A DNA stretch of 25,724 nucleotides, from the IMG/VR virus record IMGVR_UViG_2778261058_000001. One strand, written 5' to 3'. Positions 1 to 25,724 of this stretch are shown piece after piece (positions within the stretch are counted from its first letter, which is position 1; every line of letters begins with the position of its first letter). The translations under genes were made by a program, and so were the position numbers. Under the pieces are notes generated by a model. The model was given only the letters and a program-made list of their open reading frames with translations, had not been told where the DNA came from and did not search any database. The stretch is from a virus. Lineage: Duplodnaviria > Heunggongvirae > Uroviricota > Caudoviricetes.

Positions 1-1072
1 TGAAAATCCTCAGCGCATTAACACCACGGATTTTCAGTTCCCCGGTCATGGTGTCGCCGTCACGCTCAACAGCGCCTTTTGCCTTATCCATTGCGGCTTT
101 TACTGCCTTTGATGTGGCGGCGCGGTCTTCTGCGTCGCTGTCGGTGGAGTTGCTGTACTGCGCAAAGCCTTTCTCCTTCAGTGTTGCGTCCGGATGACGG
201 CGGGATTTTTCGTGCTCTGCCAGTGCATTGCTTTGTTCTTCATAGGGCGTCTGTGGACGTAAATCCTGTAAGCCTTCTGATGTCAGTTTCGCAAGTGGCG
301 CGACAAAGTGTCGGAAGCCGTTACCGTCTGTATAGGACGCATGTTCCTGGCGGGCGCAGAACGTAAAAACGGTATTCCATTCGCCGGTAACAAATCCCTG
401 CCAGCTTGCATCAATCCAAATGGTATCCCCGACCGCAGCCGGCAGGCTGTAAGGTTCGCGCAGACTGACGCGCAGACCTCCCACATAACCCACGCCGGCG
501 GCAACAGTAGCGGTACCATCCTGATAGCTGACCTGAAAACCATCCCCCAGAAAAGCGGCTTCACCGTAGTGATCAAACGCCAACAGCCGGCGGGCCTCAT
601 CCATTCCTGCAAGGCGTGCAGTGAAATCAATCTGCCAGACATCAGCACTGACATCGATATGCATTGCTGCGGCTGCGCCGTCAAACTCCATGGAAAATGT
701 GCGGATCAGGTTATTTCCCTGCACGCCGTTCGCTGTTTTAATTTTTTGCTGACGAGGTGTGTGCGCAATCATGCAGAGCACGCCGCTTTCTTCGTTCAGC
801 AGACCGATCCAGTTGTATTCGAAGTCGCCGACTGTCGTGTCCAGAATGATGGAAAACGCGGTCGCATTCGGCGACAGGAGGCCGTACTGGGTGACCGGCG
901 CACGATACTGAATCATGGATTCATCAGGGAGTATCTCATCGCGGGGGATCTCTGCGGATTCATCCTGTCCCGGAATATATGCAAAAACAAATGTATCCGG
1001 GCGCGCAGGTTTTCCACTGATGAGCTGATTCGCACACCAGTGTTCGTACTGTTCAGTAATAATCGTGCTCAT
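1..1072 (-). CDS. tail fiber protein, N-terminal part (P2 gpH-like); gene runs off the left edge
   Basis: ATG at 1072..1070 overlaps the stop of the upstream gene (ATGA) and the frame stays open to position 1. Translation MSTIITEQYEHWCANQ...AEHEKSRRHPDATLKEKGFAQYSNSTDS...KAVKAAMDKAKGA matches the conserved N-terminal region of P2-type tail fibers as I recall it (EHEQSRRHPDASL..KGF..KAVKAA). Absent from the ORF track because no stop lies in the window. Confidence 0.8.
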   Translation of the reverse strand, partial: MSTIITEQYEHWCANQLISGKPARPDTFVFAYIPGQDESAEIPRDEILPDESMIQYRAPVTQYGLLSPNATAFSIILDTTVGDFEYNWIGLLNEESGVLCMIAHTPRQQKIKTANGVQGNNLIRTFSMEFDGAAAAMHIDVSADVWQIDFTARLAGMDEARRLLAFDHYGEAAFLGDGFQVSYQDGTATVAAGVGYVGGLRVSLREPYSLPAAVGDTIWIDASWQGFVTGEWNTVFTFCARQEHASYTDGNGFRHFVAPLAKLTSEGLQDLRPQTPYEEQSNALAEHEKSRRHPDATLKEKGFAQYSNSTDSDAEDRAATSKAVKAAMDKAKGAVERDGDTMTGELKIRGVNALRIF

Positions 1073-1704
1073 GCTTCGTCTGCCTGTAATGTGTAATGCT
1101 CCACGGACAGGCCGTAATGTCCTGCCTGTAGCGAAGCGGTTAACCAGATGGTGTCCTTTCTCACCGTTGCTTCTGCTGTGTGATACCTGTAATGGCCATC
1201 AAATGTGCCGGCTGTCAGCCGGGCAGTGGTTGTATTGATTACCTGAAAGAAATAGCGCCTGCAGGTACGACCATACTGGCGCACGAGCTGCATCATCAGC
1301 GCGTTGTTTTCACTTAACTGGGTGTCATTAATGCGCAGTAAAATAACGTCCCAGTCATGCTGCAGTTGCCGTTCCAGTGTTTTAACGTCTCCCACGCCAA
1401 GACGCTTAAAGATGCGTTCGAAGCCGGCGCGTTCGCCAGAGTCCTGAGCGTTAATAAACGCGTGTTTCACCCTTAAGCGAAATAACGAAACCGGCTCCCC
1501 TTTAAATCGGGTGATATTGCGCTGATAAGCCAGCAGGTTAAGTAAAGGTTCTGCGCAGGTGTCGACATCAATCTGCTGTAGTGGCCACGTCAGCCAGCTG
1601 TATACCTTTTCCCAGTAGCGATGCGATGAATGTGCCAGCGTTAACGGCTCGCCTTTATTCATCCAGGTGGGGAGCGGAAATTCAGGGATCTCCGGAAGTT
1701 TCAC
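1069..1704 (-). CDS. baseplate/tail protein, P2 gpI-like
   Basis: 211-aa ORF, start overlaps the upstream stop (ATGA). Sits between the J-like gene and the tail fiber as in P2 (J-I-H). Segment WLTWPLQQIDVDTCAEPLLNLLAYQR resembles the Tail_P2_I family motif from memory. Confidence 0.5.
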   Translation of the reverse strand: MKLPEIPEFPLPTWMNKGEPLTLAHSSHRYWEKVYSWLTWPLQQIDVDTCAEPLLNLLAYQRNITRFKGEPVSLFRLRVKHAFINAQDSGERAGFERIFKRLGVGDVKTLERQLQHDWDVILLRINDTQLSENNALMMQLVRQYGRTCRRYFFQVINTTTARLTAGTFDGHYRYHTAEATVRKDTIWLTASLQAGHYGLSVEHYTLQADEA

Positions 1705-2888
1705 GCGCTCACCTCCACAGTAAGGGATTCCAGACGGGGAACGGCCAGATCACTGAGAATATCCGGAAGAGAAAACGTAACCGACTCCACCTGTGGAAAT
1801 ACCTGGTGGATCTCTTCGCCCAGTCTGGACATGCTGAAACGGCTGTACGGCCATGTTTTCTGAACGTCATAATCGCTGTTTTCGCGAAATGCGCAGCGAA
1901 CCAGGTTTTCCACATTGCGCAATAACATCTGAATTTCCTCATCGCTGAGGTTCAGTGTTGCATACAGCCAGAGAGTCACGGTCAGGGTGTGGCGCGTTTC
2001 AGGCATGGAAAAACAGCGCAGATCATCACCGTGTCCGTGGTGGCCCTCATCGTTAATAAATGCGTTAACTGCATCAACGAACGGTTCGGATGCGATGCCG
2101 GTATCCAGCAGAATGTAAGCATTTGCTGTGCCGGGGCCGCGTGGTGCGTCATGCAGAAAATAGATGCGGTCGGCACTGATACCGGCAACGCCGGCAATTA
2201 ATCCCCGGTAAACGGCATCGGTGTGATAAGCGCCGGCAAGGTTAAACTGATTGCGAACACGATCACGCAGCTCGTCATCGCTTTCTTCGTTGGCCCCCGG
2301 TGTTGTCAGCCAGTTTTCATCGTTCTCAACGCCGGCAATACCATCAATCGCCACCGGAAGGATGCGGTAATATCCCGGCGCAAGGTTAAAGCCGGCTCCG
2401 GCCTGTTCCGCAGAAACATCGATATTCATGCTGAGTGTTCCTGCCGGAATAACGGTATCCCTGACAACGGTCAGCGTATAAATCACGCCGTTAATGCGTT
2501 CTGTCTGAATCTGCGTACCGGCCGACACGGTAACTGCGCGATCAATGTCGTTTTTGGTGAAACGAATCACGCCGGCTGCGTGCGTGGCGGCCTTGCGTTG
2601 AAGGTTTACCGCCCAGGCAAAAACATCAACGAATACACCGCTGGCATCAGCCAGAAACAGGTTTTTCATCACCACATTAACCAGCGCATCTTTCAGCCAC
2701 ATCACGGGTTTTGTGGTGATAGCTGTAATCAGTCGCCAGAACGGCGACATGCGGGATGTGTTGGTGATAAGCCCTTCGTCTTTGACAATGGCTTCAAATT
2801 CAGCACGTGCCTGTTCTTCGGTTACCGGCATGCCATTATCAGCCAGAATGCGCTCGTAATCTGCGGTAGGTTTGCCGTTAATCATCAA
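1701..2888 (-). CDS. baseplate J-like protein (gp6/gpJ family)
   Basis: 395-aa ORF; ATGATG start at 2888/2885 overlaps the upstream stop by 11 nt. Position after the W-like gene and before I and H; central and C-terminal regions look like baseplate-J proteins by eye. Confidence 0.6.
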   Translation of the reverse strand: MMINGKPTADYERILADNGMPVTEEQARAEFEAIVKDEGLITNTSRMSPFWRLITAITTKPVMWLKDALVNVVMKNLFLADASGVFVDVFAWAVNLQRKAATHAAGVIRFTKNDIDRAVTVSAGTQIQTERINGVIYTLTVVRDTVIPAGTLSMNIDVSAEQAGAGFNLAPGYYRILPVAIDGIAGVENDENWLTTPGANEESDDELRDRVRNQFNLAGAYHTDAVYRGLIAGVAGISADRIYFLHDAPRGPGTANAYILLDTGIASEPFVDAVNAFINDEGHHGHGDDLRCFSMPETRHTLTVTLWLYATLNLSDEEIQMLLRNVENLVRCAFRENSDYDVQKTWPYSRFSMSRLGEEIHQVFPQVESVTFSLPDILSDLAVPRLESLTVEVSA

Positions 2889-3228
2889 GAGATACCGTAA
2901 AAGTCAGGGGTTCAAAAAAATCTTCGGTGTGGGCGCTAATCAGCAGGCGACCAGAAAGCGGGGTTTCTTCTGTCACACTGACCGTGCCGGGTGTGATGCG
3001 CTCATCATCTTCAATCAGCAGTGTCATCTGCATCATGATGTCGGCACGAAGCGTCGGGCTTTTTTCAGCCAGCAGGCGCGTTGCCAGTCCGCTTTCAATG
3101 ATGGCGTGCTGGCAGTCCTGGGCAATACTTTCCCTGTTGTTGCATAACACCGGCTCACTGGCGCTGTTCAGCGTGAGATTGCGGCCGGTGATGAGCAAAT
3201 CAATGTAAAGCGGTTTATCAGTATGCAT
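2878..3228 (-). CDS. small baseplate protein in the gpW position (116 aa)
   Basis: Track ORF 2878..3366 trimmed to the ATG at 3228..3226, which overlaps the tape-measure stop (ATGCATACTGA, out of frame). Size and position match P2 gpW (115 aa), but I see no clear GP25/W motif, so the function is positional only. Confidence 0.4.
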   Translation of the reverse strand: MHTDKPLYIDLLITGRNLTLNSASEPVLCNNRESIAQDCQHAIIESGLATRLLAEKSPTLRADIMMQMTLLIEDDERITPGTVSVTEETPLSGRLLISAHTEDFFEPLTFTVSLDD

Positions 3229-5314
3229 GCAGCTCCATCCACTCGTTAAGACGGGCAGGGGATGGATCCTGCACATTGACGTTAACCACACGACGGGAGT
3301 TGTCGATGGTGGTTTGCTTTTCGCTGTTGTTCTGCATCTCTGCCGCAATGCCGCCCGGTCCCGCACTGATGGCTTTGCCGCCGGTTAATACGGAGCCTTC
3401 GCCACTTCCTGTGCTTTCTGATGTGCCGATGTTAACGCCGGGGATCATGTTGAGTTTGTCCACAATCCAGCCCCATGAATCACTGAAGGACTGTTTCACC
3501 AGTTCCCAGAGGTTGCTGAAAATATTCAGTATGCCGCCCGCGAGATCCTTCAGGGCATCCAGTGGTGAATGGGTGGAAAAATAGTTAACCAGTGCATTCC
3601 AGCCATCCCTGATTGCACTCCATGCATTGCCGAACCACGCCCCCATGCTGTTAATGATGCCGGCAACCCACTGAAATGCAGCGGTATCCATCAGTGCAGC
3701 TTTGATTTCATCCCAGCGGGTAATCAGGAAATAAATGCCCACACCCAGCGCAGCCAGTGCCAGGATGATTAATGTGATGGGGCTGAAAAGTAACTGTGTT
3801 GCAATTGCGGCTCCGCTGGTGACTGCGGAATAAATCCCCATGGCAACAGAAACGGCTGATAATGCTGCTGCCTGCAGGAGCATTCCGGCACGTTGTAGGC
3901 CCATCAATAGCAGTTGTGCTCTGGCGCGAATATTCATCACTCCCATGGCGATGTTTATTGCCAGATATATTGCTCTTACCATGCGGGCGGCAGCACAGAA
4001 CGCAAGCATAACCACTCTCATTGTGCGATACAGAAAAACGATTAATTTCAGTGGGGCGATGACGGCCATCCAGACCATGCGTAATCCCACCCAGATAAAT
4101 TTCGCAACCCCCATTACGACATTGACCGTTGCGCCAACCGCCGCAACACCAATAAGTGCCGCGCTTAATAAGCCGATTGCGCGAGTGATGTTTGGATACA
4201 GGCGTAACCAGGCAACAAAGGATTTACCGCCTTCGTTGCTTTTCTGGATAAACGGGTACAGAACAGGCAACAACTGCGTGCCAATTTCGATGCGAATGCC
4301 GTTAATAATTGCAGCGGCCTGTTCCCATGGATCAGCCATGGCCTGCGCCATTTCGACAGCCTTATCCATACCTTTGATATTGCCCAGCGTGGCGATATTC
4401 TTTTCAAGTCCGCCAATGTCCGCATTGAGTAATTTAATCATGGCCACAGCTTCATCGGAGCCAAAGGCGCTTTTCAGCAAATCGGAATCAGCCACTTTTG
4501 ACAGATCACCAAATTTACCCCTGATAAGTTTCATGATCTCGACAACACTTTTCATCGTGCCGTCTTTATTCACGAAATTAAGCCCCAGCTTTTTCTGGGC
4601 GCTGCCTACTGCGGCAAGAAATGCCTTGTACTTTGTCCCGGCCTCGCTGCCACTCATGGTGGCCTGCAGTTGTCCCAGCACGGCGAACTGTTCAGCCGCA
4701 TCAATACCGGCCGCTTTTGCACTGGCACCCAGCGTGGTGAACGCCGCTGACATGTTATCGCCGGTTGTTTTAAACATTTGCACGGCGGTGGCGGTTTGCC
4801 CGGCGACCTGCTCCACCCATTTGCTTTTTCCCATGGCATCAGCCTGGTCTTTAAAGATGCCGTACATGGTGCCCATGTAGGCGGTAATGGTCTGGCTGCT
4901 GGATTTGGTTGCTGCTGCCACCGTTGCTGATGCGGTGGTGAAGCGGGACAGCTCATCGTCAGTTAACCCGGCAATGGCTGACTGGATGTCGTAAGAAGCA
5001 CGCACAAAATCCTGCGCAGCCCCGCCGTATTCCATAGTGAAATCAACGGCGGCGCGGCTGAGTTTACGCAATCCGGACTCTGCGACGCCCAGTGATTTCA
5101 CCTCACCGAGCGCCCTGTCCATTTCAATGGCTGGCATCAATGCCCCCTGAATAGCTGCTCCCACTCCCCAGAGCGCAGCGCCTCCGGTAGCAATGTCCCG
5201 AAAGGCTCCCCGACTTGTTGCAGCAAATCCCTGAACCTGTCGCCCGGCTGCACGCAACGGCCTTGTCAGGCGGTCTGTCAGTTCAAGAAGTAATTCAAGG
5301 CGCTGTTGTGACAT
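3218..5314 (-). CDS. tail tape measure protein
   Basis: 698-aa ORF. Ala/Gly-rich helical N-terminal half, central hydrophobic membrane-like block (LLSAALIGVAAVGATVNVVMGVAKFIWVGLRMVWMAVIAPL...), Gly-rich C-terminus. Lies directly after the frameshifting chaperone, the canonical position. Confidence 0.85.
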   Translation of the reverse strand: MSQQRLELLLELTDRLTRPLRAAGRQVQGFAATSRGAFRDIATGGAALWGVGAAIQGALMPAIEMDRALGEVKSLGVAESGLRKLSRAAVDFTMEYGGAAQDFVRASYDIQSAIAGLTDDELSRFTTASATVAAATKSSSQTITAYMGTMYGIFKDQADAMGKSKWVEQVAGQTATAVQMFKTTGDNMSAAFTTLGASAKAAGIDAAEQFAVLGQLQATMSGSEAGTKYKAFLAAVGSAQKKLGLNFVNKDGTMKSVVEIMKLIRGKFGDLSKVADSDLLKSAFGSDEAVAMIKLLNADIGGLEKNIATLGNIKGMDKAVEMAQAMADPWEQAAAIINGIRIEIGTQLLPVLYPFIQKSNEGGKSFVAWLRLYPNITRAIGLLSAALIGVAAVGATVNVVMGVAKFIWVGLRMVWMAVIAPLKLIVFLYRTMRVVMLAFCAAARMVRAIYLAINIAMGVMNIRARAQLLLMGLQRAGMLLQAAALSAVSVAMGIYSAVTSGAAIATQLLFSPITLIILALAALGVGIYFLITRWDEIKAALMDTAAFQWVAGIINSMGAWFGNAWSAIRDGWNALVNYFSTHSPLDALKDLAGGILNIFSNLWELVKQSFSDSWGWIVDKLNMIPGVNIGTSESTGSGEGSVLTGGKAISAGPGGIAAEMQNNSEKQTTIDNSRRVVNVNVQDPSPARLNEWMELHAY

Positions 5315-5316
5315 TA

Positions 5317-5510
5317 CGATCCCTTAAAAGCACGGATAATGCCGTTATTGACGGCGATGCCCATATTTTCCCAGTAGTGGTTATCCAGCCAGACGGCGGC
5401 AGCCAGTGACTGCGGCGAGTCATCCTCGCCGGGCAGCCAGTGGCGGCGCAGGATCAGCATCCGGGTAAGGTCATTGCGATCAATGGCCCCCAGATGGCTT
5501 TTTATTTTTT
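5317..5510 (-). CDS. -1 frameshift extension of the tail chaperone (E'-like / GT-like long form)
   Basis: After a -1 slip on A_AAA_AAA (minus-strand 5510..5504) the frame reads IKSHLGAIDRNDLTRMLILRRHWLPGEDDSPQSLAAAVWLDNHYWENMGIAVNNGIIRAFKGS (64 codons, no stop). It ends at TAA 5316..5314, sharing one base with the tape-measure ATG (TAATG). Translated by hand. Confidence 0.65.
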
Positions 5511-5795
5511 TACGGTGATTTCCACTTCCGGCACAAACTCGTTATTCACGGCTGTTGCCAGGCTGGCCGGCATTCCTGGTTTTTCCAGCAACTGGTTCAG
5601 CAGATCGCGGTGCTCTTTAATCACGATGCGGCGCAGGTAGTTTTTCAGCGGCGCGATTTTGTTATCCGGCATGAAGTCGTTCTGCAGATCGTTGTAGGCT
5701 TTAACGGTCGGGATAAACGTCAGTTCATGCTCGCCGACCTGCAAAGTGATGGTGTTCTCTGCGGTAGTCTGGGTGTTTTTATCGTTCATCATCAT
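5502..5795 (-). CDS. tail assembly chaperone, short form (E/G-like)
   Basis: 97-aa acidic ORF starting ATGATGATG with an AAAAGGAA ribosome-binding site, located between the tube gene and the tape measure gene. Ends GTA AAA AAA TAA on a slippery A-run. Confidence 0.7.
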   Translation of the reverse strand: MMMNDKNTQTTAENTITLQVGEHELTFIPTVKAYNDLQNDFMPDNKIAPLKNYLRRIVIKEHRDLLNQLLEKPGMPASLATAVNNEFVPEVEITVKK

Positions 5796-5820
5796 TTCCT
5801 TTTAAAGTCAAGAATAAGAG

Positions 5821-5853
5821 GGCTTAATAAGCCTGCAGGAAGGCTTATTAAGC
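5821..5853 (-). terminator. hairpin with U-rich tail between peptidase gene and chaperone gene
   Basis: 12-bp inverted repeat GGCTTAATAAGC / GCTTATTAAGCC with an 8-nt loop; on the minus-strand RNA it is followed by UCUUAUUCUUGACUUU and then the chaperone ribosome-binding site. Confidence 0.5.
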
Positions 5854-5859
5854 GTAAAA

Positions 5860-6201
5860 TCAGCGCACGCCGTCGTGCTCAAGGCTGAAATGATTGCCAT
5901 CCGGGCGGTTTTTAAAACGACCGCCCCATGCGCCACCAAGGGATTCCCAGTACTCGCCCAGCTCGCGGTAGGCCTCTGTGCGGGTCTGATATTCACCGTT
6001 AATAAACAGGTTAAAATCCACGGCCAGCCGCTGACAGTGCAGGCTGTTGGCAATGCCTGATCCCTTTTGTGCGTTGAGTTTTGCCTGTTCTGGCGTGCGG
6101 TACGCTTCACCGAACGTCAGGCCATAACCGCGCTGATGGGCAAACTGGATGAGTTTTCCGATCATGACGGTAAATTGTTGTTGCTTATCGGAGAGTTTCA
6201 T
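5860..6201 (-). CDS. M15-family zinc peptidase, probable endolysin
   Basis: 113-aa ORF with strong ribosome-binding site AAGGAGCAAAAATG. Motifs SLHCQRLAVDFNL and DGNHFSLEH fit the His/Asp/His zinc-binding pattern of small M15 peptidases; no signal peptide. Confidence 0.7.
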   Translation of the reverse strand: MKLSDKQQQFTVMIGKLIQFAHQRGYGLTFGEAYRTPEQAKLNAQKGSGIANSLHCQRLAVDFNLFINGEYQTRTEAYRELGEYWESLGGAWGGRFKNRPDGNHFSLEHDGVR

Positions 6202-6305
6202 TTTTGCTCCTTATGAGGTTGCTGAGGTTTGCGCAGCCAGTACCACAGTGCCCGGATAATTTTCCAGGCAATGGCGGCAGCTTTTTGTTCCCTGCGGGAC
6301 AGCAT
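6198..6305 (-). CDS. possible 35-aa amphipathic peptide between holin-like and peptidase genes
   Basis: ATG at 6305..6303, 5 nt after the holin-like stop; ends in TGA overlapping the peptidase ATG (ATGA). Translation MLSRREQKAAAIAWKIIRALWYWLRKPQQPHKEQK. Below the ORF-track size cutoff; coding status uncertain. Confidence 0.3.
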   Translation of the reverse strand: MLSRREQKAAAIAWKIIRALWYWLRKPQQPHKEQK

Positions 6306-6310
6306 TGCTG

Positions 6311-6607
6311 TTACTCCTCTTTGTTCTCTTTCTCGCCCAGCTTCCGGCGCATATGACGCAGGAAGATTTCAACAATCTGGTAACCGGCAACGCCCATTGC
6401 GGTGCCTGCGCCGGCAATGGCCAGTGGGTCAAGGTTCGGGTAGCGAACCAGCAGGGCAGCGGCAGAAACACCCAGCGCGCTCCCCAGCAGGGTTCGGCCC
6501 ACAAACAACCGCAACGTAATCGGCTCTGCGCCAGCCAGCACCCGACTTGCGGCAGCGATTCCGCCCAGAATGCCCAGAGTGATAATGGTGCGCTCATGCT
6601 CCTGCAT
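6311..6607 (-). CDS. holin-like small membrane protein
   Basis: 98 aa with three predicted hydrophobic helices (ITLGILGGIAAASRVLAGA; LRLFVGRTLLGSALGVSAAALLV; LAIAGAGTAMGVAGYQIVEIF) and a charged C-terminus RRKLGEKENKEE; sits just upstream of the peptidase gene. Confidence 0.5.
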   Translation of the reverse strand: MQEHERTIITLGILGGIAAASRVLAGAEPITLRLFVGRTLLGSALGVSAAALLVRYPNLDPLAIAGAGTAMGVAGYQIVEIFLRHMRRKLGEKENKEE

Positions 6608-6610
6608 GGT

Positions 6611-7066
6611 TCACCCCATCAGTCCGCGCACGTCGTTCTCTGAGAGAACGGGCACGCCGTTGATACGCACAAAGTCAGGGCTTGCCACCACGTACTTGAT
6701 TTTGTGCGTGGTCAGATCTGCGCTCTCGGTGTCAATGCTTAACAGGCCGGAAAGCATCAGCTCACAACCGAAGGCTTCAACGCGGATTTCTTCGCTTCCC
6801 GTATTGGCGTAAAACACAAAATCCATTGGCGGCAGATCGCGCCACGATCCCGCCTGAGCAGCCACTTCCCCGAGCTGGTTAAAGCTGCGGGTACTCATTT
6901 CGATTTCACCTTCGGCACTGACAGGGCCGCGCAGTTTGCCGTCAGGGATGCCACGGGTTTTGGCAACGGCGCTTTCATCGCTGATGTCCAGTGAGATGCT
7001 TTTCACATGGATATCCGTTCCACCGATAAAGGTGTCAAACGCCATGCCGTTAATGCGGGTCGTCAT
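6611..7066 (-). CDS. tail tube protein
   Basis: 151-aa ORF directly after the sheath gene (ATGA overlap at 7063..7066); size and position are typical of contractile-tail tube proteins. Confidence 0.7.
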   Translation of the reverse strand: MTTRINGMAFDTFIGGTDIHVKSISLDISDESAVAKTRGIPDGKLRGPVSAEGEIEMSTRSFNQLGEVAAQAGSWRDLPPMDFVFYANTGSEEIRVEAFGCELMLSGLLSIDTESADLTTHKIKYVVASPDFVRINGVPVLSENDVRGLMG

Positions 7067-8211
7067 GCGTTTTCCTCCAGAGATTTATCCAGCTGAATGC
7101 CCACTTTGATGGTTTTAGGGCAGGCGTAAGGGCGGACGACAATGCTGATGCTGACCGTCTTTTCGTCCTGCCAGGTGATAACCACGTCGCCTTTCTGAGG
7201 CGATTTCACTTCGCCCGGAAACGTGATGCCGTTAATTTGCATGGATTTCGCCATGGCACGCAATGGGCGGGCAAACAGCGTTTCATGTGCGGCAATGCTG
7301 CCCGGCGTGCTGTTCAGTGAGCGATCGGCAATTTTGGGGATGGCCATCAGCCGCACGCGGCGCGCCACCTTATCAGCAATGCGGACATGCTCAATGACGT
7401 TGTAGTCCCCGCCTTCCACCTCAAGTGTTACACCGTCAGCCCAGTAAAGGCCGTCATAGTCGGCATACCACATGGGCACGCTGTAGCGGGCGGTTGCCAG
7501 TGCCTGCAGAGTGTCGAGATCAATTGCCTGCCCTGCGCTGTCTTTCGGGCGTTCCGTGGTCTTCAGTGCGGACAGCGCCCCGGTTGCCACACGTGCCGGA
7601 CTGTCAGCAATGGTGACGGCGCTGTTACACAGGCGACCGGCAAGAACGCCCGGTTCAAATCCAAAAATCTCCGGAACCAGCATGACCTGCGGGGCTGCAA
7701 TGCCTTTCTGTAGTTCGGTCAGTTTGGCAACGTATTCCGCCCAGGTTTTACTGTTGTCGTTGGCGGCGATGGTCAGGATGAACCAGATGCGGCGCTGATA
7801 TTTATTGATGATGGTCTGACGTAACGCCTGTATGGCGTTGATGTCATCCTTCGTGCTGACCGGCTCGGTGATCACCACGCCTTCAACTGAAACAGTTTCC
7901 TGAGCCGCCAGTATGGCGTTCTGCCATACCTGGCAGGCTGGCGTTGCTTCTTTGCCTTTGCCGGCTTCCGGCAGAACGGCAACATAGAAAAAGGCATTCT
8001 GTCCGGCATTGGTCAGTGCAGACTGAAGGAAGTTCTTCAGCGGGCTGGCGTTCTTTCCCAGTAGCTCATCCAGATCGCTGTTGGCATTAACCGGCAGAAC
8101 CTCACCTTTGTTGTTTTGTGCATTGCCCACAAACAGCAGCGTATTTTCCACGCCGTCCGGCGAGCTACTGAACGTGTTGTACTGTTCAATTGTGACAGAT
8201 GGCCAGGTCAT
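7063..8211 (-). CDS. tail sheath protein
   Basis: Track ORF 7063..8343 trimmed to the ATG at 8211..8209 (MTWPSVTIEQ...), which has a GGAGA ribosome-binding site and avoids overlap with the upstream gene. About 382 aa, directly upstream of the tube gene. Confidence 0.75.
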   Translation of the reverse strand: MTWPSVTIEQYNTFSSSPDGVENTLLFVGNAQNNKGEVLPVNANSDLDELLGKNASPLKNFLQSALTNAGQNAFFYVAVLPEAGKGKEATPACQVWQNAILAAQETVSVEGVVITEPVSTKDDINAIQALRQTIINKYQRRIWFILTIAANDNSKTWAEYVAKLTELQKGIAAPQVMLVPEIFGFEPGVLAGRLCNSAVTIADSPARVATGALSALKTTERPKDSAGQAIDLDTLQALATARYSVPMWYADYDGLYWADGVTLEVEGGDYNVIEHVRIADKVARRVRLMAIPKIADRSLNSTPGSIAAHETLFARPLRAMAKSMQINGITFPGEVKSPQKGDVVITWQDEKTVSISIVVRPYACPKTIKVGIQLDKSLEENA

Positions 8212-8230
8212 AATTTGTCTCCTGATTTTG

Positions 8231-8944
8231 TTATCTCGTGCCGCCGTAATGCAGGCTGCGCAGCTGCGCTTCCAGAATGCGGGCAAATTCAGCGTTACTG
8301 GCTCCCAGAAATGCGCGGGAGGGAATTTTGATTTCCCATACACGTTTTTTCTGCTCGCCTTTCAGAATGCTGATCACCAGCCCGGCCTGCGCCATACTCA
8401 TGTTTTCCATAATCCATTTCAGGGAAGGTTTTCTGTATCCCCTGCGTCCGGTTTTTTTGCTGGCCGCGCCGACGGGGGCGCGAAAGCCCAGAGAAAGAAG
8501 GCGTTCTGCCTGCCGTCGTGTGGCGGGACGGGTGCGCATGGCTTCGCTGTCCCGGCGTTTTGTGGCGCGGCCTTTGATGGTTGCGCCGTGCTGTTGCACC
8601 CACGCAACTGCCCCACCATGAGAGCCGGTGTTGTAATCCCCTTTTTTGAAGAAAAGGCGGACACTTTTCCCGCTGCCGTCAACCCTGATGGCCAGCAGTT
8701 TCGGCAGTCCCAGCAGCATTTTGTTTTTATACCTGCCGCTGGCTTTATCCGGTCTTTTTCGTGGTGCCCAGGCTGCCCCCTCCGGTGTTCGCTGTGCTTT
8801 CACATTGCGTCGTGCAGCCGGTATCAGGCCGTATTTCGCAATGCGAACCAACAGCTTTCTGGCCTTTGCCGGCGGAAGTTCTGCCTCTCTGATGGCGCGA
8901 CGAACCTGCCGGAGTTGTGACTCGTTAATCACGGGGCGCGTCAT
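8231..8944 (-). CDS. virion morphogenesis / tail completion protein, P2 gpS-like
   Basis: 237-aa basic protein between the R-like gene and the sheath gene; resembles the phage virion morphogenesis family by eye; ATGA overlap with the upstream gene at 8941..8944. Confidence 0.6.
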   Translation of the reverse strand: MTRPVINESQLRQVRRAIREAELPPAKARKLLVRIAKYGLIPAARRNVKAQRTPEGAAWAPRKRPDKASGRYKNKMLLGLPKLLAIRVDGSGKSVRLFFKKGDYNTGSHGGAVAWVQQHGATIKGRATKRRDSEAMRTRPATRRQAERLLSLGFRAPVGAASKKTGRRGYRKPSLKWIMENMSMAQAGLVISILKGEQKKRVWEIKIPSRAFLGASNAEFARILEAQLRSLHYGGTR

Positions 8945-9414
8945 GGCATCACCTGACAGTGAAGCTGATGCGCCTGAGCCACCCAGATTTCAGGCTTTTC
9001 CAGCTGGTAACGTTTCCCGCCTCTGGGGATGGGGCCGTTTTCGTCCTCAACCAGGGTGATGGGATCAACCAGCGGCAGACTGATTTCCAGCCATGCCACT
9101 TCATTTTCATCATCCACTTCGACGTCAACGGCTGGCGCATCCGGTGCCAGGCGCTGGCGCAGGTCGCCGCCGTTGTCTGCCAGCCAGGCTTCAACCAGAG
9201 AAAACACCAAATCCGGATTCAGTTTGCGGTAGGGCCATGCGTCCCATCGCAGAAAAGCCGTATATTTTCGAACCTGCGTACATAATTGCCCGTGCCCCAG
9301 CGACTTCGTAAACGGAACGAGCGTGATGTCATCCATGTCACTGGTGAACGGAATGCGTGCGCGTGCCGGCAGATTGTTTTCAATGAATGCCGTCAGGCTG
9401 GCGAGTTGCGTCAT
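8941..9414 (-). CDS. tail completion protein, P2 gpR-like (mainly positional)
   Basis: 157-aa acidic ORF immediately after the head completion gene and before the S-like gene, as R is in P2; sequence similarity to gpR is only weakly recognisable. Confidence 0.45.
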   Translation of the reverse strand: MTQLASLTAFIENNLPARARIPFTSDMDDITLVPFTKSLGHGQLCTQVRKYTAFLRWDAWPYRKLNPDLVFSLVEAWLADNGGDLRQRLAPDAPAVDVEVDDENEVAWLEISLPLVDPITLVEDENGPIPRGGKRYQLEKPEIWVAQAHQLHCQVMP

Positions 9415-9423
9415 ACCATTTCC

Positions 9424-9918
9424 TTAATCAATCAGCGCGATGGATGCACGCGGTCGGCCCAGCAGCGCCCGCACCGCCATTGCCGCTTCAGCCAGCAACG
9501 TCCGGCGGCTCTCGCTGGCTTCTGATGAGGGCTGCGCCTCGCGTCGCCCCACGCTGGCAGATTCCGGCAAAAGATCAGCCTTTGCGCGGGCATACACAGC
9601 CTTGGTGTACAGTGCTGTAATGTGGTTCTGCATCCGTTCAGGTTGTGCATCCGTATTGCGCGGCTCTGGTTGCAACACGGTGTACCCCGGAATATCAGCG
9701 GCCCGGATGTGGCCCTGTTCCTGCCAGTATTCACGGCGTGCAGCCAGTTCAGTGTTAATCTCTGTTACCGCGCAAAGCAGCGCCGTCAGCACCGTTTCGT
9801 GTGACGTGACGGCGGGGATGCTGCGGCTCTTTTCAAAATCGCCGGCATCAATATCCGGCCAGAATCCATCGTTCTGAATAATGGCCTGCTGATAGTGAAT
9901 GCTTTTCCCGTCAAACAT
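9424..9918 (-). CDS. L: head completion protein, P2 gpL-like
   Basis: Track ORF 9424..10113 trimmed to the ATG at 9918..9916 (MFDGKSIHYQQAIIQNDGFWPDIDAGDF...), giving 165 aa (P2 L is about 169). Motif FWPDID...TEINTELAARREYWQEQ parallels P2 L (FFFPDID...ETNAELYEYREQ) from memory. Confidence 0.7.
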   Translation of the reverse strand: MFDGKSIHYQQAIIQNDGFWPDIDAGDFEKSRSIPAVTSHETVLTALLCAVTEINTELAARREYWQEQGHIRAADIPGYTVLQPEPRNTDAQPERMQNHITALYTKAVYARAKADLLPESASVGRREAQPSSEASESRRTLLAEAAMAVRALLGRPRASIALID

Positions 9919-10016
9919 GCTCACTCCGGGGAAAGGCGGGCTGACCGGTTTCCGCAGTGTGCTGATGGCTTTTGCCGGCACACCTCCACCGCGCCCGCCC
10001 GGTTGTTGGGAGTCGT

Positions 10017-10727
10017 TTACGTGCCCTGCAACGCGCGCAGTCTTGCGGCAATGCGCTGGCGCAGAGTTTTCACCTGAATTTTTGGATGCAGCCAGGCAGC
10101 CCGTTCCAGACACTGGTCGGCCTGTTGCAGTCTCTCCGGATCGTTAATTGCACTGGCCAGCGGTTTACCGTCATCGCCGCGCAGCAGCAGGACGCCTGCA
10201 AAGCGCCAGTAGCGGGCAGCAAGGCGTTCATTCACGCGCCATTTGTCACGGATTTTTTCAAACACCTGCTGAAAATATGGCGCGATACTGTTCCCACGTT
10301 CAGCTTCGGTTTCTGCCCATTCAAGAATGAAATGGGCCACAAACGTTGGCAGCTCGCTTTTGAAGTTCTCCGGCGTCTTTTGCCCCTGCTCAATGGCAAT
10401 GTCAGCCCACCGCAGCGCCATCTCAAACTGCCCGGTATCGAACAGCCAGATGATGCAGTACACCAGAATGGGATTCTGATAGACGCGTTCCCCCTCCAGA
10501 TAAGCCTGTGCGTGTGGCAGCCAGCGGGGCAGCAGCGTGTTCCGTTTGAATTCCAGCTTGTCAGACAGCAGCTCCATGTTGTGCAGTTGTCTGATGTCGT
10601 TATCCAGTGCCAGCAGCTTAATGTGCTGACTCTCTGTGCTGATGGCGCTCCCGTCCGTTCTGGTCATGAGCGCCGCACGGCGCTCATCCATCTGTCGGGC
10701 GCGTTGTCGCTGCATTGGCGTTGGCAT
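10017..10727 (-). CDS. M: terminase small (endonuclease) subunit, P2 gpM-like
   Basis: 236-aa ORF following the capsid gene. Segment LLPRWLPHAQAYLEG...ILVYCIIWLFDTGQFEMALRWADIAIEQG parallels P2 M (LLPFWLPWVNGVLELG...LMTVMLWRLDTGDIAGALEIARYALKYG) from memory. Exact start codon uncertain. Confidence 0.75.
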   Translation of the reverse strand: MPTPMQRQRARQMDERRAALMTRTDGSAISTESQHIKLLALDNDIRQLHNMELLSDKLEFKRNTLLPRWLPHAQAYLEGERVYQNPILVYCIIWLFDTGQFEMALRWADIAIEQGQKTPENFKSELPTFVAHFILEWAETEAERGNSIAPYFQQVFEKIRDKWRVNERLAARYWRFAGVLLLRGDDGKPLASAINDPERLQQADQCLERAAWLHPKIQVKTLRQRIAARLRALQGT

Positions 10728-10744
10728 ACCGTGCGCTCCGTTTA

Positions 10745-11758
10745 TCAGGCGATGGTGACCGCAGACTCATCTACGGCAGCATATAAATCCGGATCGCCCA
10801 GGGCGTACCCCTCGTAACGCCAGTATGAGTTTTCGAACTGTTTGCGATCGCCCACATCTTCTGCCTTGCGGCGGCGGGAGCCTTTCAGCGTCAGGATCTG
10901 CAGGTTTGGCAGCATGGTCACCACCATACGTTTGCCCGGCATAAACGGCGGAATGATGGCCTTGCGGCCTGCAATGTTCTTTGTCAGCAACTGTGCGGCC
11001 ACTTTTTCGGTAGGCTTATCCTCTTTGTTGTAGAGGCGTAGTTCTTCAGCAGCCACAAGGTCTGCGCCGACCAGTACGGTAAGTCGTGGGTCGTTGTGAT
11101 ACTGTGCCGGGATGTAAGTGCGGATCAGGTCTGAGGCCATGGCATCAAGACCGACATAATCGCCGCCTTCGCCCAGGGTAACGGCGTCTGTCAGAATACG
11201 GGAGGTATTGCCGGGCTGTTCTCCCCACTTTTTGGCGATTTCATGCCAGCCGATGTTGACGTCTTCGCCGTTCGGATGACTTTCCGGGTCAGAGTTTTCC
11301 GCTGCTGTTTTACCGTTAAAGCCAATGCGCAGCATATCCAGCGCAAAGTTGGTGACGGCGGCGGAGTTCATCAGGTTGAAAAATTCCTGCGGGCTGCCGG
11401 CATTCGCCCAGATGGCGAGTTGTTCCCAGGTGATCACGCAGCAGGAATCAGTTTCAACGAGTTTAAATTCGTTGCCTTTGATGCCCGAACCTTTAGCGAA
11501 ACGACCGCTTTTCACGCGACCGGTGCGCAGTGTGGATTCGCCCACGGTGACGACCTGCCCCTGCGGGTGCGGAACGTCCATGCAGGTGATGAAACTCAGA
11601 AACTCCGTGCTTTCCAGCAGGGCTTTACGCAGAGCAATACTGCGTGGCTCGGTCAGCGAAAAGAAACGATCGCTTGATTTCCCGCAGTCACTGAATGTTT
11701 TTTGCAGTTCGCTGATGTACTGATTAACCAGCTTTTGTGCTTCTGGTGTCATGTTCAT
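10745..11758 (-). CDS. N: major capsid protein, P2 gpN-like
   Basis: 337 aa. Segments RIGFNGKTAAENSDPESHPNGEDVNIGWHEI and GEGGDYVGLDAMASDLIRTYIPAQYHNDPRLTVLVGADLVAAEE match P2 N motifs (MAGFNGVKRAETSDRSSNP...VGW; GKGGDYASLDAL...YQEDPDLVVIVGRQLLADK) from memory. Confidence 0.9.
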   Translation of the reverse strand: MNMTPEAQKLVNQYISELQKTFSDCGKSSDRFFSLTEPRSIALRKALLESTEFLSFITCMDVPHPQGQVVTVGESTLRTGRVKSGRFAKGSGIKGNEFKLVETDSCCVITWEQLAIWANAGSPQEFFNLMNSAAVTNFALDMLRIGFNGKTAAENSDPESHPNGEDVNIGWHEIAKKWGEQPGNTSRILTDAVTLGEGGDYVGLDAMASDLIRTYIPAQYHNDPRLTVLVGADLVAAEELRLYNKEDKPTEKVAAQLLTKNIAGRKAIIPPFMPGKRMVVTMLPNLQILTLKGSRRRKAEDVGDRKQFENSYWRYEGYALGDPDLYAAVDESAVTIA

Positions 11759-11772
11759 TGCGTTCTCTCCGG

Positions 11773-12669
11773 TTACACCAGGTTAAAAGTTTCGCCACCG
11801 GCCGGATTGTTGCCCGGCAGCTTCGTGGCGTCCTTGCTGAGTTCAGCAAATGCGGTTTCCATACTGGTAACCTTCTCCGCGATGGCGTTCACTGTGGAGA
11901 ACAACTTTTCGCCCTGCCCGGTGGTCAGCGTGAAGGTTTTGTCGTCCTTGTTGTTCTGTTCTGCGTTGTCCTGCCCCTGATCGCCGGTGCTGCCTTCCGG
12001 CTTGTTATCACCGGTATCTTTCGGGGCATCCTTCGCGCTGAACTGCGCGACGTTTTTTTCCAGCTCGTCCAGGCGTTCACTGGTTTTATTAATGGCACCC
12101 ATTAACTGGCTGAACTGTTCTTCGTTCATGGCTTGGTAAATTCCCTGTTGGTGATTGTCAGATGAGAAGAAGCGGGAGAAGAAGTTGCGCTTGGCCTGCT
12201 CATCATCAGGCTGCAGCGTAAAATTCAGCGCCTCTGCGTTGCCCATATGGATGGCTTCCCCCATGGAAAACTGCAGGCGTGTAGTGTTAATGCTGGCTGG
12301 GGTATCCGTCACGGCGATACCGGACACAAAGAATTTGCCCGTGCCCAGATAGTTTTCCCGCACTTCAATGGAGGTAAAAAGTTTCTGCCCGGCCTTATTG
12401 GCTTCAATCAGGAAGCGATTTGGGATCAGGCGTGCTTTAAGCTGCACCTTTTCACCAAATTTTTCGACTTTCAGGGCATCAACAATGCCGTAGTTATTGG
12501 TGAAGGCACGCCAGCCGGAATCGGCGTGATATGGCCAGAGCATGGCGGCTCGCTCGTCCGGGTTGTAAACCTCGGCGGCATCCGTCAGCCACTTCGGATC
12601 AATTTCCCGACCGTCGATGGTGGGGCCTGATGTGGCAACCACAACCCAGTCTGTTTTCTGCTTCGTCAT
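11773..12669 (-). CDS. O: capsid scaffolding protein, P2 gpO-like
   Basis: 298 aa. N-terminal domain (TIDGREIDPKWL...LKARLIPNRFLIEANKAGQKLFTSIEVRENYLGTGKFFVSGIAVTDTPASI) parallels P2 O; acidic coiled C-terminal half typical of scaffolds. Confidence 0.85.
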   Translation of the reverse strand: MTKQKTDWVVVATSGPTIDGREIDPKWLTDAAEVYNPDERAAMLWPYHADSGWRAFTNNYGIVDALKVEKFGEKVQLKARLIPNRFLIEANKAGQKLFTSIEVRENYLGTGKFFVSGIAVTDTPASINTTRLQFSMGEAIHMGNAEALNFTLQPDDEQAKRNFFSRFFSSDNHQQGIYQAMNEEQFSQLMGAINKTSERLDELEKNVAQFSAKDAPKDTGDNKPEGSTGDQGQDNAEQNNKDDKTFTLTTGQGEKLFSTVNAIAEKVTSMETAFAELSKDATKLPGNNPAGGETFNLV

Positions 12670-12752
12670 CTGAATTAATCCGCTGATAAAAATTAAACTG
12701 GCGTTATTTAACGGAGAAATGAAAACGTCGTCATCTGATTAATTTCCGGTAC

Positions 12753-12778
12753 TTTCGGATATGCGCATATATCCGAAA
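12753..12778. promoter_or_regulatory. perfect 10-bp inverted repeat in the divergent O/P late promoter region
   Basis: TTTCGGATAT (12753-12762), 6-bp spacer GCGCAT, ATATCCGAAA (12769-12778). Centred about 96 bp from the O start and about 99 bp from the P start. Confidence 0.45.
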
Positions 12779-12863
12779 AATACCGAAAAGCGATATTCGT
12801 TTTTAAAAAAGCCTTTGCTGAAAATGCATAAATTAAAATTGCATCAGCAGGTGAGGTTTATTT

Positions 12864-14651
12864 ATGGCGTATTCTGATGAGGTGATTGCTGCTGCAAAAT
12901 CGCTCTATCTGAAAAGGCACACACCAAAAGAAATACAAAAGAAACTCGGACTGAACAGCCCGCGAATTGTTTATTACTGGGCGACAAAGTTTGAGTGGTA
13001 CACGCAGCTCAATACGGAAGGCGTGGAAGATGTTATCGCCCGGCGTCTCGCTGTACTGGCGGAGCGTGACCATAAAACGCCGGAAGAGCACGATGAACTC
13101 GACCGCCTGATTGGTCATCACGTCAAACTAATGTCGGTCAGAAACAAGCACACGGAACGAATGGCTGAGATTGCGCGAATGGGAGTGGACATCCCCCAGC
13201 CTGGCCGTTATGGAAAAGAAGAACGCGGAGAAAAAGGTGCAGGGAAGAAAGAGCGTCCCCGCAAAACTAATGACGTTTCCGGACTGACTGCTGAAAGTTT
13301 TGAGCCGTTTACGAAGAAGTTGTTTGCTTATCAGTTGCGCCTGCGTGAAAACAAATTCCGCCGTGTACGCAACCTGCTTAAATCCCGCCAGATTGGGGCG
13401 ACGTATTACTTCGCGTTTGAGGCATTTGAAGATGCAGTATTAACCGGCGACACGCAGATATTTTTATCGGCATCAAAACGTCAGGCCGAAGTGTTCCGTA
13501 CTTATATTGTAAAAATTGCACAAACAGAGTTTGGCATTCCCATTAAAGGCAATCCGGTTAAGTTAAGTAATCTGGCTGAACTGTATTTTCTGGCGACCAA
13601 CAGTAACACAGCGCAGTCAAACAGCGGCCACCTGTATATTGATGAATACCTGTGGATCCCCGGTTTTCGCCGTCTCAATGAAGTGGCATCAGGGATGGCC
13701 ACCCATAAACACTGGCGCATTACCTATTTCTCCACGCCGTCATCCAAAACACACCAGGGTTACCCGTTCTGGTCTGGCGATGAATGGCGCAAAGGCGATC
13801 CGAAACGAAAAGGGGTTGAGTTTCCGTCCTTTGATGAGCTGCGCGATGGTGGGCGTGAATGTCCGGATGGTCAGTGGCGCTATGTGGTTACGCTGGAAGA
13901 TGCCATTGCCGGCGGCTTTAACCTTGCTGACATCAACGAGCTGCGCGAGCGATACAACGAAACAGCGTTCAATATGCTGTTTATGTGTGTGTTTGTGGAT
14001 GACAAAGAGAGCGTCTTTAAATTCGATGATCTTGTGCGCTGTGGTGTGGATGTCAGTACGTGGGAGGATTTTCACCCGGAAGAGCCCATGCCATTTGGAA
14101 ACCGTGAAGTGTGGGGTGGCTTTGACCCTGCACGCTCCGGCGATAACGCCACGTTTGTGGTGCTGGCACCGCCGCTGGTTGCGGCAGAACGATTCCGCGT
14201 GCTGGAAAAACACCACTGGCGCAGCATGTCATTCCAGTTTATGGCAGAGCGTATCCGCAGCATTAAGGCACGCTATAACATGACGTTTATCGGCATTGAC
14301 GTCACCGGTCTTGGCTACGGTGTCTTTGAGCTGGTTCAGGGATTTGCCCGCCGTGAAACAGTGGCCATTCATTACAGCGTGGAATCCAAAAACCGCCTGG
14401 TGATGAAGATGCTGGATCTGATTTACGCCAACCGTATTGAGTGGGATGAAGAAGCCACGGATATTCCGGCATCGTTCCTGGCCATTCGTCAGGAATCCAC
14501 CAACAGCGGCAATAAAGTCACTTTCACCGCCGAACGTAGCGAAGAAACCGGGCACGCTGACATCTTCTTTGCCATAGCTCATGCCGCAAGTAATGAACCC
14601 CTGAACTATAAGCACAAGCGCAAATCAACATGGATCCTGTCAGATGAGTAA
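12864..14651 (+). CDS. P: terminase large (ATPase) subunit, P2 gpP-like
   Basis: 595-aa ORF with AGGTGAGG ribosome-binding site, divergent from O and followed by the portal gene with an 8-nt overlap, which is the P2 Q/P arrangement. Confidence 0.85.
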   Translation: MAYSDEVIAAAKSLYLKRHTPKEIQKKLGLNSPRIVYYWATKFEWYTQLNTEGVEDVIARRLAVLAERDHKTPEEHDELDRLIGHHVKLMSVRNKHTERMAEIARMGVDIPQPGRYGKEERGEKGAGKKERPRKTNDVSGLTAESFEPFTKKLFAYQLRLRENKFRRVRNLLKSRQIGATYYFAFEAFEDAVLTGDTQIFLSASKRQAEVFRTYIVKIAQTEFGIPIKGNPVKLSNLAELYFLATNSNTAQSNSGHLYIDEYLWIPGFRRLNEVASGMATHKHWRITYFSTPSSKTHQGYPFWSGDEWRKGDPKRKGVEFPSFDELRDGGRECPDGQWRYVVTLEDAIAGGFNLADINELRERYNETAFNMLFMCVFVDDKESVFKFDDLVRCGVDVSTWEDFHPEEPMPFGNREVWGGFDPARSGDNATFVVLAPPLVAAERFRVLEKHHWRSMSFQFMAERIRSIKARYNMTFIGIDVTGLGYGVFELVQGFARRETVAIHYSVESKNRLVMKMLDLIYANRIEWDEEATDIPASFLAIRQESTNSGNKVTFTAERSEETGHADIFFAIAHAASNEPLNYKHKRKSTWILSDE

Positions 14652-15678
14652 AAAGAAAAAATACCCCGTGTTACACGATGGCGTGGCAAAAAAAACAGCC
14701 AGCAAAATGACGTTTATTGAATTTGGTGACCCGGAACCGGTCGCTGCATGGGGCTGTTATTACGGCTCGCTCTGGGATGGCTATAACGGCTGGTACACGC
14801 CGCCCATTGAGCGCATGGATCTCGCCATGTTGTCCAATATCGCACCGTATCACGGCGCGGTATTGCGTGCGCGCGTCAATATGATCATGCAGGGTTTTCG
14901 GGGTGGTGGTGGTATGACACACGCCGCCATGGCGGCAGCAGTAACCAATCTGCTGATATTCGGGGATATGGGGTTGCTTAAAGTGCGCAATGGCTTCGGT
15001 CGAGTGGTGCGCCTGCATACGTTACCTTCTCTGTACCTGCGGCGTAACAACGAGGGTGGCACGGTGATTGTGCAGGCGGCACTGGAAGATCTCGTTTACC
15101 CGCCAGGCGAAGTGGTGTTCGTGGCCATTTATGACCCGCAACAGCAGGTTTACGGTGTCCCGGATTATATTCACGGGATGGAATCCGCCATGCTGAATGT
15201 GGATGCCACCCGCTTTCGCCGCAAGTATTACAAGAACGGCGCACATCTTGGTTATATCCTGTATTCCACTGACCCGGACATGGATCCCGAGCTCGAGGCG
15301 GAATTCCGTAAAAAGATAGAGGCGTCAAAAGGGGCGGGCAATTTTAAATCCATGTTTATCAATATACCTGGCGGAGACAAAGAAGGCGTTAAGGTGATCC
15401 CTATCGGGGATTCAGGCACAAAAGATGAGTTCCTGAATATAAAAACCATCAGTGCCCAGGATCAGCTCGTTGCGCACCGCTTTCCACCCGGGCTTGCCGG
15501 CATCATTCCCGCAAATACGGCCGGGCTTGGTGATCCGCTGAAATCCCGAGAGGCATATTACAGAGATGAGGTTATTCCGATGCGCCGTCTGATTATGGAG
15601 GGGATCAACAGCGACCCGGATATCAGACGGCTGGGGCAGGTGGAATTTATTCTTGAATTTAACGAATCCACGGAGTGA
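14644..15678 (+). CDS. Q: portal protein, P2 gpQ-like
   Basis: 344 aa, the same length as P2 Q. Starts MSKKKKYP; segment RFRRKYYKNGAHLGYILYSTDPD matches P2 Q (LFRRKYYENGAHAGYIMYVTD) from memory. Confidence 0.85.
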   Translation: MSKKKKYPVLHDGVAKKTASKMTFIEFGDPEPVAAWGCYYGSLWDGYNGWYTPPIERMDLAMLSNIAPYHGAVLRARVNMIMQGFRGGGGMTHAAMAAAVTNLLIFGDMGLLKVRNGFGRVVRLHTLPSLYLRRNNEGGTVIVQAALEDLVYPPGEVVFVAIYDPQQQVYGVPDYIHGMESAMLNVDATRFRRKYYKNGAHLGYILYSTDPDMDPELEAEFRKKIEASKGAGNFKSMFINIPGGDKEGVKVIPIGDSGTKDEFLNIKTISAQDQLVAHRFPPGLAGIIPANTAGLGDPLKSREAYYRDEVIPMRRLIMEGINSDPDIRRLGQVEFILEFNESTE

Positions 15679-15743
15679 TGTGCGGTATGGGGAAAGAGCG
15701 GGTAAAATCGGCGGCAGTAAAACGCTGTTCCGGGAGGTGGAAA

Positions 15744-16001
15744 ATGCGCAGACAGAAAGCGCGATGTCATTGCTGCGGTGCACATGCAGTGATTGAGAAA
15801 ACAGCCTGGAAAACCGATCAGTTTGCTGATGTGTATTACCGTTGCACCCGTCTCGAGTGCGGACATACCTGGGTGATGAATCTGACCTACTCGCACACAC
15901 TGGTGCCCAGCGGGCTGGATAACGGTGTGTTAAAGCTGTTGATTGAACGGATGCGCCCGGAAGAAAAACAAATGGCGCTGGAATTGTTGCAAGCGGGTTA
16001 G
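15744..16001 (+). CDS. ogr: Ogr/Delta-family zinc-finger late transcription activator
   Basis: Track ORF 15675..16001 trimmed to the ATG at 15744, which has a GGGAGGTGG ribosome-binding site (85 aa). Contains C-x2-C-x22-C-x4-C (CHCCGAHAVIEKTAWKTDQFADVYYRCTRLEC), the exact cysteine spacing of the Ogr zinc finger. Confidence 0.75.
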   Translation: MRRQKARCHCCGAHAVIEKTAWKTDQFADVYYRCTRLECGHTWVMNLTYSHTLVPSGLDNGVLKLLIERMRPEEKQMALELLQAG

Positions 16002-16245
16002 TGTTTTTTTTTGGGGGGTAAGGTAGCGCCAACCTCTCAGTTGGCGTGGTTGGAGTCCCAGTCTAACGACGAAGTGACCAACTAGGCGGTATCAACTTTT
16101 TTTTTGGGAGCCGCCTCTGAATCCCCAAAATATTCAATACAGTCTGCAAGTGAAAAGTAACGTTTAATGAACTTAAATTCAACGATAACCGTATTTGCGA
16201 TATGGGTTCACCTTGACTACAGCGACTGACGCGCTTCGCTTGTCC

Positions 16246-16291
16246 AACCCGGAACGGGCGCACAAAGAATTTGCGCACCCGTTCCGGGTTT
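16246..16291. repeat. long imperfect inverted repeat (about 20-bp arms)
   Basis: AACCCGGAACGGGCGCACAAA / GAAT / TTGCGCACCCGTTCCGGGTT; 13 perfectly paired outer bp plus inner pairs with 2 mismatches. Lies 18 nt beyond the stop of the minus-strand gene ending at 16309; weak T-tract on the plus side. Confidence 0.5.
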
Positions 16292-16308
16292 CATTCCCTG
16301 ATATTCAG

Positions 16309-16596
16309 TCAGCGTGGATAAATTAACTTGAATTTGAGGAAGTTTTGTTTAATCCAGTCTTTAACATTTTCCCTTCCCTGAATACCTGATGGTAAGTGTT
16401 CGTGAATCATCCATTCAACAATGAGTTTTTCTTTCAGGGTGTATGCCTTAAAGGAATTAAGCATATTTAGTACTTCATAACCTTCTTTGCGGCTAAACCG
16501 ATGGCGGTCAGCAGCGGTTTTCGTGGGATCATCTCCTGGCAAAGCAGTCCAACTGTAATCGTCATAAAATAAATCGCTTCTTTTGATATCGGTCAT
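16309..16596 (-). CDS. hypothetical protein (95 aa) in AT-rich cargo islet
   Basis: ORF with AAGGATAATCAAATG ribosome-binding site; local GC visibly lower than the flanking phage genes; no family recognised. Confidence 0.5.
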   Translation of the reverse strand: MTDIKRSDLFYDDYSWTALPGDDPTKTAADRHRFSRKEGYEVLNMLNSFKAYTLKEKLIVEWMIHEHLPSGIQGRENVKDWIKQNFLKFKLIYPR

Positions 16597-16661
16597 TTGA
16601 TTATCCTTTCAGAAGAACCACCTCGCCAACCATTGTTGAGGTGGTGAAAAAGCAAAAATCG

Positions 16662-16940
16662 TTACGCAGCTTTGAGCAGAGCGCTGCTCATTGCATAGTC
16701 GTACCCAAGCATGTATGCCTCAAAGGCATCTTTATGTCTGACTGTGCCAGCCTGGCTATATGGAATATTTGCCAGGAAGGAATCATCTTTTGCTTTAGGA
16801 ATACCGATCATTGCATGAAGTACACCAAGCTCGTATGCGCAGGCTGCGCAGCGGTGGCGGCCTGTTTGCCCTTGGTTATCGGGAAGGTGTGAGTATTGGG
16901 GGTTGTATCGGTGGGAATTTTTACAAATCTTTATACCCAT
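16662..16940 (-). CDS. hypothetical protein (92 aa) in AT-rich cargo islet
   Basis: ORF with GAGGT ribosome-binding site 9 nt upstream of the ATG; contains CAACAYELGVLH; no family recognised. Confidence 0.5.
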   Translation of the reverse strand: MGIKICKNSHRYNPQYSHLPDNQGQTGRHRCAACAYELGVLHAMIGIPKAKDDSFLANIPYSQAGTVRHKDAFEAYMLGYDYAMSSALLKAA

Positions 16941-17043
16941 ATTTGATTTACCTCAATAAAATGAGGTGTTCACCTTTACATGGGCACACACAGAAAATAC
17001 GATTCTGGCGAGCTCAAGAGGTAGATGACACCTCGTTTTCTTT

Positions 17044-17080
17044 GGCGCCCCGATAGTTACCGCTATTGGGGCGTTTTCCT
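17044..17080 (+). terminator. rho-independent terminator-like hairpin, plus strand
   Basis: GGCGCCCCGATAG / TTACCG / CTATTGGGGCG gives an 11-bp stem (one G-U pair) with a 6-nt loop, followed by TTTTCCT. No annotated plus-strand gene lies upstream. Confidence 0.5.
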
Positions 17081-17166
17081 ATGCATGACACACAAACAAA
17101 GTGGTCATATCGTGATCGATCCTACAAAATCCCACACAGCTGTCAAGGGTATTGATCGTTTTAATC

Positions 17167-17188
17167 GATAGATAAATCAATATCTATC
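17167..17188. repeat. perfect palindrome GATAGATA-N6-TATCTATC in a GATC-rich AT-rich spacer
   Basis: Read directly: GATAGATA (17167-17174), AATCAA, TATCTATC (17181-17188). GATC sites nearby at about 17115, 17119, 17154 and 17198. Confidence 0.4.
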
Positions 17189-17250
17189 TGTTTAACAGAT
17201 CGATTATTAAGGTAAGCATGGGGGGCACCCCATAAAAGGTGTTTTATAGG

Positions 17251-17565
17251 TTATTCTGGAAAAAACGCCTGAATATTCTTTTTCACCTGCTGCATATGGG
17301 GGGCGCTGTCTGCTGCTGGTTGCGCCGGTTTTTCAGGCTGCACTGGTAGCGGTGGCATCCGTATTTCGTCTTCTGACCATTCTGCCAGCGAATACGCCAA
17401 CGCGGGGGTGCGTTTTATAAGAGCCAGTCCGGCCAGAAAAGCCGCGCGTTGTGCGCGGCTGCGTTCGGAGGCTGGCAGGCTGTCGAGGTAATTGCACGCC
17501 TCCCGTTCGCTCTTGACGACGGCGGGCTTCAGATAGAAACTTATCCGTCTGGTTGGTGTCGTCAT
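17251..17565 (-). CDS. parR: plasmid partition centromere-binding protein ParR (StbB)
   Basis: Track ORF 17251..17694 trimmed to the ATG at 17565..17563 with an AAGGAG ribosome-binding site (105 aa). ISFYLKP...CNYLDSLPASERSRAQRAAFLAGLAL parallels R1 ParR (IAFKLNP...CDTLDSIPQGERSRLNRAALTAGLAL) from memory; immediately downstream of parM. Confidence 0.8.
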   Translation of the reverse strand: MTTPTRRISFYLKPAVVKSEREACNYLDSLPASERSRAQRAAFLAGLALIKRTPALAYSLAEWSEDEIRMPPLPVQPEKPAQPAADSAPHMQQVKKNIQAFFPE

Positions 17566-17569
17566 TGGT

Positions 17570-18529
17570 TTACTCCTTGTCCATTGCGTACAGCCCATTA
17601 ACCAGAGCAAACTGTGGCACCCCGTCCGCGATGAAAGTCGCATTAACTCCGCAGGCTTCGCGGATAGCGGGTGCCACAATCTCCGCTCCTCCACCTACAA
17701 CCATCACCCGCCCGTAACCCGAAAAACCCGCCAGCGCGCGGATCACGCGTTGTTTCAGTGTTTCCTCCTTTTCACGAATAACTGCCATCAGGCTGGCGTA
17801 ATGTGCGTTATTGTGGATGTGCTGGCGCAGCCAAGCTTCATCGTGGCGATGTTCGATAATGGTATTAGCGATGTGGTGACTGGTACGCATACCGTTGGTG
17901 GCCATCACCGACAGCACGGCATCGGCCATCAGAGAAACGCCTACGTGTGGATCGCAAAACACCTGGCTGATACCTGCCAGTTGTCCCTGAACCTTTGCCA
18001 CATCCAGCGTGGTTCCGCCCAAATCCACAATCAGCAGGGATTCAAACTGACTCATGTCAGCCAGTGCCTTAAAGCCAGCCGGAATGGATTCAGGCATAAC
18101 CCGTACGTTGCGGATAGTGAATGCCTCACTGTTCTGATACTCCACCGGGCGCATAACGTTCGCTTTTTTGCGGTTGATGTTGGTCATATCCGGCTGGGCG
18201 TTTGTGTCGAAATACTCGCTCAGTGGCAGGGTGACAACCACATCCACTTCCTGTGGTGTGATACCTGATTTGACCAGCGCGTGATGAATGGCAATGACAT
18301 TCACATCGCTGTACTGGTATTGCGTGTCGGTCGTCTGGACAAAGCGATCGCTGACCGGATCAAAACCATAGCGCACGCCATCAAGCATGTAGTTTGCGGG
18401 CTGCGTGCCACCGAACGGCGCAGACCATTCCGACTTGAAGCTGTTCGGGCTGATGGCGTTGCGGCGTTCGCCGTTCTCAGTCCATGCCAGCTTGATGTTG
18501 GTGGAGCCGTCGTCGATACAAATTTTCAT
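17570..18529 (-). CDS. parM: actin-like plasmid segregation ATPase ParM (StbA)
   Basis: 319 aa. MKICIDDGSTNIKLAW, ISPNSFK, YSDVNVIAIHHAL, NAQPDMTNINRKKAN, VMPESIPAG, LIVDLGGTTLDV, VMVVGGGAE and LVNGLYAM all match remembered R1 ParM motifs along the full length. Confidence 0.9.
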   Translation of the reverse strand: MKICIDDGSTNIKLAWTENGERRNAISPNSFKSEWSAPFGGTQPANYMLDGVRYGFDPVSDRFVQTTDTQYQYSDVNVIAIHHALVKSGITPQEVDVVVTLPLSEYFDTNAQPDMTNINRKKANVMRPVEYQNSEAFTIRNVRVMPESIPAGFKALADMSQFESLLIVDLGGTTLDVAKVQGQLAGISQVFCDPHVGVSLMADAVLSVMATNGMRTSHHIANTIIEHRHDEAWLRQHIHNNAHYASLMAVIREKEETLKQRVIRALAGFSGYGRVMVVGGGAEIVAPAIREACGVNATFIADGVPQFALVNGLYAMDKE

Positions 18530-18560
18530 GTCGATTTTCCTTATGTTGGTTAATTAACCG

Positions 18561-18673
18561 TTTACGGGATTCTGAAATCCCGCTTTCGCCTGTTTTGTGC
18601 GCGCTTCATATATCGCGGCGCGTTTTTTGCTCATTTACGGGATTTGTAAATCCCGTTTTTGTCTGTTTTTTGT
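18561..18673. repeat. two ~40-bp direct repeats, each with a 6-bp hairpin, upstream of parM (parC-like or origin-like)
   Basis: Copy 1 at 18561-18598 (TTTACGGGATTCTGAAATCCCGCTTTCGCCTGTTTTGT); copy 2 at 18634-18673 (TTTACGGGATTTGTAAATCCCGTTTTTGTCTGTTTTTTGT). Each contains CGGGAT-N6-ATCCCG; copies are 73 bp apart. A 12-bp palindrome GGTTAATTAACC lies at 18548-18559. Confidence 0.5.
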
Positions 18674-21431
18674 TTCCACTGGTCAGGCCACCCCGCAGCA
18701 GGTTTGCTTTGCGGCGGGCGCGTTCAGTGGTTTCACTGATTCTCTGTGCGTGCTCTGCGTCACGGATGGCGCGCAGCATGTCAGAAAGCACGGTAACGGG
18801 TGTTTTCATGGTGTTCTGGTCTTGCTGAAGTGTGGATGCCAGGCGTGCGGCGGCTTCGGGGTCTGATGCCCCCAGCTGTTCCAGATAGCTGGCGACCGGG
18901 TTATGACGGATCTCCGTGCTGCTTACGCCGTGATTGCGGCTCAGGCGCTGCCAGAGCTGCGTGATTCGGCTGTCCGGGCGGGTATCCGGTTTGCGTACAA
19001 TTTCAAATCCCTGCGGTGCAATGATGCTGCCGTCAACGTACAGGCTGCCGCCCCGTAACAGGTGCTGCATCTGCTGTTCACCGATATGCAGGCCGAGAGA
19101 TTCAGCAGACTCCCGCCATTCTTTAGCGAGTAACTCGTGGTTATCAGGCAAAGGCTGTGGCTGTTTGCGGCTCTGTGTCCAGTTCTGCATTTCATCGCTG
19201 CTGTTTTTTGCCTGTTTGTCACGAAGCGAACGCATCAGCGCCCGGCGTTCGTGCCGTTTCAGTGAGCGCATCCATTCATTTACTTCAACGCCGTCAGGAA
19301 GCTGCGGCCACGGTGCTGGCCGTTCTTCCGGCTGTTCTGTCCCGTTGTTGTCCGTTTCCTGTACACGGGGACAGTTATTGCCACGAGTCCAAGGGGCGGC
19401 AGGGCCGCCCTGAAGGTCAAAACCATTTTCGCGGGTGCTGTCTTCCGCTTCCGGTTTACGTCTTACCAGCTTCCAGTTATCCGGATGCGTGCACACACGG
19501 GAGGATTCCCCGATGAGTGGTGACCAGATCCCGTAAATCTGTACACTCTGCTCGCCGTAATCGTTCAGCTCATCTGCGAGGTCGTAGGCGGTGCGAATCA
19601 GGTAGTCTTTGCGTGGAACAAGTACGCCGCCCTGTTTCTCTATGTAGGTGGCAAAACATCCGGCATCAGCGGCAGCGAGTACCGCATCCATTGCGTCATT
19701 TTCCAGACGTTGCGGTCCCTGTGGGTTACGTGCCATCTGACAGGCAAGGCGGCGCAGTTCACGCCACACCTGACGGGAGGGGATGCCAAAGAACTGGAAC
19801 TGGCGGACCCGGTGAAGGCGCGCCCAGCCGATGGCGCGTTCCACGCTTTCTGCCATCGTCTTTCCTGATTCGTCGTCGATGCGCGGTTTGCCTGTTTTCG
19901 GGTCAATGCCATCCACGGCGCGGCTGTCCAGGTTCTTTCCGATGTAGGTGGCGATGTAGCTGGTCGGCGTACCTTTCGAACCGTCGACGTACTCTGCCTT
20001 AAAGCGCGGAGTTATGTCATTGCCCAGCTCGTGGCGGTCTTCGCGAATGGCAATATCACGGGTGATGTCCACGATGCTGTCGATTTCTTCAGGATGTGCA
20101 AAGACCATCATGTGCCAGTGCACGGTGCCGTCATGGTGAGGCTCCACCGTGCGAATGCCATACCAGCGCAGGCCGTCGCGGTTCAGTTTTTTGCGGACCG
20201 CCTTAAAAAACGTGTTAACCAGGTAATCGCTGGAATCGCGCATGGTGGCCCCGTTCCATTTGGGGTTCGGATGACCGTTCTCCGTTGTTGCGTGGTACTT
20301 CGAAGGGGTAGTGACAGTCAGAAACACCGCTTTGTCGCCACGGGCTTCGGCCAGAAGTTCCAGCCCCTTCATGGTGGCCATCATTTCTGCCTTACGGTGA
20401 ACCGGGTTACTTACTCCCGCGTAATACACTGTCTCGAGATCAATCGTGAACCCGTCTTCGTTTTCCAGCATGAAACTTTTCAGGAAATCGCGTGTTTTCT
20501 CGCGCTGTGCGCGAAACTCGCTTAACGCGTCCTGGCTCAGATAAGGCGATGTTTTTCTGGAAACCAGACAGGCGGCGCGGAGTTGTTCTTCTCTCCACTC
20601 GCAACGTAACAGCCACAGTTTGCGTTTCCACCAGTCCGCACAGGTCAGGCGAAGGATTGCGCCCGGCAGCAGTTCCGTATCCGGTTCGCTCTTGTTCAGG
20701 GCTTCGTAATGTGGCGGCATGATGTGCAGGCGTAATGCGATACGAGCCAGCATCCGGTAAGCCTTCAACATTACATCCATGGTCAGCTCGCCATCTCTGG
20801 CACCAAAGCCATCGCAGAGTGTTTCGAAGGTGCTGCTGAACATCGCCGCGGTCATGGTGGCCAGCGTCTGTATCTGGTGCTTGTTGAGCTGCGGCAGGTA
20901 AAGCAAATCGTCCAGGCGTTCGCGCCCGGCAAGGGAGCGATAACCCGGTGTCAGCCAGCGATGATCGGTGCGGTCCAGACGTTCGAATATTTTGCGCAGG
21001 GTCCCACGCGCATAGCGTTCTGCCTGCCTAGCGTTTTTTCCTTTCTGACGATCGGCTTCCTGTTTTTTGCGCAGGAAGGAGAGGTGGCGGCTCAGTGGTT
21101 CACGCAGATAAACAGGTAGTGCCTTTAGTGTGGCAAAGGCACGGGCTACTGGGTCTTGTTCTGTTGCCCGGCGCTTACTGATGATGCTCTGTGCCAGCTT
21201 TTCACGCTGTCCGGCTTCCTCAAGGGATGCCATGAGTTTTTTACCCATGGCGGATTGTGCGAAAAAGGCTTCTTCCTTCGCTTCCTGTTCTTCCCGTGCC
21301 CTTTTGTCTGCCTCAAGGTAGTAACGGATGGCGCGTTGCAGGTCGGTTTCAGTTTCCTGCCTGCGCTCCGTAAATCTGGCCGGATCAATGGCTGGCCGTG
21401 GTTCATTCCAGCTCCATGCAAACTCGCTCAT
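18606..21431 (-). CDS. A: rolling-circle replication initiator (HUH endonuclease), P2 gpA-like
   Basis: Track ORF 18606..21458 trimmed to the ATG at 21431..21429, which overlaps the upstream stop (ATGA); 941 aa. HUH motif VHWHMMVF and tyrosine motif TSYIATYIGKN (Y-x3-Y then K) as in P2 and phiX174 gene A proteins. Convergent with Q/P as in P2. Confidence 0.8.
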   Translation of the reverse strand: MSEFAWSWNEPRPAIDPARFTERRQETETDLQRAIRYYLEADKRAREEQEAKEEAFFAQSAMGKKLMASLEEAGQREKLAQSIISKRRATEQDPVARAFATLKALPVYLREPLSRHLSFLRKKQEADRQKGKNARQAERYARGTLRKIFERLDRTDHRWLTPGYRSLAGRERLDDLLYLPQLNKHQIQTLATMTAAMFSSTFETLCDGFGARDGELTMDVMLKAYRMLARIALRLHIMPPHYEALNKSEPDTELLPGAILRLTCADWWKRKLWLLRCEWREEQLRAACLVSRKTSPYLSQDALSEFRAQREKTRDFLKSFMLENEDGFTIDLETVYYAGVSNPVHRKAEMMATMKGLELLAEARGDKAVFLTVTTPSKYHATTENGHPNPKWNGATMRDSSDYLVNTFFKAVRKKLNRDGLRWYGIRTVEPHHDGTVHWHMMVFAHPEEIDSIVDITRDIAIREDRHELGNDITPRFKAEYVDGSKGTPTSYIATYIGKNLDSRAVDGIDPKTGKPRIDDESGKTMAESVERAIGWARLHRVRQFQFFGIPSRQVWRELRRLACQMARNPQGPQRLENDAMDAVLAAADAGCFATYIEKQGGVLVPRKDYLIRTAYDLADELNDYGEQSVQIYGIWSPLIGESSRVCTHPDNWKLVRRKPEAEDSTRENGFDLQGGPAAPWTRGNNCPRVQETDNNGTEQPEERPAPWPQLPDGVEVNEWMRSLKRHERRALMRSLRDKQAKNSSDEMQNWTQSRKQPQPLPDNHELLAKEWRESAESLGLHIGEQQMQHLLRGGSLYVDGSIIAPQGFEIVRKPDTRPDSRITQLWQRLSRNHGVSSTEIRHNPVASYLEQLGASDPEAAARLASTLQQDQNTMKTPVTVLSDMLRAIRDAEHAQRISETTERARRKANLLRGGLTSGNKKQTKTGFTNPVNEQKTRRDI

Positions 21432-21817
21432 GGCTGGTATCCCGTCACGCGCTGCCACTCCTGCGAGAAGATGGCGGAAAGGCGGTTAAATTCAGCGGTG
21501 TATTCACTCAGCGAGGCACACCCGCCAGCAGTGCGATGCGCCAGCATTGCCGCGAATACGGAGGCCGGGGAGTCGTAATACGCCAGCAGTGATTCGCCGT
21601 GTGGTGTCAGGCAGTGCAACGCCAGCCCGTGTGGTGTGAAGTCCACGCGGTAGCAGTCGTCTACTGTGAAATAAAGGGTGTCCGCATTCTCCGGTTTTGT
21701 AGTGCGTGCTCTGTTGTCACGACCACGGATGTAAAGATCAAATAATCCCTGAAGAACGGGAGCCAGACGGGTGTCCTGTGTGCGCACCCATCTTGTGAAG
21801 TCATGAGCGTCAATCAT
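21428..21817 (-). CDS. hypothetical early protein upstream of gene A (positional analogue of P2 B region)
   Basis: 129-aa ORF translationally coupled to A (ATGA); no family recognised. Confidence 0.4.
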   Translation of the reverse strand: MIDAHDFTRWVRTQDTRLAPVLQGLFDLYIRGRDNRARTTKPENADTLYFTVDDCYRVDFTPHGLALHCLTPHGESLLAYYDSPASVFAAMLAHRTAGGCASLSEYTAEFNRLSAIFSQEWQRVTGYQP

Positions 21818-21889
21818 GCTGCAATTCTCTTTACTACAGATGTGCGAAGGCCTCCCGCCGCAAGGTGCAGGAAAGGCCCGGAACAGGAA

Positions 21890-22120
21890 TTAATGGAGTT
21901 TGTTTTGCTGCTGGATGAGCTGCTGAAGCTCGCGCAGATCATCCGCCAGATAGCTGAAAACAGCGGATGAATAGAGGTTTGAAAGTTCGCAGCTACGCTC
22001 ATGCAGCATATTGATGTGCATGATTTTAGCGACGCGGAATGCGCGGGAAAGTCTGCGGTTGATTTCAGTCTGGATGTGACGACGCTCCGCGATAGCGCGG
22101 TGCTGTTTGCGGTTTGCCAT
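21890..22120 (-). CDS. small basic protein, first gene of the early operon (76 aa)
   Basis: ATG at 22120..22118 with a GAGG ribosome-binding site; basic N-terminus (MANRKQHRAIAERRHIQ...). Function unknown; occupies the position of cox-type early regulators. Confidence 0.4.
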   Translation of the reverse strand: MANRKQHRAIAERRHIQTEINRRLSRAFRVAKIMHINMLHERSCELSNLYSSAVFSYLADDLRELQQLIQQQNKLH

Positions 22121-22130
22121 GGTGTGGCCT

Positions 22131-22349
22131 CGTGTATAGTAAGTTTTGAAAACTCACCATCCAGAGGTGGAAAACTCGGGGTGGTGAGACGTACAGGGTT
22201 TCCACAACCGGCTATACACGAACCCGGCCCGACCGAAGTCGGCCCCATACGCCCCACCATAATTCTGACGCGAAAAAGACGTGGCGATACGGTACGCACA
22301 AAAAAACCGCTGGCGCGGTTGTGCGCGTGTATAGTCAGCGGGGTGGAAA
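22131..22349. promoter_or_regulatory. array of three bipartite repeat elements (CGTGTATAG ... GTGGAAA), middle copy inverted
   Basis: E1: CGTGTATAG 22131-22139 with GTGGAAA 22167-22173. E2 (inverted): TTTCCAC 22199-22205 with CTATACACG 22212-22220. E3: CGTGTATAG 22326-22334 with GTGGAAA 22343-22349. E1 overlaps the 5' leader and ribosome-binding site of the first early gene. Confidence 0.55.
22296..22320 (-). terminator. rho-independent terminator, minus strand
   Basis: Minus-strand RNA reads AACCGC-GCCA-GCGGUU followed by UUUUUUUGUG (plus strand 22296-22320: ACAAAAAAACCGCTGGCGCGGTT). Short GC-rich 6-bp stem with a 7-U tract. Confidence 0.5.
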
Positions 22350-22456
22350 TCCCGGCACCCGTTTTATGAGGTGCAGCGGAAATGTAACCTGACTGATTGC
22401 GGCATGGCAAGCGGTTTTTTTGTGAGAACGGCATACTAAAAAATCCTGATGCTGCT

Positions 22457-22481
22457 CCGGCCAGCGGTTTCCACTGGCCGG
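22457..22481 (-). terminator. hairpin 7 nt downstream of the SPFH gene stop
   Basis: CCGGCCAG / CGGTTTCCA / CTGGCCGG gives an 8-bp stem; on the minus-strand RNA the U-run (AUUUUUUAG) begins about 11 nt after the stem, so it is an imperfect terminator. Confidence 0.4.
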
Positions 22482-22487
22482 GTTTAA

Positions 22488-23318
22488 TTACTTCACCGGA
22501 ACAAACGGAACAGCGGTATTACTGGTCATGTATTGCGGCAGCGTGCCGTTCCATTTGTTGATAGCTTCCAGCTCCATAACGCCGGGGTTCTGGCGCAGAG
22601 CTTCACCGCGCAAACGAATGGCGTCGGCTTCAGCCTGGGCTTTTGTGCGAATGGCATCAGCCTGTCCGGCTGCTTCTGCGCGTAGCATGTTGGCTTCTGC
22701 TTCGCGCTGCTTGACTTCCTGTTCGCGTTGCAGAGTTTTCTGGTTTGCCGTGACTTTGGCATTAATGCTGTCGATAACGGTTGGTGGGTATTCCGGTTTA
22801 CCGACATAAGAGAGGCTCATTACCTGAATGCCGATAGGTGTCATTTCTGCCTGAATGTCTTTAAGTGCTGAATCCAGCAGTTCAGACTTGCCGCCGTCGA
22901 TAAATTTATCGGTGGTCATTTTGCTGGCCAGTCGGTTGAGTGCGTCGGCGATCTTCTGGCGCAGGTCAGTGTCGGTAATGTCATCCACGCCTTTGCGGTA
23001 GGTCTGAAACACTGTAGTAACTTTGGATGGATCAACCTTGTAGGCCACACCGATGTGATAGCCGATGGTTGTGCCGTCACTCATCTGAAAGCTGAACGGC
23101 TCATCGTAGGTCTTCATTTGTTTGAAGGTTGGGAAGATGTAAACCTCTGTATTCCAGCCTGTCCAGTAGCGGCCAACGCCAACTACTTCGCCGACGCCTT
23201 TGTCGTCGCCCAGCTTGTTGACTTTGATGCCCACATTACCTGGCTCAACGCGATCGCAACCAACCAGCAGGATGGCGGCAAAAAGCGGGAGAATCTGAAA
23301 GAGTTTGAATTTCTTCAT
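22488..23318 (-). CDS. SPFH (band 7 / stomatin-prohibitin) domain lipoprotein
   Basis: 276 aa. N-terminal lipoprotein signal with lipobox LLVGC; central SPFH-like region; C-terminal Ala/Glu/Arg-rich coiled segment (REQEVKQREAEANMLRAEAAGQADAIR...). Confidence 0.7.
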   Translation of the reverse strand: MKKFKLFQILPLFAAILLVGCDRVEPGNVGIKVNKLGDDKGVGEVVGVGRYWTGWNTEVYIFPTFKQMKTYDEPFSFQMSDGTTIGYHIGVAYKVDPSKVTTVFQTYRKGVDDITDTDLRQKIADALNRLASKMTTDKFIDGGKSELLDSALKDIQAEMTPIGIQVMSLSYVGKPEYPPTVIDSINAKVTANQKTLQREQEVKQREAEANMLRAEAAGQADAIRTKAQAEADAIRLRGEALRQNPGVMELEAINKWNGTLPQYMTSNTAVPFVPVK

Positions 23319-23518
23319 TGTTTGATTTCCTTGATGTACTTACTGAAAAGGCGAACAACGCCTGCCGGGTACAGCATGGCAATGAAAATGCCCAGCAATA
23401 CCAGGAAGGAGCTGTCTGATGAAATCATTCGGGGGAGTAGTCCTGCATACAGAATGAGAGAGACGAGGACGCATACCAGCGCCCACATGTATGCGCGAAA
23501 CCAGGTCTTTTTGTTCAT
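23315..23518 (-). CDS. small two-helix membrane protein (67 aa) coupled to the SPFH gene
   Basis: Two hydrophobic helices (WALVCVLVSLILYAGLL; FLVLLGIFIAMLYPAGVV); stop overlaps the SPFH start (ATGA). Confidence 0.55.
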   Translation of the reverse strand: MNKKTWFRAYMWALVCVLVSLILYAGLLPRMISSDSSFLVLLGIFIAMLYPAGVVRLFSKYIKEIKQ

Positions 23519-23529
23519 ATCGCGGTCCT

Positions 23530-23829
23530 TTACTGGTTAAGGAAAAAATCGAAAACGTTGTCGATGCGTTGCAGCAGCTCCTGCTGCATTGCTTCCGGCG
23601 TTTCTGATTCACCTGGTGACTCCAGCGTCGCGCAAAAATCCTTGATTTCATGATGGAGCGTCAGACGAATGGCAGGAGCCGTGGTTCTGGCGTGCTCCAG
23701 CTCATCCAACAGTGCCAGCACAGCAGACGGCGAGAGCATTGCGCGAAACGCCAGTAATTTTTGATGCGTTGCCATTCGTTGCAGGGCAAATGCCAGTTCG
23801 CGTAGCTTCTGGTGGTTGATGGTGCTCAT
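23530..23829 (-). CDS. hypothetical protein (99 aa)
   Basis: ORF on the minus-strand operon; start overlaps the upstream stop (ATGA); no family recognised. Confidence 0.4.
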   Translation of the reverse strand: MSTINHQKLRELAFALQRMATHQKLLAFRAMLSPSAVLALLDELEHARTTAPAIRLTLHHEIKDFCATLESPGESETPEAMQQELLQRIDNVFDFFLNQ

Positions 23830-24092
23830 GCTCTGGCTTCCTTCAGTAGCTGGTTAAACATGTGAGTAAGTGGATTGCTACACCCGAACGGCATCGGGTT
23901 TACGTGGTAAGAAGCCTGGCCTCCTGTTTTGCGAGCGCGACCACCTGTGCTGCGGTTTGTTCTGATGACTAAGCCGCCGCGCCAAAGTCGGCGTAACTCA
24001 GCATTAATGGCTGTGGTTGGGGTATTCAGTGCTGCGGCGATTTCTCCACCGCTACACCCCGGATTGGCGGCGATATAGTCCAGAATGGTCAT
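23826..24092 (-). CDS. putative winged-helix DNA-binding protein (88 aa)
   Basis: Track ORF 23826..24152 trimmed to the ATG at 24092..24090 with an AGGAG ribosome-binding site. MTILDYIAANPGCSGGEIAAALNTPTTAINAELRRLWRGGLVIR looks like a winged helix-turn-helix. Confidence 0.45.
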   Translation of the reverse strand: MTILDYIAANPGCSGGEIAAALNTPTTAINAELRRLWRGGLVIRTNRSTGGRARKTGGQASYHVNPMPFGCSNPLTHMFNQLLKEARA

Positions 24093-24117
24093 CTTCGTGG
24101 CTCCTGTACCCTGATCG

Positions 24118-24318
24118 TTAGTTGCCTGCTTTTTTGCGCAGAACCTGTACATACATCACGTTAGTAGCCGTGTAATGCTTCCCGTTCTTAAGCCAGATGT
24201 GATGAATACCGGGCTCGCTGCGGGAGGGGGCTGTTCTGTCGTGATCGATCAGGCTGTCTTCCACGTCGTATTCAATGCCGCCCGATGTGAAATGTACGGT
24301 TAAGAATGATTTGATCAT
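24118..24318 (-). CDS. hypothetical protein (66 aa)
   Basis: Track ORF 24118..24342 trimmed to the ATG at 24318..24316, which has an AAGGAG ribosome-binding site. Confidence 0.35.
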   Translation of the reverse strand: MIKSFLTVHFTSGGIEYDVEDSLIDHDRTAPSRSEPGIHHIWLKNGKHYTATNVMYVQVLRKKAGN

Positions 24319-24346
24319 CGCTGTGCTCCTTTGGTTTTTCATGGGG

Positions 24347-24760
24347 TTATGCGTTAAATGGGGAAGAGGTTGCTATGTCGATGAACGCAATCCGGTCGCG
24401 TCTGATGATGTGTACATCACTCAGCGGTTCGCTCTCATTTGCCGGAACCGCAGCAATCATGTAGCTCCCCTGCAGGTCTGCCAGGATGATGTATTCCTGT
24501 TGTGGGTTGTTGATGATAAAGACCCGTTTCCCAATGCTGGGGAAAGAAGTGTTGGTGCCGGCTAATTGAGCTTTGAGAGTGCTGATTTCGTTGTTCAGGC
24601 TTTCAATAAGTCCAGCAGCACTTGCGGTGACTTCTGCTATAGCCATTGAACGAACATAAAAGGGAATAAGCCCTTCTCTCAGTGCCTGCCTGGCTAATGC
24701 ATCTTCCATTTCTGATATTTTTTTCAGTTTGGTGATGGTGACTGTATCTTTAGCGTTCAT
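24347..24760 (-). CDS. hypothetical protein (137 aa)
   Basis: ORF in the same minus-strand gene train; no family recognised. Confidence 0.4.
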   Translation of the reverse strand: MNAKDTVTITKLKKISEMEDALARQALREGLIPFYVRSMAIAEVTASAAGLIESLNNEISTLKAQLAGTNTSFPSIGKRVFIINNPQQEYIILADLQGSYMIAAVPANESEPLSDVHIIRRDRIAFIDIATSSPFNA

Positions 24761-24852
24761 TTTGTATCCTCGTTATTTGTGTGTGCGAATACCTCCGCGA
24801 GTGCGGATTGTTTTCACGTTTTCTTGTTTAATGTGGTGTTTTATTTGTGCTG

Positions 24853-24966
24853 TTATTCGTCAGAGAAAAAACGCTCAATCTTTTTCACTGAATGAATAAT
24901 TCGCATAATCCCAATAGCGCAGGCCACCGAAATAATCAGAACAAGCCATGAGATAAATATGCTCAT
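24853..24966 (-). CDS. possible 37-aa single-helix membrane peptide
   Basis: ATG at 24966..24964 overlaps the stop of the upstream 80-aa gene (ATGA). Translation MSIFISWLVLIISVACAIGIMRIIHSVKKIERFFSDE: one hydrophobic helix and a basic tail. Below the ORF-track size cutoff. Confidence 0.3.
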   Translation of the reverse strand: MSIFISWLVLIISVACAIGIMRIIHSVKKIERFFSDE

Positions 24967-25205
24967 GCGATATTCCCCAGGTTATACGGTTCAATGTGGT
25001 CCCCGTTTTCTGCGGCGCAAACGAGTATGGAAAGCTCGTCGAGCGCGTCCGGATCGTCAATGTAAAAAGCCGTGTCGTATATACTCTTGATGGCCCTGGT
25101 CAATGACTCTTGAGCTGCGCGTTCAGCATGAGTGCCTGATGCGCTTAAGCGAAAATGAAAGCGCTCAAGTGCTTTATTGACGAGAGTTTTATATTCTTTA
25201 TCCAT
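24963..25205 (-). CDS. hypothetical protein (80 aa)
   Basis: ORF in the minus-strand gene train; no family recognised. Confidence 0.4.
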   Translation of the reverse strand: MDKEYKTLVNKALERFHFRLSASGTHAERAAQESLTRAIKSIYDTAFYIDDPDALDELSILVCAAENGDHIEPYNLGNIA

Positions 25206-25216
25206 CGCAACGCCCT

Positions 25217-25495
25217 TTAATCTGCCTTCTGGATTTCTGCTTCTGAATCCATGCAGATAATTTCGATATATGGTTCATCGCCATTAACCTGACGTGCTTT
25301 TTCAGCTTCGCTAATAATTTCGCGTACGGTCTGGTACGGAAGTTCCACAAACAATCGCGTGCCGTTCAGATAAAGGTAAGTAGCCACATCTTTTGCTGCC
25401 GGGACTACAGCATCAATAGCCGATGCGCGTAATAACAGTTCACCGCGAAAATCAATAAAACGGATAAATACACCTTGTGCATGCTCTTTGGTCAT
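25217..25495 (-). CDS. hypothetical protein (92 aa)
   Basis: Track ORF 25217..25645 trimmed to the ATG at 25495..25493 with an AGGTG ribosome-binding site; the longer form would overlap the transposase 3' end. Confidence 0.35.
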   Translation of the reverse strand: MTKEHAQGVFIRFIDFRGELLLRASAIDAVVPAAKDVATYLYLNGTRLFVELPYQTVREIISEAEKARQVNGDEPYIEIICMDSEAEIQKAD

Positions 25496-25610
25496 AAAGC
25501 ACCTGTTATAAATCAGCCTGTTTAATAAAACTTTGCCCGCGAAGCAGACGATCAACCGTGCGTAGTGCTGAACCGCCCCGGTTTTCCTGGAGAGTGTTTT
25601 ATCTGTGAAC

Positions 25611-25724
25611 TCAGGCTGCCAGATCATCGTTTCTGATGGAAGCATAATAAACTTTTTCTGCTTCTGCCGGAGGAATATGGCCCAGCCTTTCCAGCAATCG
25701 TCGATTGTTATACCAGTCCACCCA
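25611..25724 (-). mobile_element. 3' end of an IS3-family (rve/DDE integrase-type) transposase gene; remainder lies beyond the right edge
   Basis: Minus-strand frame open from the window edge reads WVDWYNNRRLLERLGHIPPAEAEKVYYASIRNDDLAA then TGA at 25613..25611; the W-x-D-W-Y-N-x-R...LG...P-x-E pattern is the conserved C-terminal tail of retroviral-integrase-type transposases. Confidence 0.55.

Follow-up and report, generated by a model that had tools for sequence, protein, structure and literature searches.

The tail region of the viral DNA analysed here (the window, a stretch of 25,724 nt) raises the question of what fills the interval between its tail assembly chaperone gene and its tape-measure gene. 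The two open reading frames are separated by 187 nt (5501..5315), the length given by a sequence-only reading, which had ascribed this apparently non-coding gap to a programmed -1 frameshift at the end of the chaperone gene. The gap is covered by an extension in the -1 frame that, judged by its pattern of substitution among relatives, appears to be protein-coding. The features concerned are as follows.

7063-8343, minus strand: HP1-type tail sheath gene, upstream of the chaperone gene
6611-7066, minus strand: HP1-type tail tube gene, upstream of the chaperone gene
6311-6607, minus strand: holin gene, between the tube and chaperone genes
5860-6201, minus strand: M15 endolysin gene, between the tube and chaperone genes
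5797..5801, minus strand: AAGGA, Shine-Dalgarno-like sequence of the chaperone gene, read in the sequence, 7 nt 5' of ATG 5789
5502..5795, minus strand: 0-frame tail assembly chaperone open reading frame (PF10963 Phage_TAC_10, PHROG 1214)
5505..5511, minus strand: slippery heptamer A_AAA_AAA, in the 0-frame phase X_XXY_YYZ
5502..5504, minus strand: 0-frame stop codon TAA, abutting the heptamer
5314..5505, minus strand: -1-frame extension, IKSHLG...AFKGS, 63 codons plus TAA (5316..5314)
5456..5499, minus strand: predicted stem-loop, candidate 3' frameshift stimulator, starting 5 nt after the heptamer
5458..5460, minus strand: internal ATG at which PGAP begins a 48-aa 'DUF6890 family protein', not accepted here as a genuine start
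5320..5451, minus strand: part of the extension matching Pfam DUF6890 and PHROG 7050, fusion residues 116-159
5320..5325, minus strand: AAGGGA, Shine-Dalgarno sequence of the tape-measure gene, inside the last extension codons and 5 nt 5' of ATG 5314
3218..5314, minus strand: tail tape-measure protein gene, 698 aa (PF10145, E 7.5e-29; phrog_28, E 9e-92)

Along the minus strand the genes follow each other in the order sheath, tube, holin, M15 endolysin, chaperone and tape measure. The neighbouring genes were identified by matches to PF10772 (Phage_HP1_Orf24), PF10758 and PF13539 and to PHROG 1182 and 907, together with what PGAP annotates at an E. coli locus of 99% identity. HP1, K139 and ESSI-2 also have the lysis insert that separates tube from chaperone, and we regard it as very likely that the locus is where the tail assembly chaperone of a P2-like (Peduoviridae) prophage of the HP1 type is recoded.

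As the sequence-only reading had stated, the chaperone open reading frame (5795..5502) encodes at most 97 amino acids, ends in ...EITVKK* on translation and has the 3' end GTA AAA AAA TAA. It opens, however, with three tandem ATGs (5795, 5792 and 5789), of which the third is probably the start, giving 95 amino acids, since it offers the best fit to the AAGGA Shine-Dalgarno sequence and the PGAP call is also 95 amino acids. PGAP named the product 'putative phage tail assembly chaperone'. The match to Phage_TAC_10 covered the full model (1-82) and residues 16-97 of the chaperone, with an E value of 6e-26 and a score of 90.9 bits against a gathering cut-off of 25.7. An AF2 model of the chaperone alone reached a pLDDT of 54.6, too poor for a fold search, and a sequence search against solved chains gave a single, weak match (3fgx, E 0.0066).

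Conceptual translation from position 5505 joined the chaperone to the extension in a fusion product of 158-160 amino acids with the junction ...ITVKK-IKSHLG.... The sequence-only reading was right that a frame free of stops opens at the heptamer, but its 64 codons include the stop, and the extension itself has 63. The extension matched PF21830 (DUF6890) with an E value of 1.8e-22 and phrog_7050 with an E value of 1e-28, the model being matched over its full length. The one-base overlap described for the end of this frame was borne out: the extension stop (TAA, 5316..5314) and the tape-measure start (ATG, 5314..5312) have A5314 in common, in the sequence TAATG. The window shares with a few relatives a -1 frame that terminates exactly on the tape-measure start, but this is no rule of the family: in other relatives the stop of the -1 frame lies anywhere between 4 nt inside the tape-measure start codon and about 30 nt 5' of that codon.

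Within the window alone, a run of seven A residues is not rare, being matched 15 times where 8.2 matches would be expected (some 10 distinct sites over 25.7 kb), and by our own rough estimate a stop-free stretch of 64 codons would arise by chance with a probability of about 0.05. The significance of the arrangement rests on comparison with relatives. The comparison used a tblastn table and a set of 22 representatives from 10 host genera, including HP1, K139, ESSI-2, phiO18P, F108 and phi3. Of 76 phage records, 64 gave tblastn matches to both halves of the fused query, in two separate pieces that differed in frame. The extension was present in the -1 frame in all 22 representatives and aligned without gaps from the first codon after the slip. 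No stop codon interrupted this frame in any of the 22 sequences, while the other two frames contained 66 and 74, and pN/pS was 0.24 in the -1 frame as against 2.1 and 3.1 in the others. This pattern indicates protein-level purifying selection in the -1 frame only. The computational outcome that the sequence-only reading had named as telling against it, a downstream frame not conserved as coding among related phages, was not seen.

The slip site was equally constrained. An in-phase A_AAA_AAN heptamer was invariant in the frame overlap of all 22 representatives, taking the form A_AAA_AAC in nine and A_AAA_AAG in two. The 0-frame and -1 frame overlap by 40 nt in the window but, in four relatives, by just 13 nt, which leaves the heptamer as the place of the shift. 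A rare codon, GTA or CTA, followed by AAA was found in every representative, the GC-rich Pseudomonas phages included; from local codon usage, and with nine clades treated as independent, the joint probability of this combination is about 9e-10. The stop codon lay directly 3' of the heptamer in 20 of the 22, and the two lineages carrying A_AAA_AAG were exactly the two in which it did not.

The sequence 3' of the heptamer was examined for RNA structure. In the window, the 60 nt downstream folded at -19.5 where synonymous recodings gave -10.9 (z -3.0, p 0.003), and the minimum free energy structure of a 92-nt stretch containing the stem-loop was -34.1 kcal/mol (z -2.67). Across the relatives the mean z downstream of the heptamer was -2.2 against dinucleotide shuffles and -2.16 against synonymous recodings; a comparable hairpin, significant against synonymous recoding, was found in 16 of the 22, starting 2-8 nt 3' of the heptamer in most lineages. 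The excess of structure appeared only immediately 3' of the heptamer, the sole outlier position along the genes scanned, although in absolute energy 17% of other 60-nt windows in the locus fold equally well. RNAalifold applied to the 22 ungapped sequences gave no pairs, and neither a structure in a shared register nor covariation was detected; we thus make no claim of covariation and used per-sequence tests, and on these the hairpin is put forward as a putative stimulator. No Rfam family was found at the slip site. A conserved Shine-Dalgarno-like stimulator upstream of the heptamer was not evident in the alignment of relatives either: the window has a weak GGAA 9 nt upstream and two close relatives have GGAG, with nothing comparable in the Vibrio and HP1 lineages.

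The extension could also be translated as a separate small gene of 48 amino acids from ATG 5460, leaving the 41 nt after the chaperone stop non-coding. It is so annotated by PGAP in 42 E. coli genomes and in several phage records, and it stands as a family of its own in Pfam and PHROGs. However, the annotated starts vary between records, the window sequence contains no Shine-Dalgarno sequence upstream of ATG 5460, and most lineages have F, A, Y, L or V in place of the methionine concerned (Met16 of the extension). Moreover, in Yersinia 324, Aeromonas P05B, ev015 and SMHB1 no ATG, GTG or TTG occurs before codons 38-52 of the extension, positions inside or past its conserved core, and in all 22 representatives both the conservation of the extension and its freedom from stops reach upstream to the heptamer. 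On these comparisons the extension has no independent translation start, and we consider a separate gene highly improbable. More improbable still is that the locus is not recoded at all, the open -1 frame being the decaying remnant of an old frameshift, the product of a sequencing error, or a region kept for a function of the nucleic acid. Homopolymers are indeed prone to indels and sequencing errors, and the region also holds the RNA hairpin and the tape-measure Shine-Dalgarno sequence, but the two-frame layout recurs in 42 E. coli genomes and in viable phages of 10 host genera that were sequenced independently, the selection on protein sequence is restricted to the -1 frame, and an in-frame 'ancestral' version was not found among the relatives. 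A protein database search with the fused sequence returned 0-frame chaperones only, plus one 96-aa Salmonella protein with both domains. This protein was rejected as an annotated slippage product: it derives from a 185-nt deletion between two copies of CTGCGCCGC, and was the only single-chain form seen.

Slippage might instead occur during transcription, the RNA polymerase stuttering on the A7/T7 run and adding one A to some of the mRNAs. The site is a homopolymer run, and this mechanism has been described for other genes in reviews (PMC5009743). Since the same fusion would result, comparative data and mass spectrometry cannot separate it from a ribosomal slip. Against it, the run is just A7 here and A6 in 11 of the 22 relatives (A_AAA_AAC in nine, A_AAA_AAG in two), and efficient slippage of bacterial RNA polymerase generally needs homopolymer runs of about nine or more. 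The stop conserved next to the heptamer and the localized hairpin likewise fit a ribosomal mechanism, and stuttering of the polymerase would have no use for them. We therefore regard transcriptional slippage as unlikely, though less so than the two preceding explanations, and favour a programmed -1 ribosomal slip on the A7 heptamer that yields a longer, second chaperone protein, a reading to which, on the sequence evidence, we assign a probability of roughly 0.85.

Under programmed ribosomal frameshifting, most ribosomes would terminate at the UAA (5504..5502) and release the Phage_TAC_10 protein of 95-97 amino acids. A minority would slip back by 1 nt on A_AAA_AAA (5511..5505), where tRNA-Lys would re-pair perfectly in the -1 frame, and would go on to read AUA AAA AGC... 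and 63 further codons in all, producing the fusion of 158-160 amino acids with the 'DUF6890' domain as its C-terminal part. The rate of slippage is probably raised by the adjacent stop codon, at which termination would be slow enough for the P-site tRNA to slip, and by the stem-loop at 5499..5456. If the pair works as lambda gpG/gpGT and P2 gpE/gpE+E' do, the N-domain common to the two proteins would let both coat the tape measure, the tail-tube protein would be recruited by the less abundant extension, and the virion would contain neither of them. We infer a slip of ribosomal nature, a low efficiency, stimulatory roles for stop and hairpin and a function in tail assembly, from an anatomy, a coding constraint, a lack of an independent start, a conserved heptamer and a localized excess of RNA structure that are directly observed.

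A further, tentative suggestion is that the HP1-type chaperones use a distinct form of -1 recoding, in which a weak A_AAA_AAA or A_AAA_AAC is driven mainly by a 'shifty stop' together with a lineage-specific hairpin. In E. coli, A_AAA_AAG is described as a stronger shift site than A_AAA_AAA or A_AAA_AAC, and its occurrence here only where the stop is not adjacent hints at compensation. In the archaeal virus HCTV-2, g-t frameshifting takes place on A_AAA_AAC. If the suggestion of a distinct form of recoding were true, release-factor kinetics, and hence host physiology, would set the ratio of chaperone to fusion, and the whole of DUF6890 would become the 'T-like' part of a frameshift product, the domain that recruits the tube.

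The biology proposed is in itself expected, a frameshift-extended tail chaperone being made by nearly all long-tailed phages, and the value of the locus lies mainly in annotation and in its use as a model case. The extension is the same sequence as Pfam DUF6890, the PGAP 'DUF6890 family protein' and PHROG 7050, resources in which it figures as a stand-alone protein with no function assigned. In contrast, we consider DUF6890 to be, with high probability on the sequence comparisons, the C-terminal domain of the frameshift product of the upstream Phage_TAC_10 gene. A joined coding sequence was absent from every record inspected (HP1, HP2, K139, Kappa, ESSI-2, phiO18P, F108, phi3 and prophages), and in the databases the extension appears as an 'intergenic gap' of about 190 nt or as a gene product of its own, called hypothetical or 'DUF6890 family' and given arbitrary starts. 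No slippage annotation for the locus was found in the records and papers inspected, no experimental report of the fusion protein was found for this phage or any relative, and no literature was found linking DUF6890, Phage_TAC_10 or HP1 orf26 to frameshifting, although Xu et al. 2004, to which PMC5009743 refers, might list HP1 or K139. Recognition of the fusion would give DUF6890 and PHROG 7050 a function and would correct the annotation of at least 42 E. coli genomes and 76 phage records. The family also forms a natural series (A7, A6C or A6G; stop adjacent or not; varied hairpins) for studying how a weak shift site is tuned.

Among known systems, P2 gpE/gpE+E' is alike in several respects. 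Both phages are contractile-tailed Peduoviridae, and in both a small open reading frame lies directly upstream of the tape measure and is extended in the -1 frame by about 55-63 codons, up to or into the tape-measure start. The P2 database record annotates the joined E+E' coding sequence and its shift site, and the P2 -1 frameshift at T_TTT_TTG was reportedly shown experimentally by Christie et al. 2002 (J Bacteriol 184:6522). The protein families, however, are different: those of P2 are Phage_TAC_7 (PF10109) and Phage_P2_GpE (PF06528), whereas a Pfam search with the window product gave PF10963 and PF21830 only, with no match to either P2 family. In a comparison with P2 E/E', of the kind that the sequence-only reading had suggested as a check, no similarity was detectable between the window product and P2 E+E' (BLASTP E 0.26; hhalign probability 0.2%). 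The P2 heptamer, T_TTT_TTG, lies six codons before the stop, while A_AAA_AAA abuts it here, and E directly follows FII in P2, while in the window, as in HP1, a lysis cassette separates tube and chaperone.

Lambda gpG/gpGT offers the same logic, with a chaperone and its frameshift-extended form encoded upstream of the tape measure, and by analogy the window pair would work likewise. In lambda the shared N-domain binds the tape measure and the T domain binds the tail tube subunit, the two proteins being made at a fixed low ratio of the extended form and both remaining outside the virion (PMC5009743). Lambda differs in being a siphovirus, in its shift site (G_GGA_AAG) and in having no Pfam relationship with the window pair. 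In lambda the G stop comes several codons after the shift site and does not abut it.

At the level of the shift site itself, E. coli dnaX (A_AAA_AAG) and IS1 (A_AAA_AAC) are similar in having an A-rich lysine heptamer, a single tRNA-Lys and a stem-loop a few nucleotides downstream. The dnaX-type 3' stem-loop lies within about 5-9 nt of the heptamer, and the window hairpin, with its 5-nt spacer, falls within that range and may play a corresponding role. In contrast to this locus, however, dnaX has a Shine-Dalgarno-like stimulator about 10-14 nt upstream, for which no conserved counterpart was evident in the alignment of relatives; dnaX frameshifting is about 50% efficient, where a low rate would be expected at this locus; and the adjacent stop is a feature of the HP1-type chaperone family that is absent from dnaX. 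The conserved arrangement of long-tailed phages to which the sequence-only reading had assigned the locus thus holds as an analogy and in gene order, but does not extend to membership in the P2 sequence families, the combination of Phage_TAC_10 and DUF6890 being that of the HP1/K139/ESSI-2 type. Taken together, the comparisons support the view that this locus belongs to the functional type of lambda G/GT and P2 E/E+E' while standing apart from P2 E/E' as a sequence family.

On the minus strand, the chaperone ORF (5795..5502, MMMNDKNT...PEVEITVKK*) closes with GTA AAA AAA TAA, and the -1 frame entered from A5505, at the end of the A7 heptamer (5511..5505), translates to IKSHLGAIDRNDLTRMLILRRHWLPGEDDSPQSLAAAVWLDNHYWENMGIAVNNGIIRAFKGS as far as a TAA (5316..5314) whose last A also opens the ATG of the 698-aa tape-measure ORF, leaving 187 nt between the two conventional ORFs. 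The sequence-only reading had described the ORF, the heptamer at its end, the -1 frame, the shared A and the 187-nt gap, and was correct on each. Its 97-aa chaperone stands as the maximal ORF but not as the likely product, since the ORF opens with three tandem ATGs, of which the third is best matched to AAGGA (5801..5797), and PGAP gives 95 aa. A7 runs matched 15 times in the window against 8.2 expected; such a run being unremarkable by itself, the case must rest on context and comparison.

Pfam and PHROGs agreed in assigning the chaperone and the extension (the -1-frame ORF) to two separate families. The prophage is P2-like and its tail module HP1-type, with P2-like head, packaging and replication genes in the remainder of the window:

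3218..5314 (-): tape-measure protein, PF10145, phrog_28, downstream of the chaperone
Downstream, on the tape-measure side: DUF2590 and baseplate J (Pfam, PHROGs, PGAP)
-1 frame, extension: Pfam DUF6890 'of unknown function', E 1.8e-22, full family length; phrog_7050
0-frame ORF, chaperone residues 16-97: Pfam Phage_TAC_10, E 6e-26; phrog_1214
M15 endolysin stop to chaperone start: 65-nt gap
5860-6201 (-): M15 endolysin, placed between tail tube and chaperone (same order in HP1 and K139)
6311-6607 (-): holin, likewise placed between tail tube and chaperone (same order in HP1 and K139)
Upstream of the chaperone, with the endolysin and holin: HP1-Orf24-type tail tube and DUF2586 tail sheath (Pfam, PHROGs, PGAP)
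22177-22264 (-): C4 antisense RNA, Rfam, 77 bits, above gathering score
22300-22374 (-): isrK Hfq-binding RNA, Rfam, 63.5 bits, above gathering score, adjoining C4

Spanin genes would have no space between endolysin and chaperone in the window, in contrast to the Yersinia, ESSI-2-like, HP1 and Aeromonas relatives. This gap holds a hairpin with a 13-bp stem (5822-5853, minus strand; GCTTAATAAGCC-TTCCTG-CAGGCTTATTAAGC, then CCTCTTATTC), which resembles an intrinsic terminator or attenuator separating the lysis genes from the chaperone and tape-measure genes. The C4 and isrK region probably serves prophage immunity or anti-repressor control. Two A9 runs about 90 nt apart (16004-16012 and 16097-16105, minus strand), with few long ORFs around them, reach a length at which polymerase slippage or phase variation could occur.

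A tblastn search of 50,697 phage records with the conceptual fusion of chaperone and extension matched 76, and 64 of these carried both halves as two pieces in different frames, among them HP1, HP2, K139, Kappa, phiO18P, ESSI-2, F108 and phi3. Nineteen annotated phage loci and 24 from IMG/VR were fetched, and the analysis was run on a non-redundant set of 22 representing 10 host genera. In all 22 the extension was shifted by -1 with respect to the chaperone frame, and each contained an in-phase A_AAA_AAN heptamer within the frame overlap (A7 in 11, A6C in nine, A6G in two). This overlap is just 13 nt in Yersinia 324, ev239, ev015 and one IMG/VR relative, which pins the shift site to the heptamer, and the extension alignment is gapless from the codon directly after the slip onwards. 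Immediately 5' of the run, all 22 had one of the rare codons GTA and CTA, and all 22 had AAA as the first lysine codon, even in Pseudomonas phages, where AAA makes up 17-25% of lysine codons; with local usage taken into account, this has a joint probability of about 9e-10, a somewhat overstated figure as the nine clades were treated as independent.

Over 22 x 60 codons the -1 frame contained no stops, against 66 and 74 in the other frames, and among close relatives its pN/pS was 0.24, against 2.1 and 3.1 elsewhere, bearing out the view that the downstream frame is coding in related phages. Such purifying selection, together with conservation in viable phages, contradicts the possibility that the locus is a decaying frameshift mutation. 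That DUF6890 is instead a stand-alone gene is likewise contradicted, as it has no conserved start: Met16 of the window extension is replaced by other residues in most lineages, and in Yersinia 324, Aeromonas P05B, ev015 and SMHB1 a possible start (ATG, GTG or TTG) comes no earlier than codon 38-52, so that independent initiation leaves the conserved N-terminal third unexplained. Transcriptional slippage would yield the same protein product, but the A6 runs in half of the lineages speak against it, as do the conserved stop and hairpin. We consider ribosomal -1 frameshifting at the heptamer the main reading, with a probability of roughly 85%; the observation was borne out and its interpretation supported, the arrangement being of a well-known kind.

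On the heptamer, tRNA-Lys would re-pair perfectly in the -1 frame. The 0-frame stop abuts the heptamer in 20 of the 22 lineages, which fits the classical 'shifty stop' idea reportedly due to Weiss et al. 1987 and makes the stop a candidate stimulator. A second candidate is the downstream hairpin, which in the window (5499..5456, minus strand) begins 5 nt past the heptamer. The 60 nt 3' of the heptamer gave a mean z of -2.2 against dinucleotide shuffles (z < -1.5 in 16/22) and of -2.16 against protein-keeping synonymous recodings (p <= 0.05 in 16/22; z -3.0, p 0.003 for the window), and in a positional scan under the synonymous null only the post-heptamer position stood out (mean z -1.96, with +0.3 to -1.0 at the 14 other positions). 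The hairpins vary in sequence and register, and as RNAalifold found no consensus structure for the family, covariation is not claimed; no conserved Shine-Dalgarno-like element was visible upstream of the heptamer in the alignment of relatives. A_AAA_AAA and A_AAA_AAC shift far less readily than A_AAA_AAG in E. coli (PMC5009743), and a weak heptamer fits a chaperone required mainly as its short form. The exceptions to the adjacent stop are two Pseudomonas phages with the strong A_AAA_AAG, 21 nt before the stop.

A separate Shine-Dalgarno, AAGGGA (5320-5325, minus strand), lies 5 nt before the tape-measure ATG, and initiation of this gene is therefore independent of the frameshift. Since this element lies within the last extension codons, F-K-G-S, the conserved C-terminal 'AFKG' may partly reflect nucleotide- rather than protein-level constraint.

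Of 5426 complete E. coli genomes, 42 carry a 99%-identical locus, in which PGAP annotates a 'putative phage tail assembly chaperone' and, after it as a gene of its own, a 48-aa 'DUF6890 family protein' starting at an internal ATG (window 5460). Across all fetched records, joined or slippage CDSs were absent, although the HP1 or K139 site may stand in Christie 2002 or Xu 2004; the extension was either left as some 190 unannotated nt or called as a small hypothetical ORF whose start varied, and a 2024 paper on a member phage likewise gives it without a joined CDS. The K139 homologue (NC_003313, locus L035, 416-994) is annotated as orf30, of 192 aa, the N-terminal part of which overlaps orf29 extensively, and the homologous region of VPUSM 8 (NC_022747) is labelled 'Rz-like spanin'; both look like mis-annotated chaperones. 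A protein database search with the fused sequence found no annotated full-length fusion, and the sole protein carrying both domains was a 96-aa Salmonella Montevideo protein joining ...NYLRR to HWLPG... through a repeat:

5636..5628 and 5451..5443 (-): 9-bp direct repeat CTGCGCCGC, copies 185 nt apart

The repeat encodes L-R-R, in the chaperone frame in one copy and the extension frame in the other. The Salmonella protein is the exact deletion product between the copies, bringing chaperone and DUF6890 into one frame, and as such a derivative it was ruled out as an annotated fusion. The main value of these results is an annotation correction for DUF6890 and HP1-type Peduoviridae, and the family offers a natural series for the study of how weak shift sites are tuned.

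The locus works like the frameshift chaperone pairs G/GT of lambda and E/E' of P2 in every class feature that could be tested, with a -1 frame, a heptamer and a coding extension devoid of its own start, and the G/GT and E/E' arrangement originally proposed is upheld at this level. The P2 record gives both E and the joined E+E', with the shift site marked; rebuilt from T_TTT_TTG, E+E' belongs to Phage_TAC_7 and Phage_P2_GpE. With these other Pfam families, an E-value of 0.26 in BLASTP of the window product against P2 E+E', and a 0.2% hhalign probability for the 18-sequence family profile, the locus lies outside the P2 E/E' sequence families, and its likeness to P2-like E/E' is thus one of function. 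The predicted model of the chaperone alone was of poor quality (pLDDT 54.6). For lambda and P2, the model places the N-domain common to both products on the tape measure and has the extension bring in the tube protein (PMC5009743); by analogy, the N-domain and the extension here would play the same two parts.

Follow-up and report, generated by a model that had tools for sequence, protein, structure and literature searches.

One question raised by this locus is what genes for a membrane protein, a short peptide and a zinc peptidase are doing among the tail genes of a prophage. In the 25,724-nucleotide stretch of DNA that was analyzed (hereafter the window), the interval between the tail tube and tail chaperone genes holds, on the minus strand, a holin gene (6311-6607), an ORF of 35 amino acids (6198-6305), an M15 peptidase gene (5860-6201) and a 13-bp hairpin (5822-5853). 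A preliminary description had regarded these genes as inserted or relocated into the tail operon, and had offered two readings of them, a lysis module or a tail-associated wall-degrading module. Based on our analysis, it is very likely that the region is an ordinary host-lysis cassette, made of a holin and an M15 zinc-peptidase endolysin, of an intact E. coli prophage. The carrier prophage combines P2-type head genes with an HP1-type tail module.

The tail genes around the cassette all lie on the minus strand. The tail sheath gene (7063-8343) matches PF10758 (DUF2586; E 4.9e-127) and the tail sheath family PHROG 907 (E 1.8e-147). Its ORF extends to 8343, the RefSeq relatives start at the ATG at 8211, which gives 382 amino acids, and its end overlaps the start of the tube gene by 4 nt. 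The tail tube gene (6611-7066) is of the HP1 orf24 type (PF10772, Phage_HP1_Orf24, E 5.4e-51; 51% identity to HP1 orf24, E 2e-51) and its stop codon lies 3 nt before the holin ATG. Beyond the cassette lie the tail assembly chaperone gene (5502-5795; PF10963, E 1.6e-26) and the tail tape measure gene (3218-5314; PF10145, E 7.5e-29; PHROG 28, E 8.7e-92). Between these two an ORF with a DUF6890 domain (5314-5460; PF21830, E 1.3e-23) is found in the -1 frame of the chaperone gene. The chaperone gene ends in GT AAAAAAA TAA, with the run of seven A at 5505-5511; the -1 frame is open from this run, and it is conserved upstream of the DUF6890 ATG in relatives. Read from the sequence, the DUF6890 ORF is probably a frameshift extension of the chaperone. 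The order L, R-like, S-like and then sheath, as proposed in the preliminary description, can be seen together with the tube gene in the RefSeq annotation of a 97%-identical prophage. The HP1-type order is thus complete here: L-like, R-like, S-like, sheath (DUF2586), tube, lysis genes, chaperone (TAC_10) and tape measure.

This order shows that the term insertion holds only relative to P2. In P2 the order is L-X-Y-K-lysA-lysB-lysC-R-S, which puts the lysis genes after those for head completion and before the tail-completion genes R and S; the P2 endolysin K is a lysozyme, and P2 has LysA and the LysB/LysC spanins. In the Haemophilus phage HP1 (Hpunavirus) the order is L-like, R-like, S-like, sheath, tube, hol, lys, Rz-like, chaperone and tape measure, with hol, lys and orf25 placed, as in the window, between the tube gene (orf24) and the chaperone and tape-measure genes. 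The HP1 genes at this position were shown experimentally to be a holin and an endolysin (PMC7312051). HP1 differs from the window in its proteins: the holin is a PF16080 pinholin, the endolysin is a SAR muramidase and not an M15 peptidase, the Rz-like gene has an embedded lipoprotein o-spanin, and no small ORF lies between hol and lys. The closest systems are the ESSI-2-like Peduoviridae of E. coli, Salmonella, Yersinia and Cronobacter (Quadragintavirus ev015, Irrigatiovirus SI7, Tresduoquattuorvirus YenM324 and Cronobacter phage ESSI-2), with the order tube, holin, M15 endolysin, Rz/Rz1, chaperone. These phages share with the window the position, the holin family, the M15 endolysin and the surrounding head and tail genes. 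They differ in that the holin and endolysin genes overlap directly and a ~480-nt Rz/Rz1 pair, whose o-spanins have real lipoboxes, follows the endolysin, whereas the window has a 109-nt stretch with the small ORF before the endolysin and only a 64-nt hairpin spacer after it. Because HP1 and the ESSI-2-like phages share the order, the position of the lysis genes is the inherited norm of this tail-module lineage, and genes at this position are already annotated as holin and endolysin in public phage records. Lysis genes in the tail cluster are textbook for HP1-type phages and have no importance in themselves. What actually sets the window apart, and had not been recognised in the preliminary description, is that the spanin pair has been lost and that a small cationic ORF is present.

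The membrane protein, described beforehand as holin-like, is a full-length holin of the P2 Y family and not a member of a non-holin structural family. Its 98 amino acids match PF04550 (Phage_holin_3_2; E 5.5e-28) with 97.7 bits against a cut-off of 25, covering profile positions 1-85 of 86, and the holin family PHROG 175 (E 1.2e-32); on the same PF04550 model P2 Y itself scores 143.6 bits. The homologous P2 Y and window proteins are 39% identical over 93 amino acids (E 3e-25). A simple sliding hydropathy average over the protein shows two clear hydrophobic segments, at residues 6-27 and 39-55, and a third, weaker one near residues 59-82, followed by a C-terminal tail, RHMRRKLGEKENKEE, in which 10 of the last 16 residues are charged. 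On the same strand, the M15 gene follows 109 nt downstream. A homologue of HP1 hol was expected at this place and was ruled out, as no similarity to HP1 hol was found. A search of NCBIfam with the holin, the 35-amino acid peptide and the M15 peptidase gave no match to any of the three.

The peptidase has 113 amino acids, as first described, and matches PF13539 (Peptidase_M15_4; LAS-type) with E 3.2e-11 and 44.1 bits (cut-off 25), as well as the PHROG endolysin families 1768, 465 and 2649. Its gene is preceded by an AAGGAG Shine-Dalgarno sequence (6207-6212, minus strand) that lies within the last codons of the small ORF. The motifs SLH55xxxxAVD62 and D101GNH104 are present, and H55, D62, D101 and H104 are invariant in 11 M15 sequences from both clades; their ligand roles are assigned as is usual for LAS enzymes. 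A search of solved structures by sequence gave only one marginal match, PDB 8q2g (E 0.071), a T5-type L-alanyl-D-glutamate endopeptidase (M15C) that shares the zinc-site motifs S-x-H-x4-A-V-D and D-G-x-H-F in register but is ~137 amino acids long, whereas the window enzyme belongs to Pfam M15_4. Much closer are the annotated endolysins of phages SI7, ESSI2_ev015 and vB_YenM_324 (75-80% identity). In the M15 sequence we found no signal or SAR segment, and the mean Kyte-Doolittle value stays at or below 0.7 in every stretch of 15 residues. By its family, its motifs and the annotation of its relatives, the M15 peptidase is predicted to be a soluble, holin-dependent endolysin.

The preliminary description had found no spanin pair, and our searches lead to the same result. 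The Rz/Rz1 proteins of relatives gave no tblastn match in the window, and when the window and the entire 97%-identical prophage of E. coli STEC711 (L001) were scanned for lipoboxes, no credible lipoprotein ORF was detected, the only matches being out-of-frame, TTG/GTG-started or antisense. As a control, the scan recovered the o-spanins of four of five phages (L002-L004 and HP1) and missed P2 lysC, and its sensitivity is therefore incomplete. One ORF with a lipobox, at 5808-5939 and embedded in M15 at its 3' end, was considered as an o-spanin and rejected: it starts with TTG or GTG, the hairpin spacer encodes its mature part of 19 residues (lipobox Cys counted), and in five of nine relatives it is cut to 5-6 residues past the Cys. 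By these comparisons, the lineage of the window has lost the Rz/Rz1 spanin pair.

The 64-nt spacer between the M15 and chaperone genes, which is the site of Rz/Rz1 in relatives, is occupied by the hairpin. The hairpin with a U-rich tail that had been noted earlier is found as a conserved 13-bp stem with a 6-nt loop, followed by CCUCUUAUUCUU (5822-5853, minus strand; terminator-like scan). An 81-nt fold at this place has a free energy of -21.5 kcal/mol (z = -3.2 against shuffles), and among eight loci compensatory double changes are seen at 4 of the 13 pairs. Since the U-tract is interrupted, termination may be weak, and the element is probably a partial terminator or attenuator, or else an mRNA-stabilising hairpin. 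An attenuator is also annotated after the lysis genes of P2.

In order to place the cassette among its relatives, 93 related loci were classified. In 66 of them the holin and M15 genes are followed by an Rz/Rz1 pair and there is no small ORF, 24 carry the small ORF and no spanins, two have neither and one was uninformative. The spanin-less loci form one clade in neighbor-joining trees of the tube, of M15 and of both combined. The deepest branches of this clade (L010, L015 and L008) carry the small ORF, and the two loci that lack both elements (L012 and L014) are nested within it; for a prophage to persist, at least, the peptide is thus not needed. As the clade is monophyletic, the link between the presence of the peptide and the absence of spanins is essentially one evolutionary event. 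We thus rejected an anticorrelation built from many events, in which the peptide would repeatedly replace the spanins: there is a single clade with two secondary losses of the peptide, and the 24 and 66 loci are not independent. Across the clade the holin and M15 genes have dN/dS values of 0.03-0.14 at dS of ~0.6-1.2, values that show purifying selection on the cassette over a long time. Of 5426 complete E. coli genomes, 42 contain the arrangement, and it also occurs in E. albertii, in Citrobacter and in metagenomic viral contigs. A single scan of genome contigs with the tube protein found only one locus, from E. albertii, and a megablast of positions 5400-7100 against the INPHARED phage collection gave no match.

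The small ORF, MLSRREQKAAAIAWKIIRALWYWLRKPQQPHKEQK, starts with the ATG at 6305 and is not annotated by PGAP. The last two codons of the holin gene form a GAGGAG Shine-Dalgarno sequence (6314-6319, minus strand) 8 nt ahead of this ATG, and the stop codon of the small ORF overlaps the M15 start as ATGA (6198-6201), in agreement with the coupling that had been proposed for the 35-amino acid peptide. A -1 slip on the A-run at this stop, which would fuse the peptide to the endolysin, was considered and rejected, as the A-run and the frame relation are not kept in L008, L010 and L013. All 24 spanin-less loci with the ORF (14 alleles) keep it open, always between holin and endolysin and without a single frameshift; its length ranges from 27 to 41 amino acids, and the variation comprises one in-frame codon deletion and two C-terminal nonsense changes. 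The pN/pS ratio is 0.29 in the frame of the ORF, as against 1.20 and 0.88 in the other two frames. This pattern indicates that the small ORF is a real gene.

The window peptide has a net charge of +7 and three Trp; in all 14 alleles the net charge is +6 to +9, and one Trp is invariant. AlphaFold2 predicts a helix at residues 4-24 (pLDDT 74), and no hydrophobic or transmembrane segment is seen in the hydropathy of the peptide. The amphipathic character that had been described for it is found with hydrophobic moments of 0.58-0.78 across alleles (0.41 for the M15 N-terminus and 0.89 for LL-37), which is moderate, as 0.4%-7.6% of an allele's own shuffles match its moment. With regard to its origin, hhalign matches the small ORF to the N-terminus of M15 over 20 profile columns (probability 81%, E 1.3e-5), and a tandem duplication of the ~20 codons at the 5' end of the endolysin gene is its apparent source. 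In a phmmer search against 1.8 billion representatives a 35-amino acid relative (91% identical) and a 39-amino acid relative (61%) were found, while three further matches, to long proteins with W-rich repeats, were judged to be artefacts. A tblastn search of the INPHARED phage collection with the peptide gave no match.

What such a peptide may do is suggested by phage phiKT, whose disruptin gp28 complements lambda Rz/Rz1 amber mutants (Holt et al.; bioRxiv 10.1101/515445). Like the window peptide, gp28 is small, has a charge of +7, is predicted to be helical and is encoded between an endolysin and a PF04550 holin in a cassette without spanins. The phiKT holin, gp29, matches PF04550 as P2 Y does, and is 28% identical to the window holin (E 1e-11). 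However, gp28 has 56 amino acids and not 35, and comes from a virulent member of the Autographiviridae with another endolysin type and gene order; its function was shown by experiment, whereas that of the window peptide, which is Trp-rich and apparently endolysin-derived, is inferred. BLASTP of the peptide against gp28 gave no alignment at E <= 100. As membership of the disruptin class depends on function, with gp28 as the single proven case, homology to gp28 is not expected. The traits of a disruptin are nevertheless found in the window peptide, which is small, strongly cationic and predicted to form an amphipathic helix, has neither a secretion signal nor a transmembrane segment, and is encoded in a cassette without a spanin. 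From this analogy we tentatively suggest an outer-membrane-disrupting, disruptin-like lysis accessory as the likeliest role of the peptide, although the chances of this role are somewhat below even.

Several other explanations have to be weighed, and two of them concern the cassette as a whole. As the genes sit among tail genes, the M15 peptidase could be a virion-associated, tail-borne enzyme that degrades the cell wall during infection, with the membrane protein as a structural or assembly factor. M15 and M23 domains do occur in the tails of some phages, mostly as fusions to tape-measure or baseplate proteins. Yet the peptidase of the window consists of the catalytic domain alone and has no domain for tail attachment, the membrane protein is a P2 Y-family holin over its full length, and in 66 related loci Rz/Rz1 follows these two genes, and spanins have no role in entry. 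Together with the experiments on the HP1 genes at this position (PMC7312051), these points make a tail-borne enzyme extremely improbable, and of the two readings first offered only the lysis module is supported. One could also argue that the cassette is degenerate and belongs to a decaying prophage in which the spanins were simply deleted, with the hairpin and the small ORF as debris; the spanins are indeed absent, and no cultured INPHARED phage matches the region at high identity. Such decay is very unlikely, as the clade has diverged to dS ~1 with holin and M15 still constrained, the head and tail genes are all intact in the annotated relative, the hairpin has compensatory substitutions and the arrangement recurs across the E. 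coli, E. albertii, Citrobacter and metagenomic sequences mentioned above.

The other two explanations concern only the peptide. The small ORF may encode no functional peptide and be a decaying duplicate of the endolysin 5' end, kept open only to deliver ribosomes to the endolysin start by termination-reinitiation coupling, while the outer membrane is broken by shear or osmotic pressure with no dedicated protein. The apparent origin as a partial duplicate of the M15 5' end fits this explanation, as do the stop codon, which in almost every allele overlaps or directly adjoins the start of M15, the drop of allele identity to 22-37% (68-98% in the flanking genes) and the two nested loci that manage without the ORF. 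Furthermore, ~13-15% of phages of Gram-negative hosts are without a recognisable spanin (10.1101/515445; PMC12819732). But coupling alone would not yield a pN/pS of 0.29 in one frame and about 1 elsewhere, and it does not explain the invariant Trp, the held charge and the raised hydrophobic moment in spite of heavy turnover. In addition, the sister clade couples holin and endolysin directly by overlap, and no spacer ORF is therefore needed for coupling. We consider this explanation rather unlikely. Another hypothesis is that the peptide regulates the timing of lysis at the inner membrane or the holin, as an antiholin-like inhibitor or a depolarising trigger, and does not disrupt the outer membrane. 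The peptide is made in the cytoplasm and encoded beside the holin in one coupled unit; neither a dual-start holin nor a LysA-like gene (P2 has the latter) is found in the cassette; and cationic amphipathic helices bind the anionic inner leaflet. Small additional lysis factors that act at the holin step are known, such as Lcc6 of LambdaSo (10.1101/2024.01.23.576932). Against it, the sister clade, with PF04550 holins 31-60% identical to that of the window, does without such a factor, the gene arises in the lineage that lost its spanins (albeit in a single event), and the peptide lacks a transmembrane segment. A role in timing therefore seems distinctly unlikely.

A mechanism that fits the disruptin-like reading, which we prefer, can be outlined as follows. 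The cassette closes the highly expressed transcription unit of the sheath and tube genes, the place where the tail-module lineage has always kept it. The class I holin of the P2 Y type, judging from its family, would accumulate in the inner membrane and open large holes at a set time, through which the soluble M15 peptidase would exit and, as its family, motifs and annotated relatives suggest, cleave the stem peptides of the wall. In sister phages that have the same endolysin, lysis would be completed by Rz/Rz1, the pair that the window clade has lost. The hairpin in the place of the spanins would most likely attenuate transcription into the genes for the low-copy chaperone, tape-measure and baseplate proteins. 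The small gene, which is predicted to be translationally coupled to both holin and endolysin, would supply a cationic, Trp-rich peptide with a predicted amphipathic helix, and this membrane-active accessory may breach the outer membrane once the wall is cut, as phiKT gp28 does. A fuller history, in which this HP1/P2-type coliphage lineage, on losing its spanins, remodelled the tandemly duplicated endolysin 5' end of ~20 codons into a replacement, a free-standing, Trp-rich amphipathic peptide with a charge of +7 to +9 that disrupts the outer membrane at lysis, and thus gave rise to a second, independently evolved disruptin family, is possible but doubtful.

The importance of the spanin-less variant comes from an open question in phage lysis, namely how those ~13-15% of Gram-negative phages that are without spanins open the outer membrane. 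The gp28 protein of phiKT is the only proven disruptin, and such peptides are not yet predictable (PMC12819732). The locus described here offers a near-ideal natural comparison, since two sister clades, from E. coli and related bacteria, with the same endolysin and holin family carry either Rz/Rz1 or a conserved gene for a small cationic peptide that annotation pipelines have overlooked. If the disruptin-like reading is true, the peptide would represent a second disruptin family whose birth can be traced, with a spanin-bearing sister clade as its natural control, and it would be an example of a new gene born from a fragment of an endolysin. A short natural peptide that acts on the outer membrane alongside an endolysin would also be the same principle as that of engineered endolysin-peptide fusions.

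The genes of the cassette and of its neighbours are all located on the minus strand, and gene order is read here 5' to 3' on that strand. The sheath gene (ORF 7063-8343, found by ORF and profile search) is followed by the tail tube gene (6611-7066; PF10772, 'Bacteriophage HP1 Orf24'), a gene for a 98-aa membrane protein (6311-6607), a 35-aa ORF (the small ORF, 6198-6305), a gene for a 113-aa M15 peptidase (5860-6201), a hairpin on the same strand (5822-5853), the tail assembly chaperone gene (5502-5795; PF10963) and, by profile search, a DUF6890 ORF (5314-5460) and the tape measure gene (3218-5314). The membrane protein, small ORF, peptidase and hairpin of the preliminary description are all present between the tube and chaperone genes. 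The membrane protein matches PF04550 (Phage_holin_3_2) over its full length (E 5.5e-28) and PHROG 175 'holin', and not a non-holin structural family, which that description had left as a possibility; the peptidase matches PF13539 (Peptidase_M15_4, E 3.2e-11) and several PHROG 'endolysin' families. The tube, holin, small ORF and peptidase genes are tightly coupled. The holin ATG lies 3 nt past the tube stop, the small-ORF ATG has a GAGGAG Shine-Dalgarno 8 nt upstream that is built from the last holin codons, the small-ORF stop and the peptidase start share an ATGA, and an AAGGAG ahead of the peptidase start is located within the last codons of the small ORF.

Two of the neighbouring genes deserve comment. 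The sheath ORF opens with a GTG (8343) 44 codons upstream of the ATG (8211) used in RefSeq relatives (382 aa), and since the Pfam and PHROG matches begin only at residues 45-47 of the long ORF, the protein probably has the shorter form. The chaperone gene ends in GT AAAAAAA TAA, with a slippery A7 run at 5505-5511 (minus strand). Because the -1 frame is open from this run into the DUF6890 ORF (5314-5513, minus strand) and its amino acids upstream of the annotated DUF6890 ATG are conserved in all relatives, DUF6890 is most likely a -1 frameshift extension of the tail chaperone, comparable to lambda G/GT and P2 E/E+E', and not a separate 48-aa gene as annotated. The ESSI-2-like phages have A AAA AAC at the corresponding slippery site.

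The preliminary description regarded the cassette as inserted and possibly relocated, and its statement that P2 places the lysis genes between the head and tail-completion genes agrees with the P2 order (L-X-Y-K-lysA-lysB-lysC-R-S). In HP1 the order is orf20(L)-orf21(R)-orf22(S)-orf23(sheath)-orf24(tube)-hol-lys-orf25(Rz-like)-orf26-orf27, and experiments on the hol and lys genes at that position showed a pinholin and a SAR endolysin (PMC7312051). HP1 orf24 is 51% identical to the window tube, and in both the lysis genes come directly after the tube gene. Closer sequenced relatives, namely Escherichia phage ESSI2_ev015 (Quadragintavirus), Salmonella phage SI7 (Irrigatiovirus), Yersinia phage vB_YenM_324 (Tresduoquattuorvirus) and Cronobacter phage ESSI-2, show the order tube, holin, M15 'endolysin', Rz-like spanin (with an o-spanin), chaperone and tape measure, so that placement between tube and chaperone genes is the norm of the lineage. 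Since the HP1 and ESSI-2-like gene orders share this position, the cassette has been neither inserted nor relocated in this phage; its placement came down with the HP1-type tail module. A lysis cassette at this place is already known biology and is annotated so in public records.

The cassette region is 99% identical to a prophage found in 42 of 5426 complete E. coli genomes. In E. coli STEC711 this prophage is located between flk and pdxB, and its annotation lists a complete set of intact genes: a P2-type head; L, R-like and S-like genes, sheath and tube, in the order first described for the window; 'phage holin family protein' and 'M15 family metallopeptidase'; chaperone, tape measure, baseplate and fibre; and Ogr, replication endonuclease, Cox, repressor and integrase. 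The PGAP annotation contains neither the 35-aa ORF nor a spanin. Window positions 16000-17250 are missing from the otherwise 95-98% identical STEC711 prophage, which has an Rrf2-family regulator gene there. This segment, probably a slot for a moron or cargo, holds two minus-strand ORFs (95 and 92 aa) with no match in Pfam. An Ogr/Delta zinc-finger gene flanks it on one side and a plasmid-stability/ParM-like module on the other.

The window holin is 39% identical over 93 residues (E 3e-25) to P2 Y, the prototype of PF04550 and a canonical large-hole class I holin, and comparison with HP1 hol found no homology. The LAS-type motifs of the peptidase (SLH55CQRLAVD62 and D101GNH104) are invariant in 11 of 11 sequences drawn from both the spanin-bearing and the spanin-less clade and align with those of a solved L-alanyl-D-glutamate endopeptidase (8q2g); the putative His/Asp/His site, which might have been lacking, is in place. 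Hydropathy shows no hydrophobic segment at the peptidase N-terminus, so the peptidase is a soluble enzyme that depends on a holin to open holes for it, which fits a partner of the P2 Y type. Both proteins are maintained by selection, based on a dN/dS of 0.03-0.14 (window against relatives at a synonymous divergence of ~0.6-1.2), and a decayed cassette is poorly supported. The holin-endolysin core is secure by homology, and of the two readings offered earlier it is the lysis module that this homology favours, while a tail-borne, wall-degrading lysin, proposed for genes that lie within a tail operon, is poorly supported. In a different E. coli prophage family (hits H97-H103) an M15 gene ~74% identical at the DNA level adjoins a DNA methyltransferase gene, outside any HP1-type tail cluster, and the endolysin module has therefore been exchanged between phage types.

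The next gene downstream of the endolysin in the ESSI-2-like phages and HP1 specifies an Rz-like protein with an N-terminal anchor, and an overlapping +1-frame ORF has a genuine lipobox (LSAC, TSGC, MSGC or LLAC). The ESSI-2-like o-spanin genes are missing from RefSeq records or have a start placed too far downstream (regions 6541-6840, 6532-6828 and 6541-6831 in the reference phages L002, L003 and L004); the true lipoprotein signal peptides (LSAC, TSGC, MSGC) start within Rz in its +1 frame, ~100 nt further 5'. The window has 64 nt between the peptidase and chaperone genes, and tblastn with these Rz/Rz1 proteins gave no match anywhere in its 25.7 kb. When all ORFs of 25 aa or longer in the window and the complete STEC711 prophage were scanned for lipoboxes on either strand, the only matches were antisense or out of frame, with TTG or GTG starts; in control phages the scan recovered o-spanins in four of five and missed P2 lysC. 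A candidate near the cassette (5808-5939) was rejected, being cut to 5-6 residues past the Cys in five of nine relatives. Within this imperfect sensitivity we conclude that the prophage has no spanin, in line with the preliminary description.

The hairpin consists of a 13-bp stem closed by a 6-nt loop, with CCUCUUAUUCUU as its tail; it was detected by terminator scan and its fold stability against shuffles is z = -3.2, in agreement with the hairpin and U-rich tail originally reported. All 13 pairs are kept over eight diverged loci, with compensatory double changes at four pairs; selection therefore acts on the structure itself. It sits after the sheath, tube and lysis genes, whose products are abundant, and before the chaperone, tape-measure and baseplate genes, whose products are low-copy; in P2 an attenuator is annotated at the corresponding place past its own lysis genes. 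We infer that the hairpin acts as a partial terminator or attenuator, or possibly stabilises the 3' end of an mRNA, and since the U-tract is interrupted, termination is probably weak. All spanin-less loci have a conserved CTTGACA(T)TTAAC(A)GGA after the hairpin (window 5796-5821, minus strand, ahead of the chaperone start), part of which is the chaperone ribosome-binding site. Its perfect TTGACA was rejected as a chaperone -35 element, being too close to the chaperone start.

Relatives were gathered via holin homologues and an M15-based scan of IMG/VR, and 93 loci were classified. In 66 (state A) the holin and M15 genes overlap and are followed by ~480 nt with Rz and Rz1, never with the small ORF; in 24 (state B) an 88-118-nt gap holds the small ORF and a 60-86-nt hairpin spacer replaces the spanins; two (state C) have neither small ORF nor spanins, and one had an uninformative context. 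The state-B loci have 14 small-ORF alleles of 27-41 residues, among them that of the window (MLSRREQKAAAIAWKIIRALWYWLRKPQQPHKEQK), MQSNRQQTAAAIAWKIIRALWRWLRKPQNHRKGQK, MKLTDRQQKRAAIAWKILRTLWRWLCKPQKTSKDKNETL, MNLSDRQKKIITIVWRILRALIKRPGRQQTQKDNTR, MTPSEKQKLTAIIWRVICAAWRHLSKRRGKK, MNTTDRQWRVIATLWRYGQALWRLWKKLRNSNRRE and a more distant 41-mer. The small ORF is a real protein-coding gene, because no frameshifts occur among the 14 alleles despite identities down to 22-37%, the alleles differ in length only through the in-frame deletion of one codon and two nonsense changes within the C-terminal tail, and pN/pS among closer alleles is 0.29 in its own frame vs 1.20 and 0.88 in the other two. One Trp is invariant, and the net charge is +6 to +9 in all alleles vs +3 for endolysin residues 1-35. 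AlphaFold2 predicts a helix at residues 4-24 (pLDDT 74), with no transmembrane segment or signal sequence in the peptide. The amphipathic character noted earlier is borne out by an 18-residue hydrophobic moment of 0.58-0.78 in nine alleles (top 0.4-7.6% of each allele's own shuffles); the endolysin N-terminus gives 0.41 and LL-37 gives 0.89.

Over its first 20 residues the small-ORF family aligns in register with endolysin residues 1-20 (compare MKLTDRQQKRAAIAWKILR with MKLSDKQQQFTVMIGKLIQ). hhalign of the small-ORF family against the endolysin N-terminus gives a probability of 80.7% (E 1.3e-5), and one allele (L013) scores 39 against the endolysin start, with a shuffle mean of 19.7 and one of 2000 shuffles reaching it. 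That the small ORF arose as a tandem duplicate of the endolysin 5' end and then diverged into a cationic, Trp-rich peptide is thus moderately supported. In neighbour-joining trees of tube, M15 and both combined, the spanin-less loci form one clade, whose deepest branches (L010, L015 and L008) have the small ORF, and both state-C loci are nested among state-B loci. The most economical history would be one transition, in which spanins were lost and hairpin and small ORF gained, and two later small-ORF losses. In the two state-C loci (L012, 3291-3294; L014, 3288-3291) the small ORF is lost precisely and holin stop and endolysin start overlap in ATGA or GTGA, resembling the spanin-bearing clade, yet the spanins are still absent. 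In complete E. coli genomes only the small-ORF version was found, state-C query matches being split by an extra ~119 nt.

What might the peptide do? The closest precedent is gp28 of phiKT, a 56-aa, +7 peptide whose gene lies between the endolysin and holin of a spanin-less coliphage; gp28 is needed to disrupt the outer membrane and can complement amber mutants in lambda Rz/Rz1 (10.1101/515445). The phiKT holin gp29 (23283-23666 in the phiKT genome) shares PF04550 (E 2.4e-9) with the window holin (28% identity over 86 residues, E 1e-11); direct comparison of gp28 with the window peptide found no sequence similarity. A disruptin-like outer-membrane role is, tentatively, the likeliest of the readings considered. 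The contrast of 24 loci with 66 is suggestive, not statistical, evidence that the peptide functionally replaces the spanins, since with a single spanin-less clade the pattern is essentially one evolutionary event. The two later losses also show that a prophage can persist without the peptide. That the small ORF is purely a translational-coupling relic is somewhat less likely, and a regulator of the holin or of lysis timing is less likely still; the remaining probability belongs to some other function.

In the searchable literature only one disruptin is proven, that of phiKT, and the opening of the outer membrane by spanin-less phages is described as an open problem. No description of a spanin-less variant that combines a conserved gene for a cationic peptide with a covarying hairpin was found there, and this variant, with its unannotated peptide gene, is therefore what is new here.

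What the first reader, a model, noticed from the sequence alone, without database searches (positions are those of the whole stretch)
16309..16940. AT-rich two-gene cargo islet in the position of the P2 old/tin anti-phage hotspot
Between the packaging end and the replication arm, where P2 carries old and tin and where P2-like phages are known to carry varied defence cargo, there are two small genes (92 and 95 aa) with good ribosome-binding sites in markedly AT-rich DNA, separated by a hairpin (CCACCTC...GAGGTGG, 16618-16644) and followed by the long inverted repeat. Neither protein resembles a family I recognise, so this is a candidate uncharacterised defence or toxin-antitoxin pair.
Basis: partly seen in the sequence, partly recalled or inferred. 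Interest (0 to 1): 0.65.

Follow-up and report, generated by a model that had tools for sequence, protein, structure and literature searches.

The report
Two unrelated orphan genes, not a pair
The two small genes are real and sit in the known P2 cargo hotspot, but they are two independent single-gene cassettes, and the first encodes an uncharacterised zinc protein that in other bacteria is built into GATC-type restriction-modification operons and here lies behind a conserved RNA leader with a predicted antisense RNA.

Summary
Two conserved ORFs (95 aa, 16309-16596; 92 aa, 16662-16940; minus strand) lie in AT-richer DNA between gpA-ParM-ParR and the portal gene of a P2-like phage, with the hairpin and the long inverted repeat as described.

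The "pair" reading is not supported. The families co-occur only in one E. coli-type P2 lineage. 85 other loci carry the 92-aa family alone, and 79 metagenome loci carry the 95-aa family alone.

The 92-aa gene is a self-contained cassette:
- a GATC-rich sigma-70 promoter;
- a ~170-nt structured leader that buries the ribosome-binding site, supported by covariation;
- an antisense promoter and terminator predicting a ~70-nt cis-antisense RNA (promoter in 32 of 32 leader variants, terminator in 29);
- its own terminator hairpin.

Outside Enterobacterales and Orbales the same zinc protein sits inside DpnII/Dam-type restriction-modification operons (40 of 51 loci). It is also fused to DndB-like, WYL and nuclease domains.

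The 95-aa helical protein is a solo gene found beside varied defence genes.

Neither protein matches Pfam, NCBIfam, PADLOC or any solved fold, and the leader matches no Rfam family. Function is inferred: most likely DNA-associated regulators of restriction or defence systems carried as orphans. A type I toxin-antitoxin-like role for the zinc cassette is the main rival.

The parts
16309..16596 (-). 95-aa ORF: a small helical protein and optional add-on cargo of the hotspot
16617..16645 (-). Hairpin between the two genes: probable leaky terminator of the 92-aa cassette
   Evidence: Inverted repeat I7. The stem covaries in L037 (ACATCTC/GAGATGT against CCACCTC/GAGGTGG). Other family members have a strong terminator at the same place just after the stop codon.
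16662..16940 (-). 92-aa ORF: a small zinc (C6, H10, C31, C34) protein with an internal duplication (QTGRHRCAACAYELG ~ GTVRHKDAFEAYMLG)
   Evidence: ORF. Invariant residues come from alignments A1 and A3. It has 1804 homologues and matches PHROG 3941. The AF2 model has pLDDT 90.3 with no fold match. The family is embedded in DpnII/Dam-type R-M operons elsewhere.
16942..17079 (-). Conserved structured 5' leader of the 92-aa mRNA (the whole 5' UTR runs to about 17112). It contains a GC-rich hairpin, a long-range helix, an inner hairpin and a hairpin that sequesters the Shine-Dalgarno sequence (about 16950-16969).
   Evidence: A covariance model built only from lambdoid-context leaders hits this stretch full-length (27.6 bits, E 0.001). 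Covariation: 93.9% of cells paired against 78.4% in shuffles, and 20 of 33 pairs change on both sides. The single-sequence fold has z -4.85, with the SD and AUG paired.
17119..17146 (-). Sigma-70-type promoter of the 92-aa cassette (TTGACA-16-TAGGAT), flanked by and overlapping GATC sites
   Evidence: A promoter sits at the same distance from the start codon (-204 to -236) in most other lineages. GATC occurs at conserved positions -217 and -180.
17151..17204 (.). Conserved palindromic, GATC/ATCGAT-rich region just upstream of the promoter: an operator, or possibly the parC site of the ParMR system
   Evidence: Inverted repeats I2 and I10. The region is conserved against the lineage whose ParR is only 55% identical.
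16975..17080 (+). Predicted cis-antisense small RNA unit: promoter TTTACA-17-TACGAT (16975-17003), transcript about 17010-17080, terminator hairpin 17046-17073 plus a T run
   Evidence: Promoter and hairpins. The fold has z -3.97. TTTAC[AT]-17-TAnnnT is present in 32 of 32 distinct leaders, and a hairpin with a T-rich tail lies 61-92 nt downstream in 29 of 32. The same layout is seen in L070. There is no expression data.
16246..16290 (.). Long inverted repeat closing the hotspot on the cos/portal side: a backbone element and probable bidirectional terminator
   Evidence: Inverted repeat I1. The 66-bp element 16226-16291 is 100% identical in the roughly 37 further E. coli genomes whose only match to the query is this element; in the one read, K_EC180, it borders other cargo.
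17251..18529 (-). ParR (Plasmid_stab_B) and ParM (StbA) genes immediately upstream: the conserved neighbours of the 92-aa cassette in this phage lineage
   Evidence: Pfam E 3e-24 and 4e-82. The order gpA-ParM-ParR-92aa holds in 29-34 viral loci.

Best explanation
The islet is two independently mobile single-gene accessory cassettes. They are stacked in the cos-proximal gpA-gpQ hotspot of a ParMR-carrying P2-like (Xuanwuvirus-type) phage.

Cassette 1 (about 17204 to 16617, minus strand) is a complete unit. It has a GATC-rich sigma-70 promoter and a ~170-nt structured leader whose last hairpin buries the Shine-Dalgarno sequence. A convergent promoter and terminator inside the leader predict a ~70-nt cis-antisense RNA. 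The 92-aa ORF and a hairpin terminator complete the unit.

Its product is a small zinc protein built from two copies of a 'G-x-x-R-H-[KR] plus helix' unit. In other phyla the same family is a built-in gene of GATC-specific (Dam-like methylase plus DpnII-type or other nuclease) restriction-modification operons. It is also fused there to DndB-like, WYL-regulator and PD-(D/E)XK domains.

Inference: it is a DNA-binding regulatory accessory, analogous to an R-M controller protein and tied to GATC sites or their methylation. Temperate phages of Dam-positive hosts captured it as an orphan and keep it translationally locked. Release would come when methylation state or antisense control changes, for example on replication, induction or infection.

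Cassette 2 is the 95-aa helical protein. It is a solo gene that elsewhere lies directly beside varied defence genes and is fused to helix-hairpin-helix or lysine-rich DNA-binding modules. It is probably a small DNA-associated regulator or accessory. Here it would be expressed by read-through of the leaky hairpin or from a weak promoter over it.

Shown: the anatomy, the independence of the two genes, the conserved leader structure, the conservation of the antisense promoter and terminator, and the R-M association. Inferred: DNA binding, the regulatory role, the existence of the antisense RNA and the trigger.
For: Independence of the two genes:
- The two families co-occur only in the E. coli-type P2 lineage. 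85 loci carry the 92-aa family alone and 9 carry the 95-aa family alone.
- None of the 79 metagenome and genome loci where a 95-aa-family ORF was called yielded a Zn-family ORF. Three of those loci are of the window's own lineage, where the ORF picker dropped the Zn ORF in favour of an overlapping antisense one.

Cassette nature of the 92-aa gene:
- The promoter sits at a constant -204 to -236 from the start codon in most lineages.
- A terminator follows the stop codon directly.

Leader:
- The covariance model finds it directly upstream of the gene in the window (E 0.001) and in other lineages, and nowhere else in about 860 kb apart from four weak hits at E 0.1 or above: one at window 14654-14722 (E 0.099), one at L035 2536-2604 (E 0.46), and two reverse-strand hits at L125 and L122 that reach into the 92-aa coding sequence.
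- Covariation beats all 500 shuffles and all slid controls. G-U pairs mark the sense strand.

Antisense unit: the promoter is present in 32 of 32 distinct leaders and the terminator in 29 of 32.

GATC: 4.7-fold enriched, at conserved positions.

R-M association:
- 40 of 51 non-enterobacterial loci carry R-M genes within three genes of the Zn gene.
- The order M.D12|Zn|R.DpnII occurs in 13 loci, with gaps of about 0-20 nt in the loci read.
- The neighbouring DpnII domain scores E 7.5e-112 and the D12 methylase 4.5e-60.
- Fusions are shown.

95-aa family:
- Its neighbours include HindIII nuclease plus methylase, an OLD-like ATPase-TOPRIM protein, a TIR protein, a Gabija/R-M/AbiJ island, patatin and a D12 methylase.
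- It is fused to DUF4332/HhH domains and AKKA-rich tails.
Against: - The window itself holds no restriction or methylase gene next to the islet.
- In Dam-positive hosts a DpnII-type system would be pointless, so what an orphan copy does is unclear.
- The covariation alignment was fitted to the model's structure, which inflates pairing.
- The model's E-values are rough, and two sub-lineages (L039-type and L070) were not recovered by the model.
- The antisense RNA is predicted only from promoter and terminator motifs.
- The 95-aa family's defence neighbours were sampled, not counted systematically.
Confidence: 0.45

Rival explanations
1. Type I toxin-antitoxin-like module. The 92-aa zinc protein is harmful when made. 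Its mRNA is kept silent by the folded leader and by a labile cis-antisense RNA. Loss of the element, or transcription shut-off by an infecting phage, releases translation. The result is post-segregational killing or abortive infection. This would be a companion to ParMR, as hok/sok accompanies parMRC on plasmid R1.
For: - The structured leader buries the SD and AUG.
- The antisense promoter and terminator are conserved.
- The cassette is monocistronic and sits in classic moron slots of several prophage types.
- It lies directly after the partition genes in 29-34 P2-like loci.
- The R1 parallel is my own knowledge.
Against: - The protein is soluble, 84-92 aa and not hydrophobic, unlike most type I toxins.
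- In other phyla the same protein is co-transcribed inside R-M operons with no leader. That is hard to square with an intrinsically toxic product.
- The predicted antisense RNA does not overlap the ribosome-binding site.
- No toxicity data exist.
Confidence: 0.2
2. Counter-defence by orphan regulators or inhibitors. The phage carries stand-alone copies of small accessory proteins of restriction and defence systems. It uses them to silence, mis-time or inhibit such systems in the host or in incoming rival elements.
For: - Both families occur beside or inside R-M and defence operons elsewhere, but here they have no effector.
- They sit in a hotspot known to hold conflict genes.
- Interference between systems that share a controller protein is established for C-protein R-M systems (my knowledge).
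Against: - No direct evidence exists.
- Hosts of these phages methylate GATC through Dam, so a DpnII-type target is unlikely.
- The gene looks lysogen-expressed from a sigma-70 promoter rather than early-lytic.
Confidence: 0.15
3. One reading: the 92-aa and 95-aa proteins act together as one two-protein defence system or type II toxin-antitoxin pair.
For: The two genes are adjacent and co-oriented with a 65-nt gap. The pair is conserved in that order in the E. coli-type lineage at 67-100% identity.
Against: - The families are otherwise never found together.
- The gap holds a covarying terminator-like hairpin.
- The sister lineage carries the 92-aa gene alone, or with an unrelated 187-aa gene.
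- There is no PADLOC hit.
Confidence: 0.07
4. The 92-aa protein is a backbone function of this phage lineage, linked to ParMR or to lysogeny control. The conserved palindromes would be parC or an operator. On this view it is not conflict-related cargo.
For: The order gpA-ParM-ParR-92aa and the intergenic palindromes are conserved between lineages whose ParR is only 55% identical.
Against: The same cassette occurs in lambdoid prophages without ParMR, after cI, in the nin region and beside lysis genes. It also occurs in R-M operons across phyla.
Confidence: 0.08

Closest known systems
Controller (C) proteins of type II restriction-modification systems (e.g. C.PvuII, C.Esp1396I)
   Same: Like C proteins, the 92-aa family is a small protein (about 85-92 aa) encoded inside R-M operons. 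It is often immediately upstream of the nuclease gene, with gaps of about 0-20 nt. Orphan copies also exist.
   Different: There is no helix-turn-helix. The family has a zinc site and an internal repeat, and no Pfam HTH or fold match. It is tied to GATC/Dam-type systems with at least three different nuclease families. No C-box or autoregulation has been shown. The window copy has no R-M partner.
Type I toxin-antitoxin loci (hok/sok, symE/symR, ralR/ralA)
   Same: The cassette has a long folded 5' UTR that hides the ribosome-binding site. A convergent promoter in the leader predicts a short cis-antisense RNA. It is located on prophages and, in this lineage, next to the ParMR partition genes.
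   Different: The product is a soluble zinc protein. Toxicity has not been shown. The antisense RNA does not cover the RBS. There is no Rfam family match. Homologues inside R-M operons lack the leader.
P2 old/tin and other cargo of the gpA-gpQ hotspot (Rousset et al. 2022)
   Same: The islet occupies the same slot between gpA and the portal gene next to cos. The arrangement is catalogued there as StbA + Plasmid_stab_B + two hypotheticals.
   Different: There is no homology to Old, Tin or any PADLOC model. It was not among the systems they cloned. The slot in this lineage shows only three states in the loci sampled: empty, the 95-aa gene, or a 187-aa gene.
Dam-methylation-sensitive, antisense-controlled genes such as the IS10 transposase (pIN/pOUT)
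   Same: GATC sites sit at conserved positions on the sense promoter and, in most lineages, on the antisense promoter. The sense and antisense promoters oppose each other.
   Different: The similarity is purely an analogy of layout. No methylation dependence has been tested, and the window's own antisense promoter lacks GATC.

Membership tests
Type II toxin-antitoxin pair | The two genes co-occur obligatorily as a unit across genomes | tested here: not met
   Apart from the window and 18 further fetched loci of the one E. coli-type P2 lineage, the two families were never found together: 85 loci carry the Zn family alone, 9 carry the 95-aa family alone, and none of the loci from the metagenome scan for the 95-aa family yielded a Zn-family ORF.
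Type II toxin-antitoxin pair | Tight operon (overlap or a few nucleotides apart), with a recognisable toxin or antitoxin fold | tested here: not met
   The 65-nt gap holds a covarying hairpin. There is no Pfam, NCBIfam or PADLOC hit and no fold match.
Type I toxin-antitoxin | Structured toxin mRNA leader with a sequestered ribosome-binding site | tested here: met
   The fold has z -4.85 with SD and AUG paired. Helix 5 covaries, with 6 of 7 pairs changing on both sides.
Type I toxin-antitoxin | Antisense RNA antitoxin transcribed against the toxin mRNA | tested here: inconclusive
   The promoter motif is present in 32 of 32 leaders and a terminator in 29 of 32. No transcript data are available with these tools.
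Type I toxin-antitoxin | Small, usually hydrophobic, toxic peptide | tested here: not met
   The product is a 92-aa soluble zinc protein with a confident globular model. Toxicity cannot be tested here.
R-M controller (C) protein | Xre-type helix-turn-helix fold | tested here: not met
R-M controller (C) protein | Encoded within an R-M gene cluster, typically just upstream of the nuclease gene | tested here: met
   This holds for the family: the order M.D12|Zn|R.DpnII occurs in 13 loci, and 40 of 51 non-enterobacterial loci carry R-M genes. It does not hold for the window copy, which is an orphan.
R-M controller (C) protein | Binds an operator (C-box) and autoregulates transcription | not testable with these tools
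   This needs EMSA or reporter assays. Conserved palindromes and GATC sites upstream are only suggestive.
Known anti-phage defence systems (PADLOC-DB) | Sequence match to a model of a known or candidate defence protein | tested here: not met
   Neither protein hits any family at E up to 1.
P2-like gpA-gpQ hotspot cargo | Located between the replication gene gpA and the portal gene gpQ next to cos, and variable among related phages | tested here: met
   Gene order is shown. The 95-aa gene is present or absent among relatives, while the Zn gene is kept. The hotspot is defined in PMC9122126.
Any Rfam RNA family (for the leader or antisense RNA) | Score at or above a family's gathering threshold | tested here: not met
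   Only sub-threshold hits were found: sar at 25.5 bits against a threshold of 43, and NsiR1 at 25.5 against 39.

The most novel reading that the evidence does not exclude
The 92-aa zinc protein is a previously unrecognised class of restriction-modification accessory. It would be a GATC- or methylation-state-reading regulator shared by DpnII/Dam-type systems across many phyla. Temperate phages of Dam-positive bacteria would have domesticated an orphan copy. They would run it under a new, unregistered RNA control element: a ~170-190-nt leader plus a cis-antisense RNA with Dam-site-decorated promoters. The copy would serve as a replication-, induction- or infection-triggered switch, acting in abortive infection or counter-restriction.
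Probability: 0.25. Interest if true: 0.8.

Novelty: new variant of a known kind. Interest (0 to 1): 0.6.

Why it matters
Three points would matter if the reading holds.

1. It corrects a tempting annotation. A two-gene defence or toxin-antitoxin pair in the P2 hotspot is really two unrelated orphan cassettes.

2. It exposes a widespread small zinc protein. A profile search finds more than 1800 clusters, and 231 species genomes encode a relative across many phyla. The protein is a recurrent, unannotated third or fourth gene of GATC-type R-M operons. It has no Pfam family and no structural relative. How these very common R-M systems are regulated or established would become directly testable.

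3. The phage-borne copies carry a conserved, covarying leader RNA with a predicted antisense RNA. This element is absent from Rfam and present in at least 166 complete E. coli genomes, including O157:H7 strains. It is a concrete candidate for a new post-transcriptional, and possibly Dam-dependent, control element on prophages.

Tried and rejected
- Near-identity DNA searches of the islet in the phage and plasmid collections found nothing. A tblastn of the 95-aa protein against phages also found nothing.
- Profile searches against PDB sequences gave no significant hit for either family.
- RNAalifold on the raw MAFFT alignment of all leaders predicted no pairs, because the alignment was structurally inconsistent. 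I switched to a hand-checked seed from one lineage plus a covariance model.
- I suspected that Rousset et al. had tested the FRIK944 P2 slot. Their FRIK944 construct was a P4 cytidine deaminase.
- The L047-type cassette is not in complete E. coli genomes.
- Literature searches for the accessions, the PHROG ids, type I TA in P2-like phages and a zinc controller in DpnII systems found no description.
- I did not complete a systematic defence-model scan of all 90 neighbours of the 95-aa family. The set was too large to submit.
- I considered P2 orf91 as a possible homologue of the 92-aa protein. The tblastn of that protein against the phage collection matched only 8 records, none of them P2.

Full report
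**What is there**

The window is a P2-like phage. The plus strand carries terminase (12864-14651), portal (14644-15678) and an Ogr/Delta zinc-finger gene (15675-16001). The minus strand carries gpA (18606-21458), ParM/StbA (17570-18529) and ParR/Plasmid_stab_B (17251-17565).

Between these lie the two reported ORFs: 95 aa (16309-16596) and 92 aa (16662-16940), both on the minus strand and both with good ribosome-binding sites. GC drops to 0.39-0.48 here against 0.50-0.57 in the flanks. The hairpin (16617-16645) and the long inverted repeat (16246-16290) are as described.

This is the gpA-gpQ, cos-proximal hotspot of Rousset et al. 2022 (PMC9122126). [quoted passage not shown] They note that about a quarter of P2-like phages carry such a partition system. 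They did not test this cargo.

**Both ORFs are real, conserved and unassigned**

- The 95-aa protein has 41 homologues by word-seeded search and 532 representative clusters by exhaustive profile search.
- The 92-aa protein has 7 direct homologues and 1804 with a profile.
- Neither hits Pfam, NCBIfam or PADLOC. The PHROG families (33929 and 3941) have no known function.
- AlphaFold models are confident (pLDDT 87.9 and 90.3).

**They are not a pair**

In E. coli-type P2-like prophages the order gpA-ParM-ParR-92aa-95aa-portal is conserved. Across all loci fetched, however, the two families co-occur only in that lineage.

- 85 loci have the 92-aa family alone and 9 have the 95-aa family alone.
- None of the loci fetched from metagenomes with the 95-aa profile yielded a Zn-family ORF. 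The three that belong to the window's own lineage do carry it, but the ORF picker chose an overlapping antisense ORF there.
- A sister P2 lineage keeps gpA-ParM-ParR and a 63%-identical homologue of the 92-aa protein. That cassette is in 166 of 5426 complete E. coli genomes, including O157:H7 FRIK944 and phage 520873 of genus Xuanwuvirus. In the loci of this lineage that were read, the homologue is followed either by nothing or by an unrelated 187-aa gene.
- The 95-aa family occurs alone in the same slot of a Pectobacterium P2-like prophage.
- The hairpin between the two genes covaries (CCACCTC/GAGGTGG against ACATCTC/GAGATGT). It sits where other family members have a strong terminator.

So the 95-aa gene is an add-on placed behind the terminator of a pre-existing cassette.

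**The 92-aa gene is a complete cassette with a conserved RNA leader**

A sigma-70-type promoter lies at a constant -204 to -236 from the start codon in most contexts examined. These include P2 hotspots, positions after cI, the nin region and positions next to lysis genes. In the window it is TTGACA-16-TAGGAT at 17146-17119.

The region between the promoter and the ATG is conserved across otherwise unrelated contexts. A covariance model built only from 18 lambdoid-context leaders finds the window's leader full-length at 16942-17079 (27.6 bits, E 0.001). In other lineages and in independent genome loci its matches lie directly upstream of the gene. Elsewhere in about 860 kb it gave only four weak hits at E 0.1 or above: one each at window 14654-14722 and L035 2536-2604, and two reverse-strand hits in L125 and L122 that reach into the 92-aa coding sequence.

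On the resulting alignment:
- 93.9% of cells pair, against 78.4% in shuffles;
- 20 of 33 pairs change on both sides;
- all 500 shuffles and all slid controls score lower.

The caveat is that the alignment was fitted to the model's structure. G-U pairs in helices 2 and 5 show that the structure belongs to the sense mRNA. Helix 5 buries the Shine-Dalgarno sequence. In the window the single-sequence fold (z -4.85) pairs both the SD and the AUG.

**A predicted antisense RNA and GATC decoration**

On the opposite strand, TTTAC[AT]-17 nt-TAnnnT lies 30-42 nt upstream of the start codon in 32 of 32 distinct leaders. A stable hairpin with a T-rich tail follows 61-92 nt downstream in 29 of 32. In the window these are 16975-17003 and 17046-17080, predicting a ~70-nt RNA that folds into two hairpins (z -3.97). 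The layout is the same in the divergent L070 lineage. Rfam has no family for it.

GATC is 4.7-fold enriched in the promoter and leader region, at conserved positions on the sense promoter. In most lineages it is also on the antisense promoter. No transcript or methylation data can be obtained with these tools, so the RNA and any Dam dependence remain predictions.

**What the 92-aa protein is elsewhere**

The family has invariant C6, H10, C31 and C34 (a likely zinc site) and an SQAGxVRHK motif. It also shows an internal duplication (QTGRHRCAACAYELG ~ GTVRHKDAFEAYMLG), which I identified by reading the sequence.

A scan of one genome per species found stretches encoding a relative in 231 cases. 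Among the 80 loci kept are Proteobacteria, Firmicutes, Bacteroidota, Spirochaetota, Verrucomicrobiota, Chloroflexota and Myxococcota. The leader accompanies only the Enterobacterales and Orbales copies.

In the other phyla the gene is embedded in operons, with gaps of about 0-20 nt to its same-strand neighbours. 40 of 51 such loci carry at least one of the following within three genes:
- a Dam-like D12 methylase (E 4.5e-60);
- a DpnII endonuclease (E 7.5e-112);
- N6_N4 methylases;
- a DUF6996/6997/7226 protein.

A PDDEXK_11 nuclease sits beside the methylase in three of these loci.

The commonest order is M.D12|Zn|R.DpnII(|M.N6N4), in 13 loci. The common denominator is the GATC-type methylase rather than one nuclease family. 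The domain is also fused to DGQHR (DndB-like) proteins, to an HTH-WYL regulator, and as two half-repeats to a PD-(D/E)XK-type domain. I found no paper describing such a component.

**What the 95-aa protein is elsewhere**

It is a solo gene with no conserved neighbour. It often lies just beside defence genes:
- 65 nt upstream of a HindIII nuclease with a convergent methylase (4 loci), 8 nt upstream of an OLD-like AAA_15-TOPRIM protein, and 6 nt upstream of a TIR protein;
- in a Janthinobacterium island with XhoI R-M, Gabija-like genes and AbiJ;
- next to a patatin gene;
- after a D12 methylase in a Pectobacterium P2 hotspot.

Distant members are tandemly duplicated, or fused to DUF4332/helix-hairpin-helix domains and lysine/alanine-rich tails typical of DNA-binding proteins. 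This association was sampled, not quantified.

**Interpretation**

The best-supported reading is two independent orphan accessory cassettes. The first encodes a small zinc protein that I infer to be a DNA-associated regulatory accessory of GATC-type R-M systems. It would be controller-like in position but not in fold. In enterobacterial and Orbales prophages it is kept under layered control: a GATC-rich promoter, an SD-sequestering leader and a predicted antisense RNA. The second encodes a small helical, probably DNA-associated accessory of varied defence loci.

The main rival for the first cassette is a type I toxin-antitoxin-like module accompanying ParMR, as hok/sok accompanies parMRC on R1. 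The regulatory layout fits. The soluble product and its leaderless life inside R-M operons argue against it.

Counter-defence by orphan regulators, and a backbone role linked to ParMR, remain possible.

**Novelty and value**

The arrangement is already catalogued, and the hotspot concept is known. Three things are new:
- the separation of the two genes;
- the link of the zinc family to DpnII/Dam-type R-M operons;
- the conserved leader and antisense element, which is absent from Rfam.

I rate it a new variant of known kinds (R-M accessory or controller; antisense-controlled prophage moron), with moderate-to-high interest. Function remains unproven.

Noticed in passing
window 17151-17204 (and 17119-17146): A palindromic, ATCGAT/GATC-rich block lies just downstream of parR and upstream of the 92-aa promoter. 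It is better conserved than the flanking proteins between lineages whose ParR is only 55% identical. No repeat array is evident in the 76-nt gap upstream of parM (read by eye only). This block could therefore be the parC centromere or operator of the phage's ParMR system, overlapping the cassette promoter.
   Followed up: partly
window 15675-16001 (+): A 108-aa Ogr/Delta-type zinc-finger gene (Pfam E 1.3e-12) starts 4 nt before the portal stop codon and runs toward cos. That is an unusual place for the late-gene activator. The E. coli relatives with the same islet have a different portal and terminase (348 and 583 aa) and lack this gene at that spot, so the window is mosaic.
   Followed up: no
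window 16226-16291: The 66-bp stretch containing the long inverted repeat is 100% identical in about 37 complete E. coli genomes that otherwise do not match the islet. In strain K_EC180 it lies between an Ogr/Delta gene and a different cargo set (an Rrf2 regulator plus a 95-aa hypothetical) directly after ParM-ParR. It behaves as a backbone boundary or terminator of the hotspot.
   Followed up: partly
window 17215-17250 (-): The hairpin after parR is followed by a C run in the window. The E. coli relatives have a clean T tract there (ACACCC-TTCA-GGGTGT-TTTTTT). The parR terminator therefore looks weakened here, which may allow read-through into the 92-aa promoter region.
   Followed up: no
window 16003-16020 and 16098-16112: Two homopolymer-rich stretches (T10-G6 and T11-GGG) flank an imperfect inverted repeat (16032-16044 and 16078-16090) between the Ogr-like gene and the long hairpin. 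They may be part of the cos region. They were not analysed.
   Followed up: no
L020 and L094, about 40 nt upstream of the -35 of the 92-aa family promoter: Lambdoid-context cassettes carry a CTGT-N8-ACAG motif (a perfect LexA-box core in L020 and L094, one mismatch in most others) upstream of the sense promoter. This hints at SOS input. The window lineage has CTGT-TAA-ACAG palindromes there instead.
   Followed up: no
L157, L160, L170, L174 (Bacteroidota genome loci); L164; L160 orf7: Natural fusions of the zinc domain exist: to the C-terminus of about 380-aa DGQHR (DndB-like) proteins next to DpnII-type R-M genes; to an HTH-WYL regulator in Cricetibacter; and as two CxxC-containing half-repeats N-terminal to a PD-(D/E)XK-like domain. 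These are useful Rosetta-stone leads for function.
   Followed up: partly
window 16641-16892 (+): An 83-aa ORF runs antisense across the 92-aa gene, and a 98-aa version appears in relatives, where my greedy ORF picker preferred it. It is cysteine-rich and of low complexity. It is most likely a shadow ORF, but this was not tested.
   Followed up: no
L068 5774-6337 (sister P2 lineage): The alternative cargo in the same slot is a 187-aa protein with no PADLOC match and no Pfam search done. It is another uncharacterised hotspot gene.
   Followed up: partly

Follow-up and report, generated by a model that had tools for sequence, protein, structure and literature searches.

A ParM/ParR pair in the replication module of integrating P2-like phages: a candidate DNA-positioning device that does not seem to mark a plasmid lifestyle

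Why does a P2-like phage carry a partition cassette of the plasmid type? ParMRC is known from textbooks as the actin-like machine that segregates plasmids, and its genes are often taken as the signature of a phage-plasmid. The stretch of DNA analysed here (the window; 25,724 nucleotides, IMG/VR record IMGVR_UViG_2778261058_000001, Caudoviricetes) contains such a gene pair behind the replication gene gpA. An initial annotation, made from the letters alone, had taken it to suggest either a P2-family phage with a plasmid prophage lifestyle or hotspot cargo that stabilises the element. The locus thus raises the question of whether the cassette maintains a plasmid, travels as exchangeable cargo or serves the phage itself. 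The three genes concerned are:

parR, 17251-17565, minus strand: candidate RHH centromere-binding adaptor, Plasmid_stab_B family, 104 amino acids
parM, 17570-18529, minus strand: actin-like ATPase of the R1 ParM/StbA family, 319 amino acids
gpA, 18606-21458, minus strand: P2-type HUH rolling-circle replication endonuclease, 950 amino acids, directly upstream of parM

ParM matched the Pfam families StbA_N (E = 3.8e-82) and ParM C-terminal domain (E = 1.1e-68), both far over the curated cut-offs, and its PHROGs family is PHROG 691, "partition protein". In the homology search, R1 ParM (PDB 1mwk) was aligned end to end with the window protein (residues 2-316, E = 5.5e-92), with 46% identity across 315 aligned positions. 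The motifs around R1 residues D6, E148 and D170 are identical in the window protein (IDDGSTNIK, VMPESIPAG and DLGGTTLD in the 1mwk alignment). The Pfam matches and this alignment bear out the initial annotation: an intact ParM/ParR pair, homologous to that of plasmid R1, lies on the minus strand at the coordinates given there. A comparison of seven ParM copies gave a dN/dS of ~0.06, and identity is 98-99% at the amino-acid level versus ~94% at the nucleotide level; judged from these values, ParM is under strong purifying selection. Truncated forms are also present among the E. coli copies, as protein clusters of 188-261 amino acids.

The program-listed open reading frame of parR (17251-17694) begins at a GTG within parM. 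The true parR is almost certainly 17251-17565, because the ATG at 17565 is located 4 nt past the TAA stop of parM and has a GGAG 8 nt upstream. The deduced protein matched Pfam Plasmid_stab_B (PF10784, E = 1.4e-24), and pB171 ParR (2jd3) matched its N-terminus weakly (E = 0.008); PHROGs has families for both ParM and ParR. In comparison with seven other ParRs from phages, ICEs and plasmids, the N-terminal strand R-x-x-x-F-Y-L-x-P and the RAAxLAGLAL helix are kept, and a C-terminal N-x4-F motif is invariant over all eight aligned sequences. The conserved termini are those expected for the DNA-binding and the ParM-binding ends of the putative adaptor.

The P2-like setting was confirmed by gpA, a P2-type capsid, scaffold, terminase, portal and Ogr, all encoded in the window. 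The initial annotation had further noted that integrase and repressor are missing, which is literally true of the window, but the absence is an edge effect. Phage homology stops at ~25569 within a DUF4761 early gene, and the final 155 bases code for the C-terminal end of an IS3-family transposase that occurs in thousands of copies across E. coli. Integrase, repressor and Cox are therefore lacking because the early operon is interrupted by an IS element, inside which the window stops. In the closest relative of the whole window, a prophage of E. coli ETEC1717 (97% identity across 93% of the window), genes for Cox, an HTH repressor and an integrase are located immediately past the point where the window stops. 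Neither prophage end lies within the window, and integration was judged in relatives.

The ETEC1717 prophage is integrated between raiA and pheL/pheA; the relative thus has the chromosomal flanks and the integrase that speak against a plasmid prophage. Of 5426 complete E. coli genomes, 1303 (24%) carry the cassette, at 1441 chromosomal places and 2 plasmid places. Together with the adjoining end of gpA, it shows 93-95% nucleotide identity to P88-like phages (genus Xuanwuvirus) and to Citrobacter phage phiSM; the ParM protein is 94-99% identical to those of the same phages (99.1% for phiSM). P88 encodes an integrase, C and Cox, and an integrase was found in P88, ETEC1717, pZ1323 and a more distant Plesiomonas locus. 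Integration of phiSM at pdxB in K-12 has been shown experimentally, and the "plasmid stability" ORF of this phage was listed in the same work as fitness cargo, without study (PMC6456863).

The association of the cassette with gpA was then followed beyond the P88-like phages. The gpA product matched Pfam Phage_GPA (E = 1.3e-129) and PHROG 91, "nicking at origin of replication". With at least 80% of the query covered, gpA was found in 1320 and parMR in 1242 complete E. coli genomes. A scan of genome contigs with the single ParM protein returned three near-identical loci only, and distant ParM relatives were reached via protein search and contig look-ups. Beyond the E. coli cluster of 90-99% identity, the next relatives in the protein search are 54-62% identical; all four that were looked up reside in P2-like prophages, from Plesiomonas, Hafnia, Serratia and Enterobacter. 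The order gpA, parM, parR, variable genes, portal is common to all four, with one or two extra genes separating gpA and parM in Hafnia and Enterobacter, and the Plesiomonas locus carries an integrase, a repressor and Cox. Among the checked ParM relatives with ≤52% identity, one was in an ICE and one in an integrated plasmid. In a neighbour-joining tree (no bootstrap), the ParMs from a phage context form one clade apart from R1 ParM and from other plasmid and ICE ParMs.

Comparison of the window with P88 gave 98.7% identity for ParM and 85% for gpA, but 30% for the portal and 36% for the large terminase. Since ParM and gpA are alike while portal and terminase have diverged, the cassette travels with the replication module and not with the structural module. 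Nucleotide homology among the relatives ends right after or inside parR, and the genes between parR and ogr/portal vary by phage (Rrf2, HicAB, a KAP NTPase and unknowns). No PADLOC defence model was matched. The proposal that the cassette is hotspot or defence cargo was therefore rejected: PADLOC returned nothing, the cassette is kept with gpA, and the genes downstream of parR are the variable ones. An inverted repeat downstream of parR (17151-17204) is situated in this variable region and was assigned to a cargo promoter, not to the cassette. On the evidence of these comparisons, parMR is a stable core part of a gpA-parM-parR replication module and not swappable cargo.

Two copies of an exact palindrome were identified ahead of parM:

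proximal dyad, 18565-18582, no strand: CGGGATT-N4-AATCCCG, in the spacer between gpA and parM, 53 nt ahead of the parM ATG
distal dyad, 18638-18655, no strand: CGGGATT-N4-AATCCCG, 126 nt upstream of the parM ATG, within the last codons of gpA

Both are parts of a 39-nt direct repeat whose two copies are 73 bp apart, and they are the only perfect CGGGATT-N4-AATCCCG copies in the window. A scan with the relaxed pattern YGGG-N10-CCCR revealed pairs at -132/-60 in Plesiomonas and at -129/-56 in Hafnia relative to parM, giving a spacing of 72-73 bp in three lineages (window, Plesiomonas and Hafnia), whereas none was found upstream of the plasmid or ICE parM genes scanned. In Hafnia, the ORF upstream of the pair is one other than gpA; the pair stays beside parM there, and an assignment of the dyads to gpA was rejected. 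The Serratia and Enterobacter relatives have another upstream layout, in which inverted arms of 14 to 20 nt are separated by 26-28 nt, and the plasmid-type parM of locus L013 is preceded by an array of TTATCTC iterons. Of the two allelic ParR types, which have the N-terminal strand in common, both occur beside the same dyad sites.

The dyads were also considered as an RNA element. They are not followed by a T-run on the transcribed strand, the sole terminator-like call is antisense, and in Plesiomonas and Hafnia just the GGG/CCC ends pair, so that neither a hairpin/terminator nor hairpin stability as a conserved trait was retained. Only these GGG/CCC ends are common to the lineages, which is more in keeping with a dimeric DNA-binding protein than with an RNA hairpin. 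We infer from the conserved spacing and position that the dyads are candidate ParR sites, serving as operator and minimal centromere; if bound by ParR, the two-dyad element would be an unusually small centromere. A canonical iteron centromere was rejected, as Tandem Repeats Finder and a repeat search revealed no R1-like iteron array in the window, outside which ~10 kb of the phage fall. R1 parC consists of 10 direct 11-bp iterons flanking the promoter. Because only two candidate sites stand against these 10 iterons, the pair may act as an autoregulatory operator alone, without a working centromere.

No consensus match to a sigma-70 promoter was found upstream of parM, and no minus-strand terminator was predicted between gpA and parM, which makes co-transcription of parMR with the early operon plausible. 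A TTAATCAA-like stretch located 20-25 nt before the parM ATG appeared by eye to be conserved in three lineages and is not conclusive as a promoter.

Taken together, these data slightly favour, at a little better than even confidence, the view that the cassette is a working type II (ParMRC-like) module of the actin type for DNA positioning, housed in the replication module of integrating P2-like temperate phages, and not a plasmid-maintenance device. A ParR RHH dimer would bind the two YGGG-N10-CCCR dyads, 72-73 bp apart just upstream of parM, and its conserved C-terminal tail would capture the ends of ATP-dependent ParM filaments. The filaments would then push or position circular phage genomes, which would exist only after infection or excision, when gpA drives rolling-circle replication. 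Separating or spreading the circles could make replication and packaging efficient, in parallel to AlpC/AlpA/alpS of prophage CGP3. The early operon probably supplies parMR transcripts by read-through past gpA. Of these steps, the action on excised replicating circles is suggested by the CGP3 analogy, and we infer likewise ParR binding to the dyads, the timing of expression and a benefit for replication. Phages P2 and 186 lack such a cassette yet replicate well, and any benefit of ParMR would therefore be accessory.

The strict gpA-parM-parR linkage over five genera, across which structural modules were exchanged, could also mean that the main job of ParM and ParR is to assist the HUH endonuclease gpA as protein cofactors, by stimulating nicking at ori or organising the replisome. 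A precedent exists in R1, where ParM and ParR bind the HUH relaxase TraI and stimulate its nicking while TraI stimulates the ParM ATPase (PMC4949242), and the minimal cis element, with two sites of which one lies in the 3' end of gpA, fits such a role as well. However, the one or two other genes between gpA and parM in Hafnia and Enterobacter, and the conserved DNA-binding strand of ParR together with the paired sites, which argue that DNA binding matters, speak against it; moreover, the TraI effect in R1 is an add-on to partition and no replacement. A function mainly as gpA cofactor thus appears doubtful. Slightly better placed, though still unlikely, would be a replication-coupled combination of both activities, in which ParMR works directly with gpA as R1 ParMR does with TraI and the two-dyad centromere separates monomeric rolling-circle products. 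If true, this would be a new, lytic-replication job for a type II partition system in an integrating phage present in about one quarter of E. coli strains.

The same parts could also serve partition while lysogeny is being established, or in a carrier state, with unintegrated or excised circles passed to both daughters, so that lysogenisation is raised or the phage is kept when attB is occupied. The success of this prophage family in E. coli (24% of the complete genomes, as given above) and a circular copy caught in one assembly are in line with this alternative. A repressed P2-type genome does not replicate, as gpA sits in the repressed early operon. Sister copies would accordingly be rare, and a bipolar ParM spindle requires two copies or more; in addition, no promoter of its own was detected upstream of parM. 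We regard a main role in establishment as doubtful to the same degree as that of a gpA cofactor.

Maintenance of a low-copy extrachromosomal circle that persists and is partitioned by ParMR at cell division, as proposed in the initial annotation, is very unlikely. It could be argued for from the homology of the cassette to a bona fide plasmid partition system, from the absence of an integrase in the window itself and from a 34.5-kb circular "plasmid" record (NZ_CP148288) that represents a complete P88-like genome. However, this record carries an integrase, and its last 10.5 kb, from parR to the integrase, match a prophage integrated in a different strain at 100% identity. Now and then, P2-like genomes lacking ParMR are entered as "plasmids" as well, and a gpA homologue of any kind was found in only 69 of 72,556 plasmid records. 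No plasmid-type initiator was detected in the Pfam scans of the window or in the annotations of the relatives; gpA is the sole replication gene among the scanned ORFs, and a plasmid replicon was thus not identified. The missing integrase and repressor C are explained by the IS element at the window end. With all but two of the 1443 E. coli places chromosomal, the relatives encoding integrase, repressor and Cox, phiSM integrating at pdxB and the "plasmid" record equalling an integrated prophage over the 10.5 kb compared, the phage-plasmid lifestyle was rejected.

Least probable of all, and much less likely than the cofactor or establishment roles, is a non-functional plasmid relic or a weapon against plasmids or other phages (by incompatibility or defence): although the cassette adjoins the variable cargo region, in which P2-like phages accumulate defence genes, and truncated copies exist, this is countered by the strong purifying selection, the ancient conserved synteny, the lack of a PADLOC match and candidate ParR sites that are unlike the TTATCTC iterons of L013, which makes cross-binding to plasmid centromeres unlikely.

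The genes themselves are not new: parM and parR are already annotated in GenBank, and in P88-like phages and phiSM as ParM/partition protein. The literature searches turned up no experiments on ParM from P2-like or Xuanwuvirus phages. Three things seem to be new here: a ParM clade that is specific to phages and linked with gpA, the two-dyad element and the finding that the cassette is no marker of a plasmid lifestyle. As seen here, an ordinary family of integrating prophages, present also in several other Enterobacterales, can have an intact, strongly conserved ParMR among its core genes, and calling phage-plasmids by their partition genes can therefore mislead. P88 and phiSM in E. coli K-12 offer a tractable Gram-negative system for the role of a cytomotive filament in a small rolling-circle phage. 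The locus also bears on the question of why ParMs occur on chromosomes, as raised in a recent study (PMC12270681), and on the single precedent, AlpAC of CGP3.

The cassette shares several traits with R1 ParMRC. The two ParMs are homologous from end to end (46% identity) and identical in their nucleotide-binding motifs, ParR falls into the same Pfam family and combines an RHH N-terminus with a conserved C-terminal tail, candidate sites lie upstream of parM, and parM is followed by parR, the gene order of R1. The cassette differs in its location, in an integrating phage beside a rolling-circle initiator versus a low-copy plasmid, and in having two 18-bp dyads 73 bp apart versus the iteron array of R1. 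The phage ParMs form their own clade, apart from R1 ParM, and the window ParR (104 amino acids) is shorter than the other ParRs compared (116-138 amino acids). The only other cultured-phage homologue in the phage collection is the StbA-type ParM of phage D6, which is 47% identical from end to end. D6, a P1-like phage-plasmid of 91 kb, needs partition, whereas the Xuanwuvirus/P88 group integrates.

Chromosome-encoded ParM/ParR pairs that form filaments have been described as cParMs from Desulfitobacterium and Clostridium, and there, too, a role beyond plasmid segregation is at issue (PMC12270681). A search of that 2025 paper for the terms "phage" and "prophage" gave no match, and these Firmicute systems are presented in it without a phage context, whereas here the prophage explains the chromosomal location.

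The nearest parallel in an integrated prophage is AlpC/AlpA/alpS of CGP3 from Corynebacterium glutamicum, where an actin-like protein is likewise combined with an adjacent DNA-binding adaptor, whose gene is co-transcribed; the adaptor sites are located upstream of the operon, as are the candidate dyads here, and the system works on circular phage DNA after excision and promotes efficient replication (PMC4446434, PMC5539076). AlpAC binds repeats upstream of its own operon and is induced early after excision, and its loss lowers the copy number of CGP3 phage DNA ~2-fold (PMC4446434). CGP3 differs in its Gram-positive host, in being a large cryptic prophage and in having the actin gene preceded by that of the adaptor (alpAC). 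The TTAAnnG repeats that make up the alpS motif bear no relation to the window dyads, and the likeness to AlpC drawn here is one of proposed function. With these differences, AlpC/AlpA/alpS is the closest functional model for parMR.

The element in the window looks like a mosaic, in which a P88-type replication module is combined with a different virion module. The structural module (positions 1-12700) differed from that of phage P88, with only 30% identity for the portal and 36% for the large terminase, whereas a Plesiomonas prophage showed 75% and 76% identity to the window for the same two proteins. The tail genes annotated in the closest relative of the window, the E. coli prophage ETEC1717, were DUF2586, tape measure, DUF2590 and baseplate J, and neither a sheath nor a tube was found among these annotations. 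Siphovirus morphology has been reported for phage phiSM, whose ParM is shared with the window's element.

Features of the window and of related parM loci
15675-16001, Ogr/Delta zinc-finger gene
16309-16596, minus strand, small ORF, phrog_33929
16662-16940, minus strand, small ORF, phrog_3941
17151-17174 / 17181-17204, 24-nt inverted repeat just upstream of the cargo promoter
17251-17413, 3' two thirds of parR, associated with the two ParR types
21814-22434, Ash-family protein
22488-23318, SPFH/Band 7 domain protein of 276 aa (Pfam, E = 7.6e-31)
25570-25724 (last bases of the window), minus strand, C-terminus of an IS3-family transposase, containing WVDWYNNRRLLERLGHIPPAEAEK, stop at ~25611
7887-7978 (Serratia phage locus) and 6883-6950 (Enterobacter phage locus), inverted arms upstream of parM

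Two allelic types of ParR with a mutual identity of only 54% were distinguished, the first in the window, ETEC1717 and E. albertii, the second in P88 and Salmonella. Both adjoin nearly identical ParM proteins and have the first ~16 ParR residues in common. Because the listed records of P88 and related phages show nucleotide homology to the window starting between ~17368 and 17423, a recombination boundary appears to lie inside parR. A ParM with 97% amino acid identity to that of the window was encoded by an E. coli-type prophage cassette in NZ_JBQPOM010000071.1, a 226-kb contig from a genome labelled 'Vagococcus sp. WN89Y', a Firmicute; its presence there is most likely due to assembly contamination or mislabelling.

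The two YGGG-N10-CCCR dyads were absent upstream of parM in the phages from Serratia and Enterobacter. These loci instead showed inverted arms 26-28 nt apart, 14 nt long in Serratia and 20 nt in Enterobacter (for example TGGGAACAATATAGAAAAAT / ATTTTTCTGTTTCGTTCCCA), with an additional direct repeat, ATTTCATGACC, in the Serratia phage. With this layout, the region upstream of parM takes a second form within the phage ParM clade.

Between parR and ogr lies a stretch of variable cargo (16309-17204), which contains the two small ORFs and gave no Pfam or PADLOC matches. A near-consensus promoter, TTGACA-16-TAGGAT (17146 to 17119), precedes both ORFs, and the adjacent 24-nt inverted repeat looks like an operator.

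On the other side of parMR, gpA (18606-21458) comprises 950 aa versus 785-907 aa in relatives. The Pfam GPA domain covers only approximately residues 194-513; the long C-terminal part matches PHROG 6857 and 14885, and the distal dyad lies within the last gpA codons. The Ash-family and SPFH/Band 7 genes are located together in the early operon. Phage homology extends up to ~25569, where the IS3-family transposase interrupts the early DUF4761 gene. As this insertion separates the expected early promoter and cox from the remaining early operon (gpA, parMR), the prophage copy in the window may be crippled.

The ogr gene comes immediately after portal, with the end of which it overlaps; in the relative, its annotated start corresponds to ~15744. 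The Plesiomonas and Hafnia prophages carry ogr at the same place, whereas in P2 it is located beside gene D, near att.

Follow-up and report, generated by a model that had tools for sequence, protein, structure and literature searches.

Genes and repeats at the parM-parR locus

The window, by which we mean the whole stretch of DNA analysed (25,724 nt, 25.7 kb), is a P88-like prophage (genus Xuanwuvirus, Peduoviridae, P2 family), in which gene A, parM, and parR are all encoded on the minus strand. Of 5426 complete E. coli genomes, 1374 gave a match to a 2.2-kb query around the repeats described below. The query showed 95%–96% identity to phage P88 and its relatives and 99.2% identity to a prophage in E. 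coli A36. A record from a complete E. coli genome (NZ_CP148288.1, our locus L122), deposited as a circular 'plasmid' of 34,461 bp, is a whole P88-like genome including the integrase. It could represent a phage that has been excised or is replicating, or a plasmid-like state.

Gene A (18606..21431, minus strand) encodes a P2-type HUH replication endonuclease (PF05840, 1.3e-129). Its ATG is at 21431, the reading frame is open back to 21458, and its TGA is at 18608–18606. The C-terminal ~145 aa of the A protein (18609–19040) had no counterpart in the phage collection outside the P88-like phages; other phages matched only the first 120 residues of a 264-aa A query, with ~30% identity. The parM gene (17570..18529, minus strand, ATG at 18529) encodes an actin-like partition ATPase of 319 aa, as seen from the matches to PF06406 (3.8e-82) and PF21523 (1.1e-68) and to the structure of R1 ParM (1MWK, E 5.5e-92). 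It is followed by parR (17251..17565, minus strand), which encodes a ribbon-helix-helix adaptor of 104 aa (PF10784, 1.4e-24) that matches the structure of pB171 ParR (2JD3, E 0.0084) over residues 6–62, i.e., over the ribbon-helix-helix domain. The N-terminal strand of ParR reads TRRISFYL and its conserved C-terminal tail reads KKNIQAFFPE. Among the P88-like prophages of E. coli the ParR proteins are diverse (48%–95% identity), compared to 97%–99% identity for ParM, and only the N-terminal strand TRRISFYLKP and the C-terminal tail are constant in these diverse ParR proteins.

Two direct repeats of 39 nt were found by the repeat search upstream of parM, at 18561–18599 and 18634–18672. The copies are 82% identical and are separated by 73 nt from start to start. 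Each repeat carries an 18-bp palindrome of the form CGGGAT-N6-ATCCCG (18565–18582 and 18638–18655). On the + strand, the centres of the palindromes are unlike (TCTGAA and TTGTAA) and each palindrome is followed by a T-rich tail. We refer to the palindromes as box 1 and box 2. Box 1, the proximal box (18565..18582, minus strand; sense strand CGGGATTTCAGAATCCCG), is the core of the repeat at 18561–18599, which lies in the 76-bp gap between A and parM; its GGG is 52 nt upstream of the parM ATG. Box 2, the distal box (18638..18655, minus strand; sense strand CGGGATTTACAAATCCCG), is the core of the repeat at 18634–18672, and its GGG precedes the parM ATG by 125 nt. The 3' end of gene A overlaps box 2, and the distal repeat lies within the last 22 codons of A, where it is read as KKQTKTGFTNPVNE. 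The sequence-only reading had described two repeats of about 40 bp at a distance of 73 bp, with the same palindrome but different loops and with T-rich tails, and one copy inside the last codons of gene A. All of this was borne out, the tails being those of the + strand.

The inter-box spacer of 55 bp (18583..18637, minus strand) holds the stop codon of A (18606–18608) and an imperfect palindrome. Among relatives its length is kept, while its sequence changes. The imperfect palindrome (18599–18622, sense CGCGCCGCGATATATGAAGCGCGC) extends across the stop codon and is built of G+C, AT, and G+C blocks. It seems to be dispensable, since a different sequence patch replaces it in several relatives and in the second E. 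coli lineage, L118. An A-rich flank (18656..18690, minus strand) lies 5' of box 2 on the sense strand and contributes, along with the A-tracts between the boxes, to the AA periodicity described below.

The exact palindrome CGGGAT-N6-ATCCCG occurs at only two places in the 25.7-kb window. For the family-wide form of the box, YGGG[ATG][TC]-N6-[AG][ATC]CCCR, we observed two occurrences in the window versus 0.29 expected, and for a pair of GGG-N10-CCC motifs 70–75 bp apart the expectation was 0.016 per window. Because of this low chance expectation we regard the repeats as confirmed and not as a product of chance. No further boxes or half-sites were present in the region 18480–18800 or in the whole window.

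The promoter scan revealed no sigma-70-like promoter in this region of the window or in the homologous regions of Hafnia and Plesiomonas. In an R1-like parC, used as positive control, the same scan detected TTGACT-16-TAAACT in the stretch that separates the iteron arms. Candidates selected manually were all weak (TGAGCA..TATATG and TTTCAG with an ATTAAC/ATTAAT hexamer). As parMR has no visible promoter of its own, it is probably transcribed by read-through from gene A in the early operon. The translation-initiation region of parM (18537..18557, minus strand) comprises the Shine-Dalgarno sequence AAGGAA (18537–18542) and, just before it on the sense strand, TTAAT (18553–18557), which lies ~25–30 nt upstream of the parM ATG and is invariant in the six lineages compared below. 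TTAAT may belong either to a weak -10-like element or to the translation-initiation region.

Replication origin and distribution of the boxes

Two functions had been suggested for the repeats from the letters of the window, a parC centromere and promoter bound by ParR, or a nick site/origin for the HUH protein A. The second suggestion draws on the location of the boxes at the 3' end of A and on that of the P2 origin, which is likewise within gene A (nick site annotated at NC_001895:29892). Protein alignment of A (31% identity) together with DNA alignment placed the homologue of the P2 nick site at 19361..19400 (minus strand), also inside gene A (window GGCGGCCCTGCCGCCCCTTGGACTCGTGGCAATAACTGT, P2 AGCGGCATCGCCGCGCCTCGGAGTCCTGTCAATAACTGT). 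The P2 site did not align to the repeat region 18561–18672. The mapped position puts the origin ~750 bp away from the repeats. The DNA at 19361–19400 is far better conserved than predicted from A proteins that are 31% identical. In the distant P2-like phages (Klebsiella, Salmonella, Yersinia) among the matches listed, megablast found nothing of the 2.2-kb query but the 36 nt at 19363–19398, with 97% identity. The distribution of the boxes described below also speaks against a nick site for protein A, as they are not inherited together with A. Once the annotated nick site of P2 had been located in the window, we rejected the origin reading of the repeats, to which we assign next to no probability.

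The sequence upstream of parM was compared in an alignment of six lineages (two from E. coli, two from Hafnia, Plesiomonas, and P88). The only invariant blocks were GGGA..CCC, which is present twice, and TTAAT. As measured from the parM ATG, the boxes are at -125 and -52 in the E. coli-type loci, at -128 and -55 in Hafnia (L083), and at -131 and -59 in Plesiomonas (L086). Of the 86 E. coli-type loci, 84 had the boxes at a spacing of 73 bp, as did Hafnia L083 and the second lineages of E. coli (L118) and Hafnia (L121); in Plesiomonas the spacing was 72 bp. What is kept of the repeats in these relatives are the GGG-N10-CCC boxes, which are invariant over the six lineages.

A search with ParM, combined with a look-up of the contigs, revealed a clade of P2-like prophages with parM-parR downstream of A in Hafnia, Plesiomonas, Serratia, and Enterobacter. 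In Hafnia L083 an ORF of 167 aa separates A from parM, and the boxes lie in the 3' end of this ORF and in the gap after it. The A protein of this locus is 33% identical to A of the window and thus no closer to it than A of P2 (31%). The Serratia loci lack the boxes, although their A protein is 47% identical to that of the window. By these sequence comparisons, the boxes follow parM/parR and not A.

The presence of the boxes coincided with one type of ParR. In every box-bearing locus ParR starts with TRR[IV]SFYLKP. No boxes were found in loci with ParR of the types NRKISFYL (Serratia, Enterobacter), NRKCSFYI (IncL/M plasmids), RRKITFYL, or RRTIAFKL (R1-like); box-less loci with such other ParR types have different repeats at the same position upstream of parM. 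Within E. coli, the ParR strand and the boxes are kept while the rest of ParR is very variable. In ribbon-helix-helix proteins, the N-terminal strand is the part that enters the major groove of the DNA.

We also scanned 2.9 million viral contigs for paired boxes and obtained 113 new loci, which are related by descent so that their number does not count independent events. The parM start was located 124–126 nt downstream of the distal box in 108 of them, and four were unrelated chance matches. The remaining locus (L213 6330–6560, an IMG/VR prophage) is a decaying copy: both boxes have been kept, whereas a rearrangement has truncated parM after 15 codons, and an ORF of 420 aa is present on the opposite strand. 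The association between boxes and ParR holds across five to six divergent lineages. Scanning IMG/VR with ParM of the window returned only relatives with 98%–100% identity, and the IMG/VR scans with ParM of Hafnia and of Plesiomonas gave 0 and 1 loci, respectively. A scan of GTDB with the ParM alignment gave 18 loci, mostly with plasmid-type ParM.

The loci from Serratia (L087, L098, L102) and those of the Enterobacter type (L088, L089, L117) form a sister clade with the ParR strand NRKISFYL and a different element ~40–150 nt upstream of parM. This element consists of the inverted arms GGGAAC.A.ATAGAAAAAT and ATTTTTCT.TTTC.TTCCC, which are 26–28 nt apart and enclose a G+C-rich centre. In Enterobacter it is located upstream of parM although A is 1.2 kb distant.

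The palindromes and their fixed spacing would suit any dimeric regulator, and the link to ParR is a correlation. The boxes might thus be bound by another protein, a phage regulator or a host factor, that controls parMR in place of ParR. Three observations argue for ParR instead. Only parM and parR are consistently linked to the boxes across the six lineages, while the neighbouring cargo genes differ; A of one box-bearing lineage is as divergent as A of P2; and the presence of the boxes tracks the type of the ParR beta-strand. We consider a different DNA-binding protein unlikely and regard ParR as the better candidate.

Half-site variation, hairpins, and coding potential

The 86 E. coli-type loci comprise 22 haplotypes of the box pair. 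The change CGGGAT>CAGGAT recurs at three of the four half-sites and affects left as well as right arms. For a hairpin on either strand the two arms are not equivalent with regard to this change, because it results in a G-U wobble on one arm and in an A-C mismatch on the other. For a symmetric protein site it is one and the same tolerated change on both arms. The centres of the boxes were the most variable columns. Within E. coli, polymorphism is not lower in the half-sites than in the neighbouring DNA (pi 0.043 versus 0.03–0.06), and since diversity within E. coli does not single them out, our argument is based on conservation across genera. The core conserved at this level is GGG and CCC at a distance of 10 bp, together with the box spacing of 72–73 bp. 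As judged from sequence, this fixed geometry is the signature of a protein-binding palindrome.

The repeats had originally been noticed as hairpins. Folding is indeed possible for each copy (-10.7 to -13.9 kcal/mol, z -0.9 to -3.4), yet what is conserved in relatives is not the stem. This bears on a further explanation, in which the boxes form RNA hairpins in the A-parM interval of the sense early mRNA and affect processing, stability, or translational coupling. On the sense strand, both copies fold, with -10.7 and -13.9 kcal/mol (z -3.4 and -1.8), and the frequent replacement of CCCG by CCTG in box 1, seen in ~20 of 86 loci, retains a G-U pair on this strand. On the other hand, left-arm CGGG>CAGG leads to A-C mismatches, nothing compensates for the frequent T>C change in the upper part of the stem, and no compensatory change was found in stem pairs 2–7. 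In Plesiomonas and Hafnia, only 3–4 G-C pairs and a 10-nt loop are left of the stems. Furthermore, an isolated hairpin needs neither the fixed length of N10 nor the spacing of 72–73 bp. RNA hairpins on the sense strand are disfavoured by the pair counts and by the recurrence of one half-site change independent of the arm, and we hold them to be improbable.

A related possibility was that the boxes are Rho-independent terminators on the + strand that halt antisense transcription into gene A. The terminator scan flagged the distal copy on the + strand (8-bp stem, 4-nt loop, T-run), and the proximal copy gains a T5 run in most E. coli relatives. A conserved stem followed by a U-run on the transcribed strand was not seen, however. 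The flagged site is restricted to the distal copy and to the antisense strand, and neither hairpin is followed by a U-tract on the sense strand. No + strand gene is present for 2.5 kb upstream, the + strand ORFs in this stretch being antisense to parM. The homologues of Hafnia and Plesiomonas lack a terminator-like site; they have kept the boxes but not the T-runs. Terminators on the + strand were rejected because of the missing upstream gene and the lack of conservation of the T-run in other genera; we consider them very improbable.

We also considered that a local duplication of the C-terminal coding sequence of A left the repeats behind as a remnant without function. In A, the distal copy is translated into KTGFTNPVN. 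In the same register, the proximal copy yields KAGFQNPVN within an ORF of 26 codons (18557–18634, minus strand, MSKKRAAIYEARTKQAKAGFQNPVNG) that overlaps the end of A. This ORF is intact in 83 of 86 relatives. Its polymorphic sites are spread over the three codon positions in a ratio of 10/11/11, compared to 16/13/30 for A and 3/3/8 for parM, and this flat spread indicates that no coding constraint acts on it. The peptide is not kept in Plesiomonas or Hafnia, while GGG-N10-CCC and the spacing are, and the register in Hafnia is different. Outside of the 39-nt repeat, the remaining 34 nt of the two 73-nt units are unrelated. The flat distribution over codon positions and the lack of a counterpart peptide in other genera led us to reject a coding repeat. 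The 26-codon ORF is probably not a gene but incidental, and there is very little likelihood that the repeats are a mere duplication remnant.

A putative ParR site and its relation to known systems

In type II systems, parC is located upstream of the operon and is sometimes split in two (PMC5016525). In the window the two boxes lie directly upstream of the parM-parR operon, an actin-like ParM and its cognate ribbon-helix-helix ParR are encoded alongside, and the repeated elements occur only with ParR of the type TRR[IV]SFYL. An array of tandem direct iterons of ~10–20 bp, as typical for a type II centromere, was not found; there are two palindromic boxes only. We conclude that the two boxes are likely to be a cis-acting parC-type centromere/operator, i.e., the putative ParR site, of the type II parM-parR module of the phage. 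Several findings weigh against this conclusion: the boxes are two palindromes in place of several direct iterons, a promoter was not detected, diversity within E. coli does not set the half-sites apart, the phasing of A-tracts is missing from Hafnia and Plesiomonas, and box 1 has CCTG in place of CCCG in ~20 of 86 loci. From the initial suggestion of a parC centromere and promoter bound by ParR, the centromere part stands, based on the position, the fixed distance to parM, the co-occurrence with the ParR strand, and the half-site-like variation. The promoter part, which would agree with type II centromeres that contain or overlap a par promoter repressed by ParR, found no support, as no sigma-70-like site was detected; the region may still hold a weak or non-canonical promoter.

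Binding of ParR to the boxes is predicted, and we infer the stoichiometry of ParR on the boxes as well as an activity in segregation or repression. The ribbon-helix-helix ParR would read half-sites of the form YGGG[A/T/G][T/C] with its N-terminal beta-strand TRRISFYL. In each 18-bp box the half-site centres are ~12 bp apart, roughly one helical turn, so that two ParR dimers could be placed side by side. Ribbon-helix-helix repressors are known to seat two dimers side by side on half-sites of such geometry. As 73 bp corresponds to ~7 helical turns, both boxes would be on the same face of the DNA. DNA with phased A-tracts between and beside the boxes might help the DNA to wrap. The ParR-DNA complex would then offer the conserved C-terminal tails of ParR to the ends of ParM filaments, as in R1, where the ParR tails are presented in this way (PMC5016525). 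ParR bound to the boxes may, at most, modulate the read-through from A or a weak promoter near box 1, and ParR might autoregulate parMR.

AA dinucleotides in the region 18545–18690 showed a periodicity of 10.5 bp, and 0 of 1000 shuffles reached the observed power. An R1-like parC showed the same periodicity (1 of 1000 shuffles). It was not seen in the Hafnia or Plesiomonas homologues, and for this reason we treat the phasing of A-tracts as a side observation only. It hints at phased DNA and not at defined iterons.

In the literature searched we found no published description of the cis site or of the role of the P88-type parM-parR pair, although the genes themselves are already annotated. Judging by the nucleotide comparisons, the site would work like a type II parC of unusual layout, composed of two palindromic boxes, with one arm inside a coding sequence and without a visible promoter. 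A type II centromere of this kind, very small, palindromic, overlapping with coding sequence, and seemingly devoid of a promoter of its own, would be a natural case for studying the minimum number of ParR sites needed to link DNA to ParM filaments. We can also speculate, with considerable reserve, that P88-like phages of the P2 family, which integrate as P2 does, use a minimal two-palindrome centromere within the early replication operon to position or segregate their extrachromosomal genomes, either in a plasmid-like carrier state or during replication after induction. If this were true, partition would be coupled to gene A both physically and transcriptionally, and the circular record NZ_CP148288.1 would fit. 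The two defined 18-bp boxes offer a testable approach to the question of why a phage that integrates has retained the partition machinery of a plasmid, and their description keeps annotators from taking the repeats for an origin or for terminators.

Among the known systems closest to the site is parC of plasmid R1, which consists of ten 11-bp iterons in two arms that flank the par promoter. The parC of pSK41 has 4 x 20 bp, and the ParR sites of both R1 and pSK41 are direct repeats and not palindromes. The site in the window resembles R1 parC in its location directly upstream of parM-parR, with homologous proteins (1MWK, E 5.5e-92; PF10784), and in its bipartite layout with repeat blocks at an offset of ~72–73 bp and with a 10.5-bp periodicity of A-tracts. 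The comparison with parC iterons, which had been suggested as a check, confirmed this resemblance: the iteron blocks of R1-like and IncL/M parC show an offset of 72–73 bp like that of the boxes. Corresponding iteron units are offset by 72 bp in an R1-like parC (L091 1029–1164) and by 73 bp in an IncL/M parC of the pOXA-48 type (L093 1066–1178). The two sites differ in several respects. R1 has ten direct iterons versus two palindromic boxes in the window. The R1-like control has a promoter between its arms (TTGACT-16-TAAACT), while none is recognizable in the window, and in the window one arm forms part of the coding sequence of the replication gene upstream. The reading strand of ParR is RRTIAFKL in the R1-like system and TRRISFYL in the window. 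The P2 origin shares with the boxes a location inside the A gene of a P2-family phage, but the P2-type site at 19361–19400 is unlike the repeats in sequence and in place.

Palindromic operators are bound by the ribbon-helix-helix proteins Arc, Mnt, and CopG, which are pure repressors and not ParM adaptors. The boxes resemble such operators in having short inverted half-sites about one helical turn apart, which suits two ribbon-helix-helix dimers. Ribbon-helix-helix partition proteins accept both direct and inverted repeats, as known for omega and ParG. Both are mentioned in PMC5016525.

Two further systems, on elements other than plasmids, are the closest parallels in function. Like the module in the window, SrpMRC of the SXT/R391 ICEs with its site srpC is a type II partition module on a normally integrating element (PMC4489591). 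SrpR has no recognizable similarity to ParR, whereas the adaptor of the window is a bona fide PF10784 protein, and the srpC repeats are unlike those of the window in sequence and number. SrpMRC is under the control of SetCD and has experimental support (PMC4489591), while the site in the window is predicted from its sequence. AlpAC with its site alpS from the Corynebacterium prophage CGP3 combines an actin-like filament with a DNA-binding adaptor that has specific sites, and was proposed to move or position phage DNA (PMC5539076). Its actin-like and adaptor families are distant from those of the window, host and type of phage are different, and the sites are unrelated; the likeness lies in a prophage that encodes both an actin-like filament and a site-specific DNA-binding adaptor.

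Follow-up and report, generated by a model that had tools for sequence, protein, structure and literature searches.

A very probable immI-type antisense-RNA control module of a P88-like, P2-family prophage, with a proposed mechanism

Described relatives and the setting of the locus

The antisense RNAs of the C4 family share one promoter with their target and are released from the common transcript by RNase P, and the outcome of P4-type immunity is premature termination of transcription. These RNA families, the three-site logic by which they operate and the mechanism itself are textbook matter for P1 and P4, with curated entries in Rfam. The described systems closest to the locus presented here are (i) the c4-icd-ant operon of P1/P7, (ii) the seqA-CI-seqC region of the satellite P4 and (iii) the isrK-STnc1160-anrP locus of Gifsy-1. 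The P1 record annotates two promoters (P1c4 and P2c4), followed by a1 (48255-61), b1 (48269-76), the C4 RNA (c4, 48343-419), a2 (48423-29), b2 (48452-59) and icd (start at 48470). In Gifsy-1, the isrK transcript that reads through is translationally silent by a structure acting in cis, a stable processed RNA (STnc1160) is found downstream of IsrK, and IsrK supplied in trans raises the translation of anrP 139-fold; IsrK is described there as structurally homologous to SeqA of P4 (Hershko-Shalev et al. 2016, PMC4825925).

The locus resides in a 25,724-nt stretch of viral DNA, which was analysed as a whole and is termed the window. Phage P88 (Xuanwuvirus, Peduoviridae), which is mitomycin-inducible (PMC5285337), matches the early region of the window (17413-25569) with 87-93% identity, while the left 17 kb of the window form a P2-type structural module without DNA-level similarity to P88. 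In P88, the C/Cox switch is upstream, and the module is internal to the early region, with an SPFH lipoprotein gene ahead of it and gene A behind it. The repeat array at the centre of this report had been placed in the first-pass annotation at the head of the early operon; it is found instead within the early region, under a predicted promoter of its own, before an epsilon-like gene. A counterpart of at least 80% identity is found in about one in five complete E. coli genomes (1168 of 5426). RefSeq lists only a 'derepression protein' or a 'hypothetical protein' at the locus and leaves the RNA module unannotated, and a search of the literature found no description of the module in the P88, PhiSM or Xuanwuvirus papers. 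A probable regulatory element has been missed here by genome annotation.

The locus is very probably an immI-type antisense-RNA control module of a P88-like P2-family (Xuanwuvirus) prophage of E. coli, and, judged by its sequence, it is homologous to all three of the systems named above. The earlier reading of the array as an RNA switch after the manner of P4 seqA/seqB/seqC and P1 c4 is supported by matches to the C4 (77.3 bits) and isrK (63.5 bits) families. The link to P1 and P4 goes beyond the analogy first drawn, as the same Rfam models are matched and the feature order and spacing of P1 recur. The elements, their family membership, their structure and their coordinated variation are established by computation.

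The repeat array, its two RNAs and the genes downstream

Three copies of a bipartite element, the middle one inverted, had been pointed out in the first pass and are borne out by direct reading of the sequence. On the plus strand, E1 has TCGTGTATAG at 22130-22139 and GTGGAAA at 22167-22173, while E3 has CGTGTATAG at 22326-22334 and GTGGAAA at 22343-22349; the inverted E2 has, on the minus strand, GTGGAAA at 22199-22205 and CGTGTATAG(+T) at 22212-22221. The same repeat pairs are returned by a repeat finder (as D3, D4, I2, I9 and I10). The longer half-site, CGTGTATAG, has exactly three matches in the 25.7-kb window, all within the array (0.06 expected from dinucleotide shuffles), and three copies are reached in 0 of 100 shuffles. 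GTGGAAA by itself is less specific, with 14 matches in the window against 3.8 expected. The half-sites are not a constant distance apart, with 27 nt between them in E1 compared to 6 nt in E2 and 8 nt in E3. The 10-nt exact complement formed by UCGUGUAUAG (22221-22212) and CUAUACACGA (22139-22130) is real and, as had been claimed, reaches the Shine-Dalgarno region, where the pairing covers the G-A-G of GAGG. All elements of the array belong to the minus strand.

When the entire window is scanned against Rfam at curated thresholds, exactly two matches are obtained (C4 and isrK), both full-length and on the minus strand. The C4 match (RF01695; 22177-22264, minus strand) scores 77.3 bits against a threshold of 45, with an E-value of 8.6e-14 and model positions 1-87 of 87, and defines a c4/CI-type antisense RNA. 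The predicted mature c4 RNA is 79 nt (22258-22180, minus strand), with ends carried over from an alignment to the annotated c4 of P1; the conserved 5' AUUAUGG and 3' CCACC of c4 align with the ends of mature P1 c4. In the Rfam alignment, E2 is split over two unpaired regions of this RNA, with b' (UCGUGUAUAG, 22212-22221, minus strand) in the loop of hairpin 2, where it pairs with b1 and b2, and a' (GUGGAAA, 22199-22205, minus strand) in a single-stranded junction, where it forms seven of seven pairs with both a1 and a2. Folded alone, c4 adopts the family structure at -43.6 kcal/mol (z -4.7), which accounts for 71% of the ensemble. Covariation upholds this fold, in which a long closing stem encloses two hairpins: in an alignment of 14 homologues, among them the window, P1 and P4, the paired cells amount to 99.2%, and both sides have changed in 15 of the 27 pairs. 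These values are attained in 0 of 500 shuffles, and controls in which the alignment was slid are about 40% paired.

Upstream of c4 is an IsrK-like small RNA (isrK, RF01394; 22300-22374, minus strand), matched at 63.5 bits against a threshold of 50 (E 1.2e-11, model positions 1-77 of 77). It consists, in order, of a hairpin, a hairpin 2 with a1 in its loop (RNA UUUCCAC, 22343-22349, minus strand, seven of seven pairs with a'), a single-stranded b1 (RNA CUAUACACG, 22326-22334, minus strand, nine of nine Watson-Crick pairs with b') and an intrinsic terminator; it corresponds to the seqA region of P4 and to the a1/b1 region of P1. The c4-a1b1 motif (RF03163) has no match in the window at the gathering score, nor at E-values up to 10, and among the loci scanned it matched P1 only (51 bits); the isrK-type leader fills the c4-a1b1 role in the window. 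The terminator, which had been placed near 22296, is recovered by an independent terminator call as a minus-strand stem (22320-22305) with a U-run (22306-22300). The small RNA that ends there is the IsrK-like RNA carrying E3 (a1/b1), rather than the antisense RNA; the latter, about 79 nt in length and presumably processed, is a distinct RNA downstream of the isrK terminator.

The sole promoter-like site between 21700 and 22700 is a predicted sigma-70-like promoter at 22410-22381 on the minus strand (TTGCCA, an 18-nt spacer and TACATT), in which 9 of 12 consensus positions are matched. It ends 7 nt before the predicted transcription start at about 22374, which is also the 5' end of the isrK match. 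The -35/-10 pair is equidistant from the isrK 5' end across all 14 lineages, P4 included, and the conserved site in P4 is at the position of the early-left promoter PLE. LexA boxes are absent from the vicinity of the module, with the seven matches in the window equal to chance expectation.

A 206-aa ORF (21814-22434, minus strand) is open throughout this region and raises the alternative that the region codes for an 'Ash' family protein, the repeats being features of its coding sequence. Such an ORF is annotated in several GenBank records, although it is not called by RefSeq; its frame is stop-free in 15 of the 19 loci compared in the next section, and it matches Pfam PF10554 (Phage_ASH) with an E-value of 5.5e-5 at 24 bits, which is below the Pfam threshold of 26. 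The frame, however, is broken in YpM_39, Lyz12581Vzw, P13803 and P1, and between the near-identical Ss-VASD and P13803 a 1-nt change in the length of the terminator T-run is what breaks it. The ORF also overlaps the epsilon-like gene in a different frame, and the stem positions have undergone compensatory double substitutions. Among three ORFs scanned, the top PF10554 match is the obsolete 'cI' ORF of P4, which is situated over the CI RNA. As the frame is broken among close relatives, the stem changes are compensatory and the epsilon-like gene is overlapped, a protein-coding ORF is rejected and is given next to no credence. The 'Ash' domain, a marker in the literature, appears to result from translating these RNA genes, and the region is read here as the RNA part of an immI-type module.

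The third element, E1, comes immediately after the C4 match, reads CUAUACACGAGGCCACACCAUG as minus-strand RNA and provides the target site. Its b2 (CUAUACACGAG, 22129-22139, minus strand) is the target of b' with 10 exact pairs and one G:U, such that the b'/b2 duplex extends the 10-nt complement to 11 pairs. The Shine-Dalgarno GAGG (22131-22128) is 7 nt ahead of the AUG at 22120, and its GAG is covered by b2. The a2 site begins 6 nt past the predicted 3' end of c4, and b2 stops 8 nt short of the AUG. A local fold of 22190-22115 places a2 (UUUCCAC, 22173-22167) in the loop of a hairpin (22153-22188, minus strand, inverted repeat I4) that is also present in the minimum-energy fold of the precursor. 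As its 5' arm, this hairpin uses the 3' strand of the closing stem of c4; thus, before processing, the transcript can form either the a2 hairpin or the c4 fold. In the fold of the 275-nt precursor, b' pairs with b2 in cis and the Shine-Dalgarno is hidden (z -3.9). Together with the a2 hairpin, this pairing suggests that the unprocessed transcript has an alternative, silent structure, as at the Gifsy-1 locus. Nested co-folding of c4 with its target or with the IsrK-like RNA yields zero intermolecular pairs, as is to be expected of a method that cannot represent loop-loop contacts, and the energies of pairing in trans were estimated from isolated loop-segment duplexes only.

A leader that acts solely in cis through alternative structures (b'/b2 versus b'/b1), with neither a trans-acting small RNA nor immunity, would be consistent with the joining of b' and b2 in one molecule in the minimum-energy fold of the 275-nt leader, and has a parallel in the full-length Gifsy-1 transcript, which takes a silent structure in cis (PMC4825925). 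Against it, the c4 domain is very stable on its own, its family members in P1 and P4 are processed trans-acting RNAs, and its conserved ends align with those of mature P1 c4. The many specificities found among relatives are, moreover, what trans-acting immunity predicts, and action in cis and in trans can coexist. A cis-only leader is thus considered very unlikely, and a module with a trans-acting c4 RNA is preferred.

The first gene behind the target site (21890-22120, minus strand) encodes a 76-aa homologue of P4 epsilon, named 'derepression protein' in RefSeq. This protein matches PF25738 (Derepression) at 29.5 bits, which is barely over the threshold of 27, and is 29% identical to P4 epsilon over 66 aa (E 1e-8); P4 epsilon itself matches PF25738, a family built around the epsilon helper derepression protein, at 170 bits. 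On this similarity, the 76-aa epsilon-like protein is an anti-repressor candidate. The second gene (21428-21817, minus strand) encodes a 129-aa protein of unknown function (phrog_3237), for which no Pfam or NCBIfam family and no similarity to P4 ORF151 were found. The last gene of the unit considered is replication gene A, which is 0.7 kb downstream of the module in the same orientation (18606-21458, minus strand) and encodes a rolling-circle endonuclease of 950 aa (PF05840 Phage_GPA, 432 bits). The phage C repressor gene is absent from the window. In other lineages, the same RNA cassette is ahead of Rha-type regulators, an annotated antirepressor (PhiR12_4) or icd-ant; thus, the cassette looks like a portable control unit for anti-repressor-type functions.

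Loop specificities among relatives

The window was compared with 18 further loci from P88-like phages, lambdoid Stx and Salmonella phages, a Yersinia phage, P4 and P1. C4 is present at all loci collected, with 14 distinct a'/b' combinations. At every one of the 19 loci, a' pairs at seven of seven positions with both a1 and a2 (the a2 of the Yersinia phage, UUGGAAC, was taken directly from the sequence), and the pairing of b' with each of b1 and b2 spans 7-13 nt. The P88-like phages, the flanks of which are about 85-94% identical, carry three specificities: (i) GUGGAAA/CGUGUAUAG in the window, (ii) GUUCCAA/CUUUGGUUG in PhiSM and (iii) CUGCGAA/CUUGUGUAG in PhiR44_2, P88_4B11 and Entero_P88(23). 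The a and b halves reassort, as exemplified by ST64B, where the a' is that of Stx2a_WGPS2 and the b' is that of Stx2c_PV98-693. Loop-target duplexes have a mean energy of -25.1 kcal/mol for cognate pairs versus -14.9 for non-cognate pairs, and in 13 of 14 cases no other target pairs better than the cognate one. When IMG/VR was scanned for exact matches to the b'-a' segment of the window, only two loci were found, both P88-like, with no sign there of the window specificity in satellites or lambdoid phages.

Inspection of the table by eye identifies six positions, in five specificity classes, at which b1 differs from b2. Each of these differences faces a G or U of b', and the change is from G:C or A:U to G:U, with the pair kept. 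Such wobble-preserving differences are a signature of RNA pairing, not of protein-DNA recognition. All three elements vary together with their pairing retained, at times only by means of G:U, a pattern in the aligned loci that fits RNA pairing, and the a'/b' sequences are proposed to set an immunity specificity.

The first-pass annotation had also offered the alternative that the three copies are DNA operators for a repressor encoded elsewhere, in which case the resemblance to RNA systems would be incidental. Three bipartite copies near a promoter and a gene start could serve in this manner, and the copies change together between phages, as they would with a co-evolving repressor. The variable spacing of the half-sites, however, misfits a single binding geometry, none of the three copies overlaps the promoter hexamers, and the middle copy coincides exactly with the unpaired segments of an RNA whose structure shows strong covariation. 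The outer copies, in addition, differ in five specificity classes and yet pair with the middle copy, the differences being confined to positions where G:U keeps the pairing, a constraint that protein binding to DNA would not impose. On the variable half-site spacing and the wobble-preserving differences between copies, the operator model is rejected and regarded as extremely improbable, whereas antisense pairing between RNA segments is retained as the explanation of the array.

The module implies that P88-like phages have a second, RNA-based immunity layer ahead of an epsilon-type anti-repressor candidate and gene A, with at least three interchangeable specificities. The loop sequences could be used to type heteroimmunity groups.

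Proposed mechanism and comparison with P1, P4 and Gifsy-1

In the proposed mechanism, the homologues supply the steps of transcription, processing and repression, as well as the predicted anti-repressor role for the 76-aa protein. The promoter at 22410-22381 would start minus-strand transcription at about 22374, and most transcripts would end at the intrinsic terminator near 22300 to form a 75-nt IsrK-like RNA, with a1 exposed in a hairpin loop and b1 as a single strand. Transcripts that read through would carry c4 (22258-22180), which, by homology, may be excised by RNase P with trimming of the 3' end. The b' (UCGUGUAUAG) and a' (GUGGAAA) of c4 are expected to pair with b2 and a2, in cis before processing and in trans thereafter. 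Occlusion of the Shine-Dalgarno through b2 would leave the epsilon-like anti-repressor candidate untranslated, and polarity would curtail transcription of the next two genes, that of the 129-aa protein and replication gene A. The a1/b1 copy is predicted to compete for the c4 loops, both within the leader and as free IsrK-like RNA, such that abundant a1/b1 RNA may free the target, as for IsrK in Salmonella. This decoy step is the least secure, as the roles of a1/b1 differ among the P1, P4 and Gifsy-1 literatures.

The layout of the window agrees in each element with the one annotated for P1. The c4 of P1 belongs to the same Rfam family, at 68.8 bits compared to 77.3 bits for the window, and the order of promoter, a1, b1, c4, a2, b2 and start codon is shared. 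In both, the a segments are 7 nt, the b segments are 8-11 nt, and the two are in unpaired regions of the RNA. Similarly to P1/P7, the window has b2 upon the ribosome-binding site and a2 a few nt past c4. The gaps from c4 to a2 and from b2 to the start codon are 3 and 10 nt in P1, compared to 6 and 8 nt in the window. The product of the controlled operon of P1 counteracts the prophage repressor, a role for which the window locus has a candidate by homology. By contrast, the upstream part of P1 is the c4-a1b1 motif (RF03163), whereas the window has isrK (RF01394) there, and an intrinsic terminator separates its a1/b1 from c4. The cargo also differs, being icd and ant in P1 and the 76-aa epsilon-like protein, the 129-aa protein and gene A in the window. 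P1 is a plasmid prophage, while the host element of the window is a P2-family myovirus, and no C1-type operator is evident at the promoter of the window, unlike in P1.

The CI RNA of P4 is in the C4 family (74.9 bits), and its seqA region is an isrK match (60.8 bits) with the same distance to the promoter as in the window. The P4 operon comprises epsilon (PF25738) and then a replication gene, and seqC, too, ends on a Shine-Dalgarno plus AUG. The window, too, has a CI-type RNA between two complementary sites in the leader of a replication operon, and the module connects the front of the P4 left operon with a cassette of helper-type phages. The distance from the isrK start to CI is 185 nt in P4 and 110 nt in the window. 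The epsilon of P4 begins about 250 nt downstream of CI, past the stretch of the obsolete 'cI' ORF, whereas in the window the epsilon-like gene is itself the direct target. The replication gene is the alpha primase in P4 and gene A in the window. P4 is a satellite without structural genes, unlike the window, which encodes portal, large terminase, scaffold, major head, sheath, tape-measure and baseplate proteins. The loops of P4 (a' UUCUCAC, b' CCUGUGAA) differ from those of the window; thus, no cross-immunity is predicted between the two.

A more specific proposal, that the module is the helper-phage counterpart of the P4 immunity/derepression cassette (PLE-like promoter, seqA/IsrK, CI/c4, seqC and epsilon), is considered unlikely. 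If it were true, P2-family phages and P4-like satellites would share one pool of RNA specificities, in which the c4 of a helper could silence a satellite with matching loops and a satellite could silence the anti-repressor and gene A of its helper. The IsrK-like RNA of this P88-like phage would then be an anti-antisense decoy that sets prophage induction.

The likeness to the isrK - STnc1160/orf45 - anrP locus of Gifsy-1 includes an isrK-family RNA, a short RNA complementary to downstream RNA and an anti-repressor-like cargo, together with the predicted read-through of a terminator into a silent long transcript and a predicted stable processed RNA downstream of IsrK. Gifsy-1 is lambdoid and carries a different type of anti-repressor as cargo. 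Hfq binding by isrK and trans-activation of the downstream cistron are known for Gifsy-1 only, where activation is attributed to a translated 45-codon ORF coupled to anrP (PMC4825925). The counterpart frame in the window, from an AUG at 22260, has 149 codons and runs across the entire epsilon-like gene; with this frame and with b2 on the Shine-Dalgarno, coupling of the Gifsy-1 type does not apply. For the window locus, a direct block of the Shine-Dalgarno after the manner of P1 is therefore likelier than ORF coupling. What appears specific here, when set beside the described systems, is a copy of the module in P88-like P2-family phages that is predicted to directly control an epsilon-like gene before gene A.

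PF10554 as a probable translation of an RNA region

The Pfam entry PF10554 ('Phage_ASH') appears to represent not a protein family but the translated sequence of an RNA region, the one comprising isrK, C4 and a2/b2. In the window, the match (22123-22386, minus strand, 24 bits; Pfam threshold 26 bits) lies in an open reading frame that runs across the isrK, C4 and a2/b2 RNAs. In P4, the match (8168-8584, minus strand, 59.7 bits) is to the obsolete 'cI' ORF on the CI RNA, while that in ST64B (689-977, plus strand, 42.8 bits) is to the N-terminal extension of Sb41 on isrK and C4. A frame check across the locus set finds the 'Ash' frame interrupted in 4 of the 19 loci, and the sole Pfam match of the P4 epsilon protein is PF25738. 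PF10554 serves as the epsilon ('Ash') profile in the published detection of P4-like satellites (PMC8628076), and the Rha proteins of Stx phages are described as having an 'Ash domain' of unknown function (PMC8951638).

Long annotated CDSs cross isrK and C4 uninterrupted in several GenBank phage records, namely those of ST64B (347-1504) and the comparison loci L008 (346-1497), L010 (341-1492), L005 (341-1486), L003 (670-1287) and L017 (503-1120). The products given to such CDSs are 'Rha protein', 'transcriptional regulator', 'peptidase' and 'hypothetical protein'. In ST64B, the one phage for which this was calculated, an AUG 9 nt past b2 (about position 947) shares the frame of the annotated CDS; thus, the first ~200 annotated codons are suggested to be an N-terminal over-extension.

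Promoter-proximal sequence and the upstream gene

An A7 tract (CACAAAAAAACCGCTTGCC, minus strand) is present at 22407-22434, directly upstream of the -35 hexamer; the repeat finder shows that it also repeats the arm of the isrK terminator in inverted orientation. The tract is kept in PhiSM and Entero_P88(23), despite divergent sequence farther upstream, and may represent an UP-element-like feature.

Directly upstream of the RNA module, the window encodes an SPFH/Band-7 lipoprotein (22488-23318, minus strand; PF01145, 108 bits). The gene is also found in P88 and comparison locus L021 and is missing in PhiR44_2, P88_4B11 and Entero_P88(23), three phages in which the promoter is instead adjoined by a small gene; the SPFH gene is likely a moron-type insertion. 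A hairpin is located past the SPFH gene at 22457-22481 (minus-strand RNA, CCGGCCAGUGGAAACCGCUGGCCGG), with GUGGAAA, the sequence of the unpaired C4 segment a', in and beside its loop. Within this hairpin, the repeat finder identifies an 11-nt segment (22460-22470) that is exactly complementary to 22304-22314, where the isrK terminator has its 3' arm and U-tract. These features could be due to chance, or they could connect transcription reading through from the early genes upstream with termination at isrK.

Mosaicism and relationship to other phages

The prophage is, on sequence comparison, a mosaic, because its early region is P88-like (87-93% identity) and its P2-type structural module (1-17400) is without blastn similarity to P88. 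The structural module encodes the tape measure (3218-5314), sheath (7063-8343), large terminase (12864-14651) and portal (14644-15678), together with the scaffold, major head and baseplate proteins.

In the comparison of the window with loci L004-L013, Stx2a_WGPS2, ST64B and PhiR40_1 carry the a' sequence UUUCCAC, whose reverse complement is exactly the a' of the window (GUGGAAA). In a cell with both phage types, the c4 junction of one phage would find its complement in the c4 of the other phage and not in that phage's target.
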